From Longimicrobiales bacterium (GTDB lineage: Bacteria > Gemmatimonadota > Gemmatimonadetes > Longimicrobiales > Gaopeijiaceae): 64,000 nt of DNA. Under the pieces are notes generated by a model, which saw only the letters and a list, made by a program, of their open reading frames with translations, was not told where the DNA came from and did not search any database. The stretch spans positions 1,823 to 65,822 of the forward strand of contig DATHRY010000059.1 of the NCBI GenBank assembly GCA_035464715.1, in the 5' to 3' direction. Below are positions 1 through 64,000 of this stretch, one piece after another (positions within the stretch are counted from its first letter, which is position 1; each line of letters starts with the position of its first letter). A program made the translations under genes and the position numbers.

Positions 1-65
1 GCAGCCCGCGCCCTCCTCGCGGCGGTTCGGGACGCCGATGCCCACACCCCGACGGAGTCCGCTCC

Positions 66-875
66 ATGACGGACATGATCACGCTCCGCGCCGACCTCTG
101 GATCCCGCTGGTGGCCGGCCACTTCGTCGGGGACTTCGTGCTTCAGACCGACGAGATCGTCCACAGGAAGGGCGAGGTCCGCGTCGCTGCGTTCCACGCC
201 CTGGTGGTGGCCCTCGTGACCTGGCTGCTCACCGGATTCACCGGGGCGTGGTTCTGGTTGGTGCCCGCGATCTTCCTGCCCCATCTCCTCATCGACCTGG
301 GGAAGGTCCGGGCCGATCGCCGTCTGCGGGCCCGACACGGGCAACCGGGGGACTTCCTCGACCGGAACGGGGGGCTCCTCCTCTTCCTCGTGGACCAACT
401 CCTCCACCTGGCCGTCCTCGTGGGGATCCTGGCGGTGGTGGATCGGGCCACCGGCCTCCAGACGACCCTGGATGCCCCCAGCCTCTGGGTGAACACCTTC
501 GGGGCCGGCTACCTCCCCTTCCTGGTCCTGGTGACCGGCTGGGTCCTGTCCACCAGCGTCGCGGGGCACACACTCGCGCTGGGACTGGCCCGCTTCGAGG
601 CCGAGCTCACCCCACGGCAGAAGGCGGGGCTGCGCGGCGGAGGCTACTGGATCGGCGTCACCGAGCGGTCCCTGATCTACCTGTTCATCCTATTGGGTGA
701 GCCGGCGGGCATCGGGTTCCTGGCGGCCGCGAAGTCTGTCTTCCGCATCGGCGAGATCCGGGAGGCCGAGGACCGGAAGCTGGCGGAGTACATCCTGATC
801 GGGACCCTGATGAGCTTCGCTGTGGCCATGCTGGTCGGCGTGGCCGTCCGGGAGGCGTTGCGAGCCCTGTCCTGA
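66..875 (+). CDS. DUF3307-like polytopic membrane protein
   Basis: 269-aa ORF with an ATG start and several hydrophobic helices. The N-terminal HFVGDFVLQTDE motif resembles DUF3307. Overlapping ORFs in other frames are Arg/Pro/Gly-rich shadows. Confidence 0.55.
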   Translation: MTDMITLRADLWIPLVAGHFVGDFVLQTDEIVHRKGEVRVAAFHALVVALVTWLLTGFTGAWFWLVPAIFLPHLLIDLGKVRADRRLRARHGQPGDFLDRNGGLLLFLVDQLLHLAVLVGILAVVDRATGLQTTLDAPSLWVNTFGAGYLPFLVLVTGWVLSTSVAGHTLALGLARFEAELTPRQKAGLRGGGYWIGVTERSLIYLFILLGEPAGIGFLAAAKSVFRIGEIREAEDRKLAEYILIGTLMSFAVAMLVGVAVREALRALS

Positions 876-899
876 TCCGGATCGGGCGGTGGCGCAGGG

Positions 900-2530
900 T
901 CAGTCGGACCTGAGGATCGCGTGGGGTTGCACGCGGCCCGCCTGAAGGGCGGGCCGAAGCCCCGCGGCCAGCGCCGCGAGGGTGAACCCGACGGCCACCG
1001 CGACGAGGGTCACCGGGTCCGCCACCGGGACGCCGTAGAGCCAGTCCTCCAGGACCGGTCCTGCCAGCGCATAGGTACCGGCCCCCGCGGTGAGCCCCAG
1101 CCCCGTCAGCCCCACGCCCCATCCCACGATCAGACGCCCGACGTCCGCCGGACGAGCTCCGACCGCGAGGCGCAGGCCCATCTCACGGCGCCTCAGCAGG
1201 GCCCCGTAGGAGAGGATGCCGTAGAGCCCCAGCGCCGCCAGGACGTAGGCCACCCCAGCGAACGCCCCGACGACCAGGGTCACGTACCGGGGCCGGGCCA
1301 GAGCGTCTCCCACCATCTCCCGCATCGTGGCGACGTCGGCGACCCTGATCCTGGGGTCGAGCTCGGCCACGACCTGCCGTACCAGCGGAACCGCTTGCAG
1401 CGGATCCCCCCGGGTCCTGAGCGCGAGGTGCGAGAGCTTCCACGGCGACTGGGCCGTGGGCACGTAGAGGTCCAGGCGCCCCTCCCGGACGCTCCGGTAT
1501 CGGGCGTCCTCCACCACGCCGATCACCCGGAGCCAGGGCAGCTCGCTCTCCGGCGGACCGAACTTCAGCCTTCCGCCCACCGCGGAACCGGGATCGCCCC
1601 AGAATCGAGTGGCCAGGGCCTGGCCGATCACCACCACGGGCTCACCCGTGCCGTCGTCCGCCGGCCCGAACCCGCGGCCCGCACGAAGCTCGATGCCCAT
1701 CGCGTCGAAGTAGCCGGGAGTGGCGGCCTGGTAGTTGGCGTAGGGGTAGCCGGCCTGCTCCTCCGGCGGACGGCCCTCCACCGTGAAGGGGTAGTCGTAT
1801 CCGTAGGACGTCTCGAGAGGGCGGATGAGCACTCCCCCGGCGGCGTCCACCTCGGGCCGAGCCTGGAGTCGCTCCGACAGCCGGGCGAAGAAGCGGTCGG
1901 ACACCGCCACGTCGTCATGCTCCTCCTCGTAGAGGGGGATGGTGGCGGTCAGGGTTCCCGCCTCGAACCCTTTGTCCACGCTGTAGAGGGCCCGGAGGCT
2001 CCGGGCGTCGCCTCCAACCGTATCGTCGAGCCCACCACCCCCGGATCGGCCCCGAAGCGGCGCCGCCACAGGGCCTCGTGGAGGACGACCACGGGGGCGG
2101 CTCCCGGCGCGCCGTCCTCCGCCTCGAAGAGCCGGCCCCGCAAGGGCTCCACGCCCAGGACCCTGGAGAAGTTCCAGGTCACCACCTTCCCCGGGACCCT
2201 CTCGACGGCGTCTCCGAGCTCCACCAGGCGCCCTGATCCCGATGCCCAGGCCGCGACCCCATCGAAGGCATCCAGCTCCTGGTCCAGGGCCACGACGTCG
2301 ACGTACGCGGCCTCGACGGACACGTCCGGTGCCTGCTCCCGGCGCTGTTCGAGCCGGACCAGCCGTTCCGGCTCCGGAAAGGGCAGCGGCCGCAGGAGGA
2401 CCGTGTCCGCGACGCTGAAGACCGCGGTGGCGGACCCGATCCCCACCGCCAGGGTGAGGACGGTCACCGTCGTGAACCCCGGGCGGCGAGCCAGTCCACG
2501 AAGAACCTGCCGCACCCCGTTCACGTCCAC
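900..2530 (-). pseudogene. MacB/FtsX-type ABC transporter permease, split across two frames (frameshift or indel error near 1950-2040)
   Basis: The frame of ORF 1949-2530 gives a typical N-terminus (TM helix FTTVTVLTLAVGIGSATAVF, then LLRPLPFPEPERLV and a MacB periplasmic-domain-like stretch). The frame of ORF 900-2537 gives the rest of the periplasmic domain plus the C-terminal FtsX 4-TM module (RRREMGLRLAVGARPADV...). In that second frame, everything upstream of about 2030 is Gly/Arg junk. Confidence 0.7.
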
Positions 2531-2620
2531 CTCCCATCAGCGCGCCGACGATCCGGACGGGATCGGGTCACGGCCGTCTCGGGGTGGAGGGGCCGGACGT
2601 ACGGCGCCCGGTGACGGTCC

Positions 2621-4333
2621 TCACCCACCGAACAGGGGTGGGTGCAACAGGTGATGGCCGGTTCCGTCCTGGTAGGCCCGGGCCACGCGCAGGGCCGCCC
2701 CTTCCTTCCACAGGCCCCCGATGAAGGAGAAGCTCACGGGGCTACGGTCCTCGTCGAAGCCGTTCGGGACCACCACGGCCGGGTGCCCGGTGAGATTGGT
2801 CATCAGAAGAACCCCCTCGGCGAAGGACGGCGTGATGAGGACATCCACGCCCTGCATGGCGGTGTGGAGGGCCCCCACGACCATGGTTCTGACGCGGTTG
2901 GCCTGGATGTACTCCACCGCCGGGATGAAGCGGGCGGTACGGAAGGCGTTCGGCCAGCTCCCCGGCGTCTGACGGACCAGGTCGTCGTCCATCCCGGAGC
3001 GGGTGAGGTCGTCGAACGCCGCCGCCGCCTCGGCGCTCAGGACGATGCGGAGCGCCCCCAGCGGAAAGTCCCCGGGGAGGTCCATGGGGATGAGATCCAC
3101 GCCCGCCTCCCGGAACCACCCCAGGGCGGCCCGATCGAAGGCGGCGGTCCCCTCCTCCCCTCCGTATGCCTCCGGAACGTACCCGATGCGCAGGCCCTCG
3201 AGGCCGGCCCCTCCGTCCCAGGAGAAGGGTACGTCCCGGGCGGTCGGGTCCCGGCCGTCGGCACCGTGGATGGCGTTGAGGACCAGGGCGCAGTCCTCCA
3301 CGCTGCGGCAGATGGGGCCCAGCTTGTCCATGCTCCAGGAGAGGGCCATGGCGCCGGCCCGGCTCACCCGTCCGTAGGTCGGGCGCAGGCCCGTGGCCCC
3401 CGTCCGCGTCGATGGGGAGATGATGGAGCCCAGGGTCTCGCTGCCGATGCTGAAGCCCACCAGACCCGCCACCGTAGCCGCGGCGGAGCCCGCCGAGGAT
3501 CCGGAGCTGCCCTGCTCCGGGTTCCAGGGGTTCCGGGTCCGCCCGCCGAACCAGTAGTCCCCCATGGCCAGGGCGCCGAGGGTCAGCTTGGCCACCAGGA
3601 CCGCCCCGGCGTCGTCCAGGCGACGGACCACGGTGGCGTCGTCATCCACCTCCTGGGCCTGGAACGGCATGGCGCCCCAGGTCGTGGGATAGCCCCGGGT
3701 CGCCAACAGGTCCTTCGCGCCCCAGGGGATCCCGTGGAGGGGACCCCGGTAGCGGCCGTGGGCGATCTCGCGGTCCGCCCCGCGAGCCTGTCGCAGCGCG
3801 CGCTCCGGGGTGAGGGTGATGACGGCCTCGAGGGTAGGTCCGTGCCGCTCCAGACGGTCTAGGTACATGCGGGTCAGCTCCTCCGACGACACCTGTCTCG
3901 TCCGGACGAGCTCGGCAAGCCGGGTCACGGGCCAGAAGGCGACCTCTTCGACGCTGCCCGGCTTGACGACCCCCCTGGGCCGGGAGGGGGCGAAGGGCCC
4001 GTCTCCGACCTCGGGCGTCGTTCCCGCCGGCTGGGGCTCGAAATGGAGTGCGGGAGGGACCTCGTTCGGGACGGACTGACGACGGAGCGCCTCGTACGCG
4101 TCCCGGTTCCCGTTCAGTCCGTCGACCATCATCTCCCTCTCCTCCTCGGAGAAGGAGAGGCCGGCCAGCTTCTCGGCTTCGGCCACCATGGCGGTGGTGA
4201 CGGGGGCCTCCTGCATCCGGGCCCACAGGGCTCCGGGAAAGAGCGTCCCCCCGAGGCCGAGCGCGGAGAACCATACGAGAAACTCCCGTCGGTCGGGGGC
4301 CGGGCCGGTGACGTCCAGGGACACGGAAGACAT
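2621..4333 (-). CDS. Tat-exported amidase (amidase-signature family, GatA-like)
   Basis: Amidase signature GSSGSSAGSAAATVAG and a GATKDL-like WGAKDLLAT motif. The twin-arginine signal DRREFLVWFSALGLGGTLFPGALWA follows the internal ATG at 4333. The 55 codons upstream in the 625-aa ORF look non-coding. Confidence 0.8.
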   Translation of the reverse strand: MSSVSLDVTGPAPDRREFLVWFSALGLGGTLFPGALWARMQEAPVTTAMVAEAEKLAGLSFSEEEREMMVDGLNGNRDAYEALRRQSVPNEVPPALHFEPQPAGTTPEVGDGPFAPSRPRGVVKPGSVEEVAFWPVTRLAELVRTRQVSSEELTRMYLDRLERHGPTLEAVITLTPERALRQARGADREIAHGRYRGPLHGIPWGAKDLLATRGYPTTWGAMPFQAQEVDDDATVVRRLDDAGAVLVAKLTLGALAMGDYWFGGRTRNPWNPEQGSSGSSAGSAAATVAGLVGFSIGSETLGSIISPSTRTGATGLRPTYGRVSRAGAMALSWSMDKLGPICRSVEDCALVLNAIHGADGRDPTARDVPFSWDGGAGLEGLRIGYVPEAYGGEEGTAAFDRAALGWFREAGVDLIPMDLPGDFPLGALRIVLSAEAAAAFDDLTRSGMDDDLVRQTPGSWPNAFRTARFIPAVEYIQANRVRTMVVGALHTAMQGVDVLITPSFAEGVLLMTNLTGHPAVVVPNGFDEDRSPVSFSFIGGLWKEGAALRVARAYQDGTGHHLLHPPLFGG

Positions 4334-4546
4334 GGGCGGTCTGGTCGATGGTAAGCGATGGCTATCCGCAGGGAGGGCGCAGGGACATTTGACGCGGTCG
4401 CCGCCACCCGGGCAACCGGGAAGGGGGTTGTGGGCGGTCTCGCCGGCGGGTAGGCTGACCCCCGTCGAGCCGTGCCCGCAACGGGCCGGAGGCTCCAACG
4501 CCGGGTCGTCTCACGGGCATCCGGCCAACCGATAGAGGGGGCGCTC

Positions 4547-5755
4547 GTGAAGGTCGCGGTACTCGCAGAAGGAGCCGAAGAGGCCCGGGTTGCTGTGGTC
4601 CCCGCCTCGGTGGCCGAGCTGGTCAAGGCCGGGGCCGAGGTGGCCGTCGTACAGGGGGCCGGGGGCCGAGCCGGCGTGACCGACGACGAATACCGGGCGG
4701 CCGGAGCGAAGGTCGTGCCCGACGCCCGGACGGCGCTGGAGGGGGCCGACATCCTCCTCGGCGTGCAGCCGCCCCCGCCTGGGTCGGAGCCGGGTGGACT
4801 CGACGCCCTCCCCTCCGGCCTGGTCCTGGTCGCCTTCCTGGATCCGCTGGGCGATCCGGAGCTGGCGGCGGCGCTGGCCCGGCGCGGGGTGAGTGCCTTC
4901 GCCATGGAGCTGATCCCCCGGACGACCCGGGCGCAGCGCATGGACGCCCTCTCCTCCCAGGCCATGGTCGCGGGCTACAAGGCGGTGCTGATGGCAGCGG
5001 ACGCCCTCCCCCGGCTCATGCCCATGTTCATGACCGCGGCCGGGACGATCCGGCCGGCCAAGGCCCTGGTCCTGGGCGCCGGTGTGGCGGGGCTCCAGGC
5101 CATCGCGACGGCCCGACGGCTCGGCGCCCGGGTCGAGGCCTTCGACGTGCGGCCGGCGGTGAAGGAGCAGGTGGAGAGCCTGGGGGCGAGCTTCCTCGAG
5201 ACCGAGCACGAGGTGACGGCCGAGGGAGAGGGAGGCTACGCCAAGGAGCTTTCGGAGGAGCAGCACCAGCGGGAGCTGGAGCTCATCGCCGAGCACATCC
5301 GGGACGCGGACATGGTCATCACCACGGCCCAGATCCCCGGGCGCCCCGCGCCGCTCCTCATCACCGAGGACATGCTCCGGACCATGCGACCCGGCTCGGT
5401 GATCGTGGACATGGCGGCGCGGAGCGGCGGCAATTGCGCTTTGTCCGAGGCGGGCAAGACCGTGGAGCGCCACGGCGTCACCATCATGGGCCCGGACAAC
5501 CTTGCGGCCGCCATCCCGGTCCACGCCAGCCAGATGTACGCCAAGAATGCCGTCACCTTCCTCCTGGAGATGGTGCAGGACGGGTCCCTGAGCGTGGACC
5601 TGGCGAACGACGTGGTGGGGCCCGCGTGCCTCACCCATGGGGGGGAGGTCCGGAACGACCGCGTCCGGAGCGCGTTGGGACTCGCCCCGCTGGCCCCACC
5701 GCCCCCTCCGACCGACGACACCCCCGACCCCGAACCCGCCGAGGGAGCGAGCTGA
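4547..5755 (+). CDS. pntAA: NAD(P) transhydrogenase subunit alpha part 1
   Basis: AlaDH/PNT N- and C-domain pattern with the Rossmann motif LVLGAGVAGLQAI. The GTG at 4547 is preceded by AGAGGGGG; the ATG at 4472 is an alternative start. Followed by pntAB and pntB. Confidence 0.85.
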   Translation: MKVAVLAEGAEEARVAVVPASVAELVKAGAEVAVVQGAGGRAGVTDDEYRAAGAKVVPDARTALEGADILLGVQPPPPGSEPGGLDALPSGLVLVAFLDPLGDPELAAALARRGVSAFAMELIPRTTRAQRMDALSSQAMVAGYKAVLMAADALPRLMPMFMTAAGTIRPAKALVLGAGVAGLQAIATARRLGARVEAFDVRPAVKEQVESLGASFLETEHEVTAEGEGGYAKELSEEQHQRELELIAEHIRDADMVITTAQIPGRPAPLLITEDMLRTMRPGSVIVDMAARSGGNCALSEAGKTVERHGVTIMGPDNLAAAIPVHASQMYAKNAVTFLLEMVQDGSLSVDLANDVVGPACLTHGGEVRNDRVRSALGLAPLAPPPPPTDDTPDPEPAEGAS

Positions 5756-5758
5756 TCC

Positions 5759-6040
5759 ATGGGTGAGATCATCATCGGACTCTACGTCTTCGTCCTGGCC
5801 ACCCTGGCCGGACGGGAGGTCATCGGGAAGGTCCCGCCGACCCTCCACACGCCCCTCATGTCCGGGGCGAACGCCATCAGCGGCATCGCCATCATCGGGG
5901 CCATCGTGGTCACCGGCGGCTCCGAGGGCGGGCTCGTCACGGTGCTGGGGATCGTGGCCGTGGTCATGGCGACCGTGAACGTCGTCGGGGGCTTCATGGT
6001 CACCGACCGGATGCTCAACATGTTCAAGAAGAACGACTGA
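5759..6040 (+). CDS. pntAB: NAD(P) transhydrogenase subunit alpha part 2 (membrane)
   Basis: 93-aa protein with 3 TM helices, lying between pntAA and pntB. PLMSGANAISGI motif. Confidence 0.85.
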   Translation: MGEIIIGLYVFVLATLAGREVIGKVPPTLHTPLMSGANAISGIAIIGAIVVTGGSEGGLVTVLGIVAVVMATVNVVGGFMVTDRMLNMFKKND

Positions 6041-6056
6041 GGACGGGAAGACACGC

Positions 6057-7469
6057 ATGGAGCTTCTGACCCTGGTGGAGATCGCGTATCTCCTGTCCGC
6101 CATCCTCTTCGTCACCGGCCTGAAGCGGATGCAGTCCCCGGCCACCGCCCGTCAGGGGAACGGGCTGGCCGCCCTGGCCATGCTGGTGGCGATCGTGGCC
6201 ACCCTGGTGCATCCGGAATACCAGATCCTGTCCTGGACCGGGATCCTGATCGGCATCGTGATCGGCTCCCTGGCGGGCGCCGTGGCGGCCCGGACCGTGA
6301 AGATGACGGCCATGCCCGAGATGGTCGGGATCTTCAACGGGTTCGGGGGCGGGGCTTCCGCCCTGGTCGCGGCCGCGGAGTTCGCCCGGATCCAGCAGAC
6401 CCCGGGGGCCTCCATCGGCCTCGAGGCCGGCATCACCATCGGCATCGGCATGCTGATCGGGGCCGTCACCTTCTCCGGTAGTTTCGTCGCCTTCGGCAAG
6501 CTCAGCGGACGGATCACCGGAAACCCGGTCACCTTCCCTCTGCAGAAGACCTTCAACGCCCTCCTCTTCGCCTCCCTGCTGGTCATCGGGGGCATTCTCG
6601 CGACGGGCGGGACCCTGGGCAGCCTCCCACCCCTGACGCTCTTCTGGGTCTTCACGGGCCTCGCCCTCCTGCTGGGGATCCTCCTGGTCATCCCCATCGG
6701 CGGCGCCGACATGCCGGTGGTGATCTCCCTGCTGAACTCCTACTCCGGGCTGGCCGCCTCGGCGGCGGGCTTCGTGATCGGGAACAACGTCCTGATCCTC
6801 TCCGGTGCCCTGGTGGGGGCGGCGGGACTGTTCCTCACCATGCTGATGTGCAAGGCGATGAACCGGTCCCTGGCCAACGTGGCGTTCGGGGCCTTCGGGG
6901 GGGAGTCGTCCGGGACCAAGGCGGTGGGGGGTGGCGACAAGCCGGTGCGCTCGGTGGACCCCGACGGCGCGGCCACGATGCTGGCCTACGCGTCGAGTGT
7001 CATCGTCGTCCCCGGGTACGGCCTCGCCGTGGCCCAGGCCCAGCACGACCTGAAGAAGGTGATGGACATCCTCGGCGAGCGTGGGGTGGACGTGAAGTAC
7101 GCCATCCACCCCGTGGCCGGCCGGATGCCCGGCCACATGAACGTGCTGCTGGCGGAGGCCGACGTCCCCTACGACCTGCTCTTCGACCTGGACGAGATCA
7201 ACGACGACTTCTCCCGGACCGACGTGGTCCTGGTCGTCGGGGCCAACGACGTGGTGAACCCCGACGCCCGCGATCCCAAGAGCGTGATCGCCGGCATGCC
7301 GATCCTGGACGTGGACAAAGCGCGGAACGTCATCGTCATGAAGCGGAGCCTCTCTCCGGGCTTCGCCGGTATCGACAACCCCCTCTTCTACATGGACCAC
7401 AACTACATGTTCTTCGGCGACGCGAAGAAGTCCATGCAGGAACTGGCCAAGGCCGTACGGGAGGTCTGA
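6057..7469 (+). CDS. pntB: NAD(P) transhydrogenase subunit beta
   Basis: 470 aa: an N-terminal polytopic membrane domain plus a C-terminal NADP(H)-binding domain (VIVVPGYGLAVAQAQH, HPVAGRMPGHMNVLLAEA, VLVVGANDVVNP). Confidence 0.9.
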   Translation: MELLTLVEIAYLLSAILFVTGLKRMQSPATARQGNGLAALAMLVAIVATLVHPEYQILSWTGILIGIVIGSLAGAVAARTVKMTAMPEMVGIFNGFGGGASALVAAAEFARIQQTPGASIGLEAGITIGIGMLIGAVTFSGSFVAFGKLSGRITGNPVTFPLQKTFNALLFASLLVIGGILATGGTLGSLPPLTLFWVFTGLALLLGILLVIPIGGADMPVVISLLNSYSGLAASAAGFVIGNNVLILSGALVGAAGLFLTMLMCKAMNRSLANVAFGAFGGESSGTKAVGGGDKPVRSVDPDGAATMLAYASSVIVVPGYGLAVAQAQHDLKKVMDILGERGVDVKYAIHPVAGRMPGHMNVLLAEADVPYDLLFDLDEINDDFSRTDVVLVVGANDVVNPDARDPKSVIAGMPILDVDKARNVIVMKRSLSPGFAGIDNPLFYMDHNYMFFGDAKKSMQELAKAVREV

Positions 7470-7470
7470 C

Positions 7471-7947
7471 GTGGCCACCCCGGGCCCCGGGGGAGCGGAG
7501 GCCTCGACGCTGCGGGAGTACCACCGGGTCCTCGTAGGACTCTCCTGGGCCCTGATCGCCGGGGTCGCGGCCATGGCGGGAGGCGCGTGGTTCCTGGTGG
7601 CCGCGGAGCTCTTTCAGCCCTTCCTGGGCTTCACCACGCCGGTGCGGATCGGGATCGCCGTGTTCCTGGTCCTCCTGCTCCTGTCGGCCGGTCCGCTCAA
7701 GCGGGCCGTGGGCGGGGACGGCCCCCCCTCGGACCCGACCGAAGCCCTGTCCCGTGTACAGACGAGGGTGATGGTGGGGATGGCCGTCCGGGACGCGGTG
7801 GGGGCCATGGCGGCCGTCCTGATCCTGCTCAGCGGAGACCTGCTGGTCGGTGGCTCCGCCGCCGTGGCGACGTTGGTGGCCATGGTCTCGGACCTCCCGG
7901 GCCTCGGCGATCTGGAGGAGGCGGTCCGCCAGGTCCAGGGCGCCTGA
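7471..7947 (+). CDS. Hypothetical membrane protein, coupled to the pnt operon
   Basis: The GTG start lies 1 nt after the pntB stop. 158 aa with 3-4 hydrophobic helices. No family recognised. Confidence 0.45.
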   Translation: MATPGPGGAEASTLREYHRVLVGLSWALIAGVAAMAGGAWFLVAAELFQPFLGFTTPVRIGIAVFLVLLLLSAGPLKRAVGGDGPPSDPTEALSRVQTRVMVGMAVRDAVGAMAAVLILLSGDLLVGGSAAVATLVAMVSDLPGLGDLEEAVRQVQGA

Positions 7948-8036
7948 GAGCGGGCCCCTCCGGCGGGAACCCGGGGCAGAGGACGACGGGATCGGCGCAC
8001 GAGCCGGTCGCCGGTCCGGCACGCGCCCGGGCACGG

Positions 8037-9491
8037 TCAGCCGGCGGTGAGTTCCGCTGCCGCCCGGTTCAGCTCCGCCCAGGTGCGGGCGAGATGCGCC
8101 CGGGTCGTCCGGATGTTGCCGATGGAGAGGCGCAGGGCCAGGCGCCCGTCCACCCGGGTGTGGGACAGGAAGGCCACCCCGCTGGCGTTCACCCGGTCCA
8201 GGATGGCCTGGTTCAGTGCATCGACCTCCTCCCGGCCGAGACCCGGAGGTGCGAAACGGAACACCGGTGTGGCCATGGGACACGCCGCGGCGAGCTCCCA
8301 ACCCGGGCCGTCTTGGATCCGGCCCACCCACTCGGCGGCCAGCTCGAGGTGATGCCTCAACCGCTCCCGGAGGCCCTCGGCTCCGAAGGCCCGGAGCACG
8401 AACCAGAGCTTCAGGGCACGGAAGCGTCGTCCCAGCGCCACGCCGTAGTCCATGAGATTGGTCACCTCGGCTCCCTCGTCGGTGCGGAGATACTCCGGCG
8501 TCAGGCTGAAGGCCCGCCGCAGGAACTCCGGGCGCCGACAGTACAGCACCGAGCAGTCCACGGGGGTGAAGAGCCACTTGTGCGGGTTCACCACGATGGA
8601 GTCGGCGGCCTCCCACCCGTCGAACAGATCGTGGAGTTCGGGGAGGAGCGCCAGCGGCCCCCCGTACGCCGCGTCGACGTGGAGCCACAGCCCCTCCTCG
8701 GCGCAGATCCGCGCCACGTCCCGAAGCGGGTCGACGGCCGTGGTCGAGGTGGTGCCCAGGGTGGCGACCACCGCCATGGGCCGGTCCCCGGCGGACCGGT
8801 CGGCCCGGATCGCCTCGGACAACGCCCCGGGATCCATCTCCAGCGCCGGGTTGGTGGCCACCCGCCGGAGCCCGGCCCGCCCCAGGCCCAGGGTCAGCAC
8901 GGCCTTGTCGACCGAGAAGTGGGCCTCTGCGGAGCCGTAGCAGCGCAGCCGCGGGCCGCCGGCCAGCCCATCCTCCCCACCCTGCTCTGCCAAGGCCTGC
9001 TCCCGGGCCGCCGCCAGCGCGTAGAGGGTGGAGTGTGAGGCGGTGTCGTTGATGGTCCCCATGAACGCCTCGGGAAGGCCCAGAAGGCCTCGAAGCCAGG
9101 ACAGGGTATGCTCTTCGAGCTCGGTGGCCGCGGGCGAGGACCGCCACACCATGGCGTTGACGTTCAGGGCGGCCGTCAGCATCTCCCCCAGGATTCCGGG
9201 GCCCGACCCGGAGATGCTGAACCACGCGTGGAAGGACGGGTGGTTCCAGTGGGTCATCCCCGGGAGCACGAGCGTGCGGAAGTCCTCCAGGACCCGGTCC
9301 ATGTCCTCGGGCCCGTCCGGGGCTGTTTCCGGGAGGGCCTCCCGGAGGAAGCCGGGGCGTACGTCCGGGAAGACGGGGAGGGATCCGACCCCTTCGAGGT
9401 AGTCGGCCATCCAGTCGGCCACCTGGTGCGCCAGTCGCCGGAACTCCTCGGGCGGGAGGTCCCCCGGCTCGGAGCGCCCGGCGCCGCTCAT
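8037..9491 (-). CDS. PLP-dependent group II decarboxylase (aromatic-L-amino-acid/tyrosine decarboxylase-like)
   Basis: HWNHPSFHAWF, NDTASHSTLYAL, HVDAAYGG and the PLP-lysine motif NPHKWLFTPVDCS. The ATG at 9491 gives 484 aa. The remaining upstream part of the 974-aa ORF is shadow. Confidence 0.85.
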   Translation of the reverse strand: MSGAGRSEPGDLPPEEFRRLAHQVADWMADYLEGVGSLPVFPDVRPGFLREALPETAPDGPEDMDRVLEDFRTLVLPGMTHWNHPSFHAWFSISGSGPGILGEMLTAALNVNAMVWRSSPAATELEEHTLSWLRGLLGLPEAFMGTINDTASHSTLYALAAAREQALAEQGGEDGLAGGPRLRCYGSAEAHFSVDKAVLTLGLGRAGLRRVATNPALEMDPGALSEAIRADRSAGDRPMAVVATLGTTSTTAVDPLRDVARICAEEGLWLHVDAAYGGPLALLPELHDLFDGWEAADSIVVNPHKWLFTPVDCSVLYCRRPEFLRRAFSLTPEYLRTDEGAEVTNLMDYGVALGRRFRALKLWFVLRAFGAEGLRERLRHHLELAAEWVGRIQDGPGWELAAACPMATPVFRFAPPGLGREEVDALNQAILDRVNASGVAFLSHTRVDGRLALRLSIGNIRTTRAHLARTWAELNRAAAELTAG

Positions 9492-9946
9492 GGACGGACC
9501 GCTCGGACCTCGTCCAACGAGTGGCGGATCGCCTCGAGCTGGTTCCGGATCTCGTAGCGCACGTCGTCGCTCAGGCGCTCCGGCACCCCCGACCCCTGGA
9601 AGAGGGCGAAGAAGAGGGCGTCCGTGTGGCCGACCGACGCATAGGTCACCAGCTCGTCCATGATCCGGTTGAGGCGGAGCACCTCCCGGAGACCCATGGC
9701 GCCGGTGGGTGCGCGAGGTGGATCCTGATAGAGGAGACGGAGAAGCGCCTCGCGGAGGAGCTGTGCCTCCTCCACCGCCTCGCCCGCCGCCAACCCCCGA
9801 TTGGCCGCCAGCGAACCGAATAGCTCGCTGGTCTGGGTCCACAATGGCTCCAGCTGCTCCCGGTGGGGTCCGATCAGGCTCGGGAAGAGGTCCAGGAGAA
9901 GCTCGATGAAGAGCTCCAGGAGCTCCTCGACGCCTTCCCCGTCCAC
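9488..9946 (-). CDS. Hypothetical acidic all-helical protein (family not recognised; possibly a sensor-associated helical domain)
   Basis: 152-aa ORF whose stop overlaps the decarboxylase start (ATGA). Leu/Glu-rich with coding-like composition. Confidence 0.5.
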   Translation of the reverse strand: MDGEGVEELLELFIELLLDLFPSLIGPHREQLEPLWTQTSELFGSLAANRGLAAGEAVEEAQLLREALLRLLYQDPPRAPTGAMGLREVLRLNRIMDELVTYASVGHTDALFFALFQGSGVPERLSDDVRYEIRNQLEAIRHSLDEVRAVRP

Positions 9947-10117
9947 CCCACCCCGGATCCGCAGGTCCTGTAACCACCGCTCCCGCAGAGGGATGGTCCT
10001 GCACTCGAGCCAGTGGGCGAGATCCAGGGGATTCAGGGGGGGGTCCAGGGTCGTGGGGGATGGCCGGTGTCAGTCCTTGAAAGGTTGGCGAATTCCTGCG
10101 CGAATGCCACCCCCCCG

Positions 10118-13100
10118 TCACGCCCTCCAGGGCTGGAAACGGACCTCGGCCAACGTCCCCTCGCCCTCCCGACTCGTCACCGAGACCGACCCCTCCCAGG
10201 ACTCCACGATCCGGCGGACGATGGCCAGGCCGAGGCCCGTCCCGGCGGAGCGCGTGGAGAAGTGCGGCTCGAAGATCCGGCCCAGTAGCTCGGCAGGGAT
10301 TCCGGTGCCTTCGTCCTTGACCCGCATGACCACCGCGTCGTCCCCGTCCCGATCGACCTCCACGGCCACCCTGCCCTCCCCCGGCATCGCCGCACGAGAG
10401 TTCTCGAGGAGGTTCACCAGGACCTCCTTGACCTCCGTCTCCCGGGCCTGGACCAGGGGGGTGTGCTCGTCGACGAGCAGCTCGAATCGCACGGGCCCCT
10501 CCCCCGAACCGTAGAGCGTCATCGTGTCCCGCGTGACCCGGACCAGATCCACGGCTTCGAGTGGGCCTTCCGCCGCCTCCGGGGCCCCGAAACGGGAGAA
10601 CCCCGAAGCGATGGCCGCGAGGCGATCGATCTCCCCGAGCATGGCCTCGGCATTGCGGTCGAGGATCTCGCCGAAGTCCATCCGCTGATCGTCCCACGCC
10701 CGACGAAGGTGCTGGACGCTGAGCTTGATCGGCGTCAGGGGGTTCTTCACCTCGTGGGCCACCTGGCGGGCCATCTCCCCCCACGCCAGGATCCGCTCCG
10801 AGCGCAGCTCGTCGGTGACGTCCTCCACGCTCATCACCACGCCCGAGTCCTGAGGGCCCTCGCGGGTGATGCGCCGGGCCTGGATCCGGAGGCGGCGCTC
10901 CCCGACCTGGGCCTCCGTGCCTCCCTCCAGGAGCCCGTCGCGCATGATGCGGTGCAGCCACTCCACGACCTCGCCCGAGGCGGCGTCACCCGCCTCCAGG
11001 GGCTCCCCTTCCCGGATCTCCAACTGGAGCAGCGCGCGGGCCCGGGCATTCGCCAGCACGACCTCGCCCTCGGGGTCGAGCGCCACGACCCCGGTGGCCA
11101 CGTCTTCGACGATGGCACGGGTCCGGCGGGTGTTCCGGACCAGGCTCCGTCGGGCCCGCCGCAGTCGCCGCACCATGCGGTTGAAGGCGTGGAACACGGT
11201 CCCGAACTCGTCGGACCGATCCGTCGGCAGGCGCATGCCGAGGTTGCCGGAGCCGACCCGCTCCGAGGCGATACGGAGCGCCTGGATGGGCCGGGCCAGC
11301 GCCTGCCCCACCAGAAGGGCGAGCACGAGGGAGAGCCCCAGGCCGGCGACCAGCGCGAACCCGAGGAGGTGGGCCACCTCCCGGCTCTGGAACGCGGTCG
11401 CGCCCGTCTCCAGGGGCACGGGCGCCCCGAGGATGTCCCCGTCCACCAACCGGCGGTACGCCGTGACGTAGGCCCAGTCCCCCACCCGGGTCGGGACCGC
11501 CTCCATGAGGACCTCCCGCTCCGACAGCGCCGAGTAGAGCGGATACGGCACCCAGCCCTCGTACAGGCCCAGCTCCACCAAGGGCTCCAGCGAACCTTCC
11601 CACAACGCCCCGTCACGGTACTCCAGAAGGTCGGCGTCCACCCGCTGAGCCAGAAGCTCGATCACCCCCGAGACCTCCTCGTACGACATCGCCGCTTCGT
11701 TCACCAGCCGCTCCGAAAGCACCTGTGCCGCACGCTGCGAGGCGCCGACGATGGTCCGGTACGCCAGGGTGCCGAAGATCAGGTTGGACAGGGCGAAGAA
11801 GGCGAAGAGGGCGACGGTGACACGGGCCCTGAAGGACCGGAAAACGCCCAGGCTCTCCCGGAGCACGGGCCCGGAAAGGCCCCGCAACGCCCGTCCGGCG
11901 GCCCAGGGGAGCCCCGAGAGGAGGAGCACCAGGAGCATCATCAGGGTGGCCCGGGCCACCGCGACCAGCCCCCCGGGGAGCTCGACCTCGTAGTGGGCGT
12001 GGTACAGGGCGTCCGGGTAGGCCAGGGCCAGCTCCCCACGCCACCCCGAGGCCGTCCGTATCCACTCCAGCGTGTCCCGCCCCGACGGCTCACCGGGCAG
12101 CAGGGGCACCAGGGTCAGGGGCGGCCCGCGCTCTTCCTCGAGGCTCCCGAACAGTGGTCCGAGGAGAAGCTCGCTCCCCCCGTCCCGGACCGGCGGAACG
12201 ACCCCGGTGGCGACCCACCCCTCGTCCAGGAGCGGCACCTGCACGGCGTAATGCGCATCGGCCCGCTCGTACCGGAGGACCTGGAAGGTGTCTGCCACGG
12301 GGGAGACGCTCAGCGCGTTCGCCACCCCGGGCCGCACCGACGTCGACATGCCGATGCGGAGGTCCTCCCGGGGCAGGCCGCCCTCGGTCCAGAGGGTCAG
12401 CCAGATCGGATACGACGCCTCGGCCAGGCCCGACCCTCGCCACGCCCCGTACAGCATCTCCACGGGGCGCACACCCTCGGCGGAGAGGGAGTCCAGCGAT
12501 CGGGCCAGCCGCGTCAGGAGGAACTCCAGGTAGGGATCCTCCTGCACCCCGAGGCGCTCGACCTGGGCCTCGGCCAGCGTCATGCGGGCTTCGATCCGCC
12601 CCCCCCACAGGTAGGGGACCGCTGCGCCACCCCCCAGGAGACCCGCCGCGAGCCATACCAGTCCCGTGGACCGTCGGAGACGGGCCAGCCCCGGACCGCC
12701 CCAGAGGAGGAGGGGGACGCCCCACACGGCCAGGGCCGCGGCCGGCAGGCCGGGACCCAGGCCCGCGGCCACGGCGGCCAGGAGGGGGAGTAGGACCAGG
12801 ACGGCCCACCCTGCGGCGGCCCGGAGATCGCTCGCCTCGTGGAGGTCCGCCACGAGGAGCCGCTGGAGGAGCCAGCTCACCAGCGTCATCGCGACACCCA
12901 GCGACAGGACGACAGGGAGCCACGCGTCGTCGGGACCCGCCAGTACGTCGGCGCTGACGCTCCCCCGCCAGGCGGCGCCCAGGACCGGGAACAGAACCGC
13001 GACACACGCCGCGACCGCCCAGGCGGGCAGGACCCGGGGCGGGCGCGTCAGCCCCAGCGCCACGCCCACCGCCGCCAGGAGGACGAGCCACCGGATCAGC

Positions 13101-14107
13101 GGCAGGTCCCGGAGGAGGAAGGCGGCGGGGCTGGCGAGGTCCGAGTTGGGGACCAGGGCCTCGGCGGGGAGGAGGAGTGCCAGCGCCAGGCCCGTACCCA
13201 CCGCCCAGGGGATCCTCGCGGGCCCGGGGACGAGCGCCAGGATGATCCAGGCCAGAACGACGCCCACCGTCCCCCATACGCTCGACCATCGGTCCAGGGC
13301 CCGGAGTCGGGCCGCCTCGGTCGGCCGCTCCACGGAGACGCTCAGGAGGGGCTGGTCCTCCCAGTTCAGGTCGTAGACCCCCGCCCCTTCCCCGACCCGG
13401 TCCGGTCGCTGGATCCGGATCCTCGCCCCGGTCTCCTCCTCGAATCGTGACTCGAAGTCCCCTGCGGCCCGGCGTACCCCCTCGGGCAGGTCGGAGCGGA
13501 GGAGCGCCGCAACCATGGCGGTCCCCGCGCCCGCCGGCGCGGTGGCGTACAGGTAGCCCGCCAGCGGAAGATCCTGGTAGAAGAAGGCCATGTTCCCCAT
13601 AGCGACCGCTTCCGGGACCCGCCCGCGGTGCTCCCCGTCCCAGACCACCAGCCGGCCCGTCGCGTCGAAGATGGCCGCCGCGTGGAATCCTCGACCACGT
13701 CGGAGCCTGGACACCTCCCGGTGGGTGGGTGGATTGCCGTCGGCCACGAGACCGGCCAGTGTGTTGGCGGCCTCGGGACCCCCGTCCAGGAAGGGGGCCA
13801 GCGCCTCCTGGAGCTCCTCCAGGATCCGCTCCTCCTCCCGGGCCCACTCCCCGGGCCAGTCCGTACGGACACGTCGCCGGGCATCGAGCTGGAGGAAGCC
13901 GATCGCGGTGGTGGCCAGCAGAAGAACCAGGGCAAGGGAACGGAGAGATCGCTTGGGACGGCCGGAGAGCAGCGCCAGGACCACGAGGGCCGACGCAACG
14001 AAGAGGGACGCAGGCCCGGGCCAGGCGGCCCAGACCCCGACGGACAACAGCGCCAACCATGGCGCCATGGCACCGGCCGACGCCCCCCGCGGCAGCAGCT
14101 CCTTCAC
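10118..14107 (-). CDS. NtrY-like sensor histidine kinase with a roughly 900-aa polytopic N-terminal sensor region
   Basis: The C-terminal 430 aa read HAMP (DEFGTVFHAFNRMVRRL), PAS, HisKA (AHEVKNPLTPIKLSVQHL) and HATPase_c (NLLENSRAA, DEGTGIP, GTGLGLAIV). The N-terminus has many TM helices. The start is either GTG 14107 or ATG 14068. Confidence 0.85.
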   Translation of the reverse strand: MKELLPRGASAGAMAPWLALLSVGVWAAWPGPASLFVASALVVLALLSGRPKRSLRSLALVLLLATTAIGFLQLDARRRVRTDWPGEWAREEERILEELQEALAPFLDGGPEAANTLAGLVADGNPPTHREVSRLRRGRGFHAAAIFDATGRLVVWDGEHRGRVPEAVAMGNMAFFYQDLPLAGYLYATAPAGAGTAMVAALLRSDLPEGVRRAAGDFESRFEEETGARIRIQRPDRVGEGAGVYDLNWEDQPLLSVSVERPTEAARLRALDRWSSVWGTVGVVLAWIILALVPGPARIPWAVGTGLALALLLPAEALVPNSDLASPAAFLLRDLPLIRWLVLLAAVGVALGLTRPPRVLPAWAVAACVAVLFPVLGAAWRGSVSADVLAGPDDAWLPVVLSLGVAMTLVSWLLQRLLVADLHEASDLRAAAGWAVLVLLPLLAAVAAGLGPGLPAAALAVWGVPLLLWGGPGLARLRRSTGLVWLAAGLLGGGAAVPYLWGGRIEARMTLAEAQVERLGVQEDPYLEFLLTRLARSLDSLSAEGVRPVEMLYGAWRGSGLAEASYPIWLTLWTEGGLPREDLRIGMSTSVRPGVANALSVSPVADTFQVLRYERADAHYAVQVPLLDEGWVATGVVPPVRDGGSELLLGPLFGSLEEERGPPLTLVPLLPGEPSGRDTLEWIRTASGWRGELALAYPDALYHAHYEVELPGGLVAVARATLMMLLVLLLSGLPWAAGRALRGLSGPVLRESLGVFRSFRARVTVALFAFFALSNLIFGTLAYRTIVGASQRAAQVLSERLVNEAAMSYEEVSGVIELLAQRVDADLLEYRDGALWEGSLEPLVELGLYEGWVPYPLYSALSEREVLMEAVPTRVGDWAYVTAYRRLVDGDILGAPVPLETGATAFQSREVAHLLGFALVAGLGLSLVLALLVGQALARPIQALRIASERVGSGNLGMRLPTDRSDEFGTVFHAFNRMVRRLRRARRSLVRNTRRTRAIVEDVATGVVALDPEGEVVLANARARALLQLEIREGEPLEAGDAASGEVVEWLHRIMRDGLLEGGTEAQVGERRLRIQARRITREGPQDSGVVMSVEDVTDELRSERILAWGEMARQVAHEVKNPLTPIKLSVQHLRRAWDDQRMDFGEILDRNAEAMLGEIDRLAAIASGFSRFGAPEAAEGPLEAVDLVRVTRDTMTLYGSGEGPVRFELLVDEHTPLVQARETEVKEVLVNLLENSRAAMPGEGRVAVEVDRDGDDAVVMRVKDEGTGIPAELLGRIFEPHFSTRSAGTGLGLAIVRRIVESWEGSVSVTSREGEGTLAEVRFQPWRA

Positions 14108-14119
14108 CCGACGTCGCCC

Positions 14120-14872
14120 ATGTCCCTAGCGCCTCCCTTCCTGGAACGGATGCCCTGGCCCCTGATTCGGGATACCCTGGCCCGGGATCCGAGGCTCCTC
14201 ATGGCGGTCGGTGCCCTGGAGCAGGCCGGACCGCACCTCCCCCTCGGGACGACGACCCACATCGCCGGCGCCGTGGTGGACGAGGTGGCGCGAAGAACGG
14301 GAATCCTCCGGGCCCCACCCTTCCCCTACGGAGTGACCCTGAAGGGCTCCGAGGCTTTCGCAGGGACCGCCGGTCTGCGCCGCAAGACCTTCCACAGGGC
14401 CGTGAACGAGCTCCTGGCGGACTGGGAGGATCACGGGGTACGGGAGTTCATCCTGGTGACCAACCACCCCTCGGCTCCGCACCTGGAGGCCCTCCTGATG
14501 GCCCTGACCGCCGACGCCGTCACCACCGTCTTCGATCTTCCCACGATCGACATCCGGGATCTCGTGGACGGAGACCCGGGGCTGGAGCACGGCGGTGAAG
14601 TCGAAACGTCCCTCCTCCTTCATCTCCTCCCCGAGGCGGTATCGATGGAGAGTGCGCGAGACCTGGGCCCCACGCCGGCGGCGACCCGAAGGTATCGCCG
14701 CGGACTCCACCCGACACCCCCGTCCGACGGACCGGGCCTCATGGGCTTCCCCAGCCGGGCCGACGCCGCGAAAGGGGCGGCGATCTTCCGACGCTATGTG
14801 GAGGTCGTGGCGGACTTTCTGCGGGTAGACCGCGGATCGTCCCCCGAAGGGGACGGGTACCAGAAACCATGA
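14120..14872 (+). CDS. Creatininase-family amidohydrolase
   Basis: Contains LEQAGPHLPLGTTTHIA, FILVTNHPS and LEHGGEVETSLLLHL, which match creatininase-fold metal-ligand motifs. Internal ATG at 14120 of the ORF 13628-14872. Confidence 0.65.
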   Translation: MSLAPPFLERMPWPLIRDTLARDPRLLMAVGALEQAGPHLPLGTTTHIAGAVVDEVARRTGILRAPPFPYGVTLKGSEAFAGTAGLRRKTFHRAVNELLADWEDHGVREFILVTNHPSAPHLEALLMALTADAVTTVFDLPTIDIRDLVDGDPGLEHGGEVETSLLLHLLPEAVSMESARDLGPTPAATRRYRRGLHPTPPSDGPGLMGFPSRADAAKGAAIFRRYVEVVADFLRVDRGSSPEGDGYQKP

Positions 14873-15621
14873 CTTCCACGACGATGTCGACGGCTCCCAC
14901 CGTCCCGGCTCCCGCAGCTCCCCTCGCCGCTCCTCCCAGGCGGTCCCGGTTGTCTGCGCTCATGCTCCTCGCGGCGGCTACGTCGATCCCGGCCGCCGGG
15001 GCCGAGGCCCAGGTGGTTCCCCTGGACGAAGCGACGTTCCAGCTCTCCCGGAACGGGAGCCCGGTGGGCCAGGAGCGGATCACGATCCATCGGCTGGGGC
15101 TCGGGCAGGACGCCCGGATCCTCGGACAGTCGGAGATCGTGATGAACGACGGGTCCCAGCTGCGTCCCCGCCTCGAGGCCGGGACGGATCTGCGGGCGTC
15201 GTCGTACCAGAACGAGTTCACCGGGGCGGCGTCCGGTGAGGTGATCGTGTCCCGGGTCGGCCGGCGCCTGGTGGCCCGGAGCAGCTCCGCGGCGGGGGAG
15301 TCCCAGCGGGAGTATCCGGCGTCGGACCGCACCGCCATCCTCGAACCCGAGGTGGCCCTGCTCTACTACTTCCTGCAGCCCTGGGCCGGCAGCGACACCG
15401 ACCTTACCATCCTCGATCCCCGTGCGGGGTCCAGGCAGACCCTGACGCTGCGCCTCATGGGGCCGGAAGAGGTCCGCGTCGGTCGGAATCCGATCCAGGC
15501 GCGGCACCTGCGCCTCGAGGGCCCGGACGCCCGGATGGACGTGTGGATGGACGACGAGGGCCGAGTGCTCCGGGTGGAGGTCCCCGCCTCCGGCTACCGC
15601 GCAGAGCGGCTCCCCGGTTGA
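14869..15621 (+). CDS. Secreted hypothetical protein
   Basis: ATGA overlap with the upstream gene. Signal-like LSALMLLAAATSIPAAGAEAQ, then a beta-rich composition. No family recognised. Confidence 0.55.
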   Translation: MTSTTMSTAPTVPAPAAPLAAPPRRSRLSALMLLAAATSIPAAGAEAQVVPLDEATFQLSRNGSPVGQERITIHRLGLGQDARILGQSEIVMNDGSQLRPRLEAGTDLRASSYQNEFTGAASGEVIVSRVGRRLVARSSSAAGESQREYPASDRTAILEPEVALLYYFLQPWAGSDTDLTILDPRAGSRQTLTLRLMGPEEVRVGRNPIQARHLRLEGPDARMDVWMDDEGRVLRVEVPASGYRAERLPG

Positions 15622-15756
15622 GGCGCTGCGTGTGAAGAGGGTTGGGGGCGATCTCCGTAGAGTTGGTACGCCCGCCGGAAAGTGAGAAACTCCGGGACGG
15701 GGAGGCCCGTACGGCCCCCCATCCCGCCCCACCCGCAGAACAACCATGGAGCGCCC

Positions 15757-17256
15757 GTGTTCCGACGACTCCGCGGACTCGTCGTCCTGGCCCTCGTCCT
15801 GGTCCCCGGGACGATCTCGGCGCAGTCCGTACCGGGTTCCCTGAGCCTCGCAGAGGCCATGGAGCTCGCCCGCCTCAACAACCCCGCCTTCCTGGCCTCC
15901 CAGAACGACGTCCGCGTCGCGGACTGGGACGTGAGATCCGCCTACGGGGCCTGGTTTCCGTCGGCCAGCGTGTCCGGCGGGCTGGGATGGCAGGGTCAGG
16001 GAGAGCAGGTCCTGGCCGGTGCCCTCACCGCCAGCCAGCTCGGGCTGGGCGCTCAGCCCGACTACTACTCGAGCTCGTGGCGGGCGGGACTCAACTGGTC
16101 GTTCGACGGGCGAACCCTCTTCGCCCCGTCCCAGGCGAAGGCGTCGCGCGAGGCGACGGAGGCACGGGTCCTCGAAGCCCAGATCGCCATGGAGACGGAG
16201 ATCACCCGGCTCTACCTGGATGTCCTGCGGCAGGACGAGGCGGTGATCCTGGCGGAACAGCAGCTCGAGCGGGCCAGCTTCAACCTCCGTCTCGCCGAGG
16301 CCCAGGCCGAGGTGGGTACGGCCACACTCCTCGACGTGCGTCAGGCCGAGGTCCAGGTGGGTCGGGCCGAGGTGGCGGGGCTGGTGGCCCAGAACAACCG
16401 GGCCACGGCGCGGCTCCGGCTCCTCCAGGAGGTCGGAGTGGACCCGGCTCAGGACGTCGCCCTCACGACCACCTTCCAGCTCGAGGAACCGGTCTATGAC
16501 GGCGACGCCCTGTTCCAGGAGGCCCTGGAGCTGAATCCCACGCTCCTCGCCCTGCGGGAGTCCCGGGAGGCCTCCGGCGTCGGCGTGAAGATCGCACGTT
16601 CGGCGTACTTCCCGACCATGAGCCTCTCGGCGGGGGTCTCGGGCTTCGCCCGGGAGGCGTCGGACCCGTCCTCCCTGATCGCCCAGGCCCAGTCCGGCGT
16701 GGCCTCCCAGGCCGCACAGTGCGAGGCGACCAACGACCTCTACTCCCGCTTGGCCGATCCCCTGCCGGCGCTGGACTGCTCCCGCTACGTGTTCACCGAC
16801 GAGCAGCGCCGGGCCATCGTCGACAACAACAACGCCGTGCCCTTCGACTTCACCCGCCAGCCGCCCTCGGCGAGCCTCTCGGTCTCCATCCCGGTCTTCC
16901 AGGGCCTCAGCCGCCAGCGGAACCTGGAGGCGGCCCGGGTCCAGGAGGAGGACATCCGACTCGAGCTCCGGTCCCAGGAGATCGCCCTGCGGGCGTCGCT
17001 CACGGCGGCGCTGGGACAGGTGAGCACCGCCTACGCCGCCGCGCTCATCGAGCAGCGGAACGTGGCGCTGTCCGACGAGCAGCTCCGCCTGGCCCGGGAG
17101 CGCTACCAGATCGGCGCGATCTCCTTCGTGGAGCTGGTGGACGCCGAGACGGTCAAGGCCGAGGCGGACCGTGACCTGGTGGCCGCGGTCTATGCCTACC
17201 ACGATGCCGTGACCACCCTGGAGGCCGCCCTTGGGCGTCCTCTGCGCGCACGCTGA
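15757..17256 (+). CDS. TolC-family outer-membrane efflux protein
   Basis: Signal peptide FRRLRGLVVLALVLVPGTISAQ and the typical start SLSLAEAMELARLNNPAFLA. Duplicated OEP repeat architecture ending in DAVTTLEAALG. The start is GTG 15757 or ATG 15682. Confidence 0.85.
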   Translation: MFRRLRGLVVLALVLVPGTISAQSVPGSLSLAEAMELARLNNPAFLASQNDVRVADWDVRSAYGAWFPSASVSGGLGWQGQGEQVLAGALTASQLGLGAQPDYYSSSWRAGLNWSFDGRTLFAPSQAKASREATEARVLEAQIAMETEITRLYLDVLRQDEAVILAEQQLERASFNLRLAEAQAEVGTATLLDVRQAEVQVGRAEVAGLVAQNNRATARLRLLQEVGVDPAQDVALTTTFQLEEPVYDGDALFQEALELNPTLLALRESREASGVGVKIARSAYFPTMSLSAGVSGFAREASDPSSLIAQAQSGVASQAAQCEATNDLYSRLADPLPALDCSRYVFTDEQRRAIVDNNNAVPFDFTRQPPSASLSVSIPVFQGLSRQRNLEAARVQEEDIRLELRSQEIALRASLTAALGQVSTAYAAALIEQRNVALSDEQLRLARERYQIGAISFVELVDAETVKAEADRDLVAAVYAYHDAVTTLEAALGRPLRAR

Positions 17257-17292
17257 TCCCTCTTCCCGACAAACACGAGAAGCCGACCTGAC

Positions 17293-18555
17293 ATGAGTGG
17301 ACGTGTGAAAGTGGTCATCGGCATGATCGCCGTGGTGGTCCTCGGATCCGCTGCACTTATCGCCCTTCAACAGGGTCGGTCCGGGGGGGTCGAGGTCCGT
17401 CTGGAGGCGATCCAGTCCCGGGACCTGGTGGCCAAGGTCATCGCAAGCGGAAACATCCGAGCGCGGCGGCAGGTGGACATGTCCTCGGACGTGTCCGCCC
17501 GGGTCCAGAACCTCTACGTGGCCGAAGGGGACGAAGTCTCCGCCGGGGACATCCTCATCGAGCTGGATCGAACCCAATTCGAGGCCAACCTGTCCAGGGC
17601 CCAGGCGAGCCTGAGCCAGAGTCGGGCCAATGCGTCCCAGAACCGGGCCAACCTCCTCCGTGCGCAGCGGGAGTCGGACCGCGTCCAGGCCCTGCGAGCC
17701 CGGGACTCCCTCCTGGTCAGCCAACAGCAGGTGGACGACGCCGAGACGAATCTCCAGGTGGCGGAAGCCAACATGGAGGCGGCCCAGTTCGCGGTGGAGC
17801 AGGCCGTGGCCGGTGTCGACGAGGCGCAGGACCGTCTGGACCGGACGATCTTCCGGGCGCCCATGGACGGGAAGGTCACACGCCTGAACGTGGAAGAGGG
17901 CGAGACCGTGGTGGTCGGGACGATGAACAATCCCGGGAGCCTCGTCCTCTCGATCTCGGACCTCTCGGTGATCGAGGTGGTGGTGCGGGTGGACGAGACC
18001 GACGTGCCCCTGCTCACCCTGGGCGACTCGGCGTCCGTGGAGATCGACGCCTTCCCCGGGCGGTCCTTCGCAGGCGAGGTCACCGAGATCGGGAACAGTG
18101 CCATCCAGGCCCCCTCCCAGCAGTCCGGGGCGCAGCAGGCCATCGACTTCGAGGTGGTGCTGACGCTGGATCCCACGGACGCCGAGCTCCGCCCCGATCT
18201 GTCGGCGACAGCCGATATCGTCACGGAGACCCGCTCGGGAGCGGTGGCGGTGCCCATCATCGCCCTGACGCTGCGGGACGCCGAAGACGTGGGGATCGAG
18301 GTCCCCGACGACGTCGACGACCCCCTGCTACGGGAGGTGGAGGGCGTCTTCCTTGCCGCCGGGGACACCGTGGCGTTCCAGCTGGTGGAGGTCGGGATCG
18401 CCGGCGAGGAGTACTTCGAGGTGCTGTCCGGACTGCAGCCCGGTGACACGGTCGTGGCCGGCCCCTACCAGGCCGTCCGCCAGTTGCGGACCGGCGACGT
18501 GGTGCGACCGATGGCCACTGCCCTGGCGGGTGGATCGGACCCATCCCGGAACTGA
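17293..18555 (+). CDS. HlyD/MacA-family periplasmic adaptor subunit
   Basis: N-terminal TM anchor, lipoyl-like half motifs (V..LYVAEGDEVSAGDILIELD; APMDGKVTRLNVEEGE), a coiled-coil hairpin and a beta-barrel tail. Confidence 0.85.
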   Translation: MSGRVKVVIGMIAVVVLGSAALIALQQGRSGGVEVRLEAIQSRDLVAKVIASGNIRARRQVDMSSDVSARVQNLYVAEGDEVSAGDILIELDRTQFEANLSRAQASLSQSRANASQNRANLLRAQRESDRVQALRARDSLLVSQQQVDDAETNLQVAEANMEAAQFAVEQAVAGVDEAQDRLDRTIFRAPMDGKVTRLNVEEGETVVVGTMNNPGSLVLSISDLSVIEVVVRVDETDVPLLTLGDSASVEIDAFPGRSFAGEVTEIGNSAIQAPSQQSGAQQAIDFEVVLTLDPTDAELRPDLSATADIVTETRSGAVAVPIIALTLRDAEDVGIEVPDDVDDPLLREVEGVFLAAGDTVAFQLVEVGIAGEEYFEVLSGLQPGDTVVAGPYQAVRQLRTGDVVRPMATALAGGSDPSRN

Positions 18556-18571
18556 CGACAGGGATCGCCCG

Positions 18572-19813
18572 ATGAACCTGTGGGAAGGCATCACGCTGGC
18601 CATGACCCAGATCTGGTCGGAGAAGCTGAAGAGCTTCTTCAGCCTGCTGGGTGTGATCATCGGCGTGATGTTCCTGATCGTGGTGGTCAGCGTGGTGGAA
18701 GGGATGGACCGGTACGTCCGGGAGGACTTCTCTTCGCAGATCTTCGGCATCAACACCGTGACCGTCCGGCGCTGGCCGAACGTGAACATCAATACGAGCG
18801 CCGAGGAGTGGCGGCGGCGGCAACGGAACCCCCAGGTGACGCTGGACGACGCCGAGTTCCTCCGGGAGCGGCTGGACTATCCGGTCCGGGTGGGCGCCCT
18901 GACCGACGGGGGCGGGGAGGTCACGCGGGAGAACGGGCGCTCCGTCGAGAACGTCACCTTCGTCGTCTCCACCTACGAGATCTTCCAGATCCGGGACTGG
19001 TCGGTCGAGCGGGGACGCCTCTTCTCCCCGCAGGAGGCCGAACAGGGCGCCGCGGTCGCCGTGCTGGGCTACGAGACCGCCGAGGTGCTCTTCGAAAACC
19101 TCGACCCGCTGGGCCGGACCGTCCGGGTACGGGGCTTTCCCTACCGGGTGATCGGAGTGCTCGAGGAGGAGGGGACCCTTTTCGGGCAGTCCCTCGACAA
19201 CCGGCTGGTGGCTCCGGTGACGTCGCCCCTCGGCCGGGCGCTGGCGCCACGGGGGGTCGTGGAGGACATCGTGGTGCAGGTGGAGGACCCCCTCCTCGTC
19301 CGGCCGGTCCAGGCGGAGATCGAGGGGCTCATGCGGGCCCGGCGACGGCTGCGCCCCTCGGAGCCGACGAACTTCGCCGCGGACACCGCCGACGATTCCC
19401 TGAGCTTCTGGGACAACATCAGCCGCATCCTCTTCACCGCGCTTCCCGGGCTCGTCGGGATCTCCCTCGTGGTCGGGGGAGTGGTGATCATGAACATCAT
19501 GCTGGTGTCGGTGATGGAGCGGACCCGGGAGATCGGAGTGCGGAAGGCGCTGGGGGCCCGGCGCCGGGACATCCTCACCCAGGTGCTGATCGAGTCGGCG
19601 ACCCTGAGCACCGTCGGTGCCGTCTTCGGCGTGTCCGTGGGCATCGGGCTGGCGGGCGTGGTGGCGGCCGTGTCCCCCCTTCCGGCGGCCGTTGCGCCCC
19701 TGTGGGTCACCCTGGGCGTCCTCCTGGGCACCGGGGTGGGGATCGTCGCCGGGGTCTATCCCGCAGCGAAGGCATCCAAGCTCCACCCGGTGGACGCGCT
19801 TCGCTATGAGTGA
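18572..19813 (+). CDS. MacB/FtsX-type ABC transporter permease with no fused ATPase
   Basis: Starts MNLWEGITLAMTQIWSEKLKSFFSLLGVIIGV, followed by a periplasmic domain and a C-terminal FtsX module (MERTREIGVRKALGARRRDI). Confidence 0.85.
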   Translation: MNLWEGITLAMTQIWSEKLKSFFSLLGVIIGVMFLIVVVSVVEGMDRYVREDFSSQIFGINTVTVRRWPNVNINTSAEEWRRRQRNPQVTLDDAEFLRERLDYPVRVGALTDGGGEVTRENGRSVENVTFVVSTYEIFQIRDWSVERGRLFSPQEAEQGAAVAVLGYETAEVLFENLDPLGRTVRVRGFPYRVIGVLEEEGTLFGQSLDNRLVAPVTSPLGRALAPRGVVEDIVVQVEDPLLVRPVQAEIEGLMRARRRLRPSEPTNFAADTADDSLSFWDNISRILFTALPGLVGISLVVGGVVIMNIMLVSVMERTREIGVRKALGARRRDILTQVLIESATLSTVGAVFGVSVGIGLAGVVAAVSPLPAAVAPLWVTLGVLLGTGVGIVAGVYPAAKASKLHPVDALRYE

Positions 19814-21111
19814 GCACGGAGAGCGGGGACCCGGCCATGCGTGACCGGGGGCGAGGGCTCATGGCGTTGGCCGAGGGCATCGGCATCGCCCTCGACGCCA
19901 TCTCCGCGAACAAGCTGCGGGCTGCCCTCACGATCCTGGGGGTGGGAATCGGCGTCTCCGTCGTGGTCACGATCGCGGCCCTCATCACGGGGGTCCGGAC
20001 CTCGATCTCGTCCTCGATCGAAAGCTCGGGACCCGACAACTTCAACGTGATGCGGTTCGATCTGACCCAGGTCCGACTGGTCAACGTGGGAAACAACCGG
20101 CCCCCCTGGTGGGGCCGCCCGGTGATCACCGACGACGAGGCCGAGCGGATCGACCGCCTCCCCGGGGTCGCGGAGTCGCTGTACCAGGTCAACCTGAACG
20201 TGTCGATGGACTTCGAAGGGGAGCGGGTCACCGGCATCGTCGCCCAGGGTCTGTCGGCGGGCTGGCCGGCCTACAGCGAAGGAGACTTCACGGCCGGCCG
20301 GGACTTCACCGATGCCGAGGTGGGCCAGGGACGCCCGATCATGGTCATCACGGCGGCCCTCGCCGAAGAGCTGTTCGGGCAGCGAGACCCCATCGGTCGG
20401 ACCGTCCGGGTGTCCAGTCCCTTCCGGGGAGTGCGAGAGGATTTCCGGGTCATTGGTGTCTTCGAGCCCGAGGAGAACATCTTCTCCTCGTTCGTCGAGC
20501 ACTTCGCAGTGTTCCCGTACACCACTGCGCTCAAGCGTCTCAAGGCGTCCCAGGGCGATGCCCAGATCGTCGTGGTGCCCCGCAGTGACGTCCCGCCGGC
20601 CCTGGTCCGGGACGAGGTGATCGCCGCCATGCGGAGCATGCGCGGGCTCGGCCCCCGGGACGAGAACAACTTCGACCTCCTTGCGTCGACCCAGTTCCTC
20701 GAGTTCTTCGATCAGTTCACCCAGGTGTTCTTCCTGATCATGCTCGCCCTGTCGTCGGCGGGGCTCATGGTCGGGGGCGTGGGCGTGATCGGGATCATGC
20801 TGATCTCCGTGACGGAGCGGACCCGCGAGATCGGCGTGCGGAAGGCGCTCGGCGCCACCCGACGCGAGATCCTCTGGCAGTTCCTGGTTGAGGCCGGCGT
20901 CCTGACGATGTTGGGTGCGGCCGTCGGTCTCGGGCTCGGTGCCGCCGTCGCATACACCATCGCGGAGCTGACCCCGGTCCCGGCCCGCATCCCCTTATGG
21001 TCCGTGGTGGTGGCCCTGACCGCGGCGGCCTTCACGGGGATGGTCTTCGGAATCATCCCTGCCCAACGCGCGGCTCGCATGGAGCCGGTGGACGCCCTGC
21101 GGGCCGAGTGA
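19810..21111 (+). CDS. Second MacB/FtsX-type permease, paralogue of the previous gene
   Basis: GTGA overlap with the previous gene. Contains ANKLRAALTILGVGIGV and TERTREIGVRKALGATRREI. Confidence 0.85.
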   Translation: MSTESGDPAMRDRGRGLMALAEGIGIALDAISANKLRAALTILGVGIGVSVVVTIAALITGVRTSISSSIESSGPDNFNVMRFDLTQVRLVNVGNNRPPWWGRPVITDDEAERIDRLPGVAESLYQVNLNVSMDFEGERVTGIVAQGLSAGWPAYSEGDFTAGRDFTDAEVGQGRPIMVITAALAEELFGQRDPIGRTVRVSSPFRGVREDFRVIGVFEPEENIFSSFVEHFAVFPYTTALKRLKASQGDAQIVVVPRSDVPPALVRDEVIAAMRSMRGLGPRDENNFDLLASTQFLEFFDQFTQVFFLIMLALSSAGLMVGGVGVIGIMLISVTERTREIGVRKALGATRREILWQFLVEAGVLTMLGAAVGLGLGAAVAYTIAELTPVPARIPLWSVVVALTAAAFTGMVFGIIPAQRAARMEPVDALRAE

Positions 21112-21255
21112 CGCCCCACGACACGGACCTCAGGATGCCCGAGCCGCCCGACTGGGCCCGCGCCGACGCCGCAGAGCCCGCACGAGCACCATCGGGGAGG
21201 CCGGGCGTCCAGCTCGTCTGAGGCGCTCCGAGCGGCAGGAACCGACGCGGGCCGG

Positions 21256-21630
21256 TCAGGAGGTCACGGCGTGCCCGCCCCGGAGCTCCACCTGCACGAC
21301 GACGCGCCGCCACGACGGCGTATCGGCGCCGTGGACCCGCAGCGCCCGGGCGTCGGCCTCGCCGCCGGCCTGGAGGTGGGGCCACAGCCAGGCGGCGATC
21401 TCCGGGGGCAGATGCCCCACCGGGTCGCCCGAGGCGAGGTGGATCCACACCTCCGGCTCCTCCCCGCCGGGCGGGTCCGGGATGACCAGGACCCGGTCCC
21501 CCTCGTGGAGATGATCCAGGTGCCGGTCGCGCCCCGCGAAGGCGGTGCCGTGGACGGTCGCCCGGAAACGGGCAGGACAGCGGGCGTCGTTCGGATCGTG
21601 CGGGTCAGTCACGCGGTACCATCGGTACAT
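21256..21630 (-). CDS. Stand-alone HIRAN-domain-like protein
   Basis: 124 aa. The pattern GRDRHLDHLHEGDRVLVIPDP...VGHLPPEIAAWLWPHL matches the HIRAN layout (G..l..Gd.v.l.rep.N..D..Ai.v....g..iGylp.e.a..l.p.l). Confidence 0.5.
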   Translation of the reverse strand: MYRWYRVTDPHDPNDARCPARFRATVHGTAFAGRDRHLDHLHEGDRVLVIPDPPGGEEPEVWIHLASGDPVGHLPPEIAAWLWPHLQAGGEADARALRVHGADTPSWRRVVVQVELRGGHAVTS

Positions 21631-21691
21631 GGAGCCAGGATTTGCCTTAACTTAGGCGGTCCGTGGAATCCCCGAAACGTGAGGAAGCTCC

Positions 21692-22846
21692 GTGGAGCCG
21701 ATCTACCTCGATTATGCCGCCACCACGCCCGTCCGGGACGAGGTCAGGGCGGTCATGGAGCCATATCTCTGGAAGGCCTTCGGGAACCCCTCGTCCACCC
21801 ACCGATGGGGCCGGGAGGCCCAGGCCGGGCTCGAGGAGGCCCGCTCGACCGTCGCCGGGTGCCTCGGGGTGTCCCGCCGGGAGATCCTCTTCGTGCGGGG
21901 TGGGACCGAATCGGACAACCTCGCCATCCTCGGCCGGGCCGAAGCCCATCAGGCCGACGGCGCCTGTCCGCACGTGGTCACCTCGACCATCGAGCACAAG
22001 GCGGTTCTGGAGGCGGCCCGGGCCGTGGAGGGCATGGGCGGACGATGCACCGTGCTCCCCGTGGACCGGGGCGGACGGGTGCTCCGGGAGCCCCTCGAGG
22101 CCGCCCTGGCGGACGACGCCTGCCTCCTCTCCCTGATGTGGGTCAACAACGAGGTCGGCACCATCCAGGCGCTTCCGGAGATCGTCGCGCTGGCCCGGGA
22201 GAGAGGCGTCCCGGTCCACACGGACGCCGTGCAGGCCGTGGGGAAGGTCCCGGTGGACCTCGAGGAGGTCCCGGTGGACTACCTCAGCCTTTCGGGCCAC
22301 AAGTTCTACGGTCCCAAGAGTACCGGCGTGCTGTTCGTGCGGGACGGATCCCCCCTCTCCGCCCGCCTCCACGGCGGCGGCCAGGAGGCGGGCCTTCGGC
22401 CGGGCACCCAGGACGTCGCAGGCGCCGTCGGGCTGGCCAGGGCCCTCGTCCTCGCGCTGGAGGAGCAGGAGGCGTTCCGGGAGAGCCGGCAGCCCCTCCG
22501 GGACCGTCTCCAGGCCCGGCTTCAGGAGGGGATCAGCGGCCTGGTGGTCCACGGGATCGAGGGGGATCGCGCTCCCCACATCCTGAACGTCGGTGTACCG
22601 GACGTGCCCGCCGAGCTGCTCCACATCTCCCTCGACCTGGAGGGCCTCGCCGTGTCCGGCGGGTCGGCCTGTCAGAGCGGGTCGGGGACGGGGAGCCACG
22701 TCGTCCGGGCCCTTCTGGGCGACGAGTCCCTCCCGGCGACCCTCCGGTTCTCCCTGGGCCGGACCACGACCGAGGCGGAGGTGGATCGGGCGGCGGAGAT
22801 CACCCTCCAGGTCGTCCATCGGCTTCGCCCCGCCGTCCCGGCCTGA
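21692..22846 (+). CDS. iscS: Cysteine desulfurase (class V aminotransferase, IscS/NifS-like)
   Basis: GTG start. IYLDYAATTP, PLP lysine in LSGHKFYGPK, catalytic Cys loop SGGSACQSGS. Confidence 0.85.
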   Translation: MEPIYLDYAATTPVRDEVRAVMEPYLWKAFGNPSSTHRWGREAQAGLEEARSTVAGCLGVSRREILFVRGGTESDNLAILGRAEAHQADGACPHVVTSTIEHKAVLEAARAVEGMGGRCTVLPVDRGGRVLREPLEAALADDACLLSLMWVNNEVGTIQALPEIVALARERGVPVHTDAVQAVGKVPVDLEEVPVDYLSLSGHKFYGPKSTGVLFVRDGSPLSARLHGGGQEAGLRPGTQDVAGAVGLARALVLALEEQEAFRESRQPLRDRLQARLQEGISGLVVHGIEGDRAPHILNVGVPDVPAELLHISLDLEGLAVSGGSACQSGSGTGSHVVRALLGDESLPATLRFSLGRTTTEAEVDRAAEITLQVVHRLRPAVPA

Positions 22847-22851
22847 TCCCG

Positions 22852-23967
22852 ATGAGTGCCGGGAAGGGCGACCGGGTCCTCGTGGCCATGTCCGGGGGGG
22901 TAGACTCCTCGGTTGCCGCGGCGCTCCTCGTCGAGGCCGGATTCGAAGTCGTGGGGGTCACCATGAAGACCTTCTGCTACACCGGCACCGGCGATCACGG
23001 GAAGACCTGTTGTGGCCTGGATGGGATCGTGGATGCCCGTCGGGTGGCCGATCGATTGGGCATCCCCCACTACGTCTTCGACGTGGAGGAGGAGTTCGAC
23101 CGGGACGTGATCGAGGACTTCGTCTCGGAGTACGCCAGGGGGCGCACACCGAACCCCTGCGTGAACTGCAACTCGAACACCAAGTTCCGGGACCTGCTCC
23201 GCCGTGGCGAGCAGCTCGGCTGCCGGGCCATCGCCTCAGGGCATTACGTGCGGGTGGAGCACGGGCCCGGAGGGAGCCGACTCCTGCGAGGGCGGGATCC
23301 GGCCAAGGACCAGGCGTACTTCCTCTGGGGCCTCCCGCCGGACATCCTCCCCCGGCTCCTCTTCCCCGTGGGCGAGCTCACCAAGCCCGAGGTCCGGGAG
23401 CGGGCCAGGGGCCTGGAGCTGGCCACCGCGGAGAAGCCCGAGAGCCAGGAGATCTGCTTCGTGCCCACCGGGGACTACCGGGACCTCCTGAAGAAGCGCC
23501 TGAGCACGCGGCACCCGGCCCTGGAGCCCGGCCGGCTCGTCCTGGAGGACGGGACCGACGTGGGAGGCCACGACGGGTATGCGGGGTTCACGGTGGGACA
23601 GCGGCGGGGCCTGGGCGGGGGGTTCGAGGCACCCATGTACGTCCTGGAGGTACGGCCCGAGCAGCGGGAGGTGGTGGTGGGCCCCCGGGAATCCCTGTAC
23701 GCCCCGGGCGTGCGGGTGGGACGACCCCACTGGCTGGGGCCGCCGCCCTCGGAGGGGGACCGGGTGTCCGTCCAGATCCGTTCTCGCGCCCCGGCGGTCC
23801 CGGCCCGGGTCTCGGAGACCGGGGCCCACGCCTTCGAGCTCCGGTTCGACGAGTCGCAGCGGGCGGTGAGCCCTGGCCAGTCGGCCGTTGTCTATCAGGG
23901 GGACCGGGTTCTGGGTGGCGGCCGCATCGACGCGGCACTCCGAGCGGCCGAAGTCGCGGTCAGCTGA
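22852..23967 (+). CDS. mnmA: tRNA 2-thiouridine(34) synthase
   Basis: PP-loop VAMSGGVDSSVAA, plus NPCVNCN and RDPAKDQAYFLW. Only the last 371 codons of the 898-aa ORF are coding. Confidence 0.9.
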   Translation: MSAGKGDRVLVAMSGGVDSSVAAALLVEAGFEVVGVTMKTFCYTGTGDHGKTCCGLDGIVDARRVADRLGIPHYVFDVEEEFDRDVIEDFVSEYARGRTPNPCVNCNSNTKFRDLLRRGEQLGCRAIASGHYVRVEHGPGGSRLLRGRDPAKDQAYFLWGLPPDILPRLLFPVGELTKPEVRERARGLELATAEKPESQEICFVPTGDYRDLLKKRLSTRHPALEPGRLVLEDGTDVGGHDGYAGFTVGQRRGLGGGFEAPMYVLEVRPEQREVVVGPRESLYAPGVRVGRPHWLGPPPSEGDRVSVQIRSRAPAVPARVSETGAHAFELRFDESQRAVSPGQSAVVYQGDRVLGGGRIDAALRAAEVAVS

Positions 23968-24201
23968 TCAGCTGAGGGGCTCGGCCTCGGCCAGAAGGTC
24001 CCGAAGGGCGCCCGTCTCGGAGCCACGGACGACCTCCGCGCCCGACCCCGCCCCCTCGGGCAACGCGTGGATGCGGCTGGGGACGGTGCGGTCGGATACG
24101 CAGCGGAAGACGATCCGCTGAGGGTGGGGAAAGCCCCCCTGCCCGGCGTTCACGAAGACCTCCCACTCGCGGAGGTCGGCGTCCATGAAGGTACGTGCCA
24201 T
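23968..24201 (-). CDS. Small hypothetical protein
   Basis: 77 aa from the ATG at 24201 (the alternative at 24243 would overlap dnaJ). Coding-like composition, no family recognised. Confidence 0.4.
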   Translation of the reverse strand: MARTFMDADLREWEVFVNAGQGGFPHPQRIVFRCVSDRTVPSRIHALPEGAGSGAEVVRGSETGALRDLLAEAEPLS

Positions 24202-24220
24202 CGGATTCGGCCCTCGGGGA

Positions 24221-25342
24221 TCAGTGACGGAGCCCCGCCGCATCGGCGAACTGCTCCATGGCCTGCCGCTCTTCGTCGGAGAGCTTCTCCGGGATCTCCA
24301 CCTTGACCTCCACGATCTGGTCGCCGAGACGATCGCCCTTCTCCACGCCCTGTCCCCGGACGCGGAAGCGCGTCCCGGTCTGCGTGCCGGGCGGGATCCG
24401 GAGGATCACCTTCTTCCCGTGGACCGTCCGGACCCGGACCTTCGAGCCCAGGGCCGCCTGCACCAGGTTGATGGGAACGGTGACGTGGATGTCCAGCCCC
24501 TCCCGGTGGAAGAACCGGTGCGGCTTGACCCTGAAGGTGATCAGGAGGTCCCCAGGAGGGCCGCCCCCCACCCCCTTCTCCCCCTGCCCGGAGAGGCGGA
24601 GTCGGGTGCCCTCGTCCGTGCCCTTGGGAACGGTGATCTGGATCTTCCGGCTCTGCCGGACCTCGCCACGCCCGGAGCAGGAAGGACACGGCTTCTCGGG
24701 AATGCGACCCCGGCCGAAGCACGCCGGACAGGGGCGCTTGACCGCGAACCCCGGCTGGCCGAACGACACCGTCCCGCTCCCGCTGCACTCGCTGCACGTC
24801 ACCAGGCTGGATCCCGGTGCGGCACCGGAGCCCCCGCAGGTGGCGCACTCCTCGGTGATGGGTACCTCGATGGAGATCTTCCCGCCGGACACCGCGGTCT
24901 CGAATCCGATGTCCACCACGTACTCGACGTTCTGACCCTTCCGCCGTTCCGACCGGCGCTCGCCGGTCCGCCGCCCACCCCGATCGAAGATCGAGGAGAA
25001 GAGGTCACCGAGGCCACCGAACCCCTGAAGGTCCTCGAAGGAGAACGAGCCGCCCCCCGGAGGGGCACCCGCGCCAGGACGGGAGGCGCCACCGGGCCGT
25101 CCTCCGAAGCCCAGCCCACCGAAACGGCGCATCTGGTCGTACTGTTTCCGCTTCTCGCCGTCCGACAGCACCCCGTAGGCCTCGCCCACCTCCTTGAAGC
25201 GATCCGCGGCGGCGGGGTCGTTGGGGTTCGCATCGGGGTGGTACTGCTTGGCGAGCTTCCGGTACGCCTTCTTGATCTCGTCCTGGGACGCCTTCTCGGA
25301 GACGCCGAGGATCCGGTAGAAGTCCTTCCCCCCCGAGGCCAT
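24221..25342 (-). CDS. dnaJ: Chaperone DnaJ (type I)
   Basis: J domain DFYRILGV...[14 protein letters not shown], a G-rich linker, and four CxxCxGxG zinc-finger repeats ([32 protein letters not shown]). Confidence 0.9.
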
Positions 25343-25346
25343 CCGG

Positions 25347-26000
25347 TCAGTCCGCCTTGTAGACGCTCACCCGGGCCGGGCGGACCAGGTTGCCGTCGAC
25401 CAGGTAGCCCTTCTGGAAGACCTGGGCCACCAGGTCGTCCTTCGCGTCGTCGTCCGTCGGAACGCGCATCATGGCCTCCATGGACTCCGGGTTGAAGGGA
25501 CTGCCGTCCTCGGGATCGACGATCACCGCCCCGGCGTCCTCGAGGGCCCTGAGGAACTTCCGCTCCACGAGGTCGATCCCCTCGACGATGGCCTGGACCG
25601 TGACGGACTCCTCGGCCGGATCGAGCCCGCTGACCCGCTGCAGGTCGTCCAGGACGTCCAGGAACCGCCGCAGCAGGTCGGCCTGCGCCCGGCCCCAGGT
25701 CGCCAGGGACTCGCTCTCCGCCCGCCGTCGGTAGTTGTTGAACTCGGCGGCGAGCCGGAGATGGCGGTCGTGGAGGTCGTCGAGCTCCCCCTGGAGGGTG
25801 TCGAGATCCTGGTCCAGGTCCGCCTCCGCCAGGGCCTCCTCCACCTCCTCGGGGGTGACGGTGTGATCCCGTCGCGACTGCCCGTCCTCGGCCGGGTCCG
25901 GCGGACCGTCCACGTCGATCATGTCGCCGACGTCCACGGTGCCGTCCCGGCCTTCCAGGTCTTCGTCCTTCACAGGCTTCTCACCTTTCTTCTCGGTCAT
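25347..26000 (-). CDS. grpE: Nucleotide exchange factor GrpE
   Basis: [12 protein letters not shown] motif and a C-terminal beta domain (FNPESMEAM...V..VFQKGY). AGGAGGATGG lies upstream of the ATG at 26000. Confidence 0.9.
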
Positions 26001-26848
26001 CCATCCTCCTTCCCGCCCGGGCTCGCCCGGACGTTCAGCCACTCTACGAGTCGTTCGAACGTTTCGTTCCTGCTCAGATCGTTGAAGGGTTCGTGGCGGG
26101 TGTCCGGGAGCTCCCAGACCTCCAGCCCCGCCCCCCGAGCCCATCGTCGGGCCAGGTCGCCGTCCGCGAGGGCGTCGTCCCCCGGGATCAGCACGACCGC
26201 GGACACGCCCTCGGGCAACCCGGCCCCCAGCGCCGCCTGCTGCGCCTCGCCCACCTGATCGAAGAAGCTCACGGCCAGGGAGCTTCCGACCAGCGGGTCC
26301 TCCCTGTAGGCCCGAACCCGCTCCGGGTCCCGGGTCAGGAGCTCCGGCCGCATCGCCCGTTTCAGGGGCAGGTCCGGCGCGAGGCGCCGGAGCAACGGGG
26401 CCACGAAGCGCTCCACCAGCGTCATCCGTGCGGCGGTGCCGAGCCACGGCGCCGAGATCACGGCGCCGGGAAGCTCCGGCCGCACCGTCTGAAGATATCG
26501 AATGCCCACCAGGCCACCCAGGGAGTGGGCCACCAGGAACGGAGCTCCTGGACCGGGGGCCAGCCGATCCGCGAGGGAACGCACGTGCCCGACGTCTGCC
26601 ACCAGGTCCGGGAAGCGGCCGAACACTCCCCTCCGACCCTCCGAGCCACCGTGGCCCCGGTGGTCGTGGCCGAAGACGGAATAGCCGGCCCGGTTGAGCG
26701 CCGCAGCGAGGAGATCGTACCGGCCGACGTGCTCGGAGAGCCCGTGCACCACCTGGACGCGGGCCCGGGGGCGCTCCACCGTCCACGCCAGCGTCCTGAG
26801 CCGGGTGCCGCCGGCCCCCAGGGTGTGGCCGACCTCGGCGGTGCTCAC
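25997..26848 (-). CDS. Alpha/beta hydrolase (lysophospholipase/monoacylglycerol-lipase-like)
   Basis: HGLSEHVGRY, HRGHGGSEG, nucleophile elbow AHSLGG, and a C-terminal D...H. The GTG start overlaps the cinA stop and the gene's stop overlaps the grpE start. Confidence 0.75.
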   Translation of the reverse strand: MSTAEVGHTLGAGGTRLRTLAWTVERPRARVQVVHGLSEHVGRYDLLAAALNRAGYSVFGHDHRGHGGSEGRRGVFGRFPDLVADVGHVRSLADRLAPGPGAPFLVAHSLGGLVGIRYLQTVRPELPGAVISAPWLGTAARMTLVERFVAPLLRRLAPDLPLKRAMRPELLTRDPERVRAYREDPLVGSSLAVSFFDQVGEAQQAALGAGLPEGVSAVVLIPGDDALADGDLARRWARGAGLEVWELPDTRHEPFNDLSRNETFERLVEWLNVRASPGGKEDG

Positions 26849-28104
26849 GGCCCCTCCTCGATCATCCCGAGCAGGAGGACCAGCGCGGCCTGGGCCGAAC
26901 GCACACGGATCGCCTCGCGATCGCCGGAAAACCGCCACGCTTCGGCCTCCACCCGGTCTCCAACGGCCGCCGCCACGTGGACGGTGCCCACCGGCTTCTC
27001 CGGTGTTCCGCCGGACGGACCCGCGATCCCGGTGACGCCGATCCCACACCGGGCGTCGAAGGCCCGTGCCGCCCCCAACGCCATGGCCCTGGCCACCTCG
27101 GCGGACACGGCACCCCGGGCTTGGAGCACGTCCTCGGAGACCCCGAGGTGGCGCGTCTTCGCGGCGTTGGAGTAGGCCACCACGCCCCCCATCAGGACCG
27201 CGGAGGCGCCGGCGACGCCGGTGATCCGCTGGGCCACGAGCCCCCCGGTGCAGCTCTCTCCCAGGCCCAGGGTCCACCCACGCCGGGCGAGCGCCCCCAC
27301 CACCTCCACCGCCGCGTCTCCGCTGCCCGGGATCCGGTGGCCCTCGAGAACCGGCCCCAGCAGCGCCTCCGCGGCGTCCAGGGCCGCCTCCGCCGCCTCG
27401 ACATCCCGATCCCGGACGGTGAGGCGCAGGTCGACGCCCTCGAGATCCGGAAGGAAGGCGAGCTCCACATCGGGCGCGCCCTCCATCGCGGCCTCGACAC
27501 GAGGGGCCAGGACCGACTCCGGAATGCCGCTGGTGTGCAGGGACCGGATGTGCACCGGGCGCAGCCGGGCCCCGTAGGTCGTCCGGATCCGCTCCACGAC
27601 CGCGGGAAAGAGCGCCTCGAGCTCCCGGGGCACCCCCGGGAGGAGCGCCACGAGCCGACCGGCTTCCCGGAGCACGAGCCCCGGTGCCGTGCCCACGGGA
27701 TTCGCCAACGCCTCCGCCCCTTCCGGTACCTCGGCCTGGCTCCGGTTCGCCGGGGGAAGCTCGGCGTAGCCGCGAGCCCGGAATCGCTCGGTGAGGGCCT
27801 CGAGGAGCTCGGGATCCACCCGTAGCGAACGACCCAGGCTTCCGGCCACCGCCGTACGGGTGCGGTCGTCGGAGGTGGGTCCCAGGCCCCCGGAGGTGAT
27901 CACGATCTCGGCTCCCGCCATGGCCCGCCGCAGCGCCTCCTCGATCGCGGCGTCGTCGTCCCCTGCGGTGAAGCGCAGGAGGACGGGTGCCCCCAGCTCG
28001 GCCAGGGCTCGGGAAAGCCAGGCCGCGTTGGTGTCAACCGTCCGGCCCAGGAGCAGCTCGTCCCCCACCGACACCAGGGCGGACCGGAGGCCCGAGGGGG
28101 TCAC
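26845..28104 (-). CDS. cinA: CinA-family protein (MoCF-binding domain plus nicotinamide-nucleotide amidase PncC domain)
   Basis: VSVGDELLLGRTVDTNAAWL, TSGGLGPTSDDRT, ESCTGGLVA and GIAGPSGG. The GTG start overlaps the pgsA stop (GTGA). Confidence 0.85.
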   Translation of the reverse strand: MTPSGLRSALVSVGDELLLGRTVDTNAAWLSRALAELGAPVLLRFTAGDDDAAIEEALRRAMAGAEIVITSGGLGPTSDDRTRTAVAGSLGRSLRVDPELLEALTERFRARGYAELPPANRSQAEVPEGAEALANPVGTAPGLVLREAGRLVALLPGVPRELEALFPAVVERIRTTYGARLRPVHIRSLHTSGIPESVLAPRVEAAMEGAPDVELAFLPDLEGVDLRLTVRDRDVEAAEAALDAAEALLGPVLEGHRIPGSGDAAVEVVGALARRGWTLGLGESCTGGLVAQRITGVAGASAVLMGGVVAYSNAAKTRHLGVSEDVLQARGAVSAEVARAMALGAARAFDARCGIGVTGIAGPSGGTPEKPVGTVHVAAAVGDRVEAEAWRFSGDREAIRVRSAQAALVLLLGMIEEGP

Positions 28105-28745
28105 GACCGGAAGCCCACCAGGGAGCGGTAGCGCCAGAGATAGTCCAGCATGGAGTAGATCGTCAGGATCAGCGCCACGGCCAGGGTGACGGCCACGAAC
28201 CAGCGGTGGATGAAGCTCCACGTCGACCACAGGGGGCCCGAGAATCCACGAGCCATGGCCCACTGGAGCAGCGGGTACCAGAGAAGCAGGCTCCCCACGA
28301 AGAGGTTCTGGACGAACGCCTTGTACTTGCCCGAACGGCCGGCGGCGATCACGACCCCCCGGCGATTGGCCCAGCTCCGGAAGAGGGTGATGAACAGCTC
28401 CCGGCCCAGGAGCACGACCAGCGCCCACATCGGGAAGTCGCCCCAGACCGGCACGTCGTCCCCCGGTGAGATCCGGTGGGAGATCAGGTAGAACGGGATC
28501 AAGGTCGCCGCCAACAGCAGCTTGTCGGCCAGCGGGTCGAGGAGCTTGCCGATGTCGGTGATCCAGCCGTGCTTGCGGGCCAGGTACCCGTCCCACAGGT
28601 CGCTCAGGGCCGCCGCCAGGAAGAGGACGAACGCCGCGAACCGCATGCCGGTCCCGTCGGAGAGGGCGAGCCACGCCACCATCGGAGCCGCCACGATCCG
28701 GGCGATCGTGATGACGTTGGGAAGGGTGAGCCGACGCTCCGACAC
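28101..28745 (-). CDS. pgsA: CDP-diacylglycerol--glycerol-3-phosphate 3-phosphatidyltransferase
   Basis: CDP-alcohol phosphatidyltransferase motif D-x2-DGYLAR-x8-G-x3-DPLADK. Starts PNVITIARI and has multiple TM helices. Confidence 0.85.
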   Translation of the reverse strand: MSERRLTLPNVITIARIVAAPMVAWLALSDGTGMRFAAFVLFLAAALSDLWDGYLARKHGWITDIGKLLDPLADKLLLAATLIPFYLISHRISPGDDVPVWGDFPMWALVVLLGRELFITLFRSWANRRGVVIAAGRSGKYKAFVQNLFVGSLLLWYPLLQWAMARGFSGPLWSTWSFIHRWFVAVTLAVALILTIYSMLDYLWRYRSLVGFRS

Positions 28746-28754
28746 GAGACCGCC

Positions 28755-29333
28755 TCAGCTCAAGGCGTTGACGACCAGCTTGCTGACCGCGGTGAGGGTC
28801 TCGAAGACCCCCGTTCCCTCGATGGCCACGCCTTCGAAGTCCGGCACACCTTTGGGGTTCAGCTGGGCACGAAGCTGCTCCACCGGAAGCACGTCGGGCA
28901 AGTCCCGCTTGTTGTACTGGATCACGAACGGAATGGAGGCCAGGTCGTACCCATACGACTCGAGATTCTCGTACAGGTTGTGCATGGCCTCGATGTTGGC
29001 CTCCGCCCGCTCCTTCTGGGAGTCGGCGACGAACACGATCCCGTCGACCCCCTTCAGGATGAGTCGGCGGGAGGCGTTGTAGTAGACCTGGCCCGGGACC
29101 GTGTAGAGGTGGAACCGGGTCTTGAAGCCCTTCACTTCCCCGAGGTCCAGGGGGAGGAAGTCGAAGAAGAGCGTCCGCTCCGTCTCGGTGGCCAGGGAGA
29201 TCATCTTTCCCTTGGTATCCGGATTCACCCGGGAATAGATGTGCTCCAGGTTCGTCGTCTTCCCGCCCAGACCAGTGCCGTAGTAGACCACTTTGCAGTT
29301 GATCTCACGACTGGCGTAGTTGATCATCGACAT
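28755..29333 (-). CDS. mglA: Ras-like small GTPase MglA
   Basis: Near-collinear with Myxococcus MglA as I recall it: [17 protein letters not shown]-loop [34 protein letters not shown]. Confidence 0.9.
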
Positions 29334-29495
29334 GAGGTTGTCACCTCCATGTCGTTGGCATGCTTCACCTTCGGCATAGTCATCCGTTCTGATCGGCAGG
29401 GGGAGCCGGAGTCCGGGCGGTCCGGCCGGGAGCGGCCCCTATACTCGGGAGGCCAGGCGGCACGTGCAAGGTGGACCGAGCGGCCCGTTGCGGGG

Positions 29496-29804
29496 TCAGA
29501 TCGCCCGGATCAGGGCCTCGTCCTCGTGGACCTCCTCCTGCATCCGCTCGAGGATCGCCCGCGCGCGGTTCCGCAGCAGGGGACGGGGCTCCCAGGAGAT
29601 GAAGTCCCGGAGCAGCGTGATCAGGTCCACACTGGCCGGCGCGTTTCGCAGGTGCGACAAAGCCGCGAGCCTGCGCAGGGAGTGAGGGCTGAAGAGGTCT
29701 CGCCGCGCACGGGACACCTGGTCCCGCACCACGAGGGTGACGGCGACGCCGGCCGCCGCGATGGCGAGTCCCGTGATCAATGCGATCCTGCCCTTCCGTG
29801 TCAT
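29496..29804 (-). CDS. Small membrane-anchored hypothetical protein
   Basis: 102 aa with one N-terminal TM helix (IALITGLAIAAAGVAVTLVV) and a helical tail. No roadblock/LC7 (MglB) features. Confidence 0.45.
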   Translation of the reverse strand: MTRKGRIALITGLAIAAAGVAVTLVVRDQVSRARRDLFSPHSLRRLAALSHLRNAPASVDLITLLRDFISWEPRPLLRNRARAILERMQEEVHEDEALIRAI

Positions 29805-29861
29805 GGTCCTTCACGTCCCGGATTCGAAGTCAACTTCGGTCGTGCCTCAAATGTACATCAT

Positions 29862-29881
29862 GTGCCCCCCTCCGGGGGCAC
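29862..29881 (-). terminator. GC-rich hairpin immediately after the recR stop
   Basis: GTGCCCCC-ctcc-GGGGGCAC, an 8-bp perfect stem with a 4-nt loop. On the minus strand it is followed by ATGATGTACATTTGAGG, which is only weakly T-rich. Confidence 0.45.
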
Positions 29882-29884
29882 GAC

Positions 29885-30478
29885 CTACATCTCCCTCCGC
29901 CCGGTCAGGGCTTCCGCCAGGGTGCTTCCGTCCACGTACTCCAGATCGCTCCCCACCGGAATGCCCCGGGCGAGGCGCGTAACCCGCACACCTTCGGGGC
30001 GGAACAAGCCCTCCAGATAGACCGCCGTGGCCTCCCCCTCCACCCCGGAGCTGGTGGCGAGGATGATCTCTTCGACCCGCTGCCCGGCCTCCCGGACCCG
30101 GTCCACCAACGACGCGACGTTGAGCTCGTCGGGCCCGATCCCGTCCAGGGGGGACAGATGGCCGCCCAGGACGTGGTAGGTCCCCCGGAACCCCCCCGTC
30201 CGCTCCACTGCCGCCACCTCGTAGGCCTCCTCCACCACGCAGATCACCGAAGCATCCCGCCTCGGGTTCCCGCACACGATGCAGAGCGCCTCCTCCGCGA
30301 AGTTCCCGCAACGGGGGCACGGGTGGACCCGCTCCACGGCCGTGCGGATGGCCCCTGCGAGACGCCGGGCGTCGTCGGACGACCCCTTCAGGAGGTGGTA
30401 GACGAGGCGTTGGGCGGTCTTGGGGCCGACCCCGGGGAGCCGCCCGAACTCTCGGGCCAGCTCCTCGATGACCGACAC
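29885..30478 (-). CDS. recR: Recombination protein RecR
   Basis: LPGVGPKTAQRL helix-hairpin-helix, C4 zinc finger CPRCGNF...CIVC, and Toprim (VCVVEE...ATSSGVEGEATA). GTG start at 30478. Confidence 0.9.
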   Translation of the reverse strand: MSVIEELAREFGRLPGVGPKTAQRLVYHLLKGSSDDARRLAGAIRTAVERVHPCPRCGNFAEEALCIVCGNPRRDASVICVVEEAYEVAAVERTGGFRGTYHVLGGHLSPLDGIGPDELNVASLVDRVREAGQRVEEIILATSSGVEGEATAVYLEGLFRPEGVRVTRLARGIPVGSDLEYVDGSTLAEALTGRREM

Positions 30479-30483
30479 CGGGG

Positions 30484-30798
30484 CTACATGCCGGGCAGGG
30501 GGAACGGGAGGCCGCCGGCGGCCTTCCGCATCTCCTGCTCGTAGACCTCTCGGGCCTTCGTCTGGGCCTGATTGACCGCCGCGAGGACCAAGTCCTCGAG
30601 CATCTCGACGTCGTCGGGGTCCACCCACGCCGGGTCGATCTTGATCCGCTTGACCTCGCCCTTGCCGTCGGCGGTGACCTCGACCATGCCGCCCCCGGAG
30701 CTCGTCGTGACGGTCTGATGATCCAGCGATTCCTGCAGCTTCGTCATACGGGCCTGCAGTTGTTGGCCCATCTGCATGAGCTGAGAGAGATCGGTCAT
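30484..30798 (-). CDS. ybaB: Nucleoid-associated protein YbaB/EbfC
   Basis: 104 aa with the typical L..Q.Q..M..LQE...........GGGMV.V...G pattern, lying between dnaX and recR. Confidence 0.9.
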   Translation of the reverse strand: MTDLSQLMQMGQQLQARMTKLQESLDHQTVTTSSGGGMVEVTADGKGEVKRIKIDPAWVDPDDVEMLEDLVLAAVNQAQTKAREVYEQEMRKAAGGLPFPLPGM

Positions 30799-30876
30799 TC
30801 GGGTACGCCCCTCCGTCGGGTAGAAACTCGAAAAGGAGCCGCTACCGGCGGCCCTCGTAGTCCCCTCTACGGGCTG

Positions 30877-32796
30877 TCAGTCCAGCAACTCGAGATCCAG
30901 TTCTTGTACCGCATGCTCCAGGGCGGGTTCCTCGCGGATGAGCTCCCGGAGCCGGCCTTCACGGACCCCTTCCTGCGAGATCCGGTCGATCCCGGAAGTC
31001 GTCCCGGACACCACCACCTCCAGCTCCACCGACGCCCGGCCCAGCACCGCGGCGAGGGAGCAGGCCAGCGCGGTCCGGTGCCGCGTCTCGAGGCGGTCCG
31101 CGACCGGCGCGGGAACGGGGAGCACGAGATGCCCATCGCCGGACCCCGGACCCGGCTCGCAGCCCATCAGGAAGCCTACGGCCCCGGGGGGGAGATCCTC
31201 CGTCGAGGCCACGGCCCTGGCCCAGGCCTCCTGGAGGTCCCGTGGTGGGTCGGGTCCCGCGGCGCCCGGAGACGGCTCGGGAGCGGGGGCCGCAAGGGTG
31301 TCGCCTACATCCGCCGGCTCGGGCTCGGAGGCAGCCGCGGACGGCCCGGAGGGCGGTGCGGGTGCGGACGGAGCGGGGGTGGATGCAGGGGGCTGCGGGG
31401 CGGCCGGCGGCACGGCTCCCTGCCCGGTCGCTTCGTCCCCGTGCTCCGCCTGGGGGGACGCTCCCGGGCCCTCGTCCAGCGACTCCGAGGAGGCCGGCGC
31501 GACACCGGTCTCCGGGACCCCACCGGTGGCGGGAGCCGCGGACTCGTCGGGAACGGGGACGCCGGAGTGTTCTGGCAGCCCCGGGGCTTCGCTCCGCTCA
31601 GACTCCGCCGGGGGCGCCGGCGGCCCGGGAGGGTCGCCGAGAGGGGCACCCCCGAGCCCCCGGAGGAGCTCCTCCAGCCCGACCGTCCGATCCAGATACC
31701 CGAGCCGGAGCAGAAGCATCTCGAGGAGGAGCCGGGGATTCCCGCTGCGGCGAAGGCTCCCGCTGGCTTCGAGCTCCGACGCCAGGGAGAGCATCCGAAC
31801 CAGGTCCTCCGGCGCGTAGCCCTCCGCCCGGCGCTGGAAATCCCCACGGAGGTGGTCCGAAAGCTCGGGCACGGGCTCGCCCGGCGTCAGCCGGATCCGG
31901 AGCAGCGTGCGCAGGTTGTCGACAAGCCCCCCGTAGAACTCACTCAGGTCGTACCCCTCGTCGAGGAGGGTCTGCACGAAGGCGAAGATCTCACCGTGCC
32001 GGCGCTCGTGGAGGAGATCGAGGAGCGCCAGGTAGCGTTCCTCCTCCACGAGGCCGAGGACCCTCCGGACCGCCTCCTGGGTGATCTCGCCGCCGGAGAG
32101 CGCCAGGACCTGATCCAGGAGCGACAGCCCGTCCCGCATGCCTCCGTCCGCCTTCCGTGCCAGGATGCGCAAGGCATCCTCGGGGGCCTCCTGCCCCTCG
32201 GCCTCGAGAACCTGCTGGAGCCGCAAGACGATCTCCGAGACGCCGATGCGCCGGAAGTCGAAGCGCTGACACCTGGAGAGGATCGGGGCGGCGGCCTGCT
32301 GGATCTTCTGGGGCTCGGTCGTGGCGAACACGAAGATCACCCGGGGGGGCGGCTCCTCCAGGATCTTGAGGAGGGCGTTCCAGGCCTCCCGGGTGAGCAT
32401 GTGGGCCTCGTCGACGATGTACACCTTGTGGCGGTGCTCATCGGACGGCGCGTACATGGCCCGCTCCCGCAGGTCCCGGGCGTCGTCCACTCCCCGATTG
32501 GAGGCGGCGTCGATCTCGACGACGTCCAGGGCGGTGTGGCCGGACCAGATCCGCTGGCAGCTCTCGCAGACCCCGCAAGGCTCTCCGCCCTCCTCCCGCT
32601 CCGGGCAGTTGAGGGCCATGGCCAGGACGCGGGCCAGGGTGGTCTTCCCCACCCCACGCGGTCCGCAGAAGAGATACGCGTGGGCGACCCGGTCCCCCGC
32701 CACCGCACGACGGAGCGTCTCGGAGACGTGCTCCTGTACGGCCACCTCGGCGAAGCGCCGGGGACGGTACCTGCGGGCGAGGGCTTGGTGCGACAT
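30877..32796 (-). CDS. dnaX: DNA polymerase III subunit gamma/tau
   Basis: ALARRYRPRRFAEV, HAYLFCGPRGVGKTT, zinc module CGVCESC, and Walker B YIVDEAHML. A long Pro/Ala-rich linker spans about 31200-31650. ATG at 32796. Confidence 0.9.
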   Translation of the reverse strand: MSHQALARRYRPRRFAEVAVQEHVSETLRRAVAGDRVAHAYLFCGPRGVGKTTLARVLAMALNCPEREEGGEPCGVCESCQRIWSGHTALDVVEIDAASNRGVDDARDLRERAMYAPSDEHRHKVYIVDEAHMLTREAWNALLKILEEPPPRVIFVFATTEPQKIQQAAAPILSRCQRFDFRRIGVSEIVLRLQQVLEAEGQEAPEDALRILARKADGGMRDGLSLLDQVLALSGGEITQEAVRRVLGLVEEERYLALLDLLHERRHGEIFAFVQTLLDEGYDLSEFYGGLVDNLRTLLRIRLTPGEPVPELSDHLRGDFQRRAEGYAPEDLVRMLSLASELEASGSLRRSGNPRLLLEMLLLRLGYLDRTVGLEELLRGLGGAPLGDPPGPPAPPAESERSEAPGLPEHSGVPVPDESAAPATGGVPETGVAPASSESLDEGPGASPQAEHGDEATGQGAVPPAAPQPPASTPAPSAPAPPSGPSAAASEPEPADVGDTLAAPAPEPSPGAAGPDPPRDLQEAWARAVASTEDLPPGAVGFLMGCEPGPGSGDGHLVLPVPAPVADRLETRHRTALACSLAAVLGRASVELEVVVSGTTSGIDRISQEGVREGRLRELIREEPALEHAVQELDLELLD

Positions 32797-32821
32797 GCGC
32801 CGGGTGGAGGCCGGATCGGAT

Positions 32822-32829
32822 AAAAAAAA
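32822..32829 (-). terminator. U8 tract directly 3' of the SRP-RNA closing helix
   Basis: Plus-strand AAAAAAAA, the only long A/T run in the window. It lies immediately after a 10-bp GC-rich closing stem. Confidence 0.5.
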
Positions 32830-32930
32830 GTGCCCCAGGCTACCCGCAGCGGCGATCACCACACGTACCGCTGCTACCGGCAAGGTCCTGACGGGGTTGG
32901 CGGGCTCCCGCCCTGCGGACCTGGGGCACC
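32830..32930 (-). ncRNA. ffs: Signal recognition particle RNA (small 4.5S type)
   Basis: A 101-nt long hairpin on the minus strand with closing helices GUGCCCCAGG/CCUGGGGCAC and CCGCAG/CUGCGG. The apical region reads CCGUCAGGACC-UUGCC-GGUAGCAGCGG, against the conserved GUCAGGUCC-GGAA-GGAAGCAGC. It sits directly upstream of dnaX-ybaB-recR, a position common in many bacteria. Confidence 0.65.
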
Positions 32931-33047
32931 TCTGATGGTAGTGTGACGCGGCGGGGCGGGTCAACGCCCGACCCACCCTCCGGGCGCGGCCTGCCGCGAG
33001 ACCTTAGCTTGGCTGCGCCACGACACCGCCCCTTCTGCAGGACGCCC

Positions 33048-33539
33048 ATGGACCTCCCCGGTCTCGACCTGACCACCATCGGGTCCGACGTGATCCGGAT
33101 CGCCGTCGCCTACCTCCTGGCGCTCCCGGTGGCGTGGGAGCGGGAGCAAGGGGCCCGAAGCGCCGGGCTCAGGACCTTCCCGCTGGTGGCGACCGCGAGT
33201 TGTGGCTACGTGATGGTGGGATTGTCGGTGGTCGAAGGCTCCGATGCCCTCAGTCGCATCCTGTACGGATTGATGACGGGGATCGGGTTCATCGGCGGGG
33301 GCGCCATCCTCAAGCACCACAAGGTGGTGCGGGGCACGGCAACGGCCGCCAGCATCTGGAACACCGGGGCCATCGGTGCGGCCGTCGCCTTCGACCGCAC
33401 CGAGATCGCCGTGGTCCTGAGCGTGATCAACTTCCTCACGCTTCGGTTGGGTGGGAAGCTCAAGGAGCGGGTCCATCGACCGGCGGGGTCACCGGAGCCG
33501 CCCGACGATCCCATGGACACCCTGAGCCAGGAGCGCTGA
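33048..33539 (+). CDS. MgtC/SapB-family membrane protein
   Basis: RIAVAYLLALPVAWERE..GLRTF, TGIGFIGGGAIL, GTATAASIWNTGAIG. Confidence 0.8.
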   Translation: MDLPGLDLTTIGSDVIRIAVAYLLALPVAWEREQGARSAGLRTFPLVATASCGYVMVGLSVVEGSDALSRILYGLMTGIGFIGGGAILKHHKVVRGTATAASIWNTGAIGAAVAFDRTEIAVVLSVINFLTLRLGGKLKERVHRPAGSPEPPDDPMDTLSQER

Positions 33540-33544
33540 GGGGC

Positions 33545-34582
33545 TCAGCCTCCGACGCTCTTGGAGCCACCCAGCCGCAACCCCTCGAGTCCCTTGGCCT
33601 CGTCGATGAACAGCTGGAGGTGCGGGAAGGGGATCTCGATGTCGGCCGCCGCCAGCGCCTTCCGGATCTTCTCCGTGTACTCGAAGCGAAGGGGTACGGA
33701 GAGGGCGGCGTCCCGGACGTGGACCCGCAGCAGCATGTCGACGCTCGAATTGTTCAGGGCCACCACGACCATGTCCGGCGCCGGGTCCTTCACCAGGCGG
33801 TCGTCCCCCTGCACGGTGCCCAGGACAACCTCCCGCGTCTGGTCGATGTCCTCCTTGTAGGCCACGCCGAAGGGGATCTCCACACGGAGGGGAAGGTGGG
33901 CCGACTGGTTCGTGACCGCCTGGTTCACCATCTGCTCGTTGGGGATCACCACCACCTCGCGGCTCCGGGTCTCGATCCGGGTGGAGCGCAGGCTGAGGTC
34001 CCGGACCCGGCCCTCGGTGTCCCCCACCTTGACCCAGTCCCCCACCTGGAAGGGCCGGTCCATGAGGATCGTCACCCCGGCGATGAAGTTGGCCAGGGAC
34101 TCCTGCGCCGCGAACCCCACGGCAAGCCCCGCGATGCCCAGACCGGCGATCACCGCCGAGACGTTCAGGCCCAGTTGGGACAGGGCCACCAGGCCGATGA
34201 AGCCCACCCCGAGCACCCGGAGGGTCTTCACCACCATGGTGTGCGCCCCGCGACTGACCCGGCGGCCTCGCTTGAGGAGGCGGTCGACGGCCCCCAGGGC
34301 GATCCGGTACAGCACGTAGAGCGCCAGGGCGACGAAGGCGGCGCTGAAGAGCTTGGGCAGCATGGACGCCGTGGCCCGGACGAAGCCGTCGGCGAGGAGG
34401 GCCATGAGCCCGCTCCAATCGCCCTCGAAGAGGAGCCGGCCGGCGCTCGAGACCTCCTCCCCGAGGGTGCTGAACACATCGGAAGCCGAGTCGGCCGCCG
34501 CAGGGGGCACGGTGTCCTGGGACTGACCCAGGATGGCGTCCACGGGCGTCTGCAGGATGCGAAGGAGTAGGCCGGGGGTCAT
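33545..34582 (-). CDS. Mechanosensitive ion channel (MscS family)
   Basis: Three N-terminal TM helices, then the MscS core (SLANFIAGVTILMDRPFQVGDWVKVGDTEGRVRDLSLRSTRI.T). Confidence 0.85.
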   Translation of the reverse strand: MTPGLLLRILQTPVDAILGQSQDTVPPAAADSASDVFSTLGEEVSSAGRLLFEGDWSGLMALLADGFVRATASMLPKLFSAAFVALALYVLYRIALGAVDRLLKRGRRVSRGAHTMVVKTLRVLGVGFIGLVALSQLGLNVSAVIAGLGIAGLAVGFAAQESLANFIAGVTILMDRPFQVGDWVKVGDTEGRVRDLSLRSTRIETRSREVVVIPNEQMVNQAVTNQSAHLPLRVEIPFGVAYKEDIDQTREVVLGTVQGDDRLVKDPAPDMVVVALNNSSVDMLLRVHVRDAALSVPLRFEYTEKIRKALAAADIEIPFPHLQLFIDEAKGLEGLRLGGSKSVGG

Positions 34583-34661
34583 AGGGACCTGCGCCGGGGG
34601 GGACGGGACCGGATCCCGTGTGGCACCCCCGATACCGGGGGAAAGGTCCGGAGCCGGGGCG

Positions 34662-35060
34662 TCAGGCCCAGTAGTCCACTACGGTCACGACGAGCCGCCC
34701 GCCGCCGTCCTCTCCGGGCGCGAAACCCGGTGTCTCCGGATAGAGGACGAGCTTGTGCCCCCCGGGGATGCCCACCAGGAAGCGCCGGGTGGTTCCTTGC
34801 GGGACGCGGACGGTGGTGAGGGACGTCGCAGGGTTCGCCGCGTCGGGATCCTGGGTGTAGGCCGCCACCACGTCGAACACCACGTCGGGGACGTCCTCGC
34901 CCCCCCACTCCGGCTGCGCCTCCACCAGGACCACGGTCTCCTCTTTCGCGAAGCTCTCGAAGACCGTGAAGGCGGCCCTGCCCTCCCCCTGGCTCGACGC
35001 CCGGAGGGAATGCGGGAAGGGATTGAAGACGAGATTCGTGGCGTTGGATTCGATGGTCAT
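34662..35060 (-). CDS. Hypothetical soluble protein
   Basis: 132 aa from the ATG at 35060. Beta-rich with coding-like composition. No family recognised. Confidence 0.45.
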   Translation of the reverse strand: MTIESNATNLVFNPFPHSLRASSQGEGRAAFTVFESFAKEETVVLVEAQPEWGGEDVPDVVFDVVAAYTQDPDAANPATSLTTVRVPQGTTRRFLVGIPGGHKLVLYPETPGFAPGEDGGGRLVVTVVDYWA

Positions 35061-35190
35061 CGGCGGACGGCCTCCTCGGCGGCTCAGGTCCCTCCGGACC
35101 ATCCGGACGGGTGGGTCTGTGTGCCGCGGTCGCACCCCCTGCATGTAAGCCGGGGCGTCCCGAGCCGGCAAGGGCCGCCGGGGTCCCGCC

Positions 35191-36990
35191 TCACGGGTCC
35201 TCCACGACGCGCCAGACCCGCTGAGCCCCCAGGGCCGCGGGTGCCGGGAGCTCACGGAACCCCGGTGGAGGATCGCCTGCCAGGAGTCGCTCGAGGAGGG
35301 TCGGGCCTTCTCCCGGCGCCGACGGTGCGAAGGCTCGATCCCGGGACGGACAGGCCACCAGGAAGTGCGCCCCCAGACGCCGGGCCCGGTCCGCTGCCGT
35401 CGTGCCGTCGGTGTGGGTGAAGAGGTCGTACACCGCCCGGATTCCATGTCTGTTGCGGTGGTACGGCGTGGCCAGGACCCGGTGGGGCGTCCGGTAGAGG
35501 AGCACGGGGCCCAGGTCCATGTGGGCCGCCACCGTCCACGGCCCCGGCCCCAGGGGGCCCGCCGGATCCAGGAACGCCGCCACGGCCTCCATGTCGCAGG
35601 ACGACGGGGGCTCGGCGAGGGAATCCGTCGGGGCATCGGGGGCCAGGGCCACCATGGCTCCACCGACCACGAGGGGCCCCAGCAGGAGGACCCCGAGGGC
35701 GGCGATCCTGGGTGCCAGAGGTTCCGGCGAGATCGCCTCCACCCCACGGAAGCGACCGGCGAGAACGGCCGCGGCGGCGGGGCCCGCCAGCACCCCCACG
35801 TAGGTCACCCAGCGCACCTGGACCAGGGCGATCCCCAGGAAGAGGACCAGCCCGGCCAGGAGCAGGCCCCGCCCGCCTCCCCCGTCCCGCCGGACCCGCG
35901 CGGCCAGCCACACCGTTACGGCCACGGCGCACCCCGTGACCACGACGAGCACGCCGGCCCTCGTGAGGTCGACGGGGAGGAGTCGCGGCTGAAGCTCCGG
36001 GACCTGCGAGAGCCAGCGGCGCACGACGGGATCCGTGACGGCCACCATGGGCCCGCCGAAGAACCCCGGCGCGGCCAGCCACACCACCAGCCCCGCACCT
36101 GCCGCGGTGGCGAGCCCCACCACGGCCCGTCCCCGGGCTGATCGGTCTGCCTCCGTGCCGATCCGGGTCGCCGCCACCCAGACCCCGGCGGCCAGCGCCG
36201 TCACGAGGAGGTGGACCCACGACAGGCGGTCGTAGGCGGCCATGCCCAGGTCCGGCGCCCGCTCGAGGAGGAGGGCCGCCGCCACCCCCGCCGCCAGAGC
36301 GCCGGTCCATCGGCGCTGGAAGACGCCCGTGATCCCTCCCTGCCCGACCCATACCGCCATCCCGGTCGCCAGGAAGAGGGCCAGGGGCAGGAGGAACTCG
36401 GTGCTCGTCCACAGGCCCAGCGCGCACGACAGCCCCAGGCCCCAGGCCCAGGATCGCCGTTCGGGTTCTTCCAGGCCCCGGAGCGCGAAGCCCAGCGCCG
36501 CGGCGAAACAGAGCAGGATGAGGGCGTGATGGTCGGCGCGACCCACGCGGCCGTAGAACACCAGGGCGGGCTGCGCCAGGAGGACCACGGGGACGGCGAA
36601 GCGCAGGCGGGGGTCTCCCACCGGGGCCGCGGCCCAGGTGGCCACCAGCAGGATGGCGAAGAGCAGGAGAGGAGGGACGACGATGGCCGCCGACCGGAGC
36701 CCGTCGTCGAGCCCACCGATTGGGGCGACCACGCCCACGGCGGCCAGCAGCACCACGTCCATGGGCCGCGTCCAGTGCAGGGTGTCCCCGTCGGGCCAGT
36801 TCGCCCGCTCCAGAGTGGCGTCGAACCAGGAGCCGCCCGTGGCCAGTTCACGGACGCGCAGGAGCCGGGTGTAGTCGTCGGTGTCCAGGTAGCGCTGACC
36901 CGAACGCACCTCCGGAGGGGTCAGGAGGGTCGTGAAGGTCCCCACCGCCACCGCCAGGACGACCAGACCCGCCGCGAACCGACCGTTCAT
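35191..36990 (-). CDS. Polytopic membrane protein, GT-C-fold glycosyltransferase-like (STT3/ArnT/PMT-like)
   Basis: 599 aa with more than 10 TM helices. An acidic motif YLDTDDYTRLLRVRE lies in the first extracytoplasmic loop after TM1, and a soluble C-terminal domain of about 150 aa follows. ATGA overlap with the upstream symporter. Confidence 0.45.
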   Translation of the reverse strand: MNGRFAAGLVVLAVAVGTFTTLLTPPEVRSGQRYLDTDDYTRLLRVRELATGGSWFDATLERANWPDGDTLHWTRPMDVVLLAAVGVVAPIGGLDDGLRSAAIVVPPLLLFAILLVATWAAAPVGDPRLRFAVPVVLLAQPALVFYGRVGRADHHALILLCFAAALGFALRGLEEPERRSWAWGLGLSCALGLWTSTEFLLPLALFLATGMAVWVGQGGITGVFQRRWTGALAAGVAAALLLERAPDLGMAAYDRLSWVHLLVTALAAGVWVAATRIGTEADRSARGRAVVGLATAAGAGLVVWLAAPGFFGGPMVAVTDPVVRRWLSQVPELQPRLLPVDLTRAGVLVVVTGCAVAVTVWLAARVRRDGGGGRGLLLAGLVLFLGIALVQVRWVTYVGVLAGPAAAAVLAGRFRGVEAISPEPLAPRIAALGVLLLGPLVVGGAMVALAPDAPTDSLAEPPSSCDMEAVAAFLDPAGPLGPGPWTVAAHMDLGPVLLYRTPHRVLATPYHRNRHGIRAVYDLFTHTDGTTAADRARRLGAHFLVACPSRDRAFAPSAPGEGPTLLERLLAGDPPPGFRELPAPAALGAQRVWRVVEDP

Positions 36991-38417
36991 GCGGCGTCGG
37001 GACGGTCGCGATACGGCGCCAGGGGGTCCCCCGCGGGTGCGGGCGTGGCCAGGCTCACTCCCCAGAGCAGGACGAAGGACACCACCACGCCCGGAAGGAC
37101 CGGATCGACGGTCTCGGAACCGAAGGCCTCCCACAGGAAGGTGGCTCCGGCGCCGCCGATCATCGCGGCCAGCGCCCCCTGGCGGGTCGCCCGCGCCCAG
37201 TAGACCCCCAGGACCACCGGGGCGAAGAAGGCCGCGGCCATGAGGGCCGAGAAGAGGAGGACGATGAACTGGACCAGCTCCCCCTCCCCGACGCCACTGG
37301 CCAGAAGGAGGAGGGGGACCACGCCCACCACGACGATTCCCAGCCGGTCGATCCACAACCGGGTGCGGCGGGAGGCCCGCTCGCCGGCCCAGGTGCCGTA
37401 GAGGTCGTGGGACAGGGCCGATCCGGCCACGAGCAGGAGGGAGTCGACGGTGGACATCATCGCCGCCGTGACCGCGGCCAGCATCAGGGCACCCAGGACC
37501 CCCGGGAGGACGGTGGTGGCCACCAGGGGCATGGCCAGATCTCCCGTGGGCAAGGCCGGAAAGAGGACCCGGGCCGACAGCGCCAGCAGGAAGACGAGGA
37601 GGTTCATCCCGGTGGTCAGGACCACCGCGAGGAGGATCCCCCGGCGGACGGTGGACATGTCCCGCATGGCGTAGAGCCGCACCAGCTTCTCGGGGGTGCT
37701 GACCGAGCCCAGGGTGAACGCCACCGCCATGGTGAACAGGAGCGGTCCCGGCAGGGCGCCCCACGAGAAGGTCCCGGGGTCCGCCACCCGCACCCAGGAG
37801 AGGAGTCCGTCCAGTCCCCCGAGGTGTCGCAGGACCATCGGCACCGCGGCCATCGCCCCCAACGTCATGACGGCGAGCTGCAGGATGTCGGTGTAGACCA
37901 CGGCCACCATGCCACCCACCATCGTGTAGACGATCAGGAGGGCGGTGAAGCCGGTCATCCCCCACAGGGTGGGGATCCCGAAGAGGGTGTTGGCCACGAG
38001 CCCTCCGGCGACCACCTGGGCCTGGATGTAGACCACGGTGGCCAGGAGGATGATGATGGCCGCGGCGGTGCGCACGACCCGCGAGCCGTACCGGGTCTCG
38101 AGGAAGGCCGGCAGCGTCAGCTCCCGGACCCGGGTGAAGCGGGGGGCCAGGAACACCGCCATGAAGCCGTAGGCGACCGGGATCGTCAGCACCAGCCACG
38201 CGAAGGACCAGCCCACCGTGTAGATCACCCCTACCGTGCCGATGAAGGTGCCCGCGGAGGCGTGGGTCGCGGCCAATGTGGCGCCGCCGGTGAGCCATCC
38301 GAGCCGCCCTCCCGCGATCCAGTAGTCCGACTCGTCCCGTGTCCGCCGCAGGGCCCACGCCCCCAGGGCGAAGAGCGCCGCGAAGTAGCACCCGAAGACC
38401 CAGAGAGGCGCCGTCAT
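36987..38417 (-). CDS. Sodium:solute symporter (SSS family)
   Basis: 476 aa with about 13 TM helices. Contains DYWIAGGRLGW, LPAFLETRYGS and VYTDILQ. Confidence 0.8.
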   Translation of the reverse strand: MTAPLWVFGCYFAALFALGAWALRRTRDESDYWIAGGRLGWLTGGATLAATHASAGTFIGTVGVIYTVGWSFAWLVLTIPVAYGFMAVFLAPRFTRVRELTLPAFLETRYGSRVVRTAAAIIILLATVVYIQAQVVAGGLVANTLFGIPTLWGMTGFTALLIVYTMVGGMVAVVYTDILQLAVMTLGAMAAVPMVLRHLGGLDGLLSWVRVADPGTFSWGALPGPLLFTMAVAFTLGSVSTPEKLVRLYAMRDMSTVRRGILLAVVLTTGMNLLVFLLALSARVLFPALPTGDLAMPLVATTVLPGVLGALMLAAVTAAMMSTVDSLLLVAGSALSHDLYGTWAGERASRRTRLWIDRLGIVVVGVVPLLLLASGVGEGELVQFIVLLFSALMAAAFFAPVVLGVYWARATRQGALAAMIGGAGATFLWEAFGSETVDPVLPGVVVSFVLLWGVSLATPAPAGDPLAPYRDRPDAA

Positions 38418-39355
38418 GCCCGTCGCTCGTGTCGGATCATCCAGGCCAGGTAGGCCGCCACCACGAGGCCGAACGCCAGGAAGAGGCCCGAGAAGACGAA
38501 ACCGGGCGCCGGCATGGGCGGGGGTCCCCCCGACCCCGGACCCGACGCGTCCCCGGCCAGGACGGACCCCACGGCCGGCGCCGGCAGGCCCTCGACCCGG
38601 GCGCGGACCAGGGCCGGCAGGACCGCGAGGCTCGAGCCCCACCATTCCGCCGCGTCCGCCCGGGACCCCGGGGGCTCGGCCCGGAGGCCGGCGGGAAACG
38701 CGGCGGCGAGGCGGACCGGCCCGTTGAACCCCACCCGGACCCGGACGCGGTCCGGGGCGCCGTCCTCCGGCGCCCAGGGAACGAGGACCCAGGGCAGAGC
38801 GAGCTCTCCCGCCCCATCTCCCGCCCCCGGGGCCGCCCGCAGCGCCTCCGGGACGCCGTAGGCGAGCCGCAGGGCGACCACCTCCCCCACCCCGGAGGCC
38901 AGCTGGACGCGGCCCTCCCAGAACCCCGGCCGGGTCTCCACGAGGTCCACGGGGACCGGTGCCCCACCGTTCACCGTCGCCGTCACGTCCCCGGGGACGG
39001 CTCCGAAGGCCAGGGCCTGCACCGGAAGCGACGCGTGCCCGCCGACCCCTCCCAGCTCCAGCACGACCTCGACGCGCGCCGCTCCACCCGTCCCGAGCCG
39101 GGCCGTGAGCTCGGCCCCGAGGAGCCACCCCGGAGGCGGCTCCTCGGGAGCCTGGGGACGGGGCCTGTCGGGCCGTGTCCCGTCGACCGGCCGGGCCCGT
39201 GGCCCGGAGGTCGGGAGGGGAACACCGGACGCCTCCGCCGGAGGGGACCGCGGAACGAGGAGGACGTCCCGTCCCGGGGCCCCCGCCCCACTCGCTCCAG
39301 ACGAAAGAGACACCGCGAGGCCGAGCAGGAGGAGGCGCCGAGGGCCGGGTCTCAT
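38414..39355 (-). CDS. Exported hypothetical protein with a C-terminal membrane anchor
   Basis: Signal peptide RRLLLLGLAVSLSSGASGA, a Pro-rich linker, a beta-rich body, and a C-terminal TM FVFSGLFLAFGLVVAAYLAWMI. ATGA overlaps at both ends. Confidence 0.55.
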   Translation of the reverse strand: MRPGPRRLLLLGLAVSLSSGASGAGAPGRDVLLVPRSPPAEASGVPLPTSGPRARPVDGTRPDRPRPQAPEEPPPGWLLGAELTARLGTGGAARVEVVLELGGVGGHASLPVQALAFGAVPGDVTATVNGGAPVPVDLVETRPGFWEGRVQLASGVGEVVALRLAYGVPEALRAAPGAGDGAGELALPWVLVPWAPEDGAPDRVRVRVGFNGPVRLAAAFPAGLRAEPPGSRADAAEWWGSSLAVLPALVRARVEGLPAPAVGSVLAGDASGPGSGGPPPMPAPGFVFSGLFLAFGLVVAAYLAWMIRHERRA

Positions 39356-40560
39356 CCCCAGACTTGGGTCAGGACCCTCAAGACGTTCCCTCCCATGACT
39401 TTGCCGATGTCGTCATCGGAGTACCCCTCACGCACCAGCCACCGGAGGATATTGTGCCCCGCCTCGGTGGGATTCTCCAGACCCTGGACCCACTCCACGG
39501 GCTCGTATCCGGGGGTCCCACCCCCTCGGGACTCCTTCAGGGACAGGTTCCCTGCGTAGAGCCGGTGGAGGCCCACGTGGTCTCCGTAGACGGTGTCGGG
39601 CCCGAAGCCCACGTGATCGATCCCCACCAGGCTCCGGATGTACTCGAAGTGCTCCATGAAGGCCTCGATCCCGTGGCGCCGGTGGGTCGGGGTCAGCGTG
39701 GTGTGGGGTGCGGCTTCCACCCCGATCACCCCGCCGGAGGCTGCGCAGGCCTCCAGCACCTCGTCCGGAGCCAGGCGGTTCGAGTCCCACAGGGCACGGG
39801 CCCCGATGTGGGAAAGGACCACCGGATGCTCACTGCAGGCGATGGTGTCCAGGGTGGTCCGATCCCCGCAGTGGGAGCAGTCGATGAGCATCCCCACCCG
39901 GTTCATCCGGGCGACGGCCTTCCGTCCCAGAACGGTCAGGCCTCCGTCCGAGGGCTCCTTGAGCCCCGACCCCAGGGCGTTGGCCTCGGAGTACGTGATG
40001 CCCAGGGCCCGGACGCCGAATCCGTAGAGGAGATCGATGCGGTCGACGTCGTTCTCGATCATGGCCGCCCCCTCCATGGAGGCGATCCACGCCACGCGCC
40101 CCTCCCGGTGGGCCCGGTGCAGGTCGTCCACCCTCCGGGCGTGGACCACGAAGTCCTGGTGGGCGAGGTCGCACAGTCGCATGCCCAGGTCGTGGAGGAC
40201 GTCGTCCCACTGCCAGCCCGTGCGCGAGCGGATCGTGCAGATCCCGTCCAGGAGGTTGTCGAAGACCGCGTCCCAGACCCCCCGGGACAGCCCGTCGAAG
40301 GCCGTGGCCATGCGCCCCTCCCCGACGTAGGCCCGGGTCTCGGTGATGTCCGCCGGAAAGACGCCGGCGTGCTCGTGCATCGAGATCAGGACGCGATCCC
40401 GACGAATGGCCTCGACCCGCGCTTCCTGCTCCGGGGTCAGGGGAAGCGTCCACTCCTCGACCCGGCCCACCTCCCGGGCCAGCTCGAAGGCCCGGTAGTC
40501 CTCGTCGGGGGTCAGGTACTGGAAGGACGTGTATGCGGAGCGGGCCGTGGGGTCGGGCAT
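39352..40560 (-). CDS. Membrane dipeptidase (peptidase M19 family)
   Basis: LISMHEHAG, SMEGAAMIEND, GVRALGITYSEANALG, GMLIDCSHCGD, VLSHIGARAL, IDHVGFGPD. ATG at 40560. Confidence 0.8.
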   Translation of the reverse strand: MPDPTARSAYTSFQYLTPDEDYRAFELAREVGRVEEWTLPLTPEQEARVEAIRRDRVLISMHEHAGVFPADITETRAYVGEGRMATAFDGLSRGVWDAVFDNLLDGICTIRSRTGWQWDDVLHDLGMRLCDLAHQDFVVHARRVDDLHRAHREGRVAWIASMEGAAMIENDVDRIDLLYGFGVRALGITYSEANALGSGLKEPSDGGLTVLGRKAVARMNRVGMLIDCSHCGDRTTLDTIACSEHPVVLSHIGARALWDSNRLAPDEVLEACAASGGVIGVEAAPHTTLTPTHRRHGIEAFMEHFEYIRSLVGIDHVGFGPDTVYGDHVGLHRLYAGNLSLKESRGGGTPGYEPVEWVQGLENPTEAGHNILRWLVREGYSDDDIGKVMGGNVLRVLTQVWG

Positions 40561-40630
40561 GGGCGGTCGGGGTCCAGGGCGGATGTGGAGCGGCGCGACG
40601 GCAAATGGAAGGTTCCCGGACCGGGGGCGC

Positions 40631-40679
40631 AACGAGAAAGGGGCGGCCCCCCGCCCTGCCGAGGAAGGGAGGCCGCCCC
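40631..40679 (-). terminator. Hairpin plus T-rich tail downstream of the lipoprotein gene
   Basis: Perfect 9-bp inverted repeat GGGGCGGCC (40640-40648) / GGCCGCCCC (40671-40679). On the minus strand it is followed by TTTCTCGTT. Confidence 0.4.
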
Positions 40680-40737
40680 TGCGACGTTCGACGGCGGCGG
40701 CCCTGCCGGACCGGCGACCGCCCCTACCGCCCGCGGC

Positions 40738-41085
40738 TCAGCTCATGCACGCCTCGATGGACAGCCCGAGCTCATCGGCCACGAACCTGCCGAGGGCCGC
40801 CATCGTGTCGTCTTCGATCACACCGAGCTCGTACAGCAGACGGGCGAGGTTCCGCAGCCCGGCCCGCGGGTTCGACTGGTCGCTGGAGTGCTGTCCCATC
40901 TCGCCCATCTGCGCGAACACCTTGCTGGCCTGTCCCCAGCACGCGTTGGATGTCGTGGCCGCCTCGGCGCGGAGCTCGGACGAGATATCCGCCGACGTAT
41001 CCGGGGCGACCGGGTCCGCCCCGACGCAGGACGCGGACAGGAGCCCTAAGGTGAGGGCCAGGGCCAGGGTGGGAATGCGGCGCAT
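40738..41085 (-). CDS. Small exported, possibly lipidated, hypothetical protein
   Basis: Signal peptide MRRIPTLALALTLGLLSASC with a weak lipobox, then a 90-aa helical body. Confidence 0.5.
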   Translation of the reverse strand: MRRIPTLALALTLGLLSASCVGADPVAPDTSADISSELRAEAATTSNACWGQASKVFAQMGEMGQHSSDQSNPRAGLRNLARLLYELGVIEDDTMAALGRFVADELGLSIEACMS

Positions 41086-41274
41086 CGGAACCTCCATCAT
41101 GGGGAAAGAGACACACATGCGTACGGTCGCATCCTACGAGCCAGGGCTCGGCAATGCCACAGAGGCCCGCCGCCGGCGGCTCACACTCCCCTGGTGCGCC
41201 CCTCCCCTTCCTCACCACCACCCCCTTCTCCCCCGCCGTCCGAGAGGCGGCGCCGGAGCGAAACGATCGGGCCG

Positions 41275-41676
41275 TCAGTCCGAGGCGGCCAACAGGCCGC
41301 ACCCGACCCACGCGGCGTGGGCGTGATCCCCGTCGCCGCCCAGGAGATCGTGGAGCATCTCGTGCTTCACCACGAACTCGTCGAGGCGGGAATCGCTGCG
41401 CAGGGTGATGTCGTGGGGGGAGTTCCAACGAGCCCGCAGGTCCGCGCCCACGGCGAAGGACTCGATCTCGAACCAGGACACCCGGTCGAAGTCGGCCAGG
41501 GGGAGGCCGCTGCACTCCACCACACTCCCCCAGTAGAGGGTGAAGACCGGCCGTGGCGGTTCGAACGGAACCCGATCCTGCATGAAGAGGAGGGGATCCT
41601 CGCAGGACGCGAGGAGGATCGCGCCGGCGAGTGCGACGGCCCACCTGACCGAGGCCCGGCTACCGCCGTCGCTCAA
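41275..41676 (-). CDS. Lipoprotein with an HExxH motif
   Basis: Lipobox AILLASC and the zinc-metallopeptidase-like motif KHEMLHDL near the C-terminus. 133 aa. Confidence 0.5.
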   Translation of the reverse strand: MSDGGSRASVRWAVALAGAILLASCEDPLLFMQDRVPFEPPRPVFTLYWGSVVECSGLPLADFDRVSWFEIESFAVGADLRARWNSPHDITLRSDSRLDEFVVKHEMLHDLLGGDGDHAHAAWVGCGLLAASD

Positions 41677-41905
41677 CGCCCCTGGGCAGCAGAAGGTAGC
41701 TCTCGGTCATTCACGTCCACCTCATCCCCACGTCGTGCACGCAGCACGGTCAGGAGACCGATCGTCATCAGAGCCCACTTCGGGTCGGGCATCCCACTCC
41801 TCCGGTGCTGAAGGGGCCGGTGGCGACGCGGGACGATGAGGTGAGGAGACGCGCCGGGCAAGCGAGTCGATCGGCATCCCGCCCGATCGAGCCCCCCTCG
41901 ATGAA

Positions 41906-41981
41906 TGGGCGCTGACGGATTCGAACCGCCGACCCCCTGCTTGTAAGGCAGGTGCTCTGAACCAGGCTGAGCTAAGCGCCC
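41906..41981 (-). tRNA. tRNA-Val (anticodon UAC)
   Basis: The reverse complement folds as a cloverleaf: acceptor GGGCGCU/AGCGCCC, D-arm GCUC-AGCCUGGUUCA-GAGC, anticodon arm CCUGC-CUUACAA-GCAGG, T-arm GGCGG-UUCGAAU-CCGUC, discriminator A. CCA is not encoded. Confidence 0.9.
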
Positions 41982-42071
41982 CGAGAATGCGCCGGGACCG
42001 GGCGCACGACGGAAGGTATCATCGCCCGTCGGGCGGGTCGATGGAGGGTGCGGGCCAAGGCGACCCGGCCC

Positions 42072-43580
42072 TCACCGCCTCCCCCGCTTCGGCGGCCGAC
42101 GCCGCGCTGGCGGCTTCTCCTCGGCCTTCACCGCCGCTTCCCCATGATGCGCCACCAGGGCGTCCGCGTACAGCTCGAGGTACCGCTTCGCGGAGCGCTC
42201 CCAACCGAAGTCCCTCGCCATCGCCCGCCGCATGGCGCGTTCCCAGGACTCCCGCTCGGGAAAGGCGTCGAACGCCCGGCGCAGCGCGACCTCGAGGGCG
42301 TGGGGGGTGAACTCGTCGAAGAGGAAGCCCGTCTCCTGGTCGTCCACGGTGTCGGACAGTCCGCCGACCCGCCGGACCACGGGAAGAGCCCCGTAGCGCT
42401 GCGCCCTCATCTGGGTCAGGCCGCAGGGCTCGTACAGGGACGGCATCAGGAGGATGTCGGCGCCGGCCAGCAGGAGGTGTTCCTTGGGCTCCGAGAAGTC
42501 GAAGAAGACGGCGACCCGGCCGGGGATGTGTCCCGCCACCTCTCGGAGCCGCTGCTCGTAGCCCTTGTCCCCCTCCCCGAGGAAGATGAACTGGCCCGGA
42601 GACGTCCGGTACAGGAGGCCGTCGTCCAGGATCAGGTCGAAGCCCTTCTGTTTCGCGAGCCGGGCGGTCATCCCCACCAGGGGCACGTCGGGATCCACGG
42701 GAAGACCGGCCGCCTCCTGGAGACGCGCCTTGCACACCGCCTTCCCGGAGAGGTCGTCCGCGGTGTACGTGGCCGGAATCTCCTCGTCGGTGCCGGGATC
42801 CCACAGCTCCTGGTCGATGCCGTTGAGGATGCCCACCAGCCGACTGCCCATGGCGATGAAGGGGTCGTGGAGCCCGAATCCGCCGGCGGGGGTCCGGAGC
42901 TCGTGGGCATGGGTGGGGCTCACGGTGGTGACCCAGTCGGCGAAGGAGACCCCGCCCTTGAGCCAGTTCAGCTGGCCGTAGTACTCCATCCGGTCCCACC
43001 GGTAGACCTCCGGCGGCAGCCCGAGGGCGCCGAGGATGTCCGGGGAGTAGAGCCCCTGGTACCCGGCGTTGTGGACCGAGAGGACACAGGCGACGGCGTC
43101 GTAGTAGGGATCACCGGCGTACACCGTCCGCAGATAGACGGGCGCGAGGGCGGCGTGCCAGTCGTGGGGATGGAGGACCACGTGCCCCTCCGGGGCCACC
43201 TCGGGCAGCGCCTCCAGGACCGCCCTCGCGAAGAGGGCATAGCGGAAGGCGTTGTCCGGGTAGTCCCCTCCGCCCTCGCCGTAGATACCGTCCCGGTCGA
43301 AGGCGTCGGGATGATCCACGAACCAGGTGGTGGGCGTTCCCTCCTTGTACTCCGCCTGGAGGATCCGGCACTCCCTGTTCTGCCCCGCCACGGGAACGGT
43401 GACGGAACGGCGGGTCTCCAGGGGTCCCACCACCTCACGGACCCGCCGGTAGAAGGGCATGAAGACGTGGGTGTCGGTCCCATGCGCCGCCTGGTGTGAG
43501 GCGATCCCCCGGACGGCCTCGGCCAGTCCGCCGGTGCGGGCGTAGGGCCAGTACTCCCCGACGAGGTGAACGACCTTCAT
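42072..43580 (-). CDS. glgA: Glycogen (starch) synthase
   Basis: MKVVHLVGEYWPYARTGGLAEAV (KTGGL-type motif), HDWHAAL, MPSLYEPCGLTQM. AGGAGG lies 6 nt upstream of the ATG. Confidence 0.9.
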   Translation of the reverse strand: MKVVHLVGEYWPYARTGGLAEAVRGIASHQAAHGTDTHVFMPFYRRVREVVGPLETRRSVTVPVAGQNRECRILQAEYKEGTPTTWFVDHPDAFDRDGIYGEGGGDYPDNAFRYALFARAVLEALPEVAPEGHVVLHPHDWHAALAPVYLRTVYAGDPYYDAVACVLSVHNAGYQGLYSPDILGALGLPPEVYRWDRMEYYGQLNWLKGGVSFADWVTTVSPTHAHELRTPAGGFGLHDPFIAMGSRLVGILNGIDQELWDPGTDEEIPATYTADDLSGKAVCKARLQEAAGLPVDPDVPLVGMTARLAKQKGFDLILDDGLLYRTSPGQFIFLGEGDKGYEQRLREVAGHIPGRVAVFFDFSEPKEHLLLAGADILLMPSLYEPCGLTQMRAQRYGALPVVRRVGGLSDTVDDQETGFLFDEFTPHALEVALRRAFDAFPERESWERAMRRAMARDFGWERSAKRYLELYADALVAHHGEAAVKAEEKPPARRRPPKRGRR

Positions 43581-43635
43581 GACAGCCTCCTGAGGCGCTG
43601 GCGCGAGGATCGCGCGACGGGTCGGCGATCCGACA

Positions 43636-44859
43636 TCAGCCGGCGACGATGTGCAGATGGGCGGCCACCCGTTCCGCCATGGACCGGGTGGTGGCGAGGT
43701 CGGGATGGCGCACGGTCACCATGCCGTCGCCCACCAGGAGCTTCCGCCAGTCGCGCCTCGGCGCGCCGATGGGGTTCAGGTCCAGGTCGACGAGGTTCGG
43801 CCCCAGCTCCGAGAGAATCCCCTCGAGTCCCTCGTACCGCCGGATCCGCCCCTGCCCCTGCGCCCGCTTGTAGATCCAGGCGGCATTGTACTTCCGATCC
43901 ACGGTCTGGGTGAAGCGGCCGTGGACCACGCACTCGGCCCATCCGGTGTAGGTGTCGATGTCCGAGGCGTAGTTGATCAGGTCCACCAGCCCCGCCCCGG
44001 GGGAGCGGGCGCCGATCTCCCCGAAGACCGCCTCCCCGTCGGGCCTCCGGTACCACTCCATGTGGGTGTAGCCGGTCCGGAACCCCAGCGCCTCCAGGAC
44101 CTGGAAGCCCATGGCCTTGCCGGCAGCCAGCTCCGGCAGGTCCGGGTCCCGGTAGACCAGGGTGATGGGGCTCACCCACTCGTTCTCCCTCATGTACAAG
44201 GCCCGGGGGATGTAGGTGGCGATGCTGTGGTGGACCACCTCGCCGGCCACGCACAGGGTGTCGAAGGTCATGTCGTCTCCTTCGACGAACTCCTCGACGC
44301 TCACCTCGGTCACTTGGCGGAGTGCCGGCAGGATCCGGTCCAGCTCTTCGCGGCTCGTGACCTTGTAGGTGCTCTCCGACCCCGCCCCGGCGATGGGCTT
44401 CACGATGACCGGGTAGCCGATGGTCTCGGCGCCCTCCACGGCCTGGGCCGCCGTAGTGGCGCTGTAGTGGTGCGGGGTCCGGATCCCGGCGGCGTCCAGG
44501 ACCCGCTTCATGACCTCCTTGTCCCGGAACGGCACGGTCTGCTCCACGGTGAGACCCGGCAGCCCCAGGCGCTCCCGGATCCGGGCCGCCAGGATCACGT
44601 AGGGCTCCCACAGGCATTCCACCCGGTCCAGATGGACCCGCTGCGCAAAGTGGGCCACCCGTTCCACGATGCCGGCCTCGTCCTGGAACGAGCCTACGTG
44701 GAGGTAGGCCGAGAGGCTCTCCCGGGCCGCGGGAGGGAGGTGGTCCTCGGGCTGGTCCCCCAGCCCCACCACCCGGGCCCCTTCCCGGGCCAGGCCCCGG
44801 GTGAAGTACTGCATCTCCTTGGGGAACCCCGGCGAGATCATCAGGACGTTCATCGGCAC
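43636..44859 (-). CDS. ATP-grasp ligase, paralogue A
   Basis: FRDKEVMKRVL, YPVIVKPIAGAGS, VEEFVEGDD, THMEWY, EIGARSPG. The start is GTG 44859 or ATG 44853, 1-7 nt after the stop of paralogue B. Confidence 0.8.
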   Translation of the reverse strand: MPMNVLMISPGFPKEMQYFTRGLAREGARVVGLGDQPEDHLPPAARESLSAYLHVGSFQDEAGIVERVAHFAQRVHLDRVECLWEPYVILAARIRERLGLPGLTVEQTVPFRDKEVMKRVLDAAGIRTPHHYSATTAAQAVEGAETIGYPVIVKPIAGAGSESTYKVTSREELDRILPALRQVTEVSVEEFVEGDDMTFDTLCVAGEVVHHSIATYIPRALYMRENEWVSPITLVYRDPDLPELAAGKAMGFQVLEALGFRTGYTHMEWYRRPDGEAVFGEIGARSPGAGLVDLINYASDIDTYTGWAECVVHGRFTQTVDRKYNAAWIYKRAQGQGRIRRYEGLEGILSELGPNLVDLDLNPIGAPRRDWRKLLVGDGMVTVRHPDLATTRSMAERVAAHLHIVAG

Positions 44860-44860
44860 A

Positions 44861-46081
44861 TCACCCCAACTCGATCCGGACCCGGGTCACGATCTTCCTC
44901 AGGGCATCCTTGACCACCCCGGTCTCGGGATGCCGCACGATCACGTAGCCCTCCCCTTCGTAGCCCCCGGACGGTGTCTGGGCCTCCCGGGGGAGACGGG
45001 CCTCCACCACCAGGGGCCCCAGCTCCCGGGCCACCTCCGCCAGGCCCCGGACCGCCTTGACCCGACCCTGACCCTGCCCTCTCAGGTACGCCGCACCCGC
45101 CGCGAAGGGTCGGGGACGGGGGGTGAACCGCCCATACACCACCGCCTCGGCCCAGGCCCGGAACAGGTCGAAGTCGTGGGCCCAGGAAATGAGGTTCACG
45201 AACCGGGCCCCGGGGGGTCGGGCGGCCACCTCCGAGATGGCCACGCTCCCGTCGGCCCGCCGGAACCACTCCATGTGGGAGAGTCCCGTGGTCATCCCGA
45301 GCGCCTCCAGCGCCCGCCCAGCCACCCCGCGGATCCCCTCGTAGCCGGGGTCGTCCGCCTCCCGGGGGAGGAGGACGCACCACTGGATCCAGGGCTCGCG
45401 GAGCGCTTCCAGGGCGGAGGGGAAGTAGTGGTTGATGGAGTGCCACACCACCCGTCCGTCCAGGGACATGGCGTCGAAGGAGTGTTCGTCGCCCACGACG
45501 AACTCCTCCAGGAGCGTGGGCCGGTCCGGCGACGGGGGCATCTGCGCCAGCAGGCCGTCCAGATCCCCCTCGGACCCGATCCGGAACGTCCCCCGGGACC
45601 CGGACCCCGCAGGGGGCTTGGCGATCACCGGCAGCCCCACCGCCTCGACGAAGGCTCGGGCGTCCTCCGGCGAGCGGACCAGGGCGTGGCGCGCACACGG
45701 GAGGCCGTGGTCCCGGAGGATGTCCTTCATCCGGGACTTGTCCCGGAAGTTCTCCGCCACCTCGGCCCCCATCCCCGGGAGCCCCAGACGGTCACGGACA
45801 CGTCCCAGGGGCACCTGCAGCTCCTCGAACGTCCCCAGGAGGAGGTCCACCGCCGGGCCCCGTCGTCCGAGCTCCTCCACCGCGCCCTGAAGAATCCCGG
45901 GGTCCAGGGCGTCGCCCACCCGAACGAACTCCGCCAACCCGGCCCGCAGTTCGCTGGGGAGCCGGTCCGGGGGATCCTGGCTGACCAGGGACAGCCGCGT
46001 CGCCTCGAGTCGGGCCAACGCCGCCATGAAGCGCAGCGTGGTCTCGGCGAAGAACGGGGCCACGAACGCGACGTGGGGCAT
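44861..46081 (-). CDS. ATP-grasp ligase, paralogue B
   Basis: FRDKSRMKDIL, LPVIAKPPAGSGS, LEEFVVGDE, SHMEWF, EVAARPPG. Internal ATG at 46081 of the ORF 44861-46186. Confidence 0.8.
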   Translation of the reverse strand: MPHVAFVAPFFAETTLRFMAALARLEATRLSLVSQDPPDRLPSELRAGLAEFVRVGDALDPGILQGAVEELGRRGPAVDLLLGTFEELQVPLGRVRDRLGLPGMGAEVAENFRDKSRMKDILRDHGLPCARHALVRSPEDARAFVEAVGLPVIAKPPAGSGSRGTFRIGSEGDLDGLLAQMPPSPDRPTLLEEFVVGDEHSFDAMSLDGRVVWHSINHYFPSALEALREPWIQWCVLLPREADDPGYEGIRGVAGRALEALGMTTGLSHMEWFRRADGSVAISEVAARPPGARFVNLISWAHDFDLFRAWAEAVVYGRFTPRPRPFAAGAAYLRGQGQGRVKAVRGLAEVARELGPLVVEARLPREAQTPSGGYEGEGYVIVRHPETGVVKDALRKIVTRVRIELG

Positions 46082-46188
46082 GGTCGGGAGGCCGGGCCGG
46101 CCGCCGCCGGCGTGGACAGGGTGAGGGAGGACGTCGGGAGCTGGACGGCGGGAAAGGTATCCGCCGAACCGCCGCCACGGTACCATCA

Positions 46189-46247
46189 GGGCCCGTCCGC
46201 CCCTTATGTTGTGCCCGTTTCCCCTCCGCTCTCCCCGGACGGGGCCC
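46189..46247 (+). promoter_or_regulatory. Inverted repeat in the leader/promoter of ATP-grasp paralogue C
   Basis: GGGCCCGTCCG (46189-46199) and CGGACGGGGCCC (46236-46247) flank a 36-nt relatively AT-richer spacer. The repeat ends 22 nt before the ATG at 46270. Confidence 0.3.
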
Positions 46248-46269
46248 TCGTCCTCCAGCGCCCGGCCCC

Positions 46270-47493
46270 ATGCACGTCGTCTTCGTGGAACCCTGCTTCC
46301 CGGCGAACCAGAAGGAGTTCGTCCGTGGCCTGGCCCAGTCGGGGGCCACCGTCTCAGCCGTGGGCGAGCGTCCGCGGGAGGCCCTGGACGACGACCTGCG
46401 GCGCTGGATCCTCCACTACGAGCAGATCCCCACGGTGGTGGACGCGGACGCCCTGGCCCGCACCGTGTCGTGGTTGAACGACCGCCTCCGGGTGGATCGG
46501 CTCGAGACCACCGTGGAGGCCCACGTCCTGCCGGCGGCCCAGGTGCGCGAGGCGCTGGGCATCGCGGGCACGTCGGTGCGCACCGCCTTCCTGTGCCGCG
46601 ACAAGCCCGCCATGAAGGAGGTCCTCCGGGAGGGCGGAGTGGCGACGGCCGCGTCCATGGGCGGAAACGACCCGGAAGCCATCTTCGCGTTCGCTCACCA
46701 GACGGGCTACCCGCTGATCGTGAAGCCCCGGGCGGCGGCAGGGGCCTCGGGGACGGAGCGTGTGACCTCCGACGACGAGCTCCGGGGCGCGCTGGAGCGG
46801 GCCGGCGTGTTCCAGGGTGCCGAGGTGGCCTTGGAGGAGTTCGTGGAGGGGCACGAGGCCTTCTACGACACCATCACGATCAACGGCAGCGTGGCCCACG
46901 AGTTCATCACCCACTACTACCCGAACGTCCTCGAGGCCATGCGCACCCGGTGGATCTCGCCCCAGTTCATCACCACCAACCGGATCGAGAGCGCCCCGGA
47001 CTACCAGGCGGTCCTGGAGCTGGGGCGACGGGTGAACCAGCTCGTGGAGATCGAGACGTCCGCGACCCACATGGAGTGGTTCTTCGGCCCGAAGGGCCTG
47101 CGGTTCTCCGAGGTGGGGTGTCGGCCTCCCGGGGTCCGTGCGTGGGACCTCTACGCCGCCGGGAACGACCTGGACATCTACCAGGAGTGGGGCATGGCGG
47201 TGGTCCACGGCCGGACCTTGCGAAAGGCGTCCCGCCGCTTCTCCGCGGGGATCATCGCCCTGCGGCCCGACCAGGACGGCGTCATCGCCGGGTACGACGG
47301 GGTCGGCGAGATCCAGGAGCGGTTCGGCGAATGGATCCTGGACGCCCACCTGCCGCCGGAGGGCACGCCGACCCAGCCGGTGGAAGCGGGATACATGGCC
47401 AACGCCTGGGTCCGCATGCGGCATCCCGATTTCGATCACCTCCGCTTCATGCTGGACACGGTGGGCGAGGTGATGCAGGTGCGGGCCCGGTGA
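46270..47493 (+). CDS. ATP-grasp ligase, paralogue C
   Basis: CRDKPAMKEVL, YPLIVKPRAAAGAS, LEEFVEGHE, THMEWF, EVGCRPPG. Same length (407 aa) as A and B. Confidence 0.8.
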   Translation: MHVVFVEPCFPANQKEFVRGLAQSGATVSAVGERPREALDDDLRRWILHYEQIPTVVDADALARTVSWLNDRLRVDRLETTVEAHVLPAAQVREALGIAGTSVRTAFLCRDKPAMKEVLREGGVATAASMGGNDPEAIFAFAHQTGYPLIVKPRAAAGASGTERVTSDDELRGALERAGVFQGAEVALEEFVEGHEAFYDTITINGSVAHEFITHYYPNVLEAMRTRWISPQFITTNRIESAPDYQAVLELGRRVNQLVEIETSATHMEWFFGPKGLRFSEVGCRPPGVRAWDLYAAGNDLDIYQEWGMAVVHGRTLRKASRRFSAGIIALRPDQDGVIAGYDGVGEIQERFGEWILDAHLPPEGTPTQPVEAGYMANAWVRMRHPDFDHLRFMLDTVGEVMQVRAR

Positions 47494-48458
47494 CCCAGGT
47501 GACCGGTACGGCGGACCGGGTGGTCCTCGTGAGCTCTCGGCGCAAGGACCCGGGCCTGGCCGAGGTCGTGGAGGAGCTCGGGACCGCGGGACCGGTGGCC
47601 CTGCTCACCGCGGGGTGGCAGGAGTGGGAAGAGGACGACGAGGCGCTCCGCAGCGCCCTGGGCCGGGAGGTGGTGAACCTCCGCCTGTGGCACCGGGCCG
47701 AGGAGGTCTGGCGGGAGGACCCCGAGCTGGCGGCGGGGCACCGGGAGGTCCAGAGCCGGGTCCGCCTTCTCCGTCAGGCCTACAACCTCCGCCTGGCCCA
47801 CGCCATGGACGCCTGGATCCACCTTGAGGCGCTCCCGGGGGAGAACGAGGTGCTCGATGGAGAGCGGGGCTCGGCTCTCGAGGCGGTACGACGCCTGGAT
47901 CGGGAGCACGCCGCGAGGCTCCGGGAGTTCCGTCGGGCCTACCACCAGCGCTTCGATCCCCTGGTGCGGGACGCGGTGGCGCGGCAGCGGTGCGAGATCG
48001 CCGACGCCCTCGAGGACGCCGGGCTTCTGGTGGTGGCGGGCGGCCACGTGGCGGTGATCCTCAACCGGATCCGGCTCTTCGGTCTGGACCGCCTCCTGGA
48101 GGGCAAGGCGGTGCTGGCTACCGGAGCGGGGGCCATGGCCCTGGGGCAGCAGGTCGTGCTCTTCCACGACTCCCCGCCCTGGGGACCCGGCCACGCCGAG
48201 GTGGGGGAGGTCGGTCCGGGCCTCTACTCCGGCGTGGTGCCCCTCCCTGAGCCCGACGTCCGGTTGCGGCTCGACGATCCGGGTCGGGTGTCCCGCATGG
48301 CCCGGCGCTTCGCCCCGGACAGCTGCCTCCTCCTGGAGCCCGGCACCCGGGCGGAGTGGCGGGGCGGCTGGACCACGTCCGACGCCCGGCGCCTCGGGCC
48401 CGTTGGTCGTCCCGAGGCCTGGGACGGACGCACCCCCCCTTCCCTGGAGGCGTCGTGA
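47490..48458 (+). CDS. Peptidase-S51 (cyanophycinase/dipeptidase E)-like protein lacking the expected catalytic Ser and His
   Basis: The GTG start overlaps the stop of paralogue C (GTGA). The layout VALLTAG...ALGREVVNLRL, then LLVVAGGHVAVIL, then GKAVLATGAGAMALG parallels the S51 pattern (i.tAs / ftGGn..l / G.SAGA), but reads GAGA where GxSAG is expected. A helical insertion of about 90 aa is present. Confidence 0.4.
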   Translation: MTQVTGTADRVVLVSSRRKDPGLAEVVEELGTAGPVALLTAGWQEWEEDDEALRSALGREVVNLRLWHRAEEVWREDPELAAGHREVQSRVRLLRQAYNLRLAHAMDAWIHLEALPGENEVLDGERGSALEAVRRLDREHAARLREFRRAYHQRFDPLVRDAVARQRCEIADALEDAGLLVVAGGHVAVILNRIRLFGLDRLLEGKAVLATGAGAMALGQQVVLFHDSPPWGPGHAEVGEVGPGLYSGVVPLPEPDVRLRLDDPGRVSRMARRFAPDSCLLLEPGTRAEWRGGWTTSDARRLGPVGRPEAWDGRTPPSLEAS

Positions 48459-49609
48459 CCGTCCCGGAACTGGCGGGTCTCGCGGTCGCCGAGCTCGCGG
48501 AAAGCCCGCCTCCCGACCCCGCCAGGATCGACGCTTTCCTCGAGCGGCACTCGGTCCCGATCGTCGAGGGACGCTCGGTCACCTTCCTCTTCCGGGGGGA
48601 GGCGGACGCCGTCCGGCTCCGTCACTGGATCTACGGACTCACCAGCGACGACGACCTCCGGCGGATCCAAGGGACGGACCTCTGGGTCCTCGTCATGGAG
48701 TTGCCCGAGGGGTCACGGGTGGAGTACAAGCTCGAGGTGACCCGGGGCCGGCGGGTGGAGTGGCTCCAGGATCCCCTCAACCCCCACCTCGCCCACGACC
48801 CTTTCGGCGCCAACTCCGTGGCCCACGGCGAGGGCTACGAGGTGCCGGACTGGACCCGGCCCGATCCCGAGGCGCCGGAGGGCACGCTGGAGGAACGCAT
48901 CTTCGAGAGCGCGGCCCTGGGCGGGACTCGACGGATCACCCTCTATCGACCCCACCGGTTCAGAGCCTCCCGGCGCCACCCGCTCGTCGTGGTCCACGAC
49001 GGGGGAGATTACCTCCGCTTCGCTGCGCTCAAGACCGTCCTGGACAACCTCATCCACCGGCTCGAGATCCCGGGTCTGGTGATGGCCCTGATGCACCCGC
49101 CGGATCGGATGGAGCAGTACCGGGACAACGAGGCCCACGCCCGCTACCTCACCCACGAGCTGGTGCCCCAGCTCGAGGCGGAGCTCCCCCTGGCGGGGAC
49201 CCCCGACGGACGGTGCCTCATGGGGGCCAGCCTCGGTGCCGTGGCGGCCCTGTCCACAGCGGTGCGCCATCCCGGGTTCTACGGCAGGCTCCTCCTCCAG
49301 TCCGGCTCCTTCGCCTTCTCGGACATCGGGGAGCACGGCAGGGGCCCCGCCTTCGACCCCGTCGCCGAATTCATGAACCGGTACCGCAGAGATCCCGAGG
49401 CCGTGAGCGGGAAGGTCTTCATGAGCTGCGGCATGTACGAGTCCCTCATCTACGAGAACCGCTCTTTCGTGCCCGTGCTCCAGAGCACCGGCATGGAGGT
49501 TCGGTACGTGGAAGCCCGGGACGGGCACAACTGGGAGAACTGGCGGGACCGTCTGCGGACCGGGCTGTCGTGGCTCTTTCCCGGACCCCTCTGGATGGTG
49601 TACGAGTAG
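48455..49609 (+). CDS. Esterase (PF00756-like) with an N-terminal E-set/CBM48-like beta domain
   Basis: GTGA overlap with the upstream gene. N-terminal VTFLFRGEADAVRLRH...DLWVLVMELPEGSRVEYKLEV.......DPLNP. Catalytic part: VVVHDGGDY, nucleophile elbow GASLGA, DGHNWENW. Confidence 0.7.
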   Translation: MTVPELAGLAVAELAESPPPDPARIDAFLERHSVPIVEGRSVTFLFRGEADAVRLRHWIYGLTSDDDLRRIQGTDLWVLVMELPEGSRVEYKLEVTRGRRVEWLQDPLNPHLAHDPFGANSVAHGEGYEVPDWTRPDPEAPEGTLEERIFESAALGGTRRITLYRPHRFRASRRHPLVVVHDGGDYLRFAALKTVLDNLIHRLEIPGLVMALMHPPDRMEQYRDNEAHARYLTHELVPQLEAELPLAGTPDGRCLMGASLGAVAALSTAVRHPGFYGRLLLQSGSFAFSDIGEHGRGPAFDPVAEFMNRYRRDPEAVSGKVFMSCGMYESLIYENRSFVPVLQSTGMEVRYVEARDGHNWENWRDRLRTGLSWLFPGPLWMVYE

Positions 49610-49641
49610 CTGGCATCCCACCCCGATACACAGGAGACGGC

Positions 49642-50886
49642 ATGGCAGAGGTGACCCGCAGGATCGGCCTTTCACTCGGGGCGGACATCTGCTGGCCCAT
49701 CGCCTTCACGGAGATCCTCGACCGGCTGGACCTGGCGATCCCGGTGGGAGGCGACACGGTGCGCTTCGAAGTGGAGCGGATGACCATCGACCCCTTCGAC
49801 CTGCGGGAGCCGAAGCGGTACGACCTGGTCGTGGACCGGCTGACCCACTGGTACAACACCCGGAGGGAGTGGATCAAGAAGGCGGTGATGATGGACGACG
49901 TCTACGTCTTCAACAATCCGTGGTCCGTCCAGTCCATGGAGAAGTCCACGTCCTACGCCGTCATGATGCGGCTGGGCTTCCCCATCCCGAACACCTGGCT
50001 GGTCCCCCCCCGGGCCTACGAGCCCATGGACGACCTCGAGGTGACGCTGCAGCGGTACGCGCGCCACTTCGACCTCGGCACGATCGGGTCGGAGCTCGGC
50101 TACCCCATGTTCATGAAGCCGTACGACGGCGGGGGATGGCGGGCCGTCACCCGGCTGGAGGACGAGTCCGCGCTACGGGAGGCCTACGACCAGAGCGGAA
50201 AGCTGGTCATGCTGCTCCAGGAGGCGGTGGAGCCCTTCGACCGCTTCGTCCGCTGCATCGGCCTGGGGCCTCAGACCCACGTGGTCCGGTACGATCCCAA
50301 GGCCCCGCTCCACGACCGCTACACCATGGACCACGGCTTCCTCTCCCCGGAGGAGCGGGACGTGATCGACTCCACCACCCTGATCATCAACGCCCTATTC
50401 CGGTGGGACTTCAATTCCTGCGAGCTCCTCCACCGGGACGGGGTCTGGTACCCCATCGACTTCGCCAACCCCTGCCCCGACTCCCAGGTGACCTCCCTCC
50501 ACTACCACTTCCCCTGGCTCATCCAGGCCAACCTCCGCTGGGCGCTCTTCGCCGCGGCCACGAAGCGGAAGCTGCGTCCCCTGGACTGGACCCGGTGGTT
50601 CGAGGCCGTGGACGAGGAGATGACCCTCAGGGAGCGGTTGGACGCCCTGACTCCCATCGCCCACGAGCACTTCGAGACCGAGCGGTTCCGGGAGTTCTGC
50701 GACACGCACCTGGCCCACCTGGACGAGGTCGCCCACACCTGGTTCGGGACCGATGACGCCCGGGAGGCGGTGCGCCGCAAGGTGGCCGCCCTCTTCCCGC
50801 CACACGAGGTCGATGAGTTCACCGGCGTCTTCTTCGATCGGATCCAGCGGTGGAGAGCCGACGCCGACGCCGGGGTCCAGCCTTGA
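49642..50886 (+). CDS. Divergent ATP-grasp-like protein
   Basis: AGGAGA lies 6 nt upstream of the ATG. Contains YPMFMKPYDGGGWRAV, LLQEAV and VWYPIDFANPCPD, which parallel ATP-grasp phosphate-loop and Mg-site segments. 414 aa and not alignable by eye to paralogues A-C. Confidence 0.5.
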   Translation: MAEVTRRIGLSLGADICWPIAFTEILDRLDLAIPVGGDTVRFEVERMTIDPFDLREPKRYDLVVDRLTHWYNTRREWIKKAVMMDDVYVFNNPWSVQSMEKSTSYAVMMRLGFPIPNTWLVPPRAYEPMDDLEVTLQRYARHFDLGTIGSELGYPMFMKPYDGGGWRAVTRLEDESALREAYDQSGKLVMLLQEAVEPFDRFVRCIGLGPQTHVVRYDPKAPLHDRYTMDHGFLSPEERDVIDSTTLIINALFRWDFNSCELLHRDGVWYPIDFANPCPDSQVTSLHYHFPWLIQANLRWALFAAATKRKLRPLDWTRWFEAVDEEMTLRERLDALTPIAHEHFETERFREFCDTHLAHLDEVAHTWFGTDDAREAVRRKVAALFPPHEVDEFTGVFFDRIQRWRADADAGVQP

Positions 50887-51620
50887 AGGAGCGGCAGACC
50901 TGGTTCAGTCCTCGTGTGAACCGGGAGGTGACCGTGGTCCGGTGGGGGACCGTCGGCACGCCGTTCCTGATCTTCCCCACCGCAGGGGGCGACGCGGAGG
51001 AGATCGAGCGCTTCCACATCGTCACGGCACTGGCGCCCCACCTCGAGGCCGGCCGGATCAAGATCTACTCCTGCGACAGCGTGCCCGGGCAGTCCCTCCT
51101 CACCAACGAGGGCTCGCCCGAGCACCGCATGTGGATCATGAACCAGTTCCAGGAGTTCATCCGCCACGAGTTGGTGCCGGCCATCCGGACGGACTGCCGG
51201 AGCGACGACATCGAGGTGGTGGCCGGGGGCGCGTCCATCGGCGCCTTTCACGCGCTGGCCGTCGTCTGCCGCTACCCGGACGCCTTCAGCAAGGCCCTGT
51301 GCATGAGCGGCACCTTCGACCTGGCCCGTTTCATCCCGGCCCAACCGAACGGCGATTTCCTCGCGGCGTCCCCGCTCCACTGGCTGCCCCGCCTGCCCGA
51401 GGGCGAGCTCCTGGACGCCCTGAGGTCCCGCTTCATCCTCCTCGCCTCGGGCGAGGGGAAGGCCGAGGACATCGGAGAATCGTGGCGGGCGGCGGGTGCT
51501 CTGGGCGCCCGGGGCATTCCCAACCGGGTCGACTCCTGGGGAACCGAGTGGAGCCACGACTGGCCCACCTGGCGCCATATGCTGCCCGCCTACGTGGACG
51601 AGCTGTTCCCCACGAGCTGA
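50850..51620 (+). CDS. Esterase-family serine hydrolase (PF00756-like, single domain)
   Basis: LIFPTAGGD, nucleophile elbow GASIGAFHA, SHDWPTW. The start is uncertain: ATG 50850 overlaps the upstream gene by 37 nt, or TTG 50883 gives a TTGA overlap. Confidence 0.65.
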   Translation: MESRRRRRGPALKERQTWFSPRVNREVTVVRWGTVGTPFLIFPTAGGDAEEIERFHIVTALAPHLEAGRIKIYSCDSVPGQSLLTNEGSPEHRMWIMNQFQEFIRHELVPAIRTDCRSDDIEVVAGGASIGAFHALAVVCRYPDAFSKALCMSGTFDLARFIPAQPNGDFLAASPLHWLPRLPEGELLDALRSRFILLASGEGKAEDIGESWRAAGALGARGIPNRVDSWGTEWSHDWPTWRHMLPAYVDELFPTS

Positions 51621-51723
51621 AGGGCGATCGGGCCCGAGACCAGGCGTCGCGACGGGGGTCGATGTGAGGATGCCTCCGGGATGGGGCGCGTCCCGGACCC
51701 GAACGGCTACCGGTTTCGGACCA

Positions 51724-52251
51724 CTAGTAGCTGGCCCAGACCGAGGTGCGGCCGTCGCGATCGAAGGCCAGGACCTCGTAGGGGTCGGCGGCCCGCCCCT
51801 CGATCTCCATCCCCGGGGAGCCCACGGGCATCCCCGGCACGGCAAGTCCAGCCACGTCGGGGCGCTCGTCGAGAAGCCGCCGGATGTCGTCGGCGGGAAC
51901 GTGGCCCTCGACCAGGTACCCGGCGACCCGGGCGGTATGGCACGACGTCATCGCTCCGGGCAGGCCGAGCTCCCCCTTCACCGCCGTCATGTTCGGCTGG
52001 TCGATGACGTCGACGGTGAATCCGTGCTCCCGCAGATGCTCGATCCAGTCGCCGCAGCAGCCGCAGGTCGGCGACTTGTAGACCTGGACGACCTCCCCTG
52101 AGGGTGCGGCCTCCAGAAGGCTCTCCCCGGCGGCGGTCACCTGAGTCGGCGCGGCGGTCTCCGGGGGGGCGGAGTCGGCGCGGCTGCCGAGGATCACGGC
52201 GGTGGCGCCCACCAGGGCGAGGGCGGCGAAACCGAAGGCACGCAGGTTCAT
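51724..52251 (-). CDS. DUF411-family periplasmic metal-binding protein (CopG-like)
   Basis: Signal peptide, then YKSPTCGCCGDWIEHL, TSCHTA and GMPVGSPGME. Confidence 0.7.
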   Translation of the reverse strand: MNLRAFGFAALALVGATAVILGSRADSAPPETAAPTQVTAAGESLLEAAPSGEVVQVYKSPTCGCCGDWIEHLREHGFTVDVIDQPNMTAVKGELGLPGAMTSCHTARVAGYLVEGHVPADDIRRLLDERPDVAGLAVPGMPVGSPGMEIEGRAADPYEVLAFDRDGRTSVWASY

Positions 52252-52288
52252 GTCGTCTCCCGAGGGCCGGCCCGCAGCCGGTCCGTGT

Positions 52289-52483
52289 TCACTTGATGAT
52301 GGCTAGGGGCAGCAACACGACGTAGGCCAGGACCAGGAGGATGGGGGCCGCGGTGATGGAGCCGTTGGACAACATCCAGTACCCGGCTACGAGGCATCCG
52401 AGCCCCGCCAGCCCCAGCAGCGCGTTGACCGGCGAGAAGCGGAGGGATCCTGTAGCTTCGTCGTGCTTCTTCGAACTCTTCAT
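52289..52483 (-). CDS. Small two-TM membrane protein
   Basis: 64 aa with a basic N-terminus followed by two hydrophobic helices. Resembles DUF3098-type small proteins. Confidence 0.4.
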   Translation of the reverse strand: MKSSKKHDEATGSLRFSPVNALLGLAGLGCLVAGYWMLSNGSITAAPILLVLAYVVLLPLAIIK

Positions 52484-52547
52484 GACCCATGGGTGGAGTG
52501 GCTCCGGATGCTAGGCCGGAAGCCGGTGCGGAGCAAGCACCCGGCCC

Positions 52548-53945
52548 TCAATCCGGGACCTCCAGATCGAATCGGTCCACGTAGCGCTGGAGCCGGGAGC
52601 GTGAGATGCCCAGCACCCGCGCCGCTTCGCTCTTGTTCCCCTCGGTCCGTCGGACGACGAACTGCACGTGCTCCGCGATGACCTTCGCCAGGGCCAGGTC
52701 GTCGGGATCCACCCGCTGATGCACCGCGGGCGGCGCCGTCCTGTCGTCCTCGTCCACGCTGGGCCGGTCCACGCCCAGCCGGAGGTGGTCGGCGGCCAAC
52801 GTCCGGCCCCGGGCCACCAGGGCCGCCCGGGTGAGGGCGTTCTCCAGCTCCCGCACGTTTCCGGGCCAGTCGTAGGCCTCCATCATGGCCAGGGCCGCCG
52901 GGTCGACGCGGTCCACGTCCTGACCGGTCTCCGCACGGATGCGAGCCAGCAGGGCCTCGATCAGGAGCGGCAGATCGCTCATCCGCTCCCGCAGGGGGGG
53001 GATGTTCATCTCCACCACCCGGAGCCGGAAGTAGAGGTCCTCCCGGAAGGAGCCCTCGTCCACCAGGGCCTCCAGGGGCTGGTGGGTGGCGGCGATCACC
53101 CGGGCGTCCGTGGTGCGCAAGGACTCGCCACCGACCGGGTAGTACGTCCGCTCCTGCAGGACCCGCAGCAGCTTGGCCTGGAACTCCGGGCTGGTGTCCC
53201 CGATCTCGTCCAGGAAGATCGTGCCGCTCCCGGCGAGCTCGAAGTAGCCCCGCCGGCCGGAGGTGGCCCCGGTGAAGGCGCCCTTCACGTGGCCGAAGAG
53301 CTCGGACTCCAGCAACGACTCCGACAGCGCCGTGCAGTTCACGGCAATGAAGGGCTCATCGGAATGATTGGAGTACTCGTGGATGGCCCGGGCGACCCTC
53401 TCCTTCCCCGTGCCCGTCTCCCCCCGGATGAGGACCGTGGCCCGGTTCCGGGCCAGGATCCCGATGAGCTTGTAGACCTCGATCATGCGCGGGTCGCCTC
53501 CGACGATGGCGTCGGGACCCGGTGCGGGCCTGGGGTCGTCCTCGTCCCGGAGCGACGGGGTCTTCCGGTTGAGCGCCTGCTCCTTGAGCACGCGTTCCAC
53601 CAGCGAGGCGAGGGCATCCATCTTCACCGGCTTGACCAGGTAATCCACCGCCCCGGCCTTCATCGCCCCGACCGCGCTGTTCATGTCCTCGTGCCCGGTC
53701 ATGACCACCACGTCGGTGTCGGGTCGATCCTCCCGGATGCGCCGCGTCAGATCCAGACCGGACATTCCGGGCATGCGAAGGTCCGTCAGCACGAGATGGG
53801 GCTCCAGGCTCGAAATCTGGGCGAGGGCGGATTCCGCGGAATCCGCCGCCTCGACCTGGTAGCCCACGTGGCGGAGCTTCTCCGCCAGGGCCTCCCGGAG
53901 TCCCGTCTCGTCGTCGACGACCAGAATTCTACCGTCCATCGGCAT
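52548..53945 (-). CDS. Sigma54-dependent response regulator (NtrC family: REC, AAA+, Fis-type HTH)
   Basis: ILVVDDE...LTDLRMPGMSG, Walker A GETGTGKE, GAFTGA loop (VKGAFTGA), ESELFGH, and a C-terminal HTH (NKSEAARVLGISRSRLQ). Confidence 0.9.
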   Translation of the reverse strand: MPMDGRILVVDDETGLREALAEKLRHVGYQVEAADSAESALAQISSLEPHLVLTDLRMPGMSGLDLTRRIREDRPDTDVVVMTGHEDMNSAVGAMKAGAVDYLVKPVKMDALASLVERVLKEQALNRKTPSLRDEDDPRPAPGPDAIVGGDPRMIEVYKLIGILARNRATVLIRGETGTGKERVARAIHEYSNHSDEPFIAVNCTALSESLLESELFGHVKGAFTGATSGRRGYFELAGSGTIFLDEIGDTSPEFQAKLLRVLQERTYYPVGGESLRTTDARVIAATHQPLEALVDEGSFREDLYFRLRVVEMNIPPLRERMSDLPLLIEALLARIRAETGQDVDRVDPAALAMMEAYDWPGNVRELENALTRAALVARGRTLAADHLRLGVDRPSVDEDDRTAPPAVHQRVDPDDLALAKVIAEHVQFVVRRTEGNKSEAARVLGISRSRLQRYVDRFDLEVPD

Positions 53946-54942
53946 GTCCGTCCCTCGTATCGATTCGCCCGGCGGAGCGGCGCTCCTCCGGTTCGCTGTC
54001 GCTCGTGTCCCCCTCGGGCACCGGCTGCCAGAACGCCGGTTCCTCGGGCAGCTCCCGCGCCCGCAGCCTCGCCATCTGATCGCGGGCGTACCGTCTCCGG
54101 AAGGAGAACATCCCCACCAGCAGCAGGGCGAGGAATCCCCAGGCGAGCCCCGAGTGCGTCAGCACGAAGAGCCAGCCGTAGCGGTCCCGTGCCCAGGCCC
54201 GCCAGTCCTCCTCCACCTGGCCGGTGGTGAGCCCGAAGGTGCCTCGGAATCCCGCCTCGAAGCTGCCGGTCTCCCGCCAGCGATCGAAGAGGACCTCCAG
54301 GCCTCGATCTCCCGACTGCTCCTGAAGATACTCCACGACGGACGCGGACAGGAGGTAGGCGCTCTCGGCCGGGGCCCGCTCGGCCGGCCAGGCGAGGCTC
54401 AGGGAATCCAGCGGCGGCGCCCGGCCCAGGGCCAGGAGGACCCGCAGCCGCCATGCCCGGGACCGGTCCCACCCCCCCGCCCACTCGGCGTAGCCTTCGG
54501 AGAACCAGCGAGGCGCGCGACGCCCTCCGCTGGCCTGGTACATCCCCACGTGGGCCCATTCGTGGCGAAGCAGCGAGACCCGGCGGGGACCCAGGATGTC
54601 CGATCCGGGCCAGGCCTGGAGCACGATGCGTCCCTGGGAGGGAATGGCCACCGCCGCGCTCCAGTGGGGCGGCCGGCCTCCACTCGCGGCGGCGAAGGCG
54701 TCGGGATCCGGCGCCAGCACCACCTCCACGTCCCGGGGCCGACCTCCCGGTACGCCCGGGAGAGGAGAGAGGCCTCGCAGGTCGTCCAGGATGTCCCGGG
54801 CCAGCGCGGAATCCCCCGGCTCGAAGACGATGCGGATGCCGTCCTCGGTCCGGACGCTCGTGCCGGTGTCGAGGTCCTGGGCGGCGGCGCCCCCCATCGA
54901 GCCGAGGAGCAGGGCGACGCCCAGCGTCGTGCGGAGCCTCAC
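53929..54942 (-). CDS. Exported MA-clan zinc peptidase-like protein with a C-terminal TM anchor
   Basis: Signal peptide LGVALLLGSMGGAAAQ, HEWAH plus downstream WFSEGYAEW (Peptidase_MA_2 layout), and TM WGFLALLLVGMF. The GTG start overlaps the upstream stop. Confidence 0.6.
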   Translation of the reverse strand: MRLRTTLGVALLLGSMGGAAAQDLDTGTSVRTEDGIRIVFEPGDSALARDILDDLRGLSPLPGVPGGRPRDVEVVLAPDPDAFAAASGGRPPHWSAAVAIPSQGRIVLQAWPGSDILGPRRVSLLRHEWAHVGMYQASGGRRAPRWFSEGYAEWAGGWDRSRAWRLRVLLALGRAPPLDSLSLAWPAERAPAESAYLLSASVVEYLQEQSGDRGLEVLFDRWRETGSFEAGFRGTFGLTTGQVEEDWRAWARDRYGWLFVLTHSGLAWGFLALLLVGMFSFRRRYARDQMARLRARELPEEPAFWQPVPEGDTSDSEPEERRSAGRIDTRDGHADGR

Positions 54943-56561
54943 CCCGGTGCGTCCAGCGCCTCCAGCAGCTCCTTCACGGTCTCGTTGCCGGGATTCAGCT
55001 CCAGGGCGCGGTGCCAGAGGAGGCGCGCCACGTCGTGGTCGTCGTCCTCGTCGGCCAGGGTACCGAGGCGCAGATAGACGTCGTCCCCGAGCCGCGGATC
55101 GATCTTCACCGCCTTCTCGTACTGTACGCGCGCCCGCTCCATCTCTCCTCCACGATAGGCCTGGTCCCCCAGGGACTTGTGGGCCTGGGCGGGCGCGGGC
55201 GTCTGGCGCGTGGCCCGCTCGTGCAGGGCCGCCGCCGCCTCGTGCTCCCCGCGGCGCTCGAGCACCGCCCCGGTGTTCACCAGGAGGGGACCCGATTCGG
55301 GATAGTGCTTGAGGCCCTCCCGCCCGACGGACACCGCGTAGTCCAGCTCGCCCGCGATGCCCGCGGCCAGGACCGTGTAGGCGTAGTACACCTCCGAAGG
55401 GGTTCCGAGGTCCGGGGAGGTCCGGTAGGCCCGCAGGTGCTCCAGAGCCTTCTTCACGTCCCCACGCCGGAGCAGGATGATCCCCTTGGCCAGGTGGACC
55501 TCCCGATCCCCGGGGCGCACACGTCCCGCCTGGTCCAGCACCTTGAGGGCCTCGTCGAAGCGCCGGAGCGCCTCAAGTGCCAGGGCCCGGTTCCTCAGCA
55601 CCGAGTAGCGCTGTCCAGCCTCGTCCCGGATCCGATCCCACAGATCCAGTGCCTCGGAGGGCCGGCGTGACTTGAAGGCGATGAGCCCCAGCCGGAACAG
55701 GCTGCTCGCGTTGCGGGGATCCCGCTCCAGAACCGACTGGAACTCCCGGGCGGCGTCCTCGAACATACCCGACCGGTAGAAGGCCACCCCGAGGTTCAGG
55801 CGCTCCCGGATGGCCTGGTCCACGGGCGCGGACCCCGCCACCTCCGAGCGACGGCCCGCCCGCTGGAGGAACCCGGCCTGGATGAGCCCATAGAGCGCCT
55901 TCCCCACTTCGAACTCCACCAATCCCGATTCGGTCACCACGTCGTCGACGGTCCGCTGTCCGTCCACCAGCGGGAGGATGCGCACCTGGTGCTTGGTGAG
56001 CTCCACCTCGTCCGACTCGTCGGGACGGCGCACCACCTCGAAGACCACGTCCATCGAGGGGATCTTCCTCTCGATCAGCCCCCACTCGTCCACCCGCCGC
56101 GCACCTTCCAGCAGGAGGTTCTCGGCAGGGATGTCCACCAGGTAGAGGTCCTCCTCGTCCGGCACCTGGTCGGGGTCGAAGTGGAACGAGCCCTGGGACC
56201 AGGTGAAGAGGTGATAGACCGCCTCCTCGATCTGGATGGAGACGTACTTCCGCAGGTCCTCCTCGGAGAGGGCGCCCTGGTCCACGAGGATCTGTCCGAG
56301 GCGGGACCCGCGATCCCGGGCCTGGGTCTCCATCGCCGCCGAGAGATCCGAGCGGGATACGACGTGGTTCCGCACCAGGAGCTCGCCGAGGCGATCGGGG
56401 CGGTTCAACACCGCCGAGTAGATGACCCGGCCGTCCCGGAAGTACACGTAGCCGAAGTTGGACCGGTCGGTGATGCTCAGACAGCCGGTCTTCCGGCCCA
56501 TGGCCAGGAGCTGGCAGATGTCCGCCAGGCCGACGTCCTGTAGGGCGCCCTCGATGGCCAT
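54939..56561 (-). CDS. DUF4388 (PATAN) domain, tandem MshEN-like motif, and TPR-repeat protein
   Basis: N-terminus GALQDVGLADICQLLAMGRKTGCLSI....GYVYFRDGRVIYS matches the DUF4388 pattern. Residues 57-110 carry two RLGxxLVxx(G)xxxxxxLxxxxxxQ repeats. The C-terminal 270 aa are TPR-like. Confidence 0.7.
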   Translation of the reverse strand: MAIEGALQDVGLADICQLLAMGRKTGCLSITDRSNFGYVYFRDGRVIYSAVLNRPDRLGELLVRNHVVSRSDLSAAMETQARDRGSRLGQILVDQGALSEEDLRKYVSIQIEEAVYHLFTWSQGSFHFDPDQVPDEEDLYLVDIPAENLLLEGARRVDEWGLIERKIPSMDVVFEVVRRPDESDEVELTKHQVRILPLVDGQRTVDDVVTESGLVEFEVGKALYGLIQAGFLQRAGRRSEVAGSAPVDQAIRERLNLGVAFYRSGMFEDAAREFQSVLERDPRNASSLFRLGLIAFKSRRPSEALDLWDRIRDEAGQRYSVLRNRALALEALRRFDEALKVLDQAGRVRPGDREVHLAKGIILLRRGDVKKALEHLRAYRTSPDLGTPSEVYYAYTVLAAGIAGELDYAVSVGREGLKHYPESGPLLVNTGAVLERRGEHEAAAALHERATRQTPAPAQAHKSLGDQAYRGGEMERARVQYEKAVKIDPRLGDDVYLRLGTLADEDDDHDVARLLWHRALELNPGNETVKELLEALDAPG

Positions 56562-58433
56562 CTACTCGAACTCCTCGACCAGTCGAACCTCCATGCGGGG
56601 CCATGCCCACACGACGTTCTCCGGAGAGGGACGCCAGCGGCCGGCGGCGGTGGCTCCGGTCCCCTTCGGCGTCGGATCCGACGCGGGAGCGTCGACCTCG
56701 GCCCCCTCGACGGCGGGCGCGACGTCCCGGGCGATCCCGGTCCACCCCGAGTCGCGAGCCGGGCCCTCGTCCAGGTACACCTCCTCGAGCTCCAGCACGG
56801 CCGCCCCCTCCGGGAGCGACGACGACTCGGCCTCGAGGACGAGCCCACCCTCGAAACGTGAGCGGAGACGATCGTCGATGTTGTCGATCCGCACCGGGGG
56901 CCGGTTCGCCGTGAGGAGGACCCGCGCGCCTCTTCGCTTCAGGGCCTCGAAGAGGTGGAAGAACTCGTCCTGGGCCCGTTCGGTGTCGGCCAGATCCTGC
57001 GCCCCCTGGACCATGAGGAGGTCCACGGTCCACCAGCGTTCCCGCCACGCGCCGGCGACTCCCTCGGACAGGGCCCGGATGAAGTCCTCCGCGAAACCGG
57101 CCACCGACGTGACCGCCACCGTCGACGATGGGAAGGTCTCCATGAACGTGCGCCCGGCCGCCGCCATGAGGGCGCGGGGGGCCTCGGCCTCGGGGCCCCA
57201 GACGTAGAGGGGGTTGTACTGAGGCTTCTCGGCGGTGACCAGCTGGGCGGCGGACTTGATGGCGAGGGGCGGCATGTGGCCCTCGAGGTCGTCGAGGGTC
57301 GGTCCGGGCGCGAGGCGGGGGAAGGGCCGCATCCGCTCCCGCACGGAGCCGAGGAACGCCTCCGCCTCATCCAGGCGCTCGGGGTCCTTCACCAGTGTCG
57401 CCGCCACGTCGCCCCAGGGGTTCCGGAGCCGCTTGAGCTCCCGGTCGATCTCCCGGAGACGGCCGATCTGCTCCTGGAAACCGGCCAGGCGCTCCTCCCA
57501 GTCCGGCGGCGCCGCCTCCTGGCGCATGAGGCCCCGCAGTTTCCCGGCCGTGAAGCCCTCCGCCTCTGCCTGGTCCGCCACGTCGCGGACCGCCTTCCGC
57601 CAGGGTTCCTCGTGGGCGGCCACCTTCTCGGAGACCGCTCCGGCCACTTCGGTCAGGAAGCTCGCCAGCTCCCGGTCCAGCCCCCGGGGCTCGGTGGAGA
57701 GCCGCGGCGCCTCATCGGGGGGCACGCCGACCAGCTCCGCGATGTCGTCCGGCCCGAGCCTCCGTTCCTCGAGCTCCTGGACCGCCAGCACCCGGTTCAG
57801 CGCCCCACCCAGCTCCCGGACGTTCTTGAAGGGCACCCTCGCGAGCGCCTCCGCCACCCCGGGCTCCAGCTCCTGACCGGAATCCGCCGCTTTCTTGCGG
57901 ATGATTGCCACCCGGGTCTCGAACTCCGGGGGGGCGATGTCCACGATGAGGCCCCCGGAGAACCTGGACACCAGCCGGGCGTCGAGCCCGTTGATCTCCG
58001 CCGGCGGACGATCGCTGGCCAGCACGATCTGCGATCCGGTGTGGGTCAGTCCGTCCAACGTCGCCAGGATCATCTCCTGGGCCTCGGACTGGCCGGCGAG
58101 GAACTGGACGTCGTCCAGTAGGAGGAAGTCCAGGTCCCGGTACCCCTCCCGGAGCTGGTCCCGTTCCCCTCGCTGGAGCGCCGTAGTCAGGTCCTCCAGG
58201 TAGCGTTCCAGCGTCAGGTACCGGACCCGGCCCTCACGCTCGCCCCGCTCCACCTGGTTCGCGATGGCGCCCAGGATGTGCGTCTTGCCCAGTCCCGACG
58301 GGGAGTACAGGAAGAGGGGGTTGTAGCTCGTCCCCGGCGACTCCGCCGCCCTACGCGCAGCCGCCGACGCCAGCCGGTTGGCCGGGCCGACGACGAAGGT
58401 GTCGAAGGTGAAGTTGGGATCGAGCTCCGCCAT
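56562..58433 (-). CDS. Tandem DnaA-domain-III (AAA+) protein lacking DnaA domains I/II and IV
   Basis: The first half aligns along the whole of E. coli DnaA domain III as I recall it (FDTFVVGPANRLA, YNPLFLYSPSGLGKTH, LLLDDVQFL, LASDRPPAEINGLDARLVSRF, NVRELGGALNRV). The second half repeats the scaffold (YNPLYVWGPEAEAPRA, LLMVQGAQDL, LTANRPPVRIDNIDDRLRSRF) without Walker A or Walker B. Confidence 0.8.
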   Translation of the reverse strand: MAELDPNFTFDTFVVGPANRLASAAARRAAESPGTSYNPLFLYSPSGLGKTHILGAIANQVERGEREGRVRYLTLERYLEDLTTALQRGERDQLREGYRDLDFLLLDDVQFLAGQSEAQEMILATLDGLTHTGSQIVLASDRPPAEINGLDARLVSRFSGGLIVDIAPPEFETRVAIIRKKAADSGQELEPGVAEALARVPFKNVRELGGALNRVLAVQELEERRLGPDDIAELVGVPPDEAPRLSTEPRGLDRELASFLTEVAGAVSEKVAAHEEPWRKAVRDVADQAEAEGFTAGKLRGLMRQEAAPPDWEERLAGFQEQIGRLREIDRELKRLRNPWGDVAATLVKDPERLDEAEAFLGSVRERMRPFPRLAPGPTLDDLEGHMPPLAIKSAAQLVTAEKPQYNPLYVWGPEAEAPRALMAAAGRTFMETFPSSTVAVTSVAGFAEDFIRALSEGVAGAWRERWWTVDLLMVQGAQDLADTERAQDEFFHLFEALKRRGARVLLTANRPPVRIDNIDDRLRSRFEGGLVLEAESSSLPEGAAVLELEEVYLDEGPARDSGWTGIARDVAPAVEGAEVDAPASDPTPKGTGATAAGRWRPSPENVVWAWPRMEVRLVEEFE

Positions 58434-58511
58434 TCGCGCTCTGAATCCGGGAGTTCGGGGGGAACTTCAAGTATCGTCCTGAAAGCGGCAGAAATAAAGG
58501 CTGTTGGGCCC

Positions 58512-59495
58512 TCAGCCGGATGCCCCGCGAGCCCACTCCACCACGACCGAGAGCTCCGGGGGAAGCGCTGCCTGGAAGTGCATCCGCTCCCCGCTCACCG
58601 GATGGTCGAAGGCCAGCTCGGCGGCGTGGAGGAACTGTCGTCGGACCCGCCGTTCCAGCTCCGTCGCCCACCGGCGGGCCGCCCCGGAGATCCCTCGGGC
58701 CCCGCCGGCGCCGTACAGGGGGTCGCCCACCACCGGGTGGCCGAGGTGAGCGGTGTGGACGCGGATCTGGTGGGTCCGTCCCGTCTTGAGGGCGACGTCC
58801 AGAAGCTGGGCCGCCGGCCAGTCCTCACGAACCCGGTACCGGGTCACCGCCCGGCGCCCGCCCTCCACGACCGCCATCCGCTTCCGGTTCCGGGGATCCC
58901 GGCCCACGGGCGCGTCGATGGTCCCCTCGGGCTCGGGCATGGTCCCCCATACCAACGCGCGGTAGAGGCGCTTGACCCGGCGCCGTCGCAGGGCGTCGGC
59001 CAGGGCCACGTGCGCCCGATCCGTCTTCGCCACGACCAGGAGCCCCGACGTGTCCCGATCCAGGCGATGCACGATCCCCGGCCGAAGGCGTCCCCCGACG
59101 CCCGAAAGGTCCCGGAGATGGAAGAGGAGGGCGTTGACCAGGGTGCCGTCGGGGTGTCCCGGCGCCGGATGGACCACCATGCCGGCTGCCTTGTCGATCA
59201 CGGCCAGGTCCGCGTCCTCCCACACCACCGTCAGGGGAAGGTCCTGGGGCTCGAGGCCCGTCTCCTCCGGTGGCGGGACCCGGACGTGGAACACCCAACC
59301 TTCTTCGGCCGGCTCGCTCTTGCGGGGAACGCGGCGGTGGCCGGAACCGTCCTCCACCTCGATATCCCCGGCCTGGAGCAGCTTCTGGATGCGTGTCCGG
59401 GAATGGTCGAGGAGCTCGGCCAGCACCGAATCGGTCCGCTCGCCGGCGAGGCGGGGACCCACCGACACCCGCCGGCGGTCCCCTTCCCCGTTCAC
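58512..59495 (-). CDS. rluD: RluA/RluD-family 23S rRNA pseudouridine synthase
   Basis: N-terminal S4-like domain, HRLDRDTSGLLVVAK, and GRTHQIRVH. The GTG start overlaps the ileS stop (GTGA). Confidence 0.85.
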   Translation of the reverse strand: MNGEGDRRRVSVGPRLAGERTDSVLAELLDHSRTRIQKLLQAGDIEVEDGSGHRRVPRKSEPAEEGWVFHVRVPPPEETGLEPQDLPLTVVWEDADLAVIDKAAGMVVHPAPGHPDGTLVNALLFHLRDLSGVGGRLRPGIVHRLDRDTSGLLVVAKTDRAHVALADALRRRRVKRLYRALVWGTMPEPEGTIDAPVGRDPRNRKRMAVVEGGRRAVTRYRVREDWPAAQLLDVALKTGRTHQIRVHTAHLGHPVVGDPLYGAGGARGISGAARRWATELERRVRRQFLHAAELAFDHPVSGERMHFQAALPPELSVVVEWARGASG

Positions 59496-62400
59496 CCCTG
59501 CATCCTCCGCAGCGCCACCGCGGCGGAAAGGCCGTCCAGGTCCACCTCCCGTACCCCCTCCCAATCGCCGCCGTCGTCCGAGGGGGCCACCGTGACGTCG
59601 AGGGCCAGCGTCTCCCCGGCGACGAAGTCACGCCAGGTGTCCGCCGCCATCCGGACCGCCTCGGGGCCGAAGACCCCCAGATGGATCCTGTCCGTGATCT
59701 CGAGCCCCGAGTCCTTCCGGAGTCGCTGGATGCGATTCACCAGCTCCCGGGCCAGCCCCTCCTCCCGGAGCGCATCGTCCAGCTCGGGATCCAGTGCCGC
59801 GGTGTGCCCGTCCTCGCTCTTCACGAGGAGGGCGCCTCTGGCCTCCTCCACCACGTCCAGGTCTCCCTCCTCGAGGTCGCGAGAGGTGCCGTCGACCTCG
59901 ATGGTGACCGTCTCCCCGCCCCTGTACCGGGACAGCTCGTCCTGGCCGAGGCCCCGGATCACCTGGGCGGCGTCGTTCGTCGACTTTCCGAACCGTGGCC
60001 CCAGGGCCCGATAGTTGGGCCGGGCGGACAGGGTCACCAGCCCCTCGGCCGAAGCCAGGAAGGCGACCTCCTTCACATTCAGCTCGTCCCGGACCATCTC
60101 CAGGACCTCCTCCCCGATCTCCCCGCCGGGGACCACCGCGTGGAGCGTCCGCAGGGGCTGGCGCACCCGGATCTGGACCTCTTCCCGGGCCGCCCGCCCC
60201 AAAGACACCAGACGACGGGCCGCCGCCATCTCCCGGTCCAGCTCGGCGTCCCGGTGCCCGGTCCCGTCTGGGAACGGCTGAAGGTGCGCGCTCTCGCCGG
60301 TCAGAGACCGGTGCAGCCAATCCGAAACGAACGGCGTGACCGGCCCGAGGAGGAGCGCCACGGTCCGCAACGCATCCCAGAGGGTCCGGAAAGCCGCCCG
60401 GGCATCGCCGTCGTCGTCGTTGCCCCAGAACCGCGCTCGGCTGCGTCGCACGTACCAGTTCGACAGGTCGTCGACGAAGTCGCCCAGGGCCCGGTAGGCC
60501 CGTGTGAGCTGGTAGGCCTCGAGCTCGTCCACTACCTCACGGGTCACGGCCGTGAGCCGGGAGAGGATCCACCGATCCATCACCGGGCGGTCCGCCGGGT
60601 CCGGGTCCGCCTCCCCCGGCATCCACCCTTCGGTGTTCGCGTAGAGGGTGAAGAACCTGTACGTGTTCGCCAGGGTGTCGAAGAACTTCCGGGACGCCTC
60701 CTCGACCCCTTCGGGATCGAAGCGCTTGGGCACCCAGGGATTCGAGGCCTGGATGAAATACCAGCGGAGCCCGTCGGTGCCGTGAGCCGCCACCGCGTCC
60801 CAGGGATTCACCGTGTTCCCCTTCGACTTGGACATCTTCTGGCCCTCGGCATCCAGGACCAGGTCGTTGACGATCACGTTCCGGTACACGGGCCCCCGCC
60901 CGAGCATGGTGCCGATGGCCATCAGCGAGTAGAACCACCCCCGGGTCTGGTCCAGCCCTTCGCAGATGAAGTCCGCCGGGAAATGGGCCTCGAACTCGTC
61001 CCGGTTCTCGAAGGGATAGTGCCACTGGGCGTAGGGCATGCTCCCGGAGTCGAACCAGACGTCCAGGACGGCCGGGCTCCGACGGAAGGTGCCGCCGCAG
61101 GAGCAGCTCCAGGTGACCTCGTCGATGAACGGCCGGTGCGGGTCGAAGTCCTCGCCCAGGTCCCCCGCCCGCTCGGCGAGCTCGGCGAAGCCGCCGATCC
61201 ACTCCAGGTGGTCGGGATCCCGGTCACAGATCCAGACCGGGAGCGGAGTCCCCCAGTAGCGGTCCCGGGATAGAGCCCAGTCCACGTTCCCCCGGAGCCA
61301 CTCGGCGAACCGCTTCTCGCCCACCTCGGGGGGATGCCAGGCCACCTGCGCGTTGTTCGCCAGCATCTCGTCCTTCAGCGACGAGGTGGCGGCGAACCAG
61401 GAGTCCCTGGCCAGATAGATCAGGGGCGACCCGCAACGCCAGCAGTGGGGATACGAGTGGACCTCGCGTTCCTCCCGGAAGAGCAGCCCGCGCTCCCGCA
61501 GGTTCTCAACCACCAGAGGATCGGCGTCCTTCACGAACCGTCCTCCCACCACCGGGATGTCCGCCTCGAACACGCCCGCGTCGTCGATGGGCCGGAGCAT
61601 CGGCAGATCGTGCCGCTGGCCGGCGGCGTAGTCGTCGGCGCCGAAGGCCGGCGCCATGTGGACGATGCCGGTGCCGTCGTCCGCCGACACGAAGTCCTCG
61701 GCCACCACCGTCCAGGCGTTGCCGGGCTCCTCCGGTGCCGGAACGAGCTCCACCGGCCGCCCGTAGCGGAGCCCCACCAGCTCGGCGCCGCGGAACGCCG
61801 GGCCCGGAGCGACCTCCTCCCCCAGGACGTCCTCCACTCGGCCGGCGGCGAGGATCACCCTCCGCTCACCCGCCAGCACCTCCACGTAGTCCAGCTCGGG
61901 ATGCACCGCCATCCCCACGTTGGCCGGCACGGTCCAGGGCGTGGTGGTCCACACCAGGAGATGCCGTCCGTCCGGGGTCCCGTCCGAGCCGAGGACCGGC
62001 GCCAGGAAGTAGAGGGACGGGTCCTCCACGTCCCGGTACCCCTGGGCCACCTCGTGGGATGAGAGCGCCGTGCCGCAGCGTGGGCAGTACGGGACGCTCT
62101 TGTGCCCCCGGTACAGGAGGTCGCGATCCGCCAGCTCCTTCAGGATGGCCCAGACCGACTCCACGTACTCGGCGTGGAAGGTGACGTAGGGCCGGGAGTA
62201 GTCGAGCCAGTACCCGATCCGTTCGGAGAGCGCCTCCCACTCCTCCTTGTACGTGAAGACCGAGTCCCGACAGGCCTGGTTGAACGCCTCGATCCCCAGC
62301 GCCTCGATCTCCGGCTTGCCGCTGATCCCGAGCTTGGACTCGGCCTCGATCTCCACCGGGAGGCCGTGGGTGTCCCAGCCCGCGATCCGGGTGACCTGCC

Positions 62401-62626
62401 GCCCCTGCATCGTCCGGAAGCGACACACCAGGTCCTTGATCGTCCGGGAGAGGATGTGATGGAGGCCGGGCCGTCCGTTGGCCGTAGGGGGACCCTCGTA
62501 GAATATGAAGGGGTCCCCGTCGACGGTGGCCTCCTGTACGCGGTGGAAGAGATCCTCGGCGCGCCATCGCGCCAGGACCTCCTCCTCCAGGGACACCAGG
62601 GATTCGGGGTACTCGGGATAGGTCAT
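59492..62626 (-). CDS. ileS: Isoleucine--tRNA ligase (long, type-2-like, 1044 aa)
   Basis: PPTANGRPGLHH (HIGH region), GWDTHGLPVE, KMSKSKGN. ATG at 62626. Confidence 0.9.
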   Translation of the reverse strand: MTYPEYPESLVSLEEEVLARWRAEDLFHRVQEATVDGDPFIFYEGPPTANGRPGLHHILSRTIKDLVCRFRTMQGRQVTRIAGWDTHGLPVEIEAESKLGISGKPEIEALGIEAFNQACRDSVFTYKEEWEALSERIGYWLDYSRPYVTFHAEYVESVWAILKELADRDLLYRGHKSVPYCPRCGTALSSHEVAQGYRDVEDPSLYFLAPVLGSDGTPDGRHLLVWTTTPWTVPANVGMAVHPELDYVEVLAGERRVILAAGRVEDVLGEEVAPGPAFRGAELVGLRYGRPVELVPAPEEPGNAWTVVAEDFVSADDGTGIVHMAPAFGADDYAAGQRHDLPMLRPIDDAGVFEADIPVVGGRFVKDADPLVVENLRERGLLFREEREVHSYPHCWRCGSPLIYLARDSWFAATSSLKDEMLANNAQVAWHPPEVGEKRFAEWLRGNVDWALSRDRYWGTPLPVWICDRDPDHLEWIGGFAELAERAGDLGEDFDPHRPFIDEVTWSCSCGGTFRRSPAVLDVWFDSGSMPYAQWHYPFENRDEFEAHFPADFICEGLDQTRGWFYSLMAIGTMLGRGPVYRNVIVNDLVLDAEGQKMSKSKGNTVNPWDAVAAHGTDGLRWYFIQASNPWVPKRFDPEGVEEASRKFFDTLANTYRFFTLYANTEGWMPGEADPDPADRPVMDRWILSRLTAVTREVVDELEAYQLTRAYRALGDFVDDLSNWYVRRSRARFWGNDDDGDARAAFRTLWDALRTVALLLGPVTPFVSDWLHRSLTGESAHLQPFPDGTGHRDAELDREMAAARRLVSLGRAAREEVQIRVRQPLRTLHAVVPGGEIGEEVLEMVRDELNVKEVAFLASAEGLVTLSARPNYRALGPRFGKSTNDAAQVIRGLGQDELSRYRGGETVTIEVDGTSRDLEEGDLDVVEEARGALLVKSEDGHTAALDPELDDALREEGLARELVNRIQRLRKDSGLEITDRIHLGVFGPEAVRMAADTWRDFVAGETLALDVTVAPSDDGGDWEGVREVDLDGLSAAVALRRMQG

Positions 62627-62663
62627 GATCGGGTCGTGCGTGCGGTTCGGGAGGGCCTGGATC

Positions 62664-63374
62664 TCAGTCCCGGGATCCCGGTGGCGGCTTGCGGGGGAAG
62701 TTGGGCATCCACACCGGATCGGGCCCGGGGGCCTCTTCGCCCTCGGTTGCCTCGGCGGCCGGAGCGTCGGCGGCGTCCTCTTTCCTGTCATCGTCCTCCA
62801 CGAGAGACGGGAAGACATCGGTGTCCTCGCCGAGCCCCAGGAGCTCCCGCGCCTCGACCTGCGCCGAGACATCCTCGGCAGGAGAGATGTCCACCCGGCT
62901 CATCCCCTCCAGGGGCTTCCTGCCCTCCTCCACCGCAACGTGGTCCAGCTCCCTCTCCAGGAACTGGCGGTAGGAGCCGAGGAAGCGGAGCCGTCGCCGG
63001 TCCAGCTCATCGATGCCTTCGGTGGCCTGGACAGCCCTCCGCTCGGCCTCGGCGAGGATCTCCCGACCACGGGCCCGGGCTTCCTTGAGGGCGAGCTCGG
63101 CCTCCTTCTGCGCGTTGGCCTGGATCTCGTCCCGGAGCTGTTGGGCCGTGACCAGGGCGTCCTGAACGGCCTGCTCGCGACCCGTCTGGGCCGCGACCTG
63201 TTCCGCCAACCGCTCGGCACGCTCCCGCAGGGTGATGTTCTCCTTGACCAGCTCCTCGAGCCGCTCTGCAACGAGCTCCAGGAAGGCGTCCACCTCCTGG
63301 GAATTGTATCCCCGGACACCCCGGCCGAAGTCCCCGCGCTTCTTTCTGACGTCCAGCGGCGTCAGGTCGATCAT
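62664..63374 (-). CDS. divIVA: DivIVA-domain cell-division/polarity protein
   Basis: MIDLTPLDVRKKRGDFGRGVRGYNSQEVDAFLELV, followed by a long coiled coil. Confidence 0.85.
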   Translation of the reverse strand: MIDLTPLDVRKKRGDFGRGVRGYNSQEVDAFLELVAERLEELVKENITLRERAERLAEQVAAQTGREQAVQDALVTAQQLRDEIQANAQKEAELALKEARARGREILAEAERRAVQATEGIDELDRRRLRFLGSYRQFLERELDHVAVEEGRKPLEGMSRVDISPAEDVSAQVEARELLGLGEDTDVFPSLVEDDDRKEDAADAPAAEATEGEEAPGPDPVWMPNFPRKPPPGSRD

Positions 63375-63402
63375 CGTCCCGTGTCTCCCATGAGTGAGTC
63401 CC

Positions 63403-64000
63403 TCAGTCCCCGGCCCCGGGACGGGGTCCGAACAGCGCCGTCCCGATCCGCACCATCGTGCTGCCCTCCTGTACCGCGATCTCCAGGTCGTTCGTCATGC
63501 CCATGGAGAGCACGGCACCGATGTCGGCATCCTGCTTCCGGACGGACTCGGACAGCTCCCGCAGCCGACCGAACGTCCGACGGAGGACGCCCTCGTCCGC
63601 CACGAACGGCGCCATGGTCATCAGTCCCCGCACCCTCAACCCCGGTGTCGTGGCCAGGCGCAGGACCTCGTCCTCGGAAGCGTCCCACGGGACACCACCC
63701 TTGGCCTCCTCGCCCGACGTGTTCACCTGGATGAGCACGTCCGCCGATCCGCCGCCCTCCGACGCCGCCCGGCCCAGCCGGCCCGCCACCGACGTCCGGT
63801 CCACCCCGTGCACCAGATCCGCCAGCCCGACCAGGCGCGCAGCCTTCCGGCTCTGAACGTGCCCGATCATGTGCCAGCGCACGCCCGTGCCGGGGTCCAC
63901 CTCGGCCGCCTTCGACTCGAGCTCCGCGACCCGGTTCTCCCCCAGGTCCCGCAGGCCCGCCTCGATAGCCGCCCGAACGGCCTCGATCGGGTGGCCCTTG
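63403..64000 (-). CDS. yggS: YggS-family PLP homeostasis protein (partial; 5' end beyond the window)
   Basis: WHMIGHVQSRKA, IQVNTSGEEAKGG, LMTMAP, LSMGMTNDLEIAVQEGSTMVRIGTALFG. The reading frame stays open to the window edge. Confidence 0.85.
   Translation of the reverse strand, partial: KGHPIEAVRAAIEAGLRDLGENRVAELESKAAEVDPGTGVRWHMIGHVQSRKAARLVGLADLVHGVDRTSVAGRLGRAASEGGGSADVLIQVNTSGEEAKGGVPWDASEDEVLRLATTPGLRVRGLMTMAPFVADEGVLRRTFGRLRELSESVRKQDADIGAVLSMGMTNDLEIAVQEGSTMVRIGTALFGPRPGAGD

Follow-up and report, generated by a model that had tools for sequence, protein, structure and literature searches.

We identified a divergently arranged gene cluster in the window (the whole 64,000-nucleotide stretch of Longimicrobiales DNA that was analysed), in which a minus arm ending with a glycogen synthase gene (glgA) and a plus arm headed by a ligase gene are separated by a short spacer (Table 1). 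The genes, their coordinates and their junctions are as an earlier note on this DNA had described them. The C/P5 and P5/Est1 junctions are GTGA start/stop overlaps, AGGAGA precedes D, and the last 37 nt of D lie within Est2, provided that translation of Est2 indeed starts at GTG 50850. The start of B at 46081 agrees with the N-terminus conserved among its orthologues. The B/C spacer presumably holds the promoters of both arms. An Rfam search of this spacer gave no match, a sigma-70-like consensus was sought in it and not found, and no sigma-54-like motif was found to be conserved across orthologous B/C spacers. Direct reading of the sequences revealed no apparent signal peptide at any N-terminus of the cluster proteins.

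Table 1. Features of the ligase-esterase-glgA cluster (positions are those of the window).
Feature	Position	Strand	Description
glgA	42072-43580	-	glycogen synthase, ADP-glucose-type, 502 aa; last in minus arm B>A>glgA
ligase A	43636-44859	-	putative ATP-grasp ligase, L-amino-acid-ligase type, 407 aa
ligase B	44861-46081	-	paralogue of A and C, 406 aa
divergent B/C spacer	46082-46269	.	188 bp, intergenic
ligase C	46270-47493	+	407 aa; heads plus arm
P5	47490-48458	+	cyanophycinase-fold (S51-like) protein, 322 aa, long helical insertion
Est1	48455-49609	+	Fes-like PF00756 serine hydrolase or acyltransferase, 384 aa
D	49642-50886	+	LysX/ArgX/RimK/Ddl-like predicted ATP-grasp ligase, 414 aa
Est2	50850-51620	+	short PF00756 serine hydrolase-type protein, 256 aa

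The three proteins of about 407 amino acids had been proposed to be paralogous ATP-grasp ligases, which the comparison confirmed. They are 33-35% identical over their full length (BLASTP E-values 6e-61 to 2e-75; B versus A 35%, 2e-75; B versus C 33%, 6e-61; C versus A 33%, 6e-71), a paralogy far beyond chance, and the ATP and Mg residues are kept across phyla. A, B and C alike gave ATP-grasp matches in profile searches; the Pfam matches of A are ATPgrasp_N, ATP-grasp_3 and Dala_Dala_lig_C, and those of B are ATP-grasp (3e-10) and, weakly, LAL_C2. The nearest solved structures are L-amino acid ligases, 3vot (9e-17) and 4wd3 (1e-12) for A and 4wd3 (4.5e-12) for C. Among 39 orthologues of A, 78 columns are at least 95% identical, including K154, E189/E190, H266-M267-E268-W269, E281 and R285; the corresponding numbers are 73 columns for B (31 sequences) and 124 for C (54 sequences), C being the most conserved of the three paralogues. 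Judged by their sequences, the three paralogues fall into the L-amino-acid-ligase type of ATP-grasp enzymes. They share the length and the ATPgrasp_N / ATP-grasp / LAL_C2-like architecture of the L-amino acid ligases BL00235, RizA/RizB and BacD/YwfE, which are their best solved relatives, yet remote ones (E-values 1e-17 to 1e-7). In contrast to these enzymes, A, B and C score below the cut-offs of the specific Pfam and NCBIfam families, occur as three conserved paralogues per genome, and belong to a set that spans at least eight phyla, has a glycogen synthase in the operon and lacks antibiotic-type accessory genes.

D gave no Pfam match even at E <= 10, and its NCBIfam matches to rimK_fam (4.5e-6) and LysX (6.8e-6) reached 25-26 bits against cut-offs of 143 and 276. 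The AlphaFold2 model of D (pLDDT 91) has an extra C-terminal helical domain and was matched by Foldseek at 1e-11 to ArgX (3vpc), LysX (3vpd) and Ddl/VanA, with ArgX and LysX as the top matches. Taken with the weak rimK and LysX matches, this confirmed the proposal of a fourth, divergent ATP-grasp protein. The residues K159, Q193, R204, E261, D273 and N276 are invariant, and 134 of 414 columns are at least 95% identical among 83 sequences from many phyla. According to its model, D is an ATP-grasp protein by fold, outside any Pfam family, with the K/E/D/N set intact, and all four ligases retain the predicted ATP-grasp nucleotide and Mg residues.

The proposed presence of two serine hydrolases was likewise supported, by PF00756 matches (6e-21 for Est1, 3e-11 for Est2) and by Ser and His residues conserved in both. 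S259, D356 and H358 of Est1 are at least 95% conserved, as are S129 and H236 of Est2 (68 orthologues), and both are PF00756 proteins that keep the predicted Ser/His pair. Members of PF00756, to which S-formylglutathione hydrolase belongs, hydrolyse or transfer esters and thioesters, sugar esters among them. Est1 consists of an N-terminal beta-sandwich domain followed by the PF00756 catalytic domain, and its relatives are enterochelin esterase 2b20 (3e-14) and CE1 feruloyl esterases. It matches Enterochelin_N at 27.9-30.5 bits, and the matches of its N-terminal domain to starch- or glycogen-binding modules are below threshold (CBM_48 0.0045, CBM_20 0.02-0.3). Compared with the Fes/IroD/IroE, CE1 and antigen-85 proteins, Est1 shares the Fes architecture of Enterochelin_N plus a Ser/Asp/His catalytic domain, but it scored 106 bits against a cut-off of 222 for the enterochelin-esterase equivalog, siderophore synthesis or TonB uptake genes are not conserved beside it, and its constant companions are an ATP-grasp ligase and another, short PF00756 protein. 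Its C-terminus also differs from Fes-type proteins in ending in a conserved ...PGPLWMVYE; 59 of 68 Est1 orthologues (87%) terminate in (V/I)Y(E/D) after the PGP turn. An unexpected lead was that this ending tracks P5 across the orthologues: the end is acidic in 52 cases with P5 and in none without it, and non-acidic in 7 cases without P5, which represent only about two lineages.

The AlphaFold2 model of P5 (pLDDT 89.4) contains a helical insertion of roughly 100 residues and matched S51 peptidases and cyanophycinase in Foldseek searches (E-values 1e-7 to 1e-3), with cyanophycinase ranking above PepE. No S51 family was found for the window P5 by Pfam, NCBIfam or PDB sequence searches. PF03575 was detected by Pfam in some P5 homologues, and a weak profile match to PepE DR_1070 (E 0.1) aligned the GGH and xSGGAM motifs. 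The earlier assignment of P5 as S51-like is thus upheld by the fold, the weak profile match and the Pfam matches of homologues, but the window copy lacks the nucleophile Ser, which is replaced by Gly212. This Ser is kept in 86 of 120 close homologues and by most P5 orthologues of other phyla. H226, R193, R258 and R273 are invariant, and in the model the Arg residues line the predicted site of the cyanophycinase fold. Because the nucleophile is missing, a role as binding subunit is more likely for P5 in the window organism than one as a peptidase that trims. P5 is missing from the Alphaproteobacteria and Acidimicrobiia copies of the cluster.

A one-genome-per-species collection yielded at least 585 genomic stretches that encode a relative of D, and synteny was counted in the best 80 of these. 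The 80 loci come from Gemmatimonadota, Myxococcota, Gamma- and Alphaproteobacteria, Planctomycetota, Acidobacteriota, Eisenbacteria and Actinomycetota. The gene set is carried by at least eight phyla, over which D is 58-85% identical. The same eight families recur jointly, in varied order, in these loci; P5>Est1>D>Est2 is an almost fixed order among them, mostly with C, A and B no more than 10 kb away. P5 precedes Est1 in 56 of the best 80 loci and follows C immediately in 23, Est1 adjoins D in 65 of 80, and Est2 lies directly 3' of D in 63 of 80. The invariant core is Est1-D-Est2, with D as its anchor. The suggested comparison across genomes therefore showed that the A/B/C ligases, the esterases and the S51-like gene co-occur in a strongly conserved order. 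Additional peptide-bond ligases are found beside the cluster in subsets of loci (GCS2+CBS, YbdK-like GCS2, PGM1-like ATP-grasp), and an AstE/AspA-like N-acyl-amino-acid hydrolase in four. Even distant homologues of D (28-38% identical) have an S51, PF00756 or GCS2 gene as partner; the S51 partner is homologous to P5, and these distant D/S51 pairs are without glycogen genes. Among the cluster neighbours no conserved transporter or NRPS gene was found, nor a conserved small precursor ORF, including a LysW-like one, and the core has no conserved companions of the kind that mark secondary metabolite clusters (exporter, resistance gene, regulator).

The earlier note had treated glgA as a mere neighbour, which does not hold; in many phyla a canonical glgA is a recurrent member. 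The window GlgA (TIGR02095 485 bits, cut-off 328; Glyco_transf_5 7e-65) falls in a Longimicrobiales clade marked by RTGGL, and orthologues of 58-73% identity adjoin A, in some cases with glgB intervening, at the loci L004, L008, L018 and L049. Other phyla have a distinct canonical GlgA clade (KTGGL; TIGR02095 536-542 bits) directly upstream of C. These cluster-type GlgA proteins are 48-68% identical across phyla, conserved as much as the other members, and 35-39% identical to the window GlgA, the two forming separate clades. In 22 loci glgA and C are co-directional and immediately adjacent, with gaps of 8-20 bp in several, and the row glgA>C>P5>Est1>D>Est2, headed by glgA, is frequent. glgB, glgP or malQ recur beside the cluster in some loci. 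Of 47 well-flanked loci, 26 have a glgA gene within 10 kb, so that glgA is a member of the conserved set and not a chance neighbour. Since no glgA lies that close in about 45% of these loci and the distant pairs lack glycogen genes, the tie to glycogen may be one of regulation and not of chemistry. To our knowledge, glycogen that carries aminoacyl or peptidyl groups has no precedent.

None of the seven non-GlgA proteins reached an NCBIfam equivalog, no close solved structure was found for the cluster proteins, and no paper describing the gene set was found in the literature, in agreement with the claim that no characterised pathway fits. Cyanophycin metabolism (CphA with CphB, peptidase family S51) likewise combines ATP-grasp ligation with an S51-fold protein in a cytoplasmic, reserve-metabolism context, and cyanophycinases and related S51 peptidases are the best structural matches of P5. 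It differs in that here four separate ATP-grasp proteins replace the CphA-type ATP-grasp/Mur-ligase fusion, the invariant core includes two PF00756 proteins, glgA is linked, and P5 has its long insertion and, in the window, no nucleophile Ser. In the RimK/LysX/ArgX systems (RimK with S6 and RimB; the LysW amino-group carrier) a ligase is similarly accompanied by a peptidase-type protein, and ArgX and LysX are the nearest folds of D, whose neighbour Est1 has a conserved terminal Glu; but D lies far under the model cut-offs and has the extra helical domain, and it persists without an acidic Est1 end. These systems had been dismissed for want of an acceptor protein. The dismissal stands as far as a LysW-like ORF is concerned, whereas the C-terminal -VYE of Est1 leaves a candidate acceptor.

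That ATP-grasp genes, esterases and glgA are functionally separate and adjacent by chance is hardly credible: every family by itself is common in bacterial genomes and the window glgA clade is unlike the cluster-type GlgA, but the joint recurrence of eight families in 80 loci already contradicts it, and by chance alone well under 1% of genomes should have a single-copy gene like glgA within 10 kb of any given gene, against 26 of the 47 well-flanked loci. Protein C-terminal tailing, in which D would add amino acids to the C-terminal Glu of Est1, P5 would dock on or trim this tail, as RimB does against RimK or LysK in LysW systems, and A, B and C would build or extend a group attached to Est1, is doubtful. 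It would account for the rank of ArgX and LysX among the matches of D, the adjacency of D and Est1, the strict co-variation of the (V/I)Y(E/D) end with P5, the invariant P5 Arg residues, which may suit carboxylate binding, and the exceptional conservation of D, as expected of a macromolecule-recognising enzyme. However, Alphaproteobacteria and Acidimicrobiia keep D, Est1 and Est2 without the acidic end, so D can do without the tail. Moreover, the tail-less cases represent about two lineages only, LWMVY is hydrophobic and may be no more than a structural or docking strand, the esterase partner is missing beside the distant D/S51 pairs, and three further ligases and the glgA link are left unexplained.

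Two readings that take the product as free appear unlikely, though not as doubtful as tailing. The ligases could make one defined peptide of two to five residues (for example an osmolyte, a gamma-glutamyl thiol similar to glutathione, or an antimetabolite), with esterases that hydrolyse thioester or ester conjugates, like esterase D on S-formylglutathione, with P5 as a dipeptidase, and with glgA co-regulated only since glycogen supplies carbon and energy. This is in line with dipeptide-forming ligases as the closest relatives of A, B and C, with GCS2-type gamma-glutamyl ligases at both the core and a distant D homologue, with the N-acyl-amino-acid hydrolase in four loci, with the S-formylglutathione hydrolase membership of PF00756 and with the lack of an identifiable polymer-specific component. 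It fits poorly with the conservation of D over at least eight phyla, which looks like core physiology and not a natural-product cluster, with the lack of conserved genes of secondary-metabolite type, with the ranking of P5 nearer to a polymer hydrolase than to PepE, and with the operonic position of glgA, which it does not explain. Alternatively, D could extend a poly-Asp/Glu backbone to which A, B and C add side-chain residues, giving a free cyanophycin-like polyamide with P5 as depolymerase, the esterases as accessories and the glycogen genes as fellow reserve polymer genes, a reading we consider improbable. The fold of P5, the ancient pairing of S51 and D, the need for several ligase activities as for CphA, and the reserve-metabolism surroundings agree with it, and RimK-type enzymes make poly-Glu. 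Yet the most invariant partners of D are two esterase-family proteins and not P5, no CphA-like Mur-ligase module was found among the cluster proteins, and P5, which two lineages lack altogether, has no catalytic Ser in the window or in about a quarter of its close relatives, so that the polymer would be left non-degradable. The data favour neither a small molecule nor a polymer as the product.

Beyond the family assignments, the function of the cluster is read from gene context. We tentatively prefer the view that the cluster works in the cytoplasm, where it ligates and hydrolyses an aminoacyl or peptidyl product rich in carboxylates, and that it is coupled to the metabolism of the glycogen reserve; our confidence in this is somewhat short of even. 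The separate clade of the window glgA, the dispensability of P5 in Alphaproteobacteria and Acidimicrobiia together with its missing Ser in the window, and the two esterases, superfluous for a plain polyamide, count against this coupled system, as do the loci without a nearby glgA, the below-threshold matches of Est1 to starch- or glycogen-binding modules and the want of a precedent for glycogen modified in this way. The general proposal of the earlier note, that amide or ester bonds are formed stepwise at the expense of ATP and that the hydrolases are part of the system, holds up, because no pathway matched and synteny is conserved; it had not foreseen the role of glgA, and trimming is the less likely role of the window P5.

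In the coupled system, A, B and C would convert the carboxylates of amino acids into acyl-phosphates and couple these to give a short peptide unit, probably an acidic one. D would carry out a further ligation, and the two flanking esterase-family enzymes would form, transfer or hydrolyse the product. An ester-linked or thioester-linked step would be expected, since PF00756 members act on such bonds. P5 would bind or trim the acidic end of the product, and in the window genome, without its nucleophile, would be a binding partner only. As the whole set would be co-expressed with glycogen synthase, the product would be a reserve or decoration that contains nitrogen and is made next to glycogen or directly on it, and the built-in hydrolases would dismantle it again. 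The membership of glgA alters the probable purpose of the system. The eight genes, for a glycogen synthase, four ATP-dependent ligases, two esterase-type enzymes and one cyanophycinase-like protein, form a genuine set, which in our preferred reading would make an amino-acid-based compound, next to glycogen or on it, and recycle it.

The eight genes glgA, A, B, C, P5, Est1, D and Est2 lie in a region of about 71% G+C and are arranged in two divergent arms. They encode a glycogen synthase (GlgA), three paralogous ATP-grasp ligases of about 407 amino acids (A, B and C), an S51-like protein with a cyanophycinase-type fold (P5, 322 amino acids), two proteins of the esterase family PF00756 (Est1 and Est2) and a fourth, divergent ATP-grasp ligase (D, 414 amino acids). 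The ORFs and gene junctions listed in the earlier note were all found in place when the window was checked. The nearest homologues of D and P5 are encoded in Longimicrobiales and other Gemmatimonadota MAGs. No Rfam element or riboswitch was detected in 41000-52600 except one tRNA, where the transcription unit of the minus arm ends. Scans of the cluster for sigma-70 promoters and terminators were uninformative, and a sigma-54-like GG-N10-GC motif in the B/C spacer was dropped because it is absent from orthologous spacers, though an NtrC-type activator is encoded nearby. NtrC-like genes near the cluster were also seen in two related loci (L006 and L019).

Genes and other features of the cluster and its surroundings (window positions)
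Feature	Position	Strand	Remark
Peptidase_M19 dipeptidase	39352-40632	-	M19 match 1.7e-68; beyond the tRNA
Small ORF	40738-41118	-	no Pfam match; beyond the tRNA
Small ORF	41275-41676	-	no Pfam match; beyond the tRNA
tRNA-Val, anticodon TAC	41906-41981	-	about 90 bp downstream of the glgA stop
glgA	42072-43580	-	55 nt after A
A	43636-44859	-	1 nt after B
B	44861-46081	-	first gene of the minus arm
Divergent spacer between the arms	46082-46269		188 bp
C	46270-47493	+	first gene of the plus arm
P5	47490-48458	+	GTGA start/stop overlap with C
Est1	48455-49609	+	GTGA start/stop overlap with P5
D	49642-50886	+	AGGAGA upstream
Est2	50850-51620	+	after D
DUF411 metal-binding protein	51724-52251	-	just downstream of Est2
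Sigma-54-dependent response regulator	52548-53945	-	Response_reg + Sigma54_activat + HTH_8; downstream of Est2

To determine how widely the cluster occurs, relatives of D were collected. A representative search returned 1362 D-related clusters at 50% identity, with 227 at E<=1e-30, and a scan of one genome per species with a seven-sequence D alignment returned at least 585 D-encoding stretches. No D relative was found on a plasmid. The window proteins were mapped by tblastn onto the best 80 of these loci. Among these best 80, D is 58-85% identical to the window protein and spans at least eight phyla, a level of conservation that is usual for core metabolism. The carriers include Gemmatimonadota, Planctomycetota, Acidobacteriota, Eisenbacteria, Alphaproteobacteria, Myxococcota (Kofleriaceae, Polyangia, Nannocystis, Archangium, Labilithrix and Sandaracinaceae), Gammaproteobacteria (Steroidobacteraceae and Woeseiaceae) and Actinomycetota (Acidimicrobiales). 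For 47 of these loci at least 6 kb of sequence was available on either side of D, and a partner was counted when it lay within 10 kb of D. Est1 was present in 44 of the 47, Est2 in 42, P5 in 39, C in 36, A in 31, and B and glgA in 26 each. Direct adjacency over all 80 loci was most frequent for Est1>D (65), D>Est2 (63) and P5>Est1 (56), followed by C>P5 (23, and a further 5 in divergent orientation), A/B (23) and co-directional glgA>C (22, and 3 divergent). The invariant core of the cluster is Est1-D-Est2. The earlier note had expected a genuine gene cluster to be kept together in related genomes, and the partner and adjacency counts bear this out very strongly.

Similar partners recur beside distant D homologues with only 28-38% identity. 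An S51 gene encoding 464-505 amino acids immediately precedes the ligase gene in L083 (8540-11230), L088 (5305-7991) and L091 (6487-9233); this partner passes PF03575 and is homologous to P5 (one aligned, 2e-10). A PF00756 esterase and HEAT-repeat proteins are encoded beside a distant D in L089 (6749-14419), and a GCS2 gene beside another in L090 (617-2925). Because these distant homologues keep them, the ties of D to S51, PF00756 and GCS2 proteins are old and no accident of a single lineage. The S51-type neighbourhood of distant D genes also contains a divergent DUF3806 gene, HEAT-repeat genes and, nearby, Ser/Thr kinases.

Some genes close to the cluster do not belong to it. None of the 80 related loci has an M19 dipeptidase gene close to the cluster, so this gene is probably unrelated. 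The DUF411 gene of the window and the copper/iron genes beside L001 are lineage-specific. In L001, a Gemmatimonadota genome, the B/C spacer (4257-6634) has grown to 2.4 kb and contains a sulfatase-like ORF (PF00884, 9e-17); an insertion seems to have separated the two arms.

A, B and C are 33-35% identical to each other over their full length (E 6e-61 to 2e-75). In Pfam searches, A matched ATPgrasp_N (34.4 bits) and ATP-grasp_3 (32 bits), both over the cut-off, B matched ATP-grasp PF02222 (40.4 bits, cut-off 27) and C matched CPSase_L_D2 (29.4 bits, cut-off 19.8). Residues conserved in at least 95% of 31-54 orthologues from many phyla are K154, E189/E190, E268, E281 and R285 in A, K155, E192/E193, E271, E284 and R288 in B, and K152, E189/E190, E269, E281 and R285 in C. 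These sites represent the nucleotide/Mg set, consisting of the Lys of (V/A)KP, the EE(F) hinge and the Glu and Arg of HMEW...E(I/V)xxRxxG. Judged by family matches and residues, A, B and C are members of the ATP-grasp superfamily. Among solved structures, the nearest are L-amino acid ligases, namely 3vot (BL00235; 9e-17), 4wd3 (1e-12 for A and 4.5e-12 for C) and BacD. The resemblance is only remote; LAL_C2 reached only 16.8 bits (cut-off 29.4) and the BacD equivalog 25-34 bits (cut-off 850), and none of the three proteins reached an NCBIfam equivalog.

The assignment of D and P5 needed fold prediction, as searches of Pfam, NCBIfam and PDB sequences were marginal for D and unusable for P5. D has no Pfam match even at E<=10, gives marginal PDB sequence matches to Ddl, and does not reach the family cut-offs of rimK_fam (26.2 bits, cut-off 143.4) or LysX_arch (25.4 bits, cut-off 275.6). 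The AlphaFold2 model of D (pLDDT 91) gave 483 PDB matches at E<=1e-3 in Foldseek, led by ArgX, LysX, Ddl and VanA (E ~1e-11), and contains an extra helical C-terminal domain (residues 283-410). K159, Q193, R204, E261, D273 and N276 do not vary, even in alignments that go down to 26% identity. D is thus modelled as an ATP-grasp fold with the catalytic Lys/Glu/Asp/Asn set. It is similar in fold to RimK, LysX and ArgX, but fails the RimK and LysX models, and the cluster lacks a LysW carrier.

For the P5 protein of the window no family was found in Pfam, NCBIfam or PDB at the sequence level, PF03575 remaining unmatched even at E<=10. PF03575 does match homologues of P5, among them the S51 proteins encoded beside distant D genes, and the P5 family profile weakly matches PepE DR_1070 with the GGx and xSxGA motifs aligned. 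The predicted structure (pLDDT 89.4), which has a long helical hairpin insertion at residues ~66-175, matched S51 peptidases and cyanophycinase in Foldseek (6nqc, 7uqv, 3en0 and 7uqw; probability 1.00, E 1e-7 to 1e-3), indicating an S51 fold for the modelled protein. The nucleophile Ser of the S51 motif (GxSAGA) is missing in the window protein, which has Gly212 at this position (ATGAGAM). Close relatives have the consensus ACSGGAM, and in other phyla AWSAGAM is the motif seen most often; 86 of 120 close homologues have the Ser, as do most orthologues of other phyla. P5 is therefore probably not a hydrolase in this genome. About a quarter of the close Gemmatimonadota relatives have also lost the Ser, and residue 254 of the window protein is a Glu where the His of 'PH' is usual. 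Among 172 sequences, H226, R193, R258 and R273 do not vary, and D227 and E237 hardly do; because these residues stay conserved, the site is predicted to bind carboxylates.

Est1 (384 amino acids) consists of a PF00756 domain (75.7 bits) and an Enterochelin_N domain, and Est2 (256 amino acids) is a short PF00756 protein (43.8 bits; cut-off 22). S259, D356 and H358 of Est1 and S129 and H236 of Est2 are conserved in at least 95% of orthologues across phyla. Solved relatives of Est1 are Fes (2b20, 3e-14) and CE1 feruloyl esterases. Est1 is like Fes, but remains under the cut-off of the Fes equivalog NF007758 (106 bits, cut-off 222) and is encoded without siderophore gene context; a siderophore role, as for Fes-like esterases, was rejected as no uptake, synthesis or TonB genes are conserved with the cluster.

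The glycogen synthase gene belongs to the conserved gene set. Outside Longimicrobiales, C has as its neighbour a canonical GlgA glycosyltransferase that carries a KTGGL motif; one copy passes an equivalog cut-off. In TIGR02095, cluster-type GlgA proteins of other phyla score 536-542 bits and the GlgA of the window 485 bits (cut-off 328). The KTGGL proteins are 48-68% identical across phyla, similar to the other cluster proteins, and only 35-39% identical to the RTGGL-type GlgA of the window. Gaps between glgA and C are as short as 8-20 bp in several loci. A contiguous glgA>C>P5>Est1>D>Est2 row is present in Myxococcota and Eisenbacteria (e.g. L009, L012, L014, L020, L031, L033 and L035), and in three Woeseiaceae loci (L043, L065 and L076) all eight genes form one contiguous row. 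Further glycogen genes are found close by: L008, L018 and L049 have glgB between glgA and A, several Gemmatimonadota have an alpha-glucan phosphorylase gene after Est2, and in Steroidobacteraceae and Acidobacteriota malQ is nearby. Of 11 Gemmatimonadota loci, 7 have one or more glycogen genes within 10 kb; in the window glgA is the only one.

The remaining ORFs of the loci were clustered and scanned with Pfam. Most of the recurrent neighbours are further amide-bond enzymes. A protein of about 645 amino acids with a GCS2 domain and two CBS domains is encoded directly after Est2 in 12 loci from Myxococcota, Acidimicrobiia and one Planctomycetota (L009, L012, L015, L022, L031, L033, L034, L041, L045, L050, L070 and L080), and in Alphaproteobacteria a YbdK-type GCS2 gene lies ahead of Est1 instead. 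A PGM1-like ATP-grasp peptide ligase is encoded beside the cluster in six loci and an AstE/AspA-like hydrolase in four. ORF clustering revealed no conserved transporter, NRPS/PKS gene or regulator. The earlier note had seen no short precursor ORF, and indeed no conserved ORF of 30-115 amino acids was found in the cluster or within 1.5 kb of it in the 80 loci and the window, the only small-ORF clusters being antisense shadows of larger genes. Graspetide/RiPP and LysW-carrier systems were rejected on this absence. Taken together, the lack of these genes makes a RiPP, a LysW-type carrier, a siderophore or a classical secondary-metabolite cluster less likely. Direct reading of the N-termini of the cluster proteins showed no apparent signal peptides; the system is therefore cytoplasmic.

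The C-terminus of Est1 (...PGPLWMVYE, 49580-49606) is conserved as well: (V/I)Y(E/D) forms the exact end of the protein in 59 of 68 orthologues, across phyla. Where P5 is present, the Est1 end is acidic in 52 loci and non-acidic in four; where P5 is absent, it is acidic in none and non-acidic in seven. Since the seven P5-less loci come from Alphaproteobacteria and Acidimicrobiia, they represent about two independent events only. Three Planctomycetota Est1 proteins ending in -TYM were considered as partners of P5 variants with a Cys nucleophile, and no such pairing was found. The tail could be an acceptor for D, as the nearest folds of D are enzymes that ligate onto a protein C-terminal Glu, or it could be a docking or trimming site for P5. 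The co-variation of the -VYE end with P5 provides a concrete hypothesis that is cheaply testable.

The computations thus establish four intact ligases, two intact Ser-hydrolase-type proteins, an S51-fold protein and their genetic coupling, which includes glycogen synthesis. L-amino acid ligases are known to join their substrates through acyl-phosphates, and A, B and C would link amino acids via such intermediates; D would carry out a further ligation. To our knowledge, the PF00756 family (Fes, esterase D, CE1 and antigen 85) acts only on esters and thioesters, and as D is always bracketed by members of this family, an ester- or thioester-linked step is expected in formation, transfer or removal of the product. 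S51 enzymes such as PepE and cyanophycinase recognise acidic residues, which together with the invariant arginines of P5 points to an Asp- or Glu-rich product, and the presence of glgA in the operon suggests that this product is made with glycogen or on it. Our tentative reading, to which we give somewhat less than an even chance, is therefore a reserve-type system that makes an Asp- or Glu-rich product with or on glycogen and involves an ester or thioester step. A specific form of it, in which amino acids or short acidic peptides are esterified to glycogen, is rather improbable as it stands. Here the ligases would supply the acyl-phosphates, P5 would handle the peptide ends, and Est1 and Est2 would be sugar acyl-transferases or de-acylases, as antigen 85 and CE1 enzymes are, with the N-terminal domain of Est1 possibly resembling a carbohydrate module.

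Other explanations were weighed against this reserve-type reading. With its ligases and S51 protein, the cluster works most like a disassembled version of the cyanophycin system, and the product might be a free cyanophycin-like polyamide; the defining features of that system are lacking, however, as the cluster has no CphA-type fusion and the window P5 has no nucleophile, and we regard this polyamide as unlikely. Cyanophycin synthetase models cover only the ATP-grasp stretch of the cluster proteins (24-44 bits, cut-offs 850-877), and Pfam detects no Mur-ligase domain in them. A soluble peptide of defined structure (a gamma-glutamyl compound, a thiol or an osmolyte, for example) is likewise a minor possibility. 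C-terminal tailing of Est1 by D has the nearest folds of D in its favour, but D is kept in loci where the acidic Est1 end is missing; we therefore treat it as a rival, and a quite unlikely one, rather than as the main model. That the genes are adjacent by coincidence is extremely improbable.

No published description of the cluster was found in full-text literature, and an earlier computational mention may exist; its likeliest home would be a comparative genomics study of amidoligases, Iyer et al. 2009 (Mol Biosyst). As a multi-ligase ATP-grasp system with dedicated hydrolases the cluster is of a known kind, and that its chemistry is new is a real possibility. Two of its eight proteins, D and P5, fall in no curated family, and together with the breadth and conservation of the cluster and its unexplained link to glycogen, these two unclassified families are why it matters. 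The conserved operon, in which glgA is joined by genes for four ATP-grasp ligases, two esterases and a cyanophycinase-like protein, suggests that abundant environmental bacteria (Gemmatimonadota, Myxococcota, Planctomycetota, Acidobacteriota, Woeseiaceae and Steroidobacteraceae) have a branch of reserve metabolism that has gone unrecognised. Should the cluster make a novel polyamide or depsipeptide reserve, or a decorated form of glycogen, a new storage compound would join glycogen, PHA, polyphosphate and cyanophycin, and the cluster would also provide new ligases for peptide or ester synthesis. If amino acids or peptides are indeed esterified to glycogen, the carbon-storage polymer would double as a nitrogen store in many bacteria of soils and sediments, as a form of glycogen that has not been described before.
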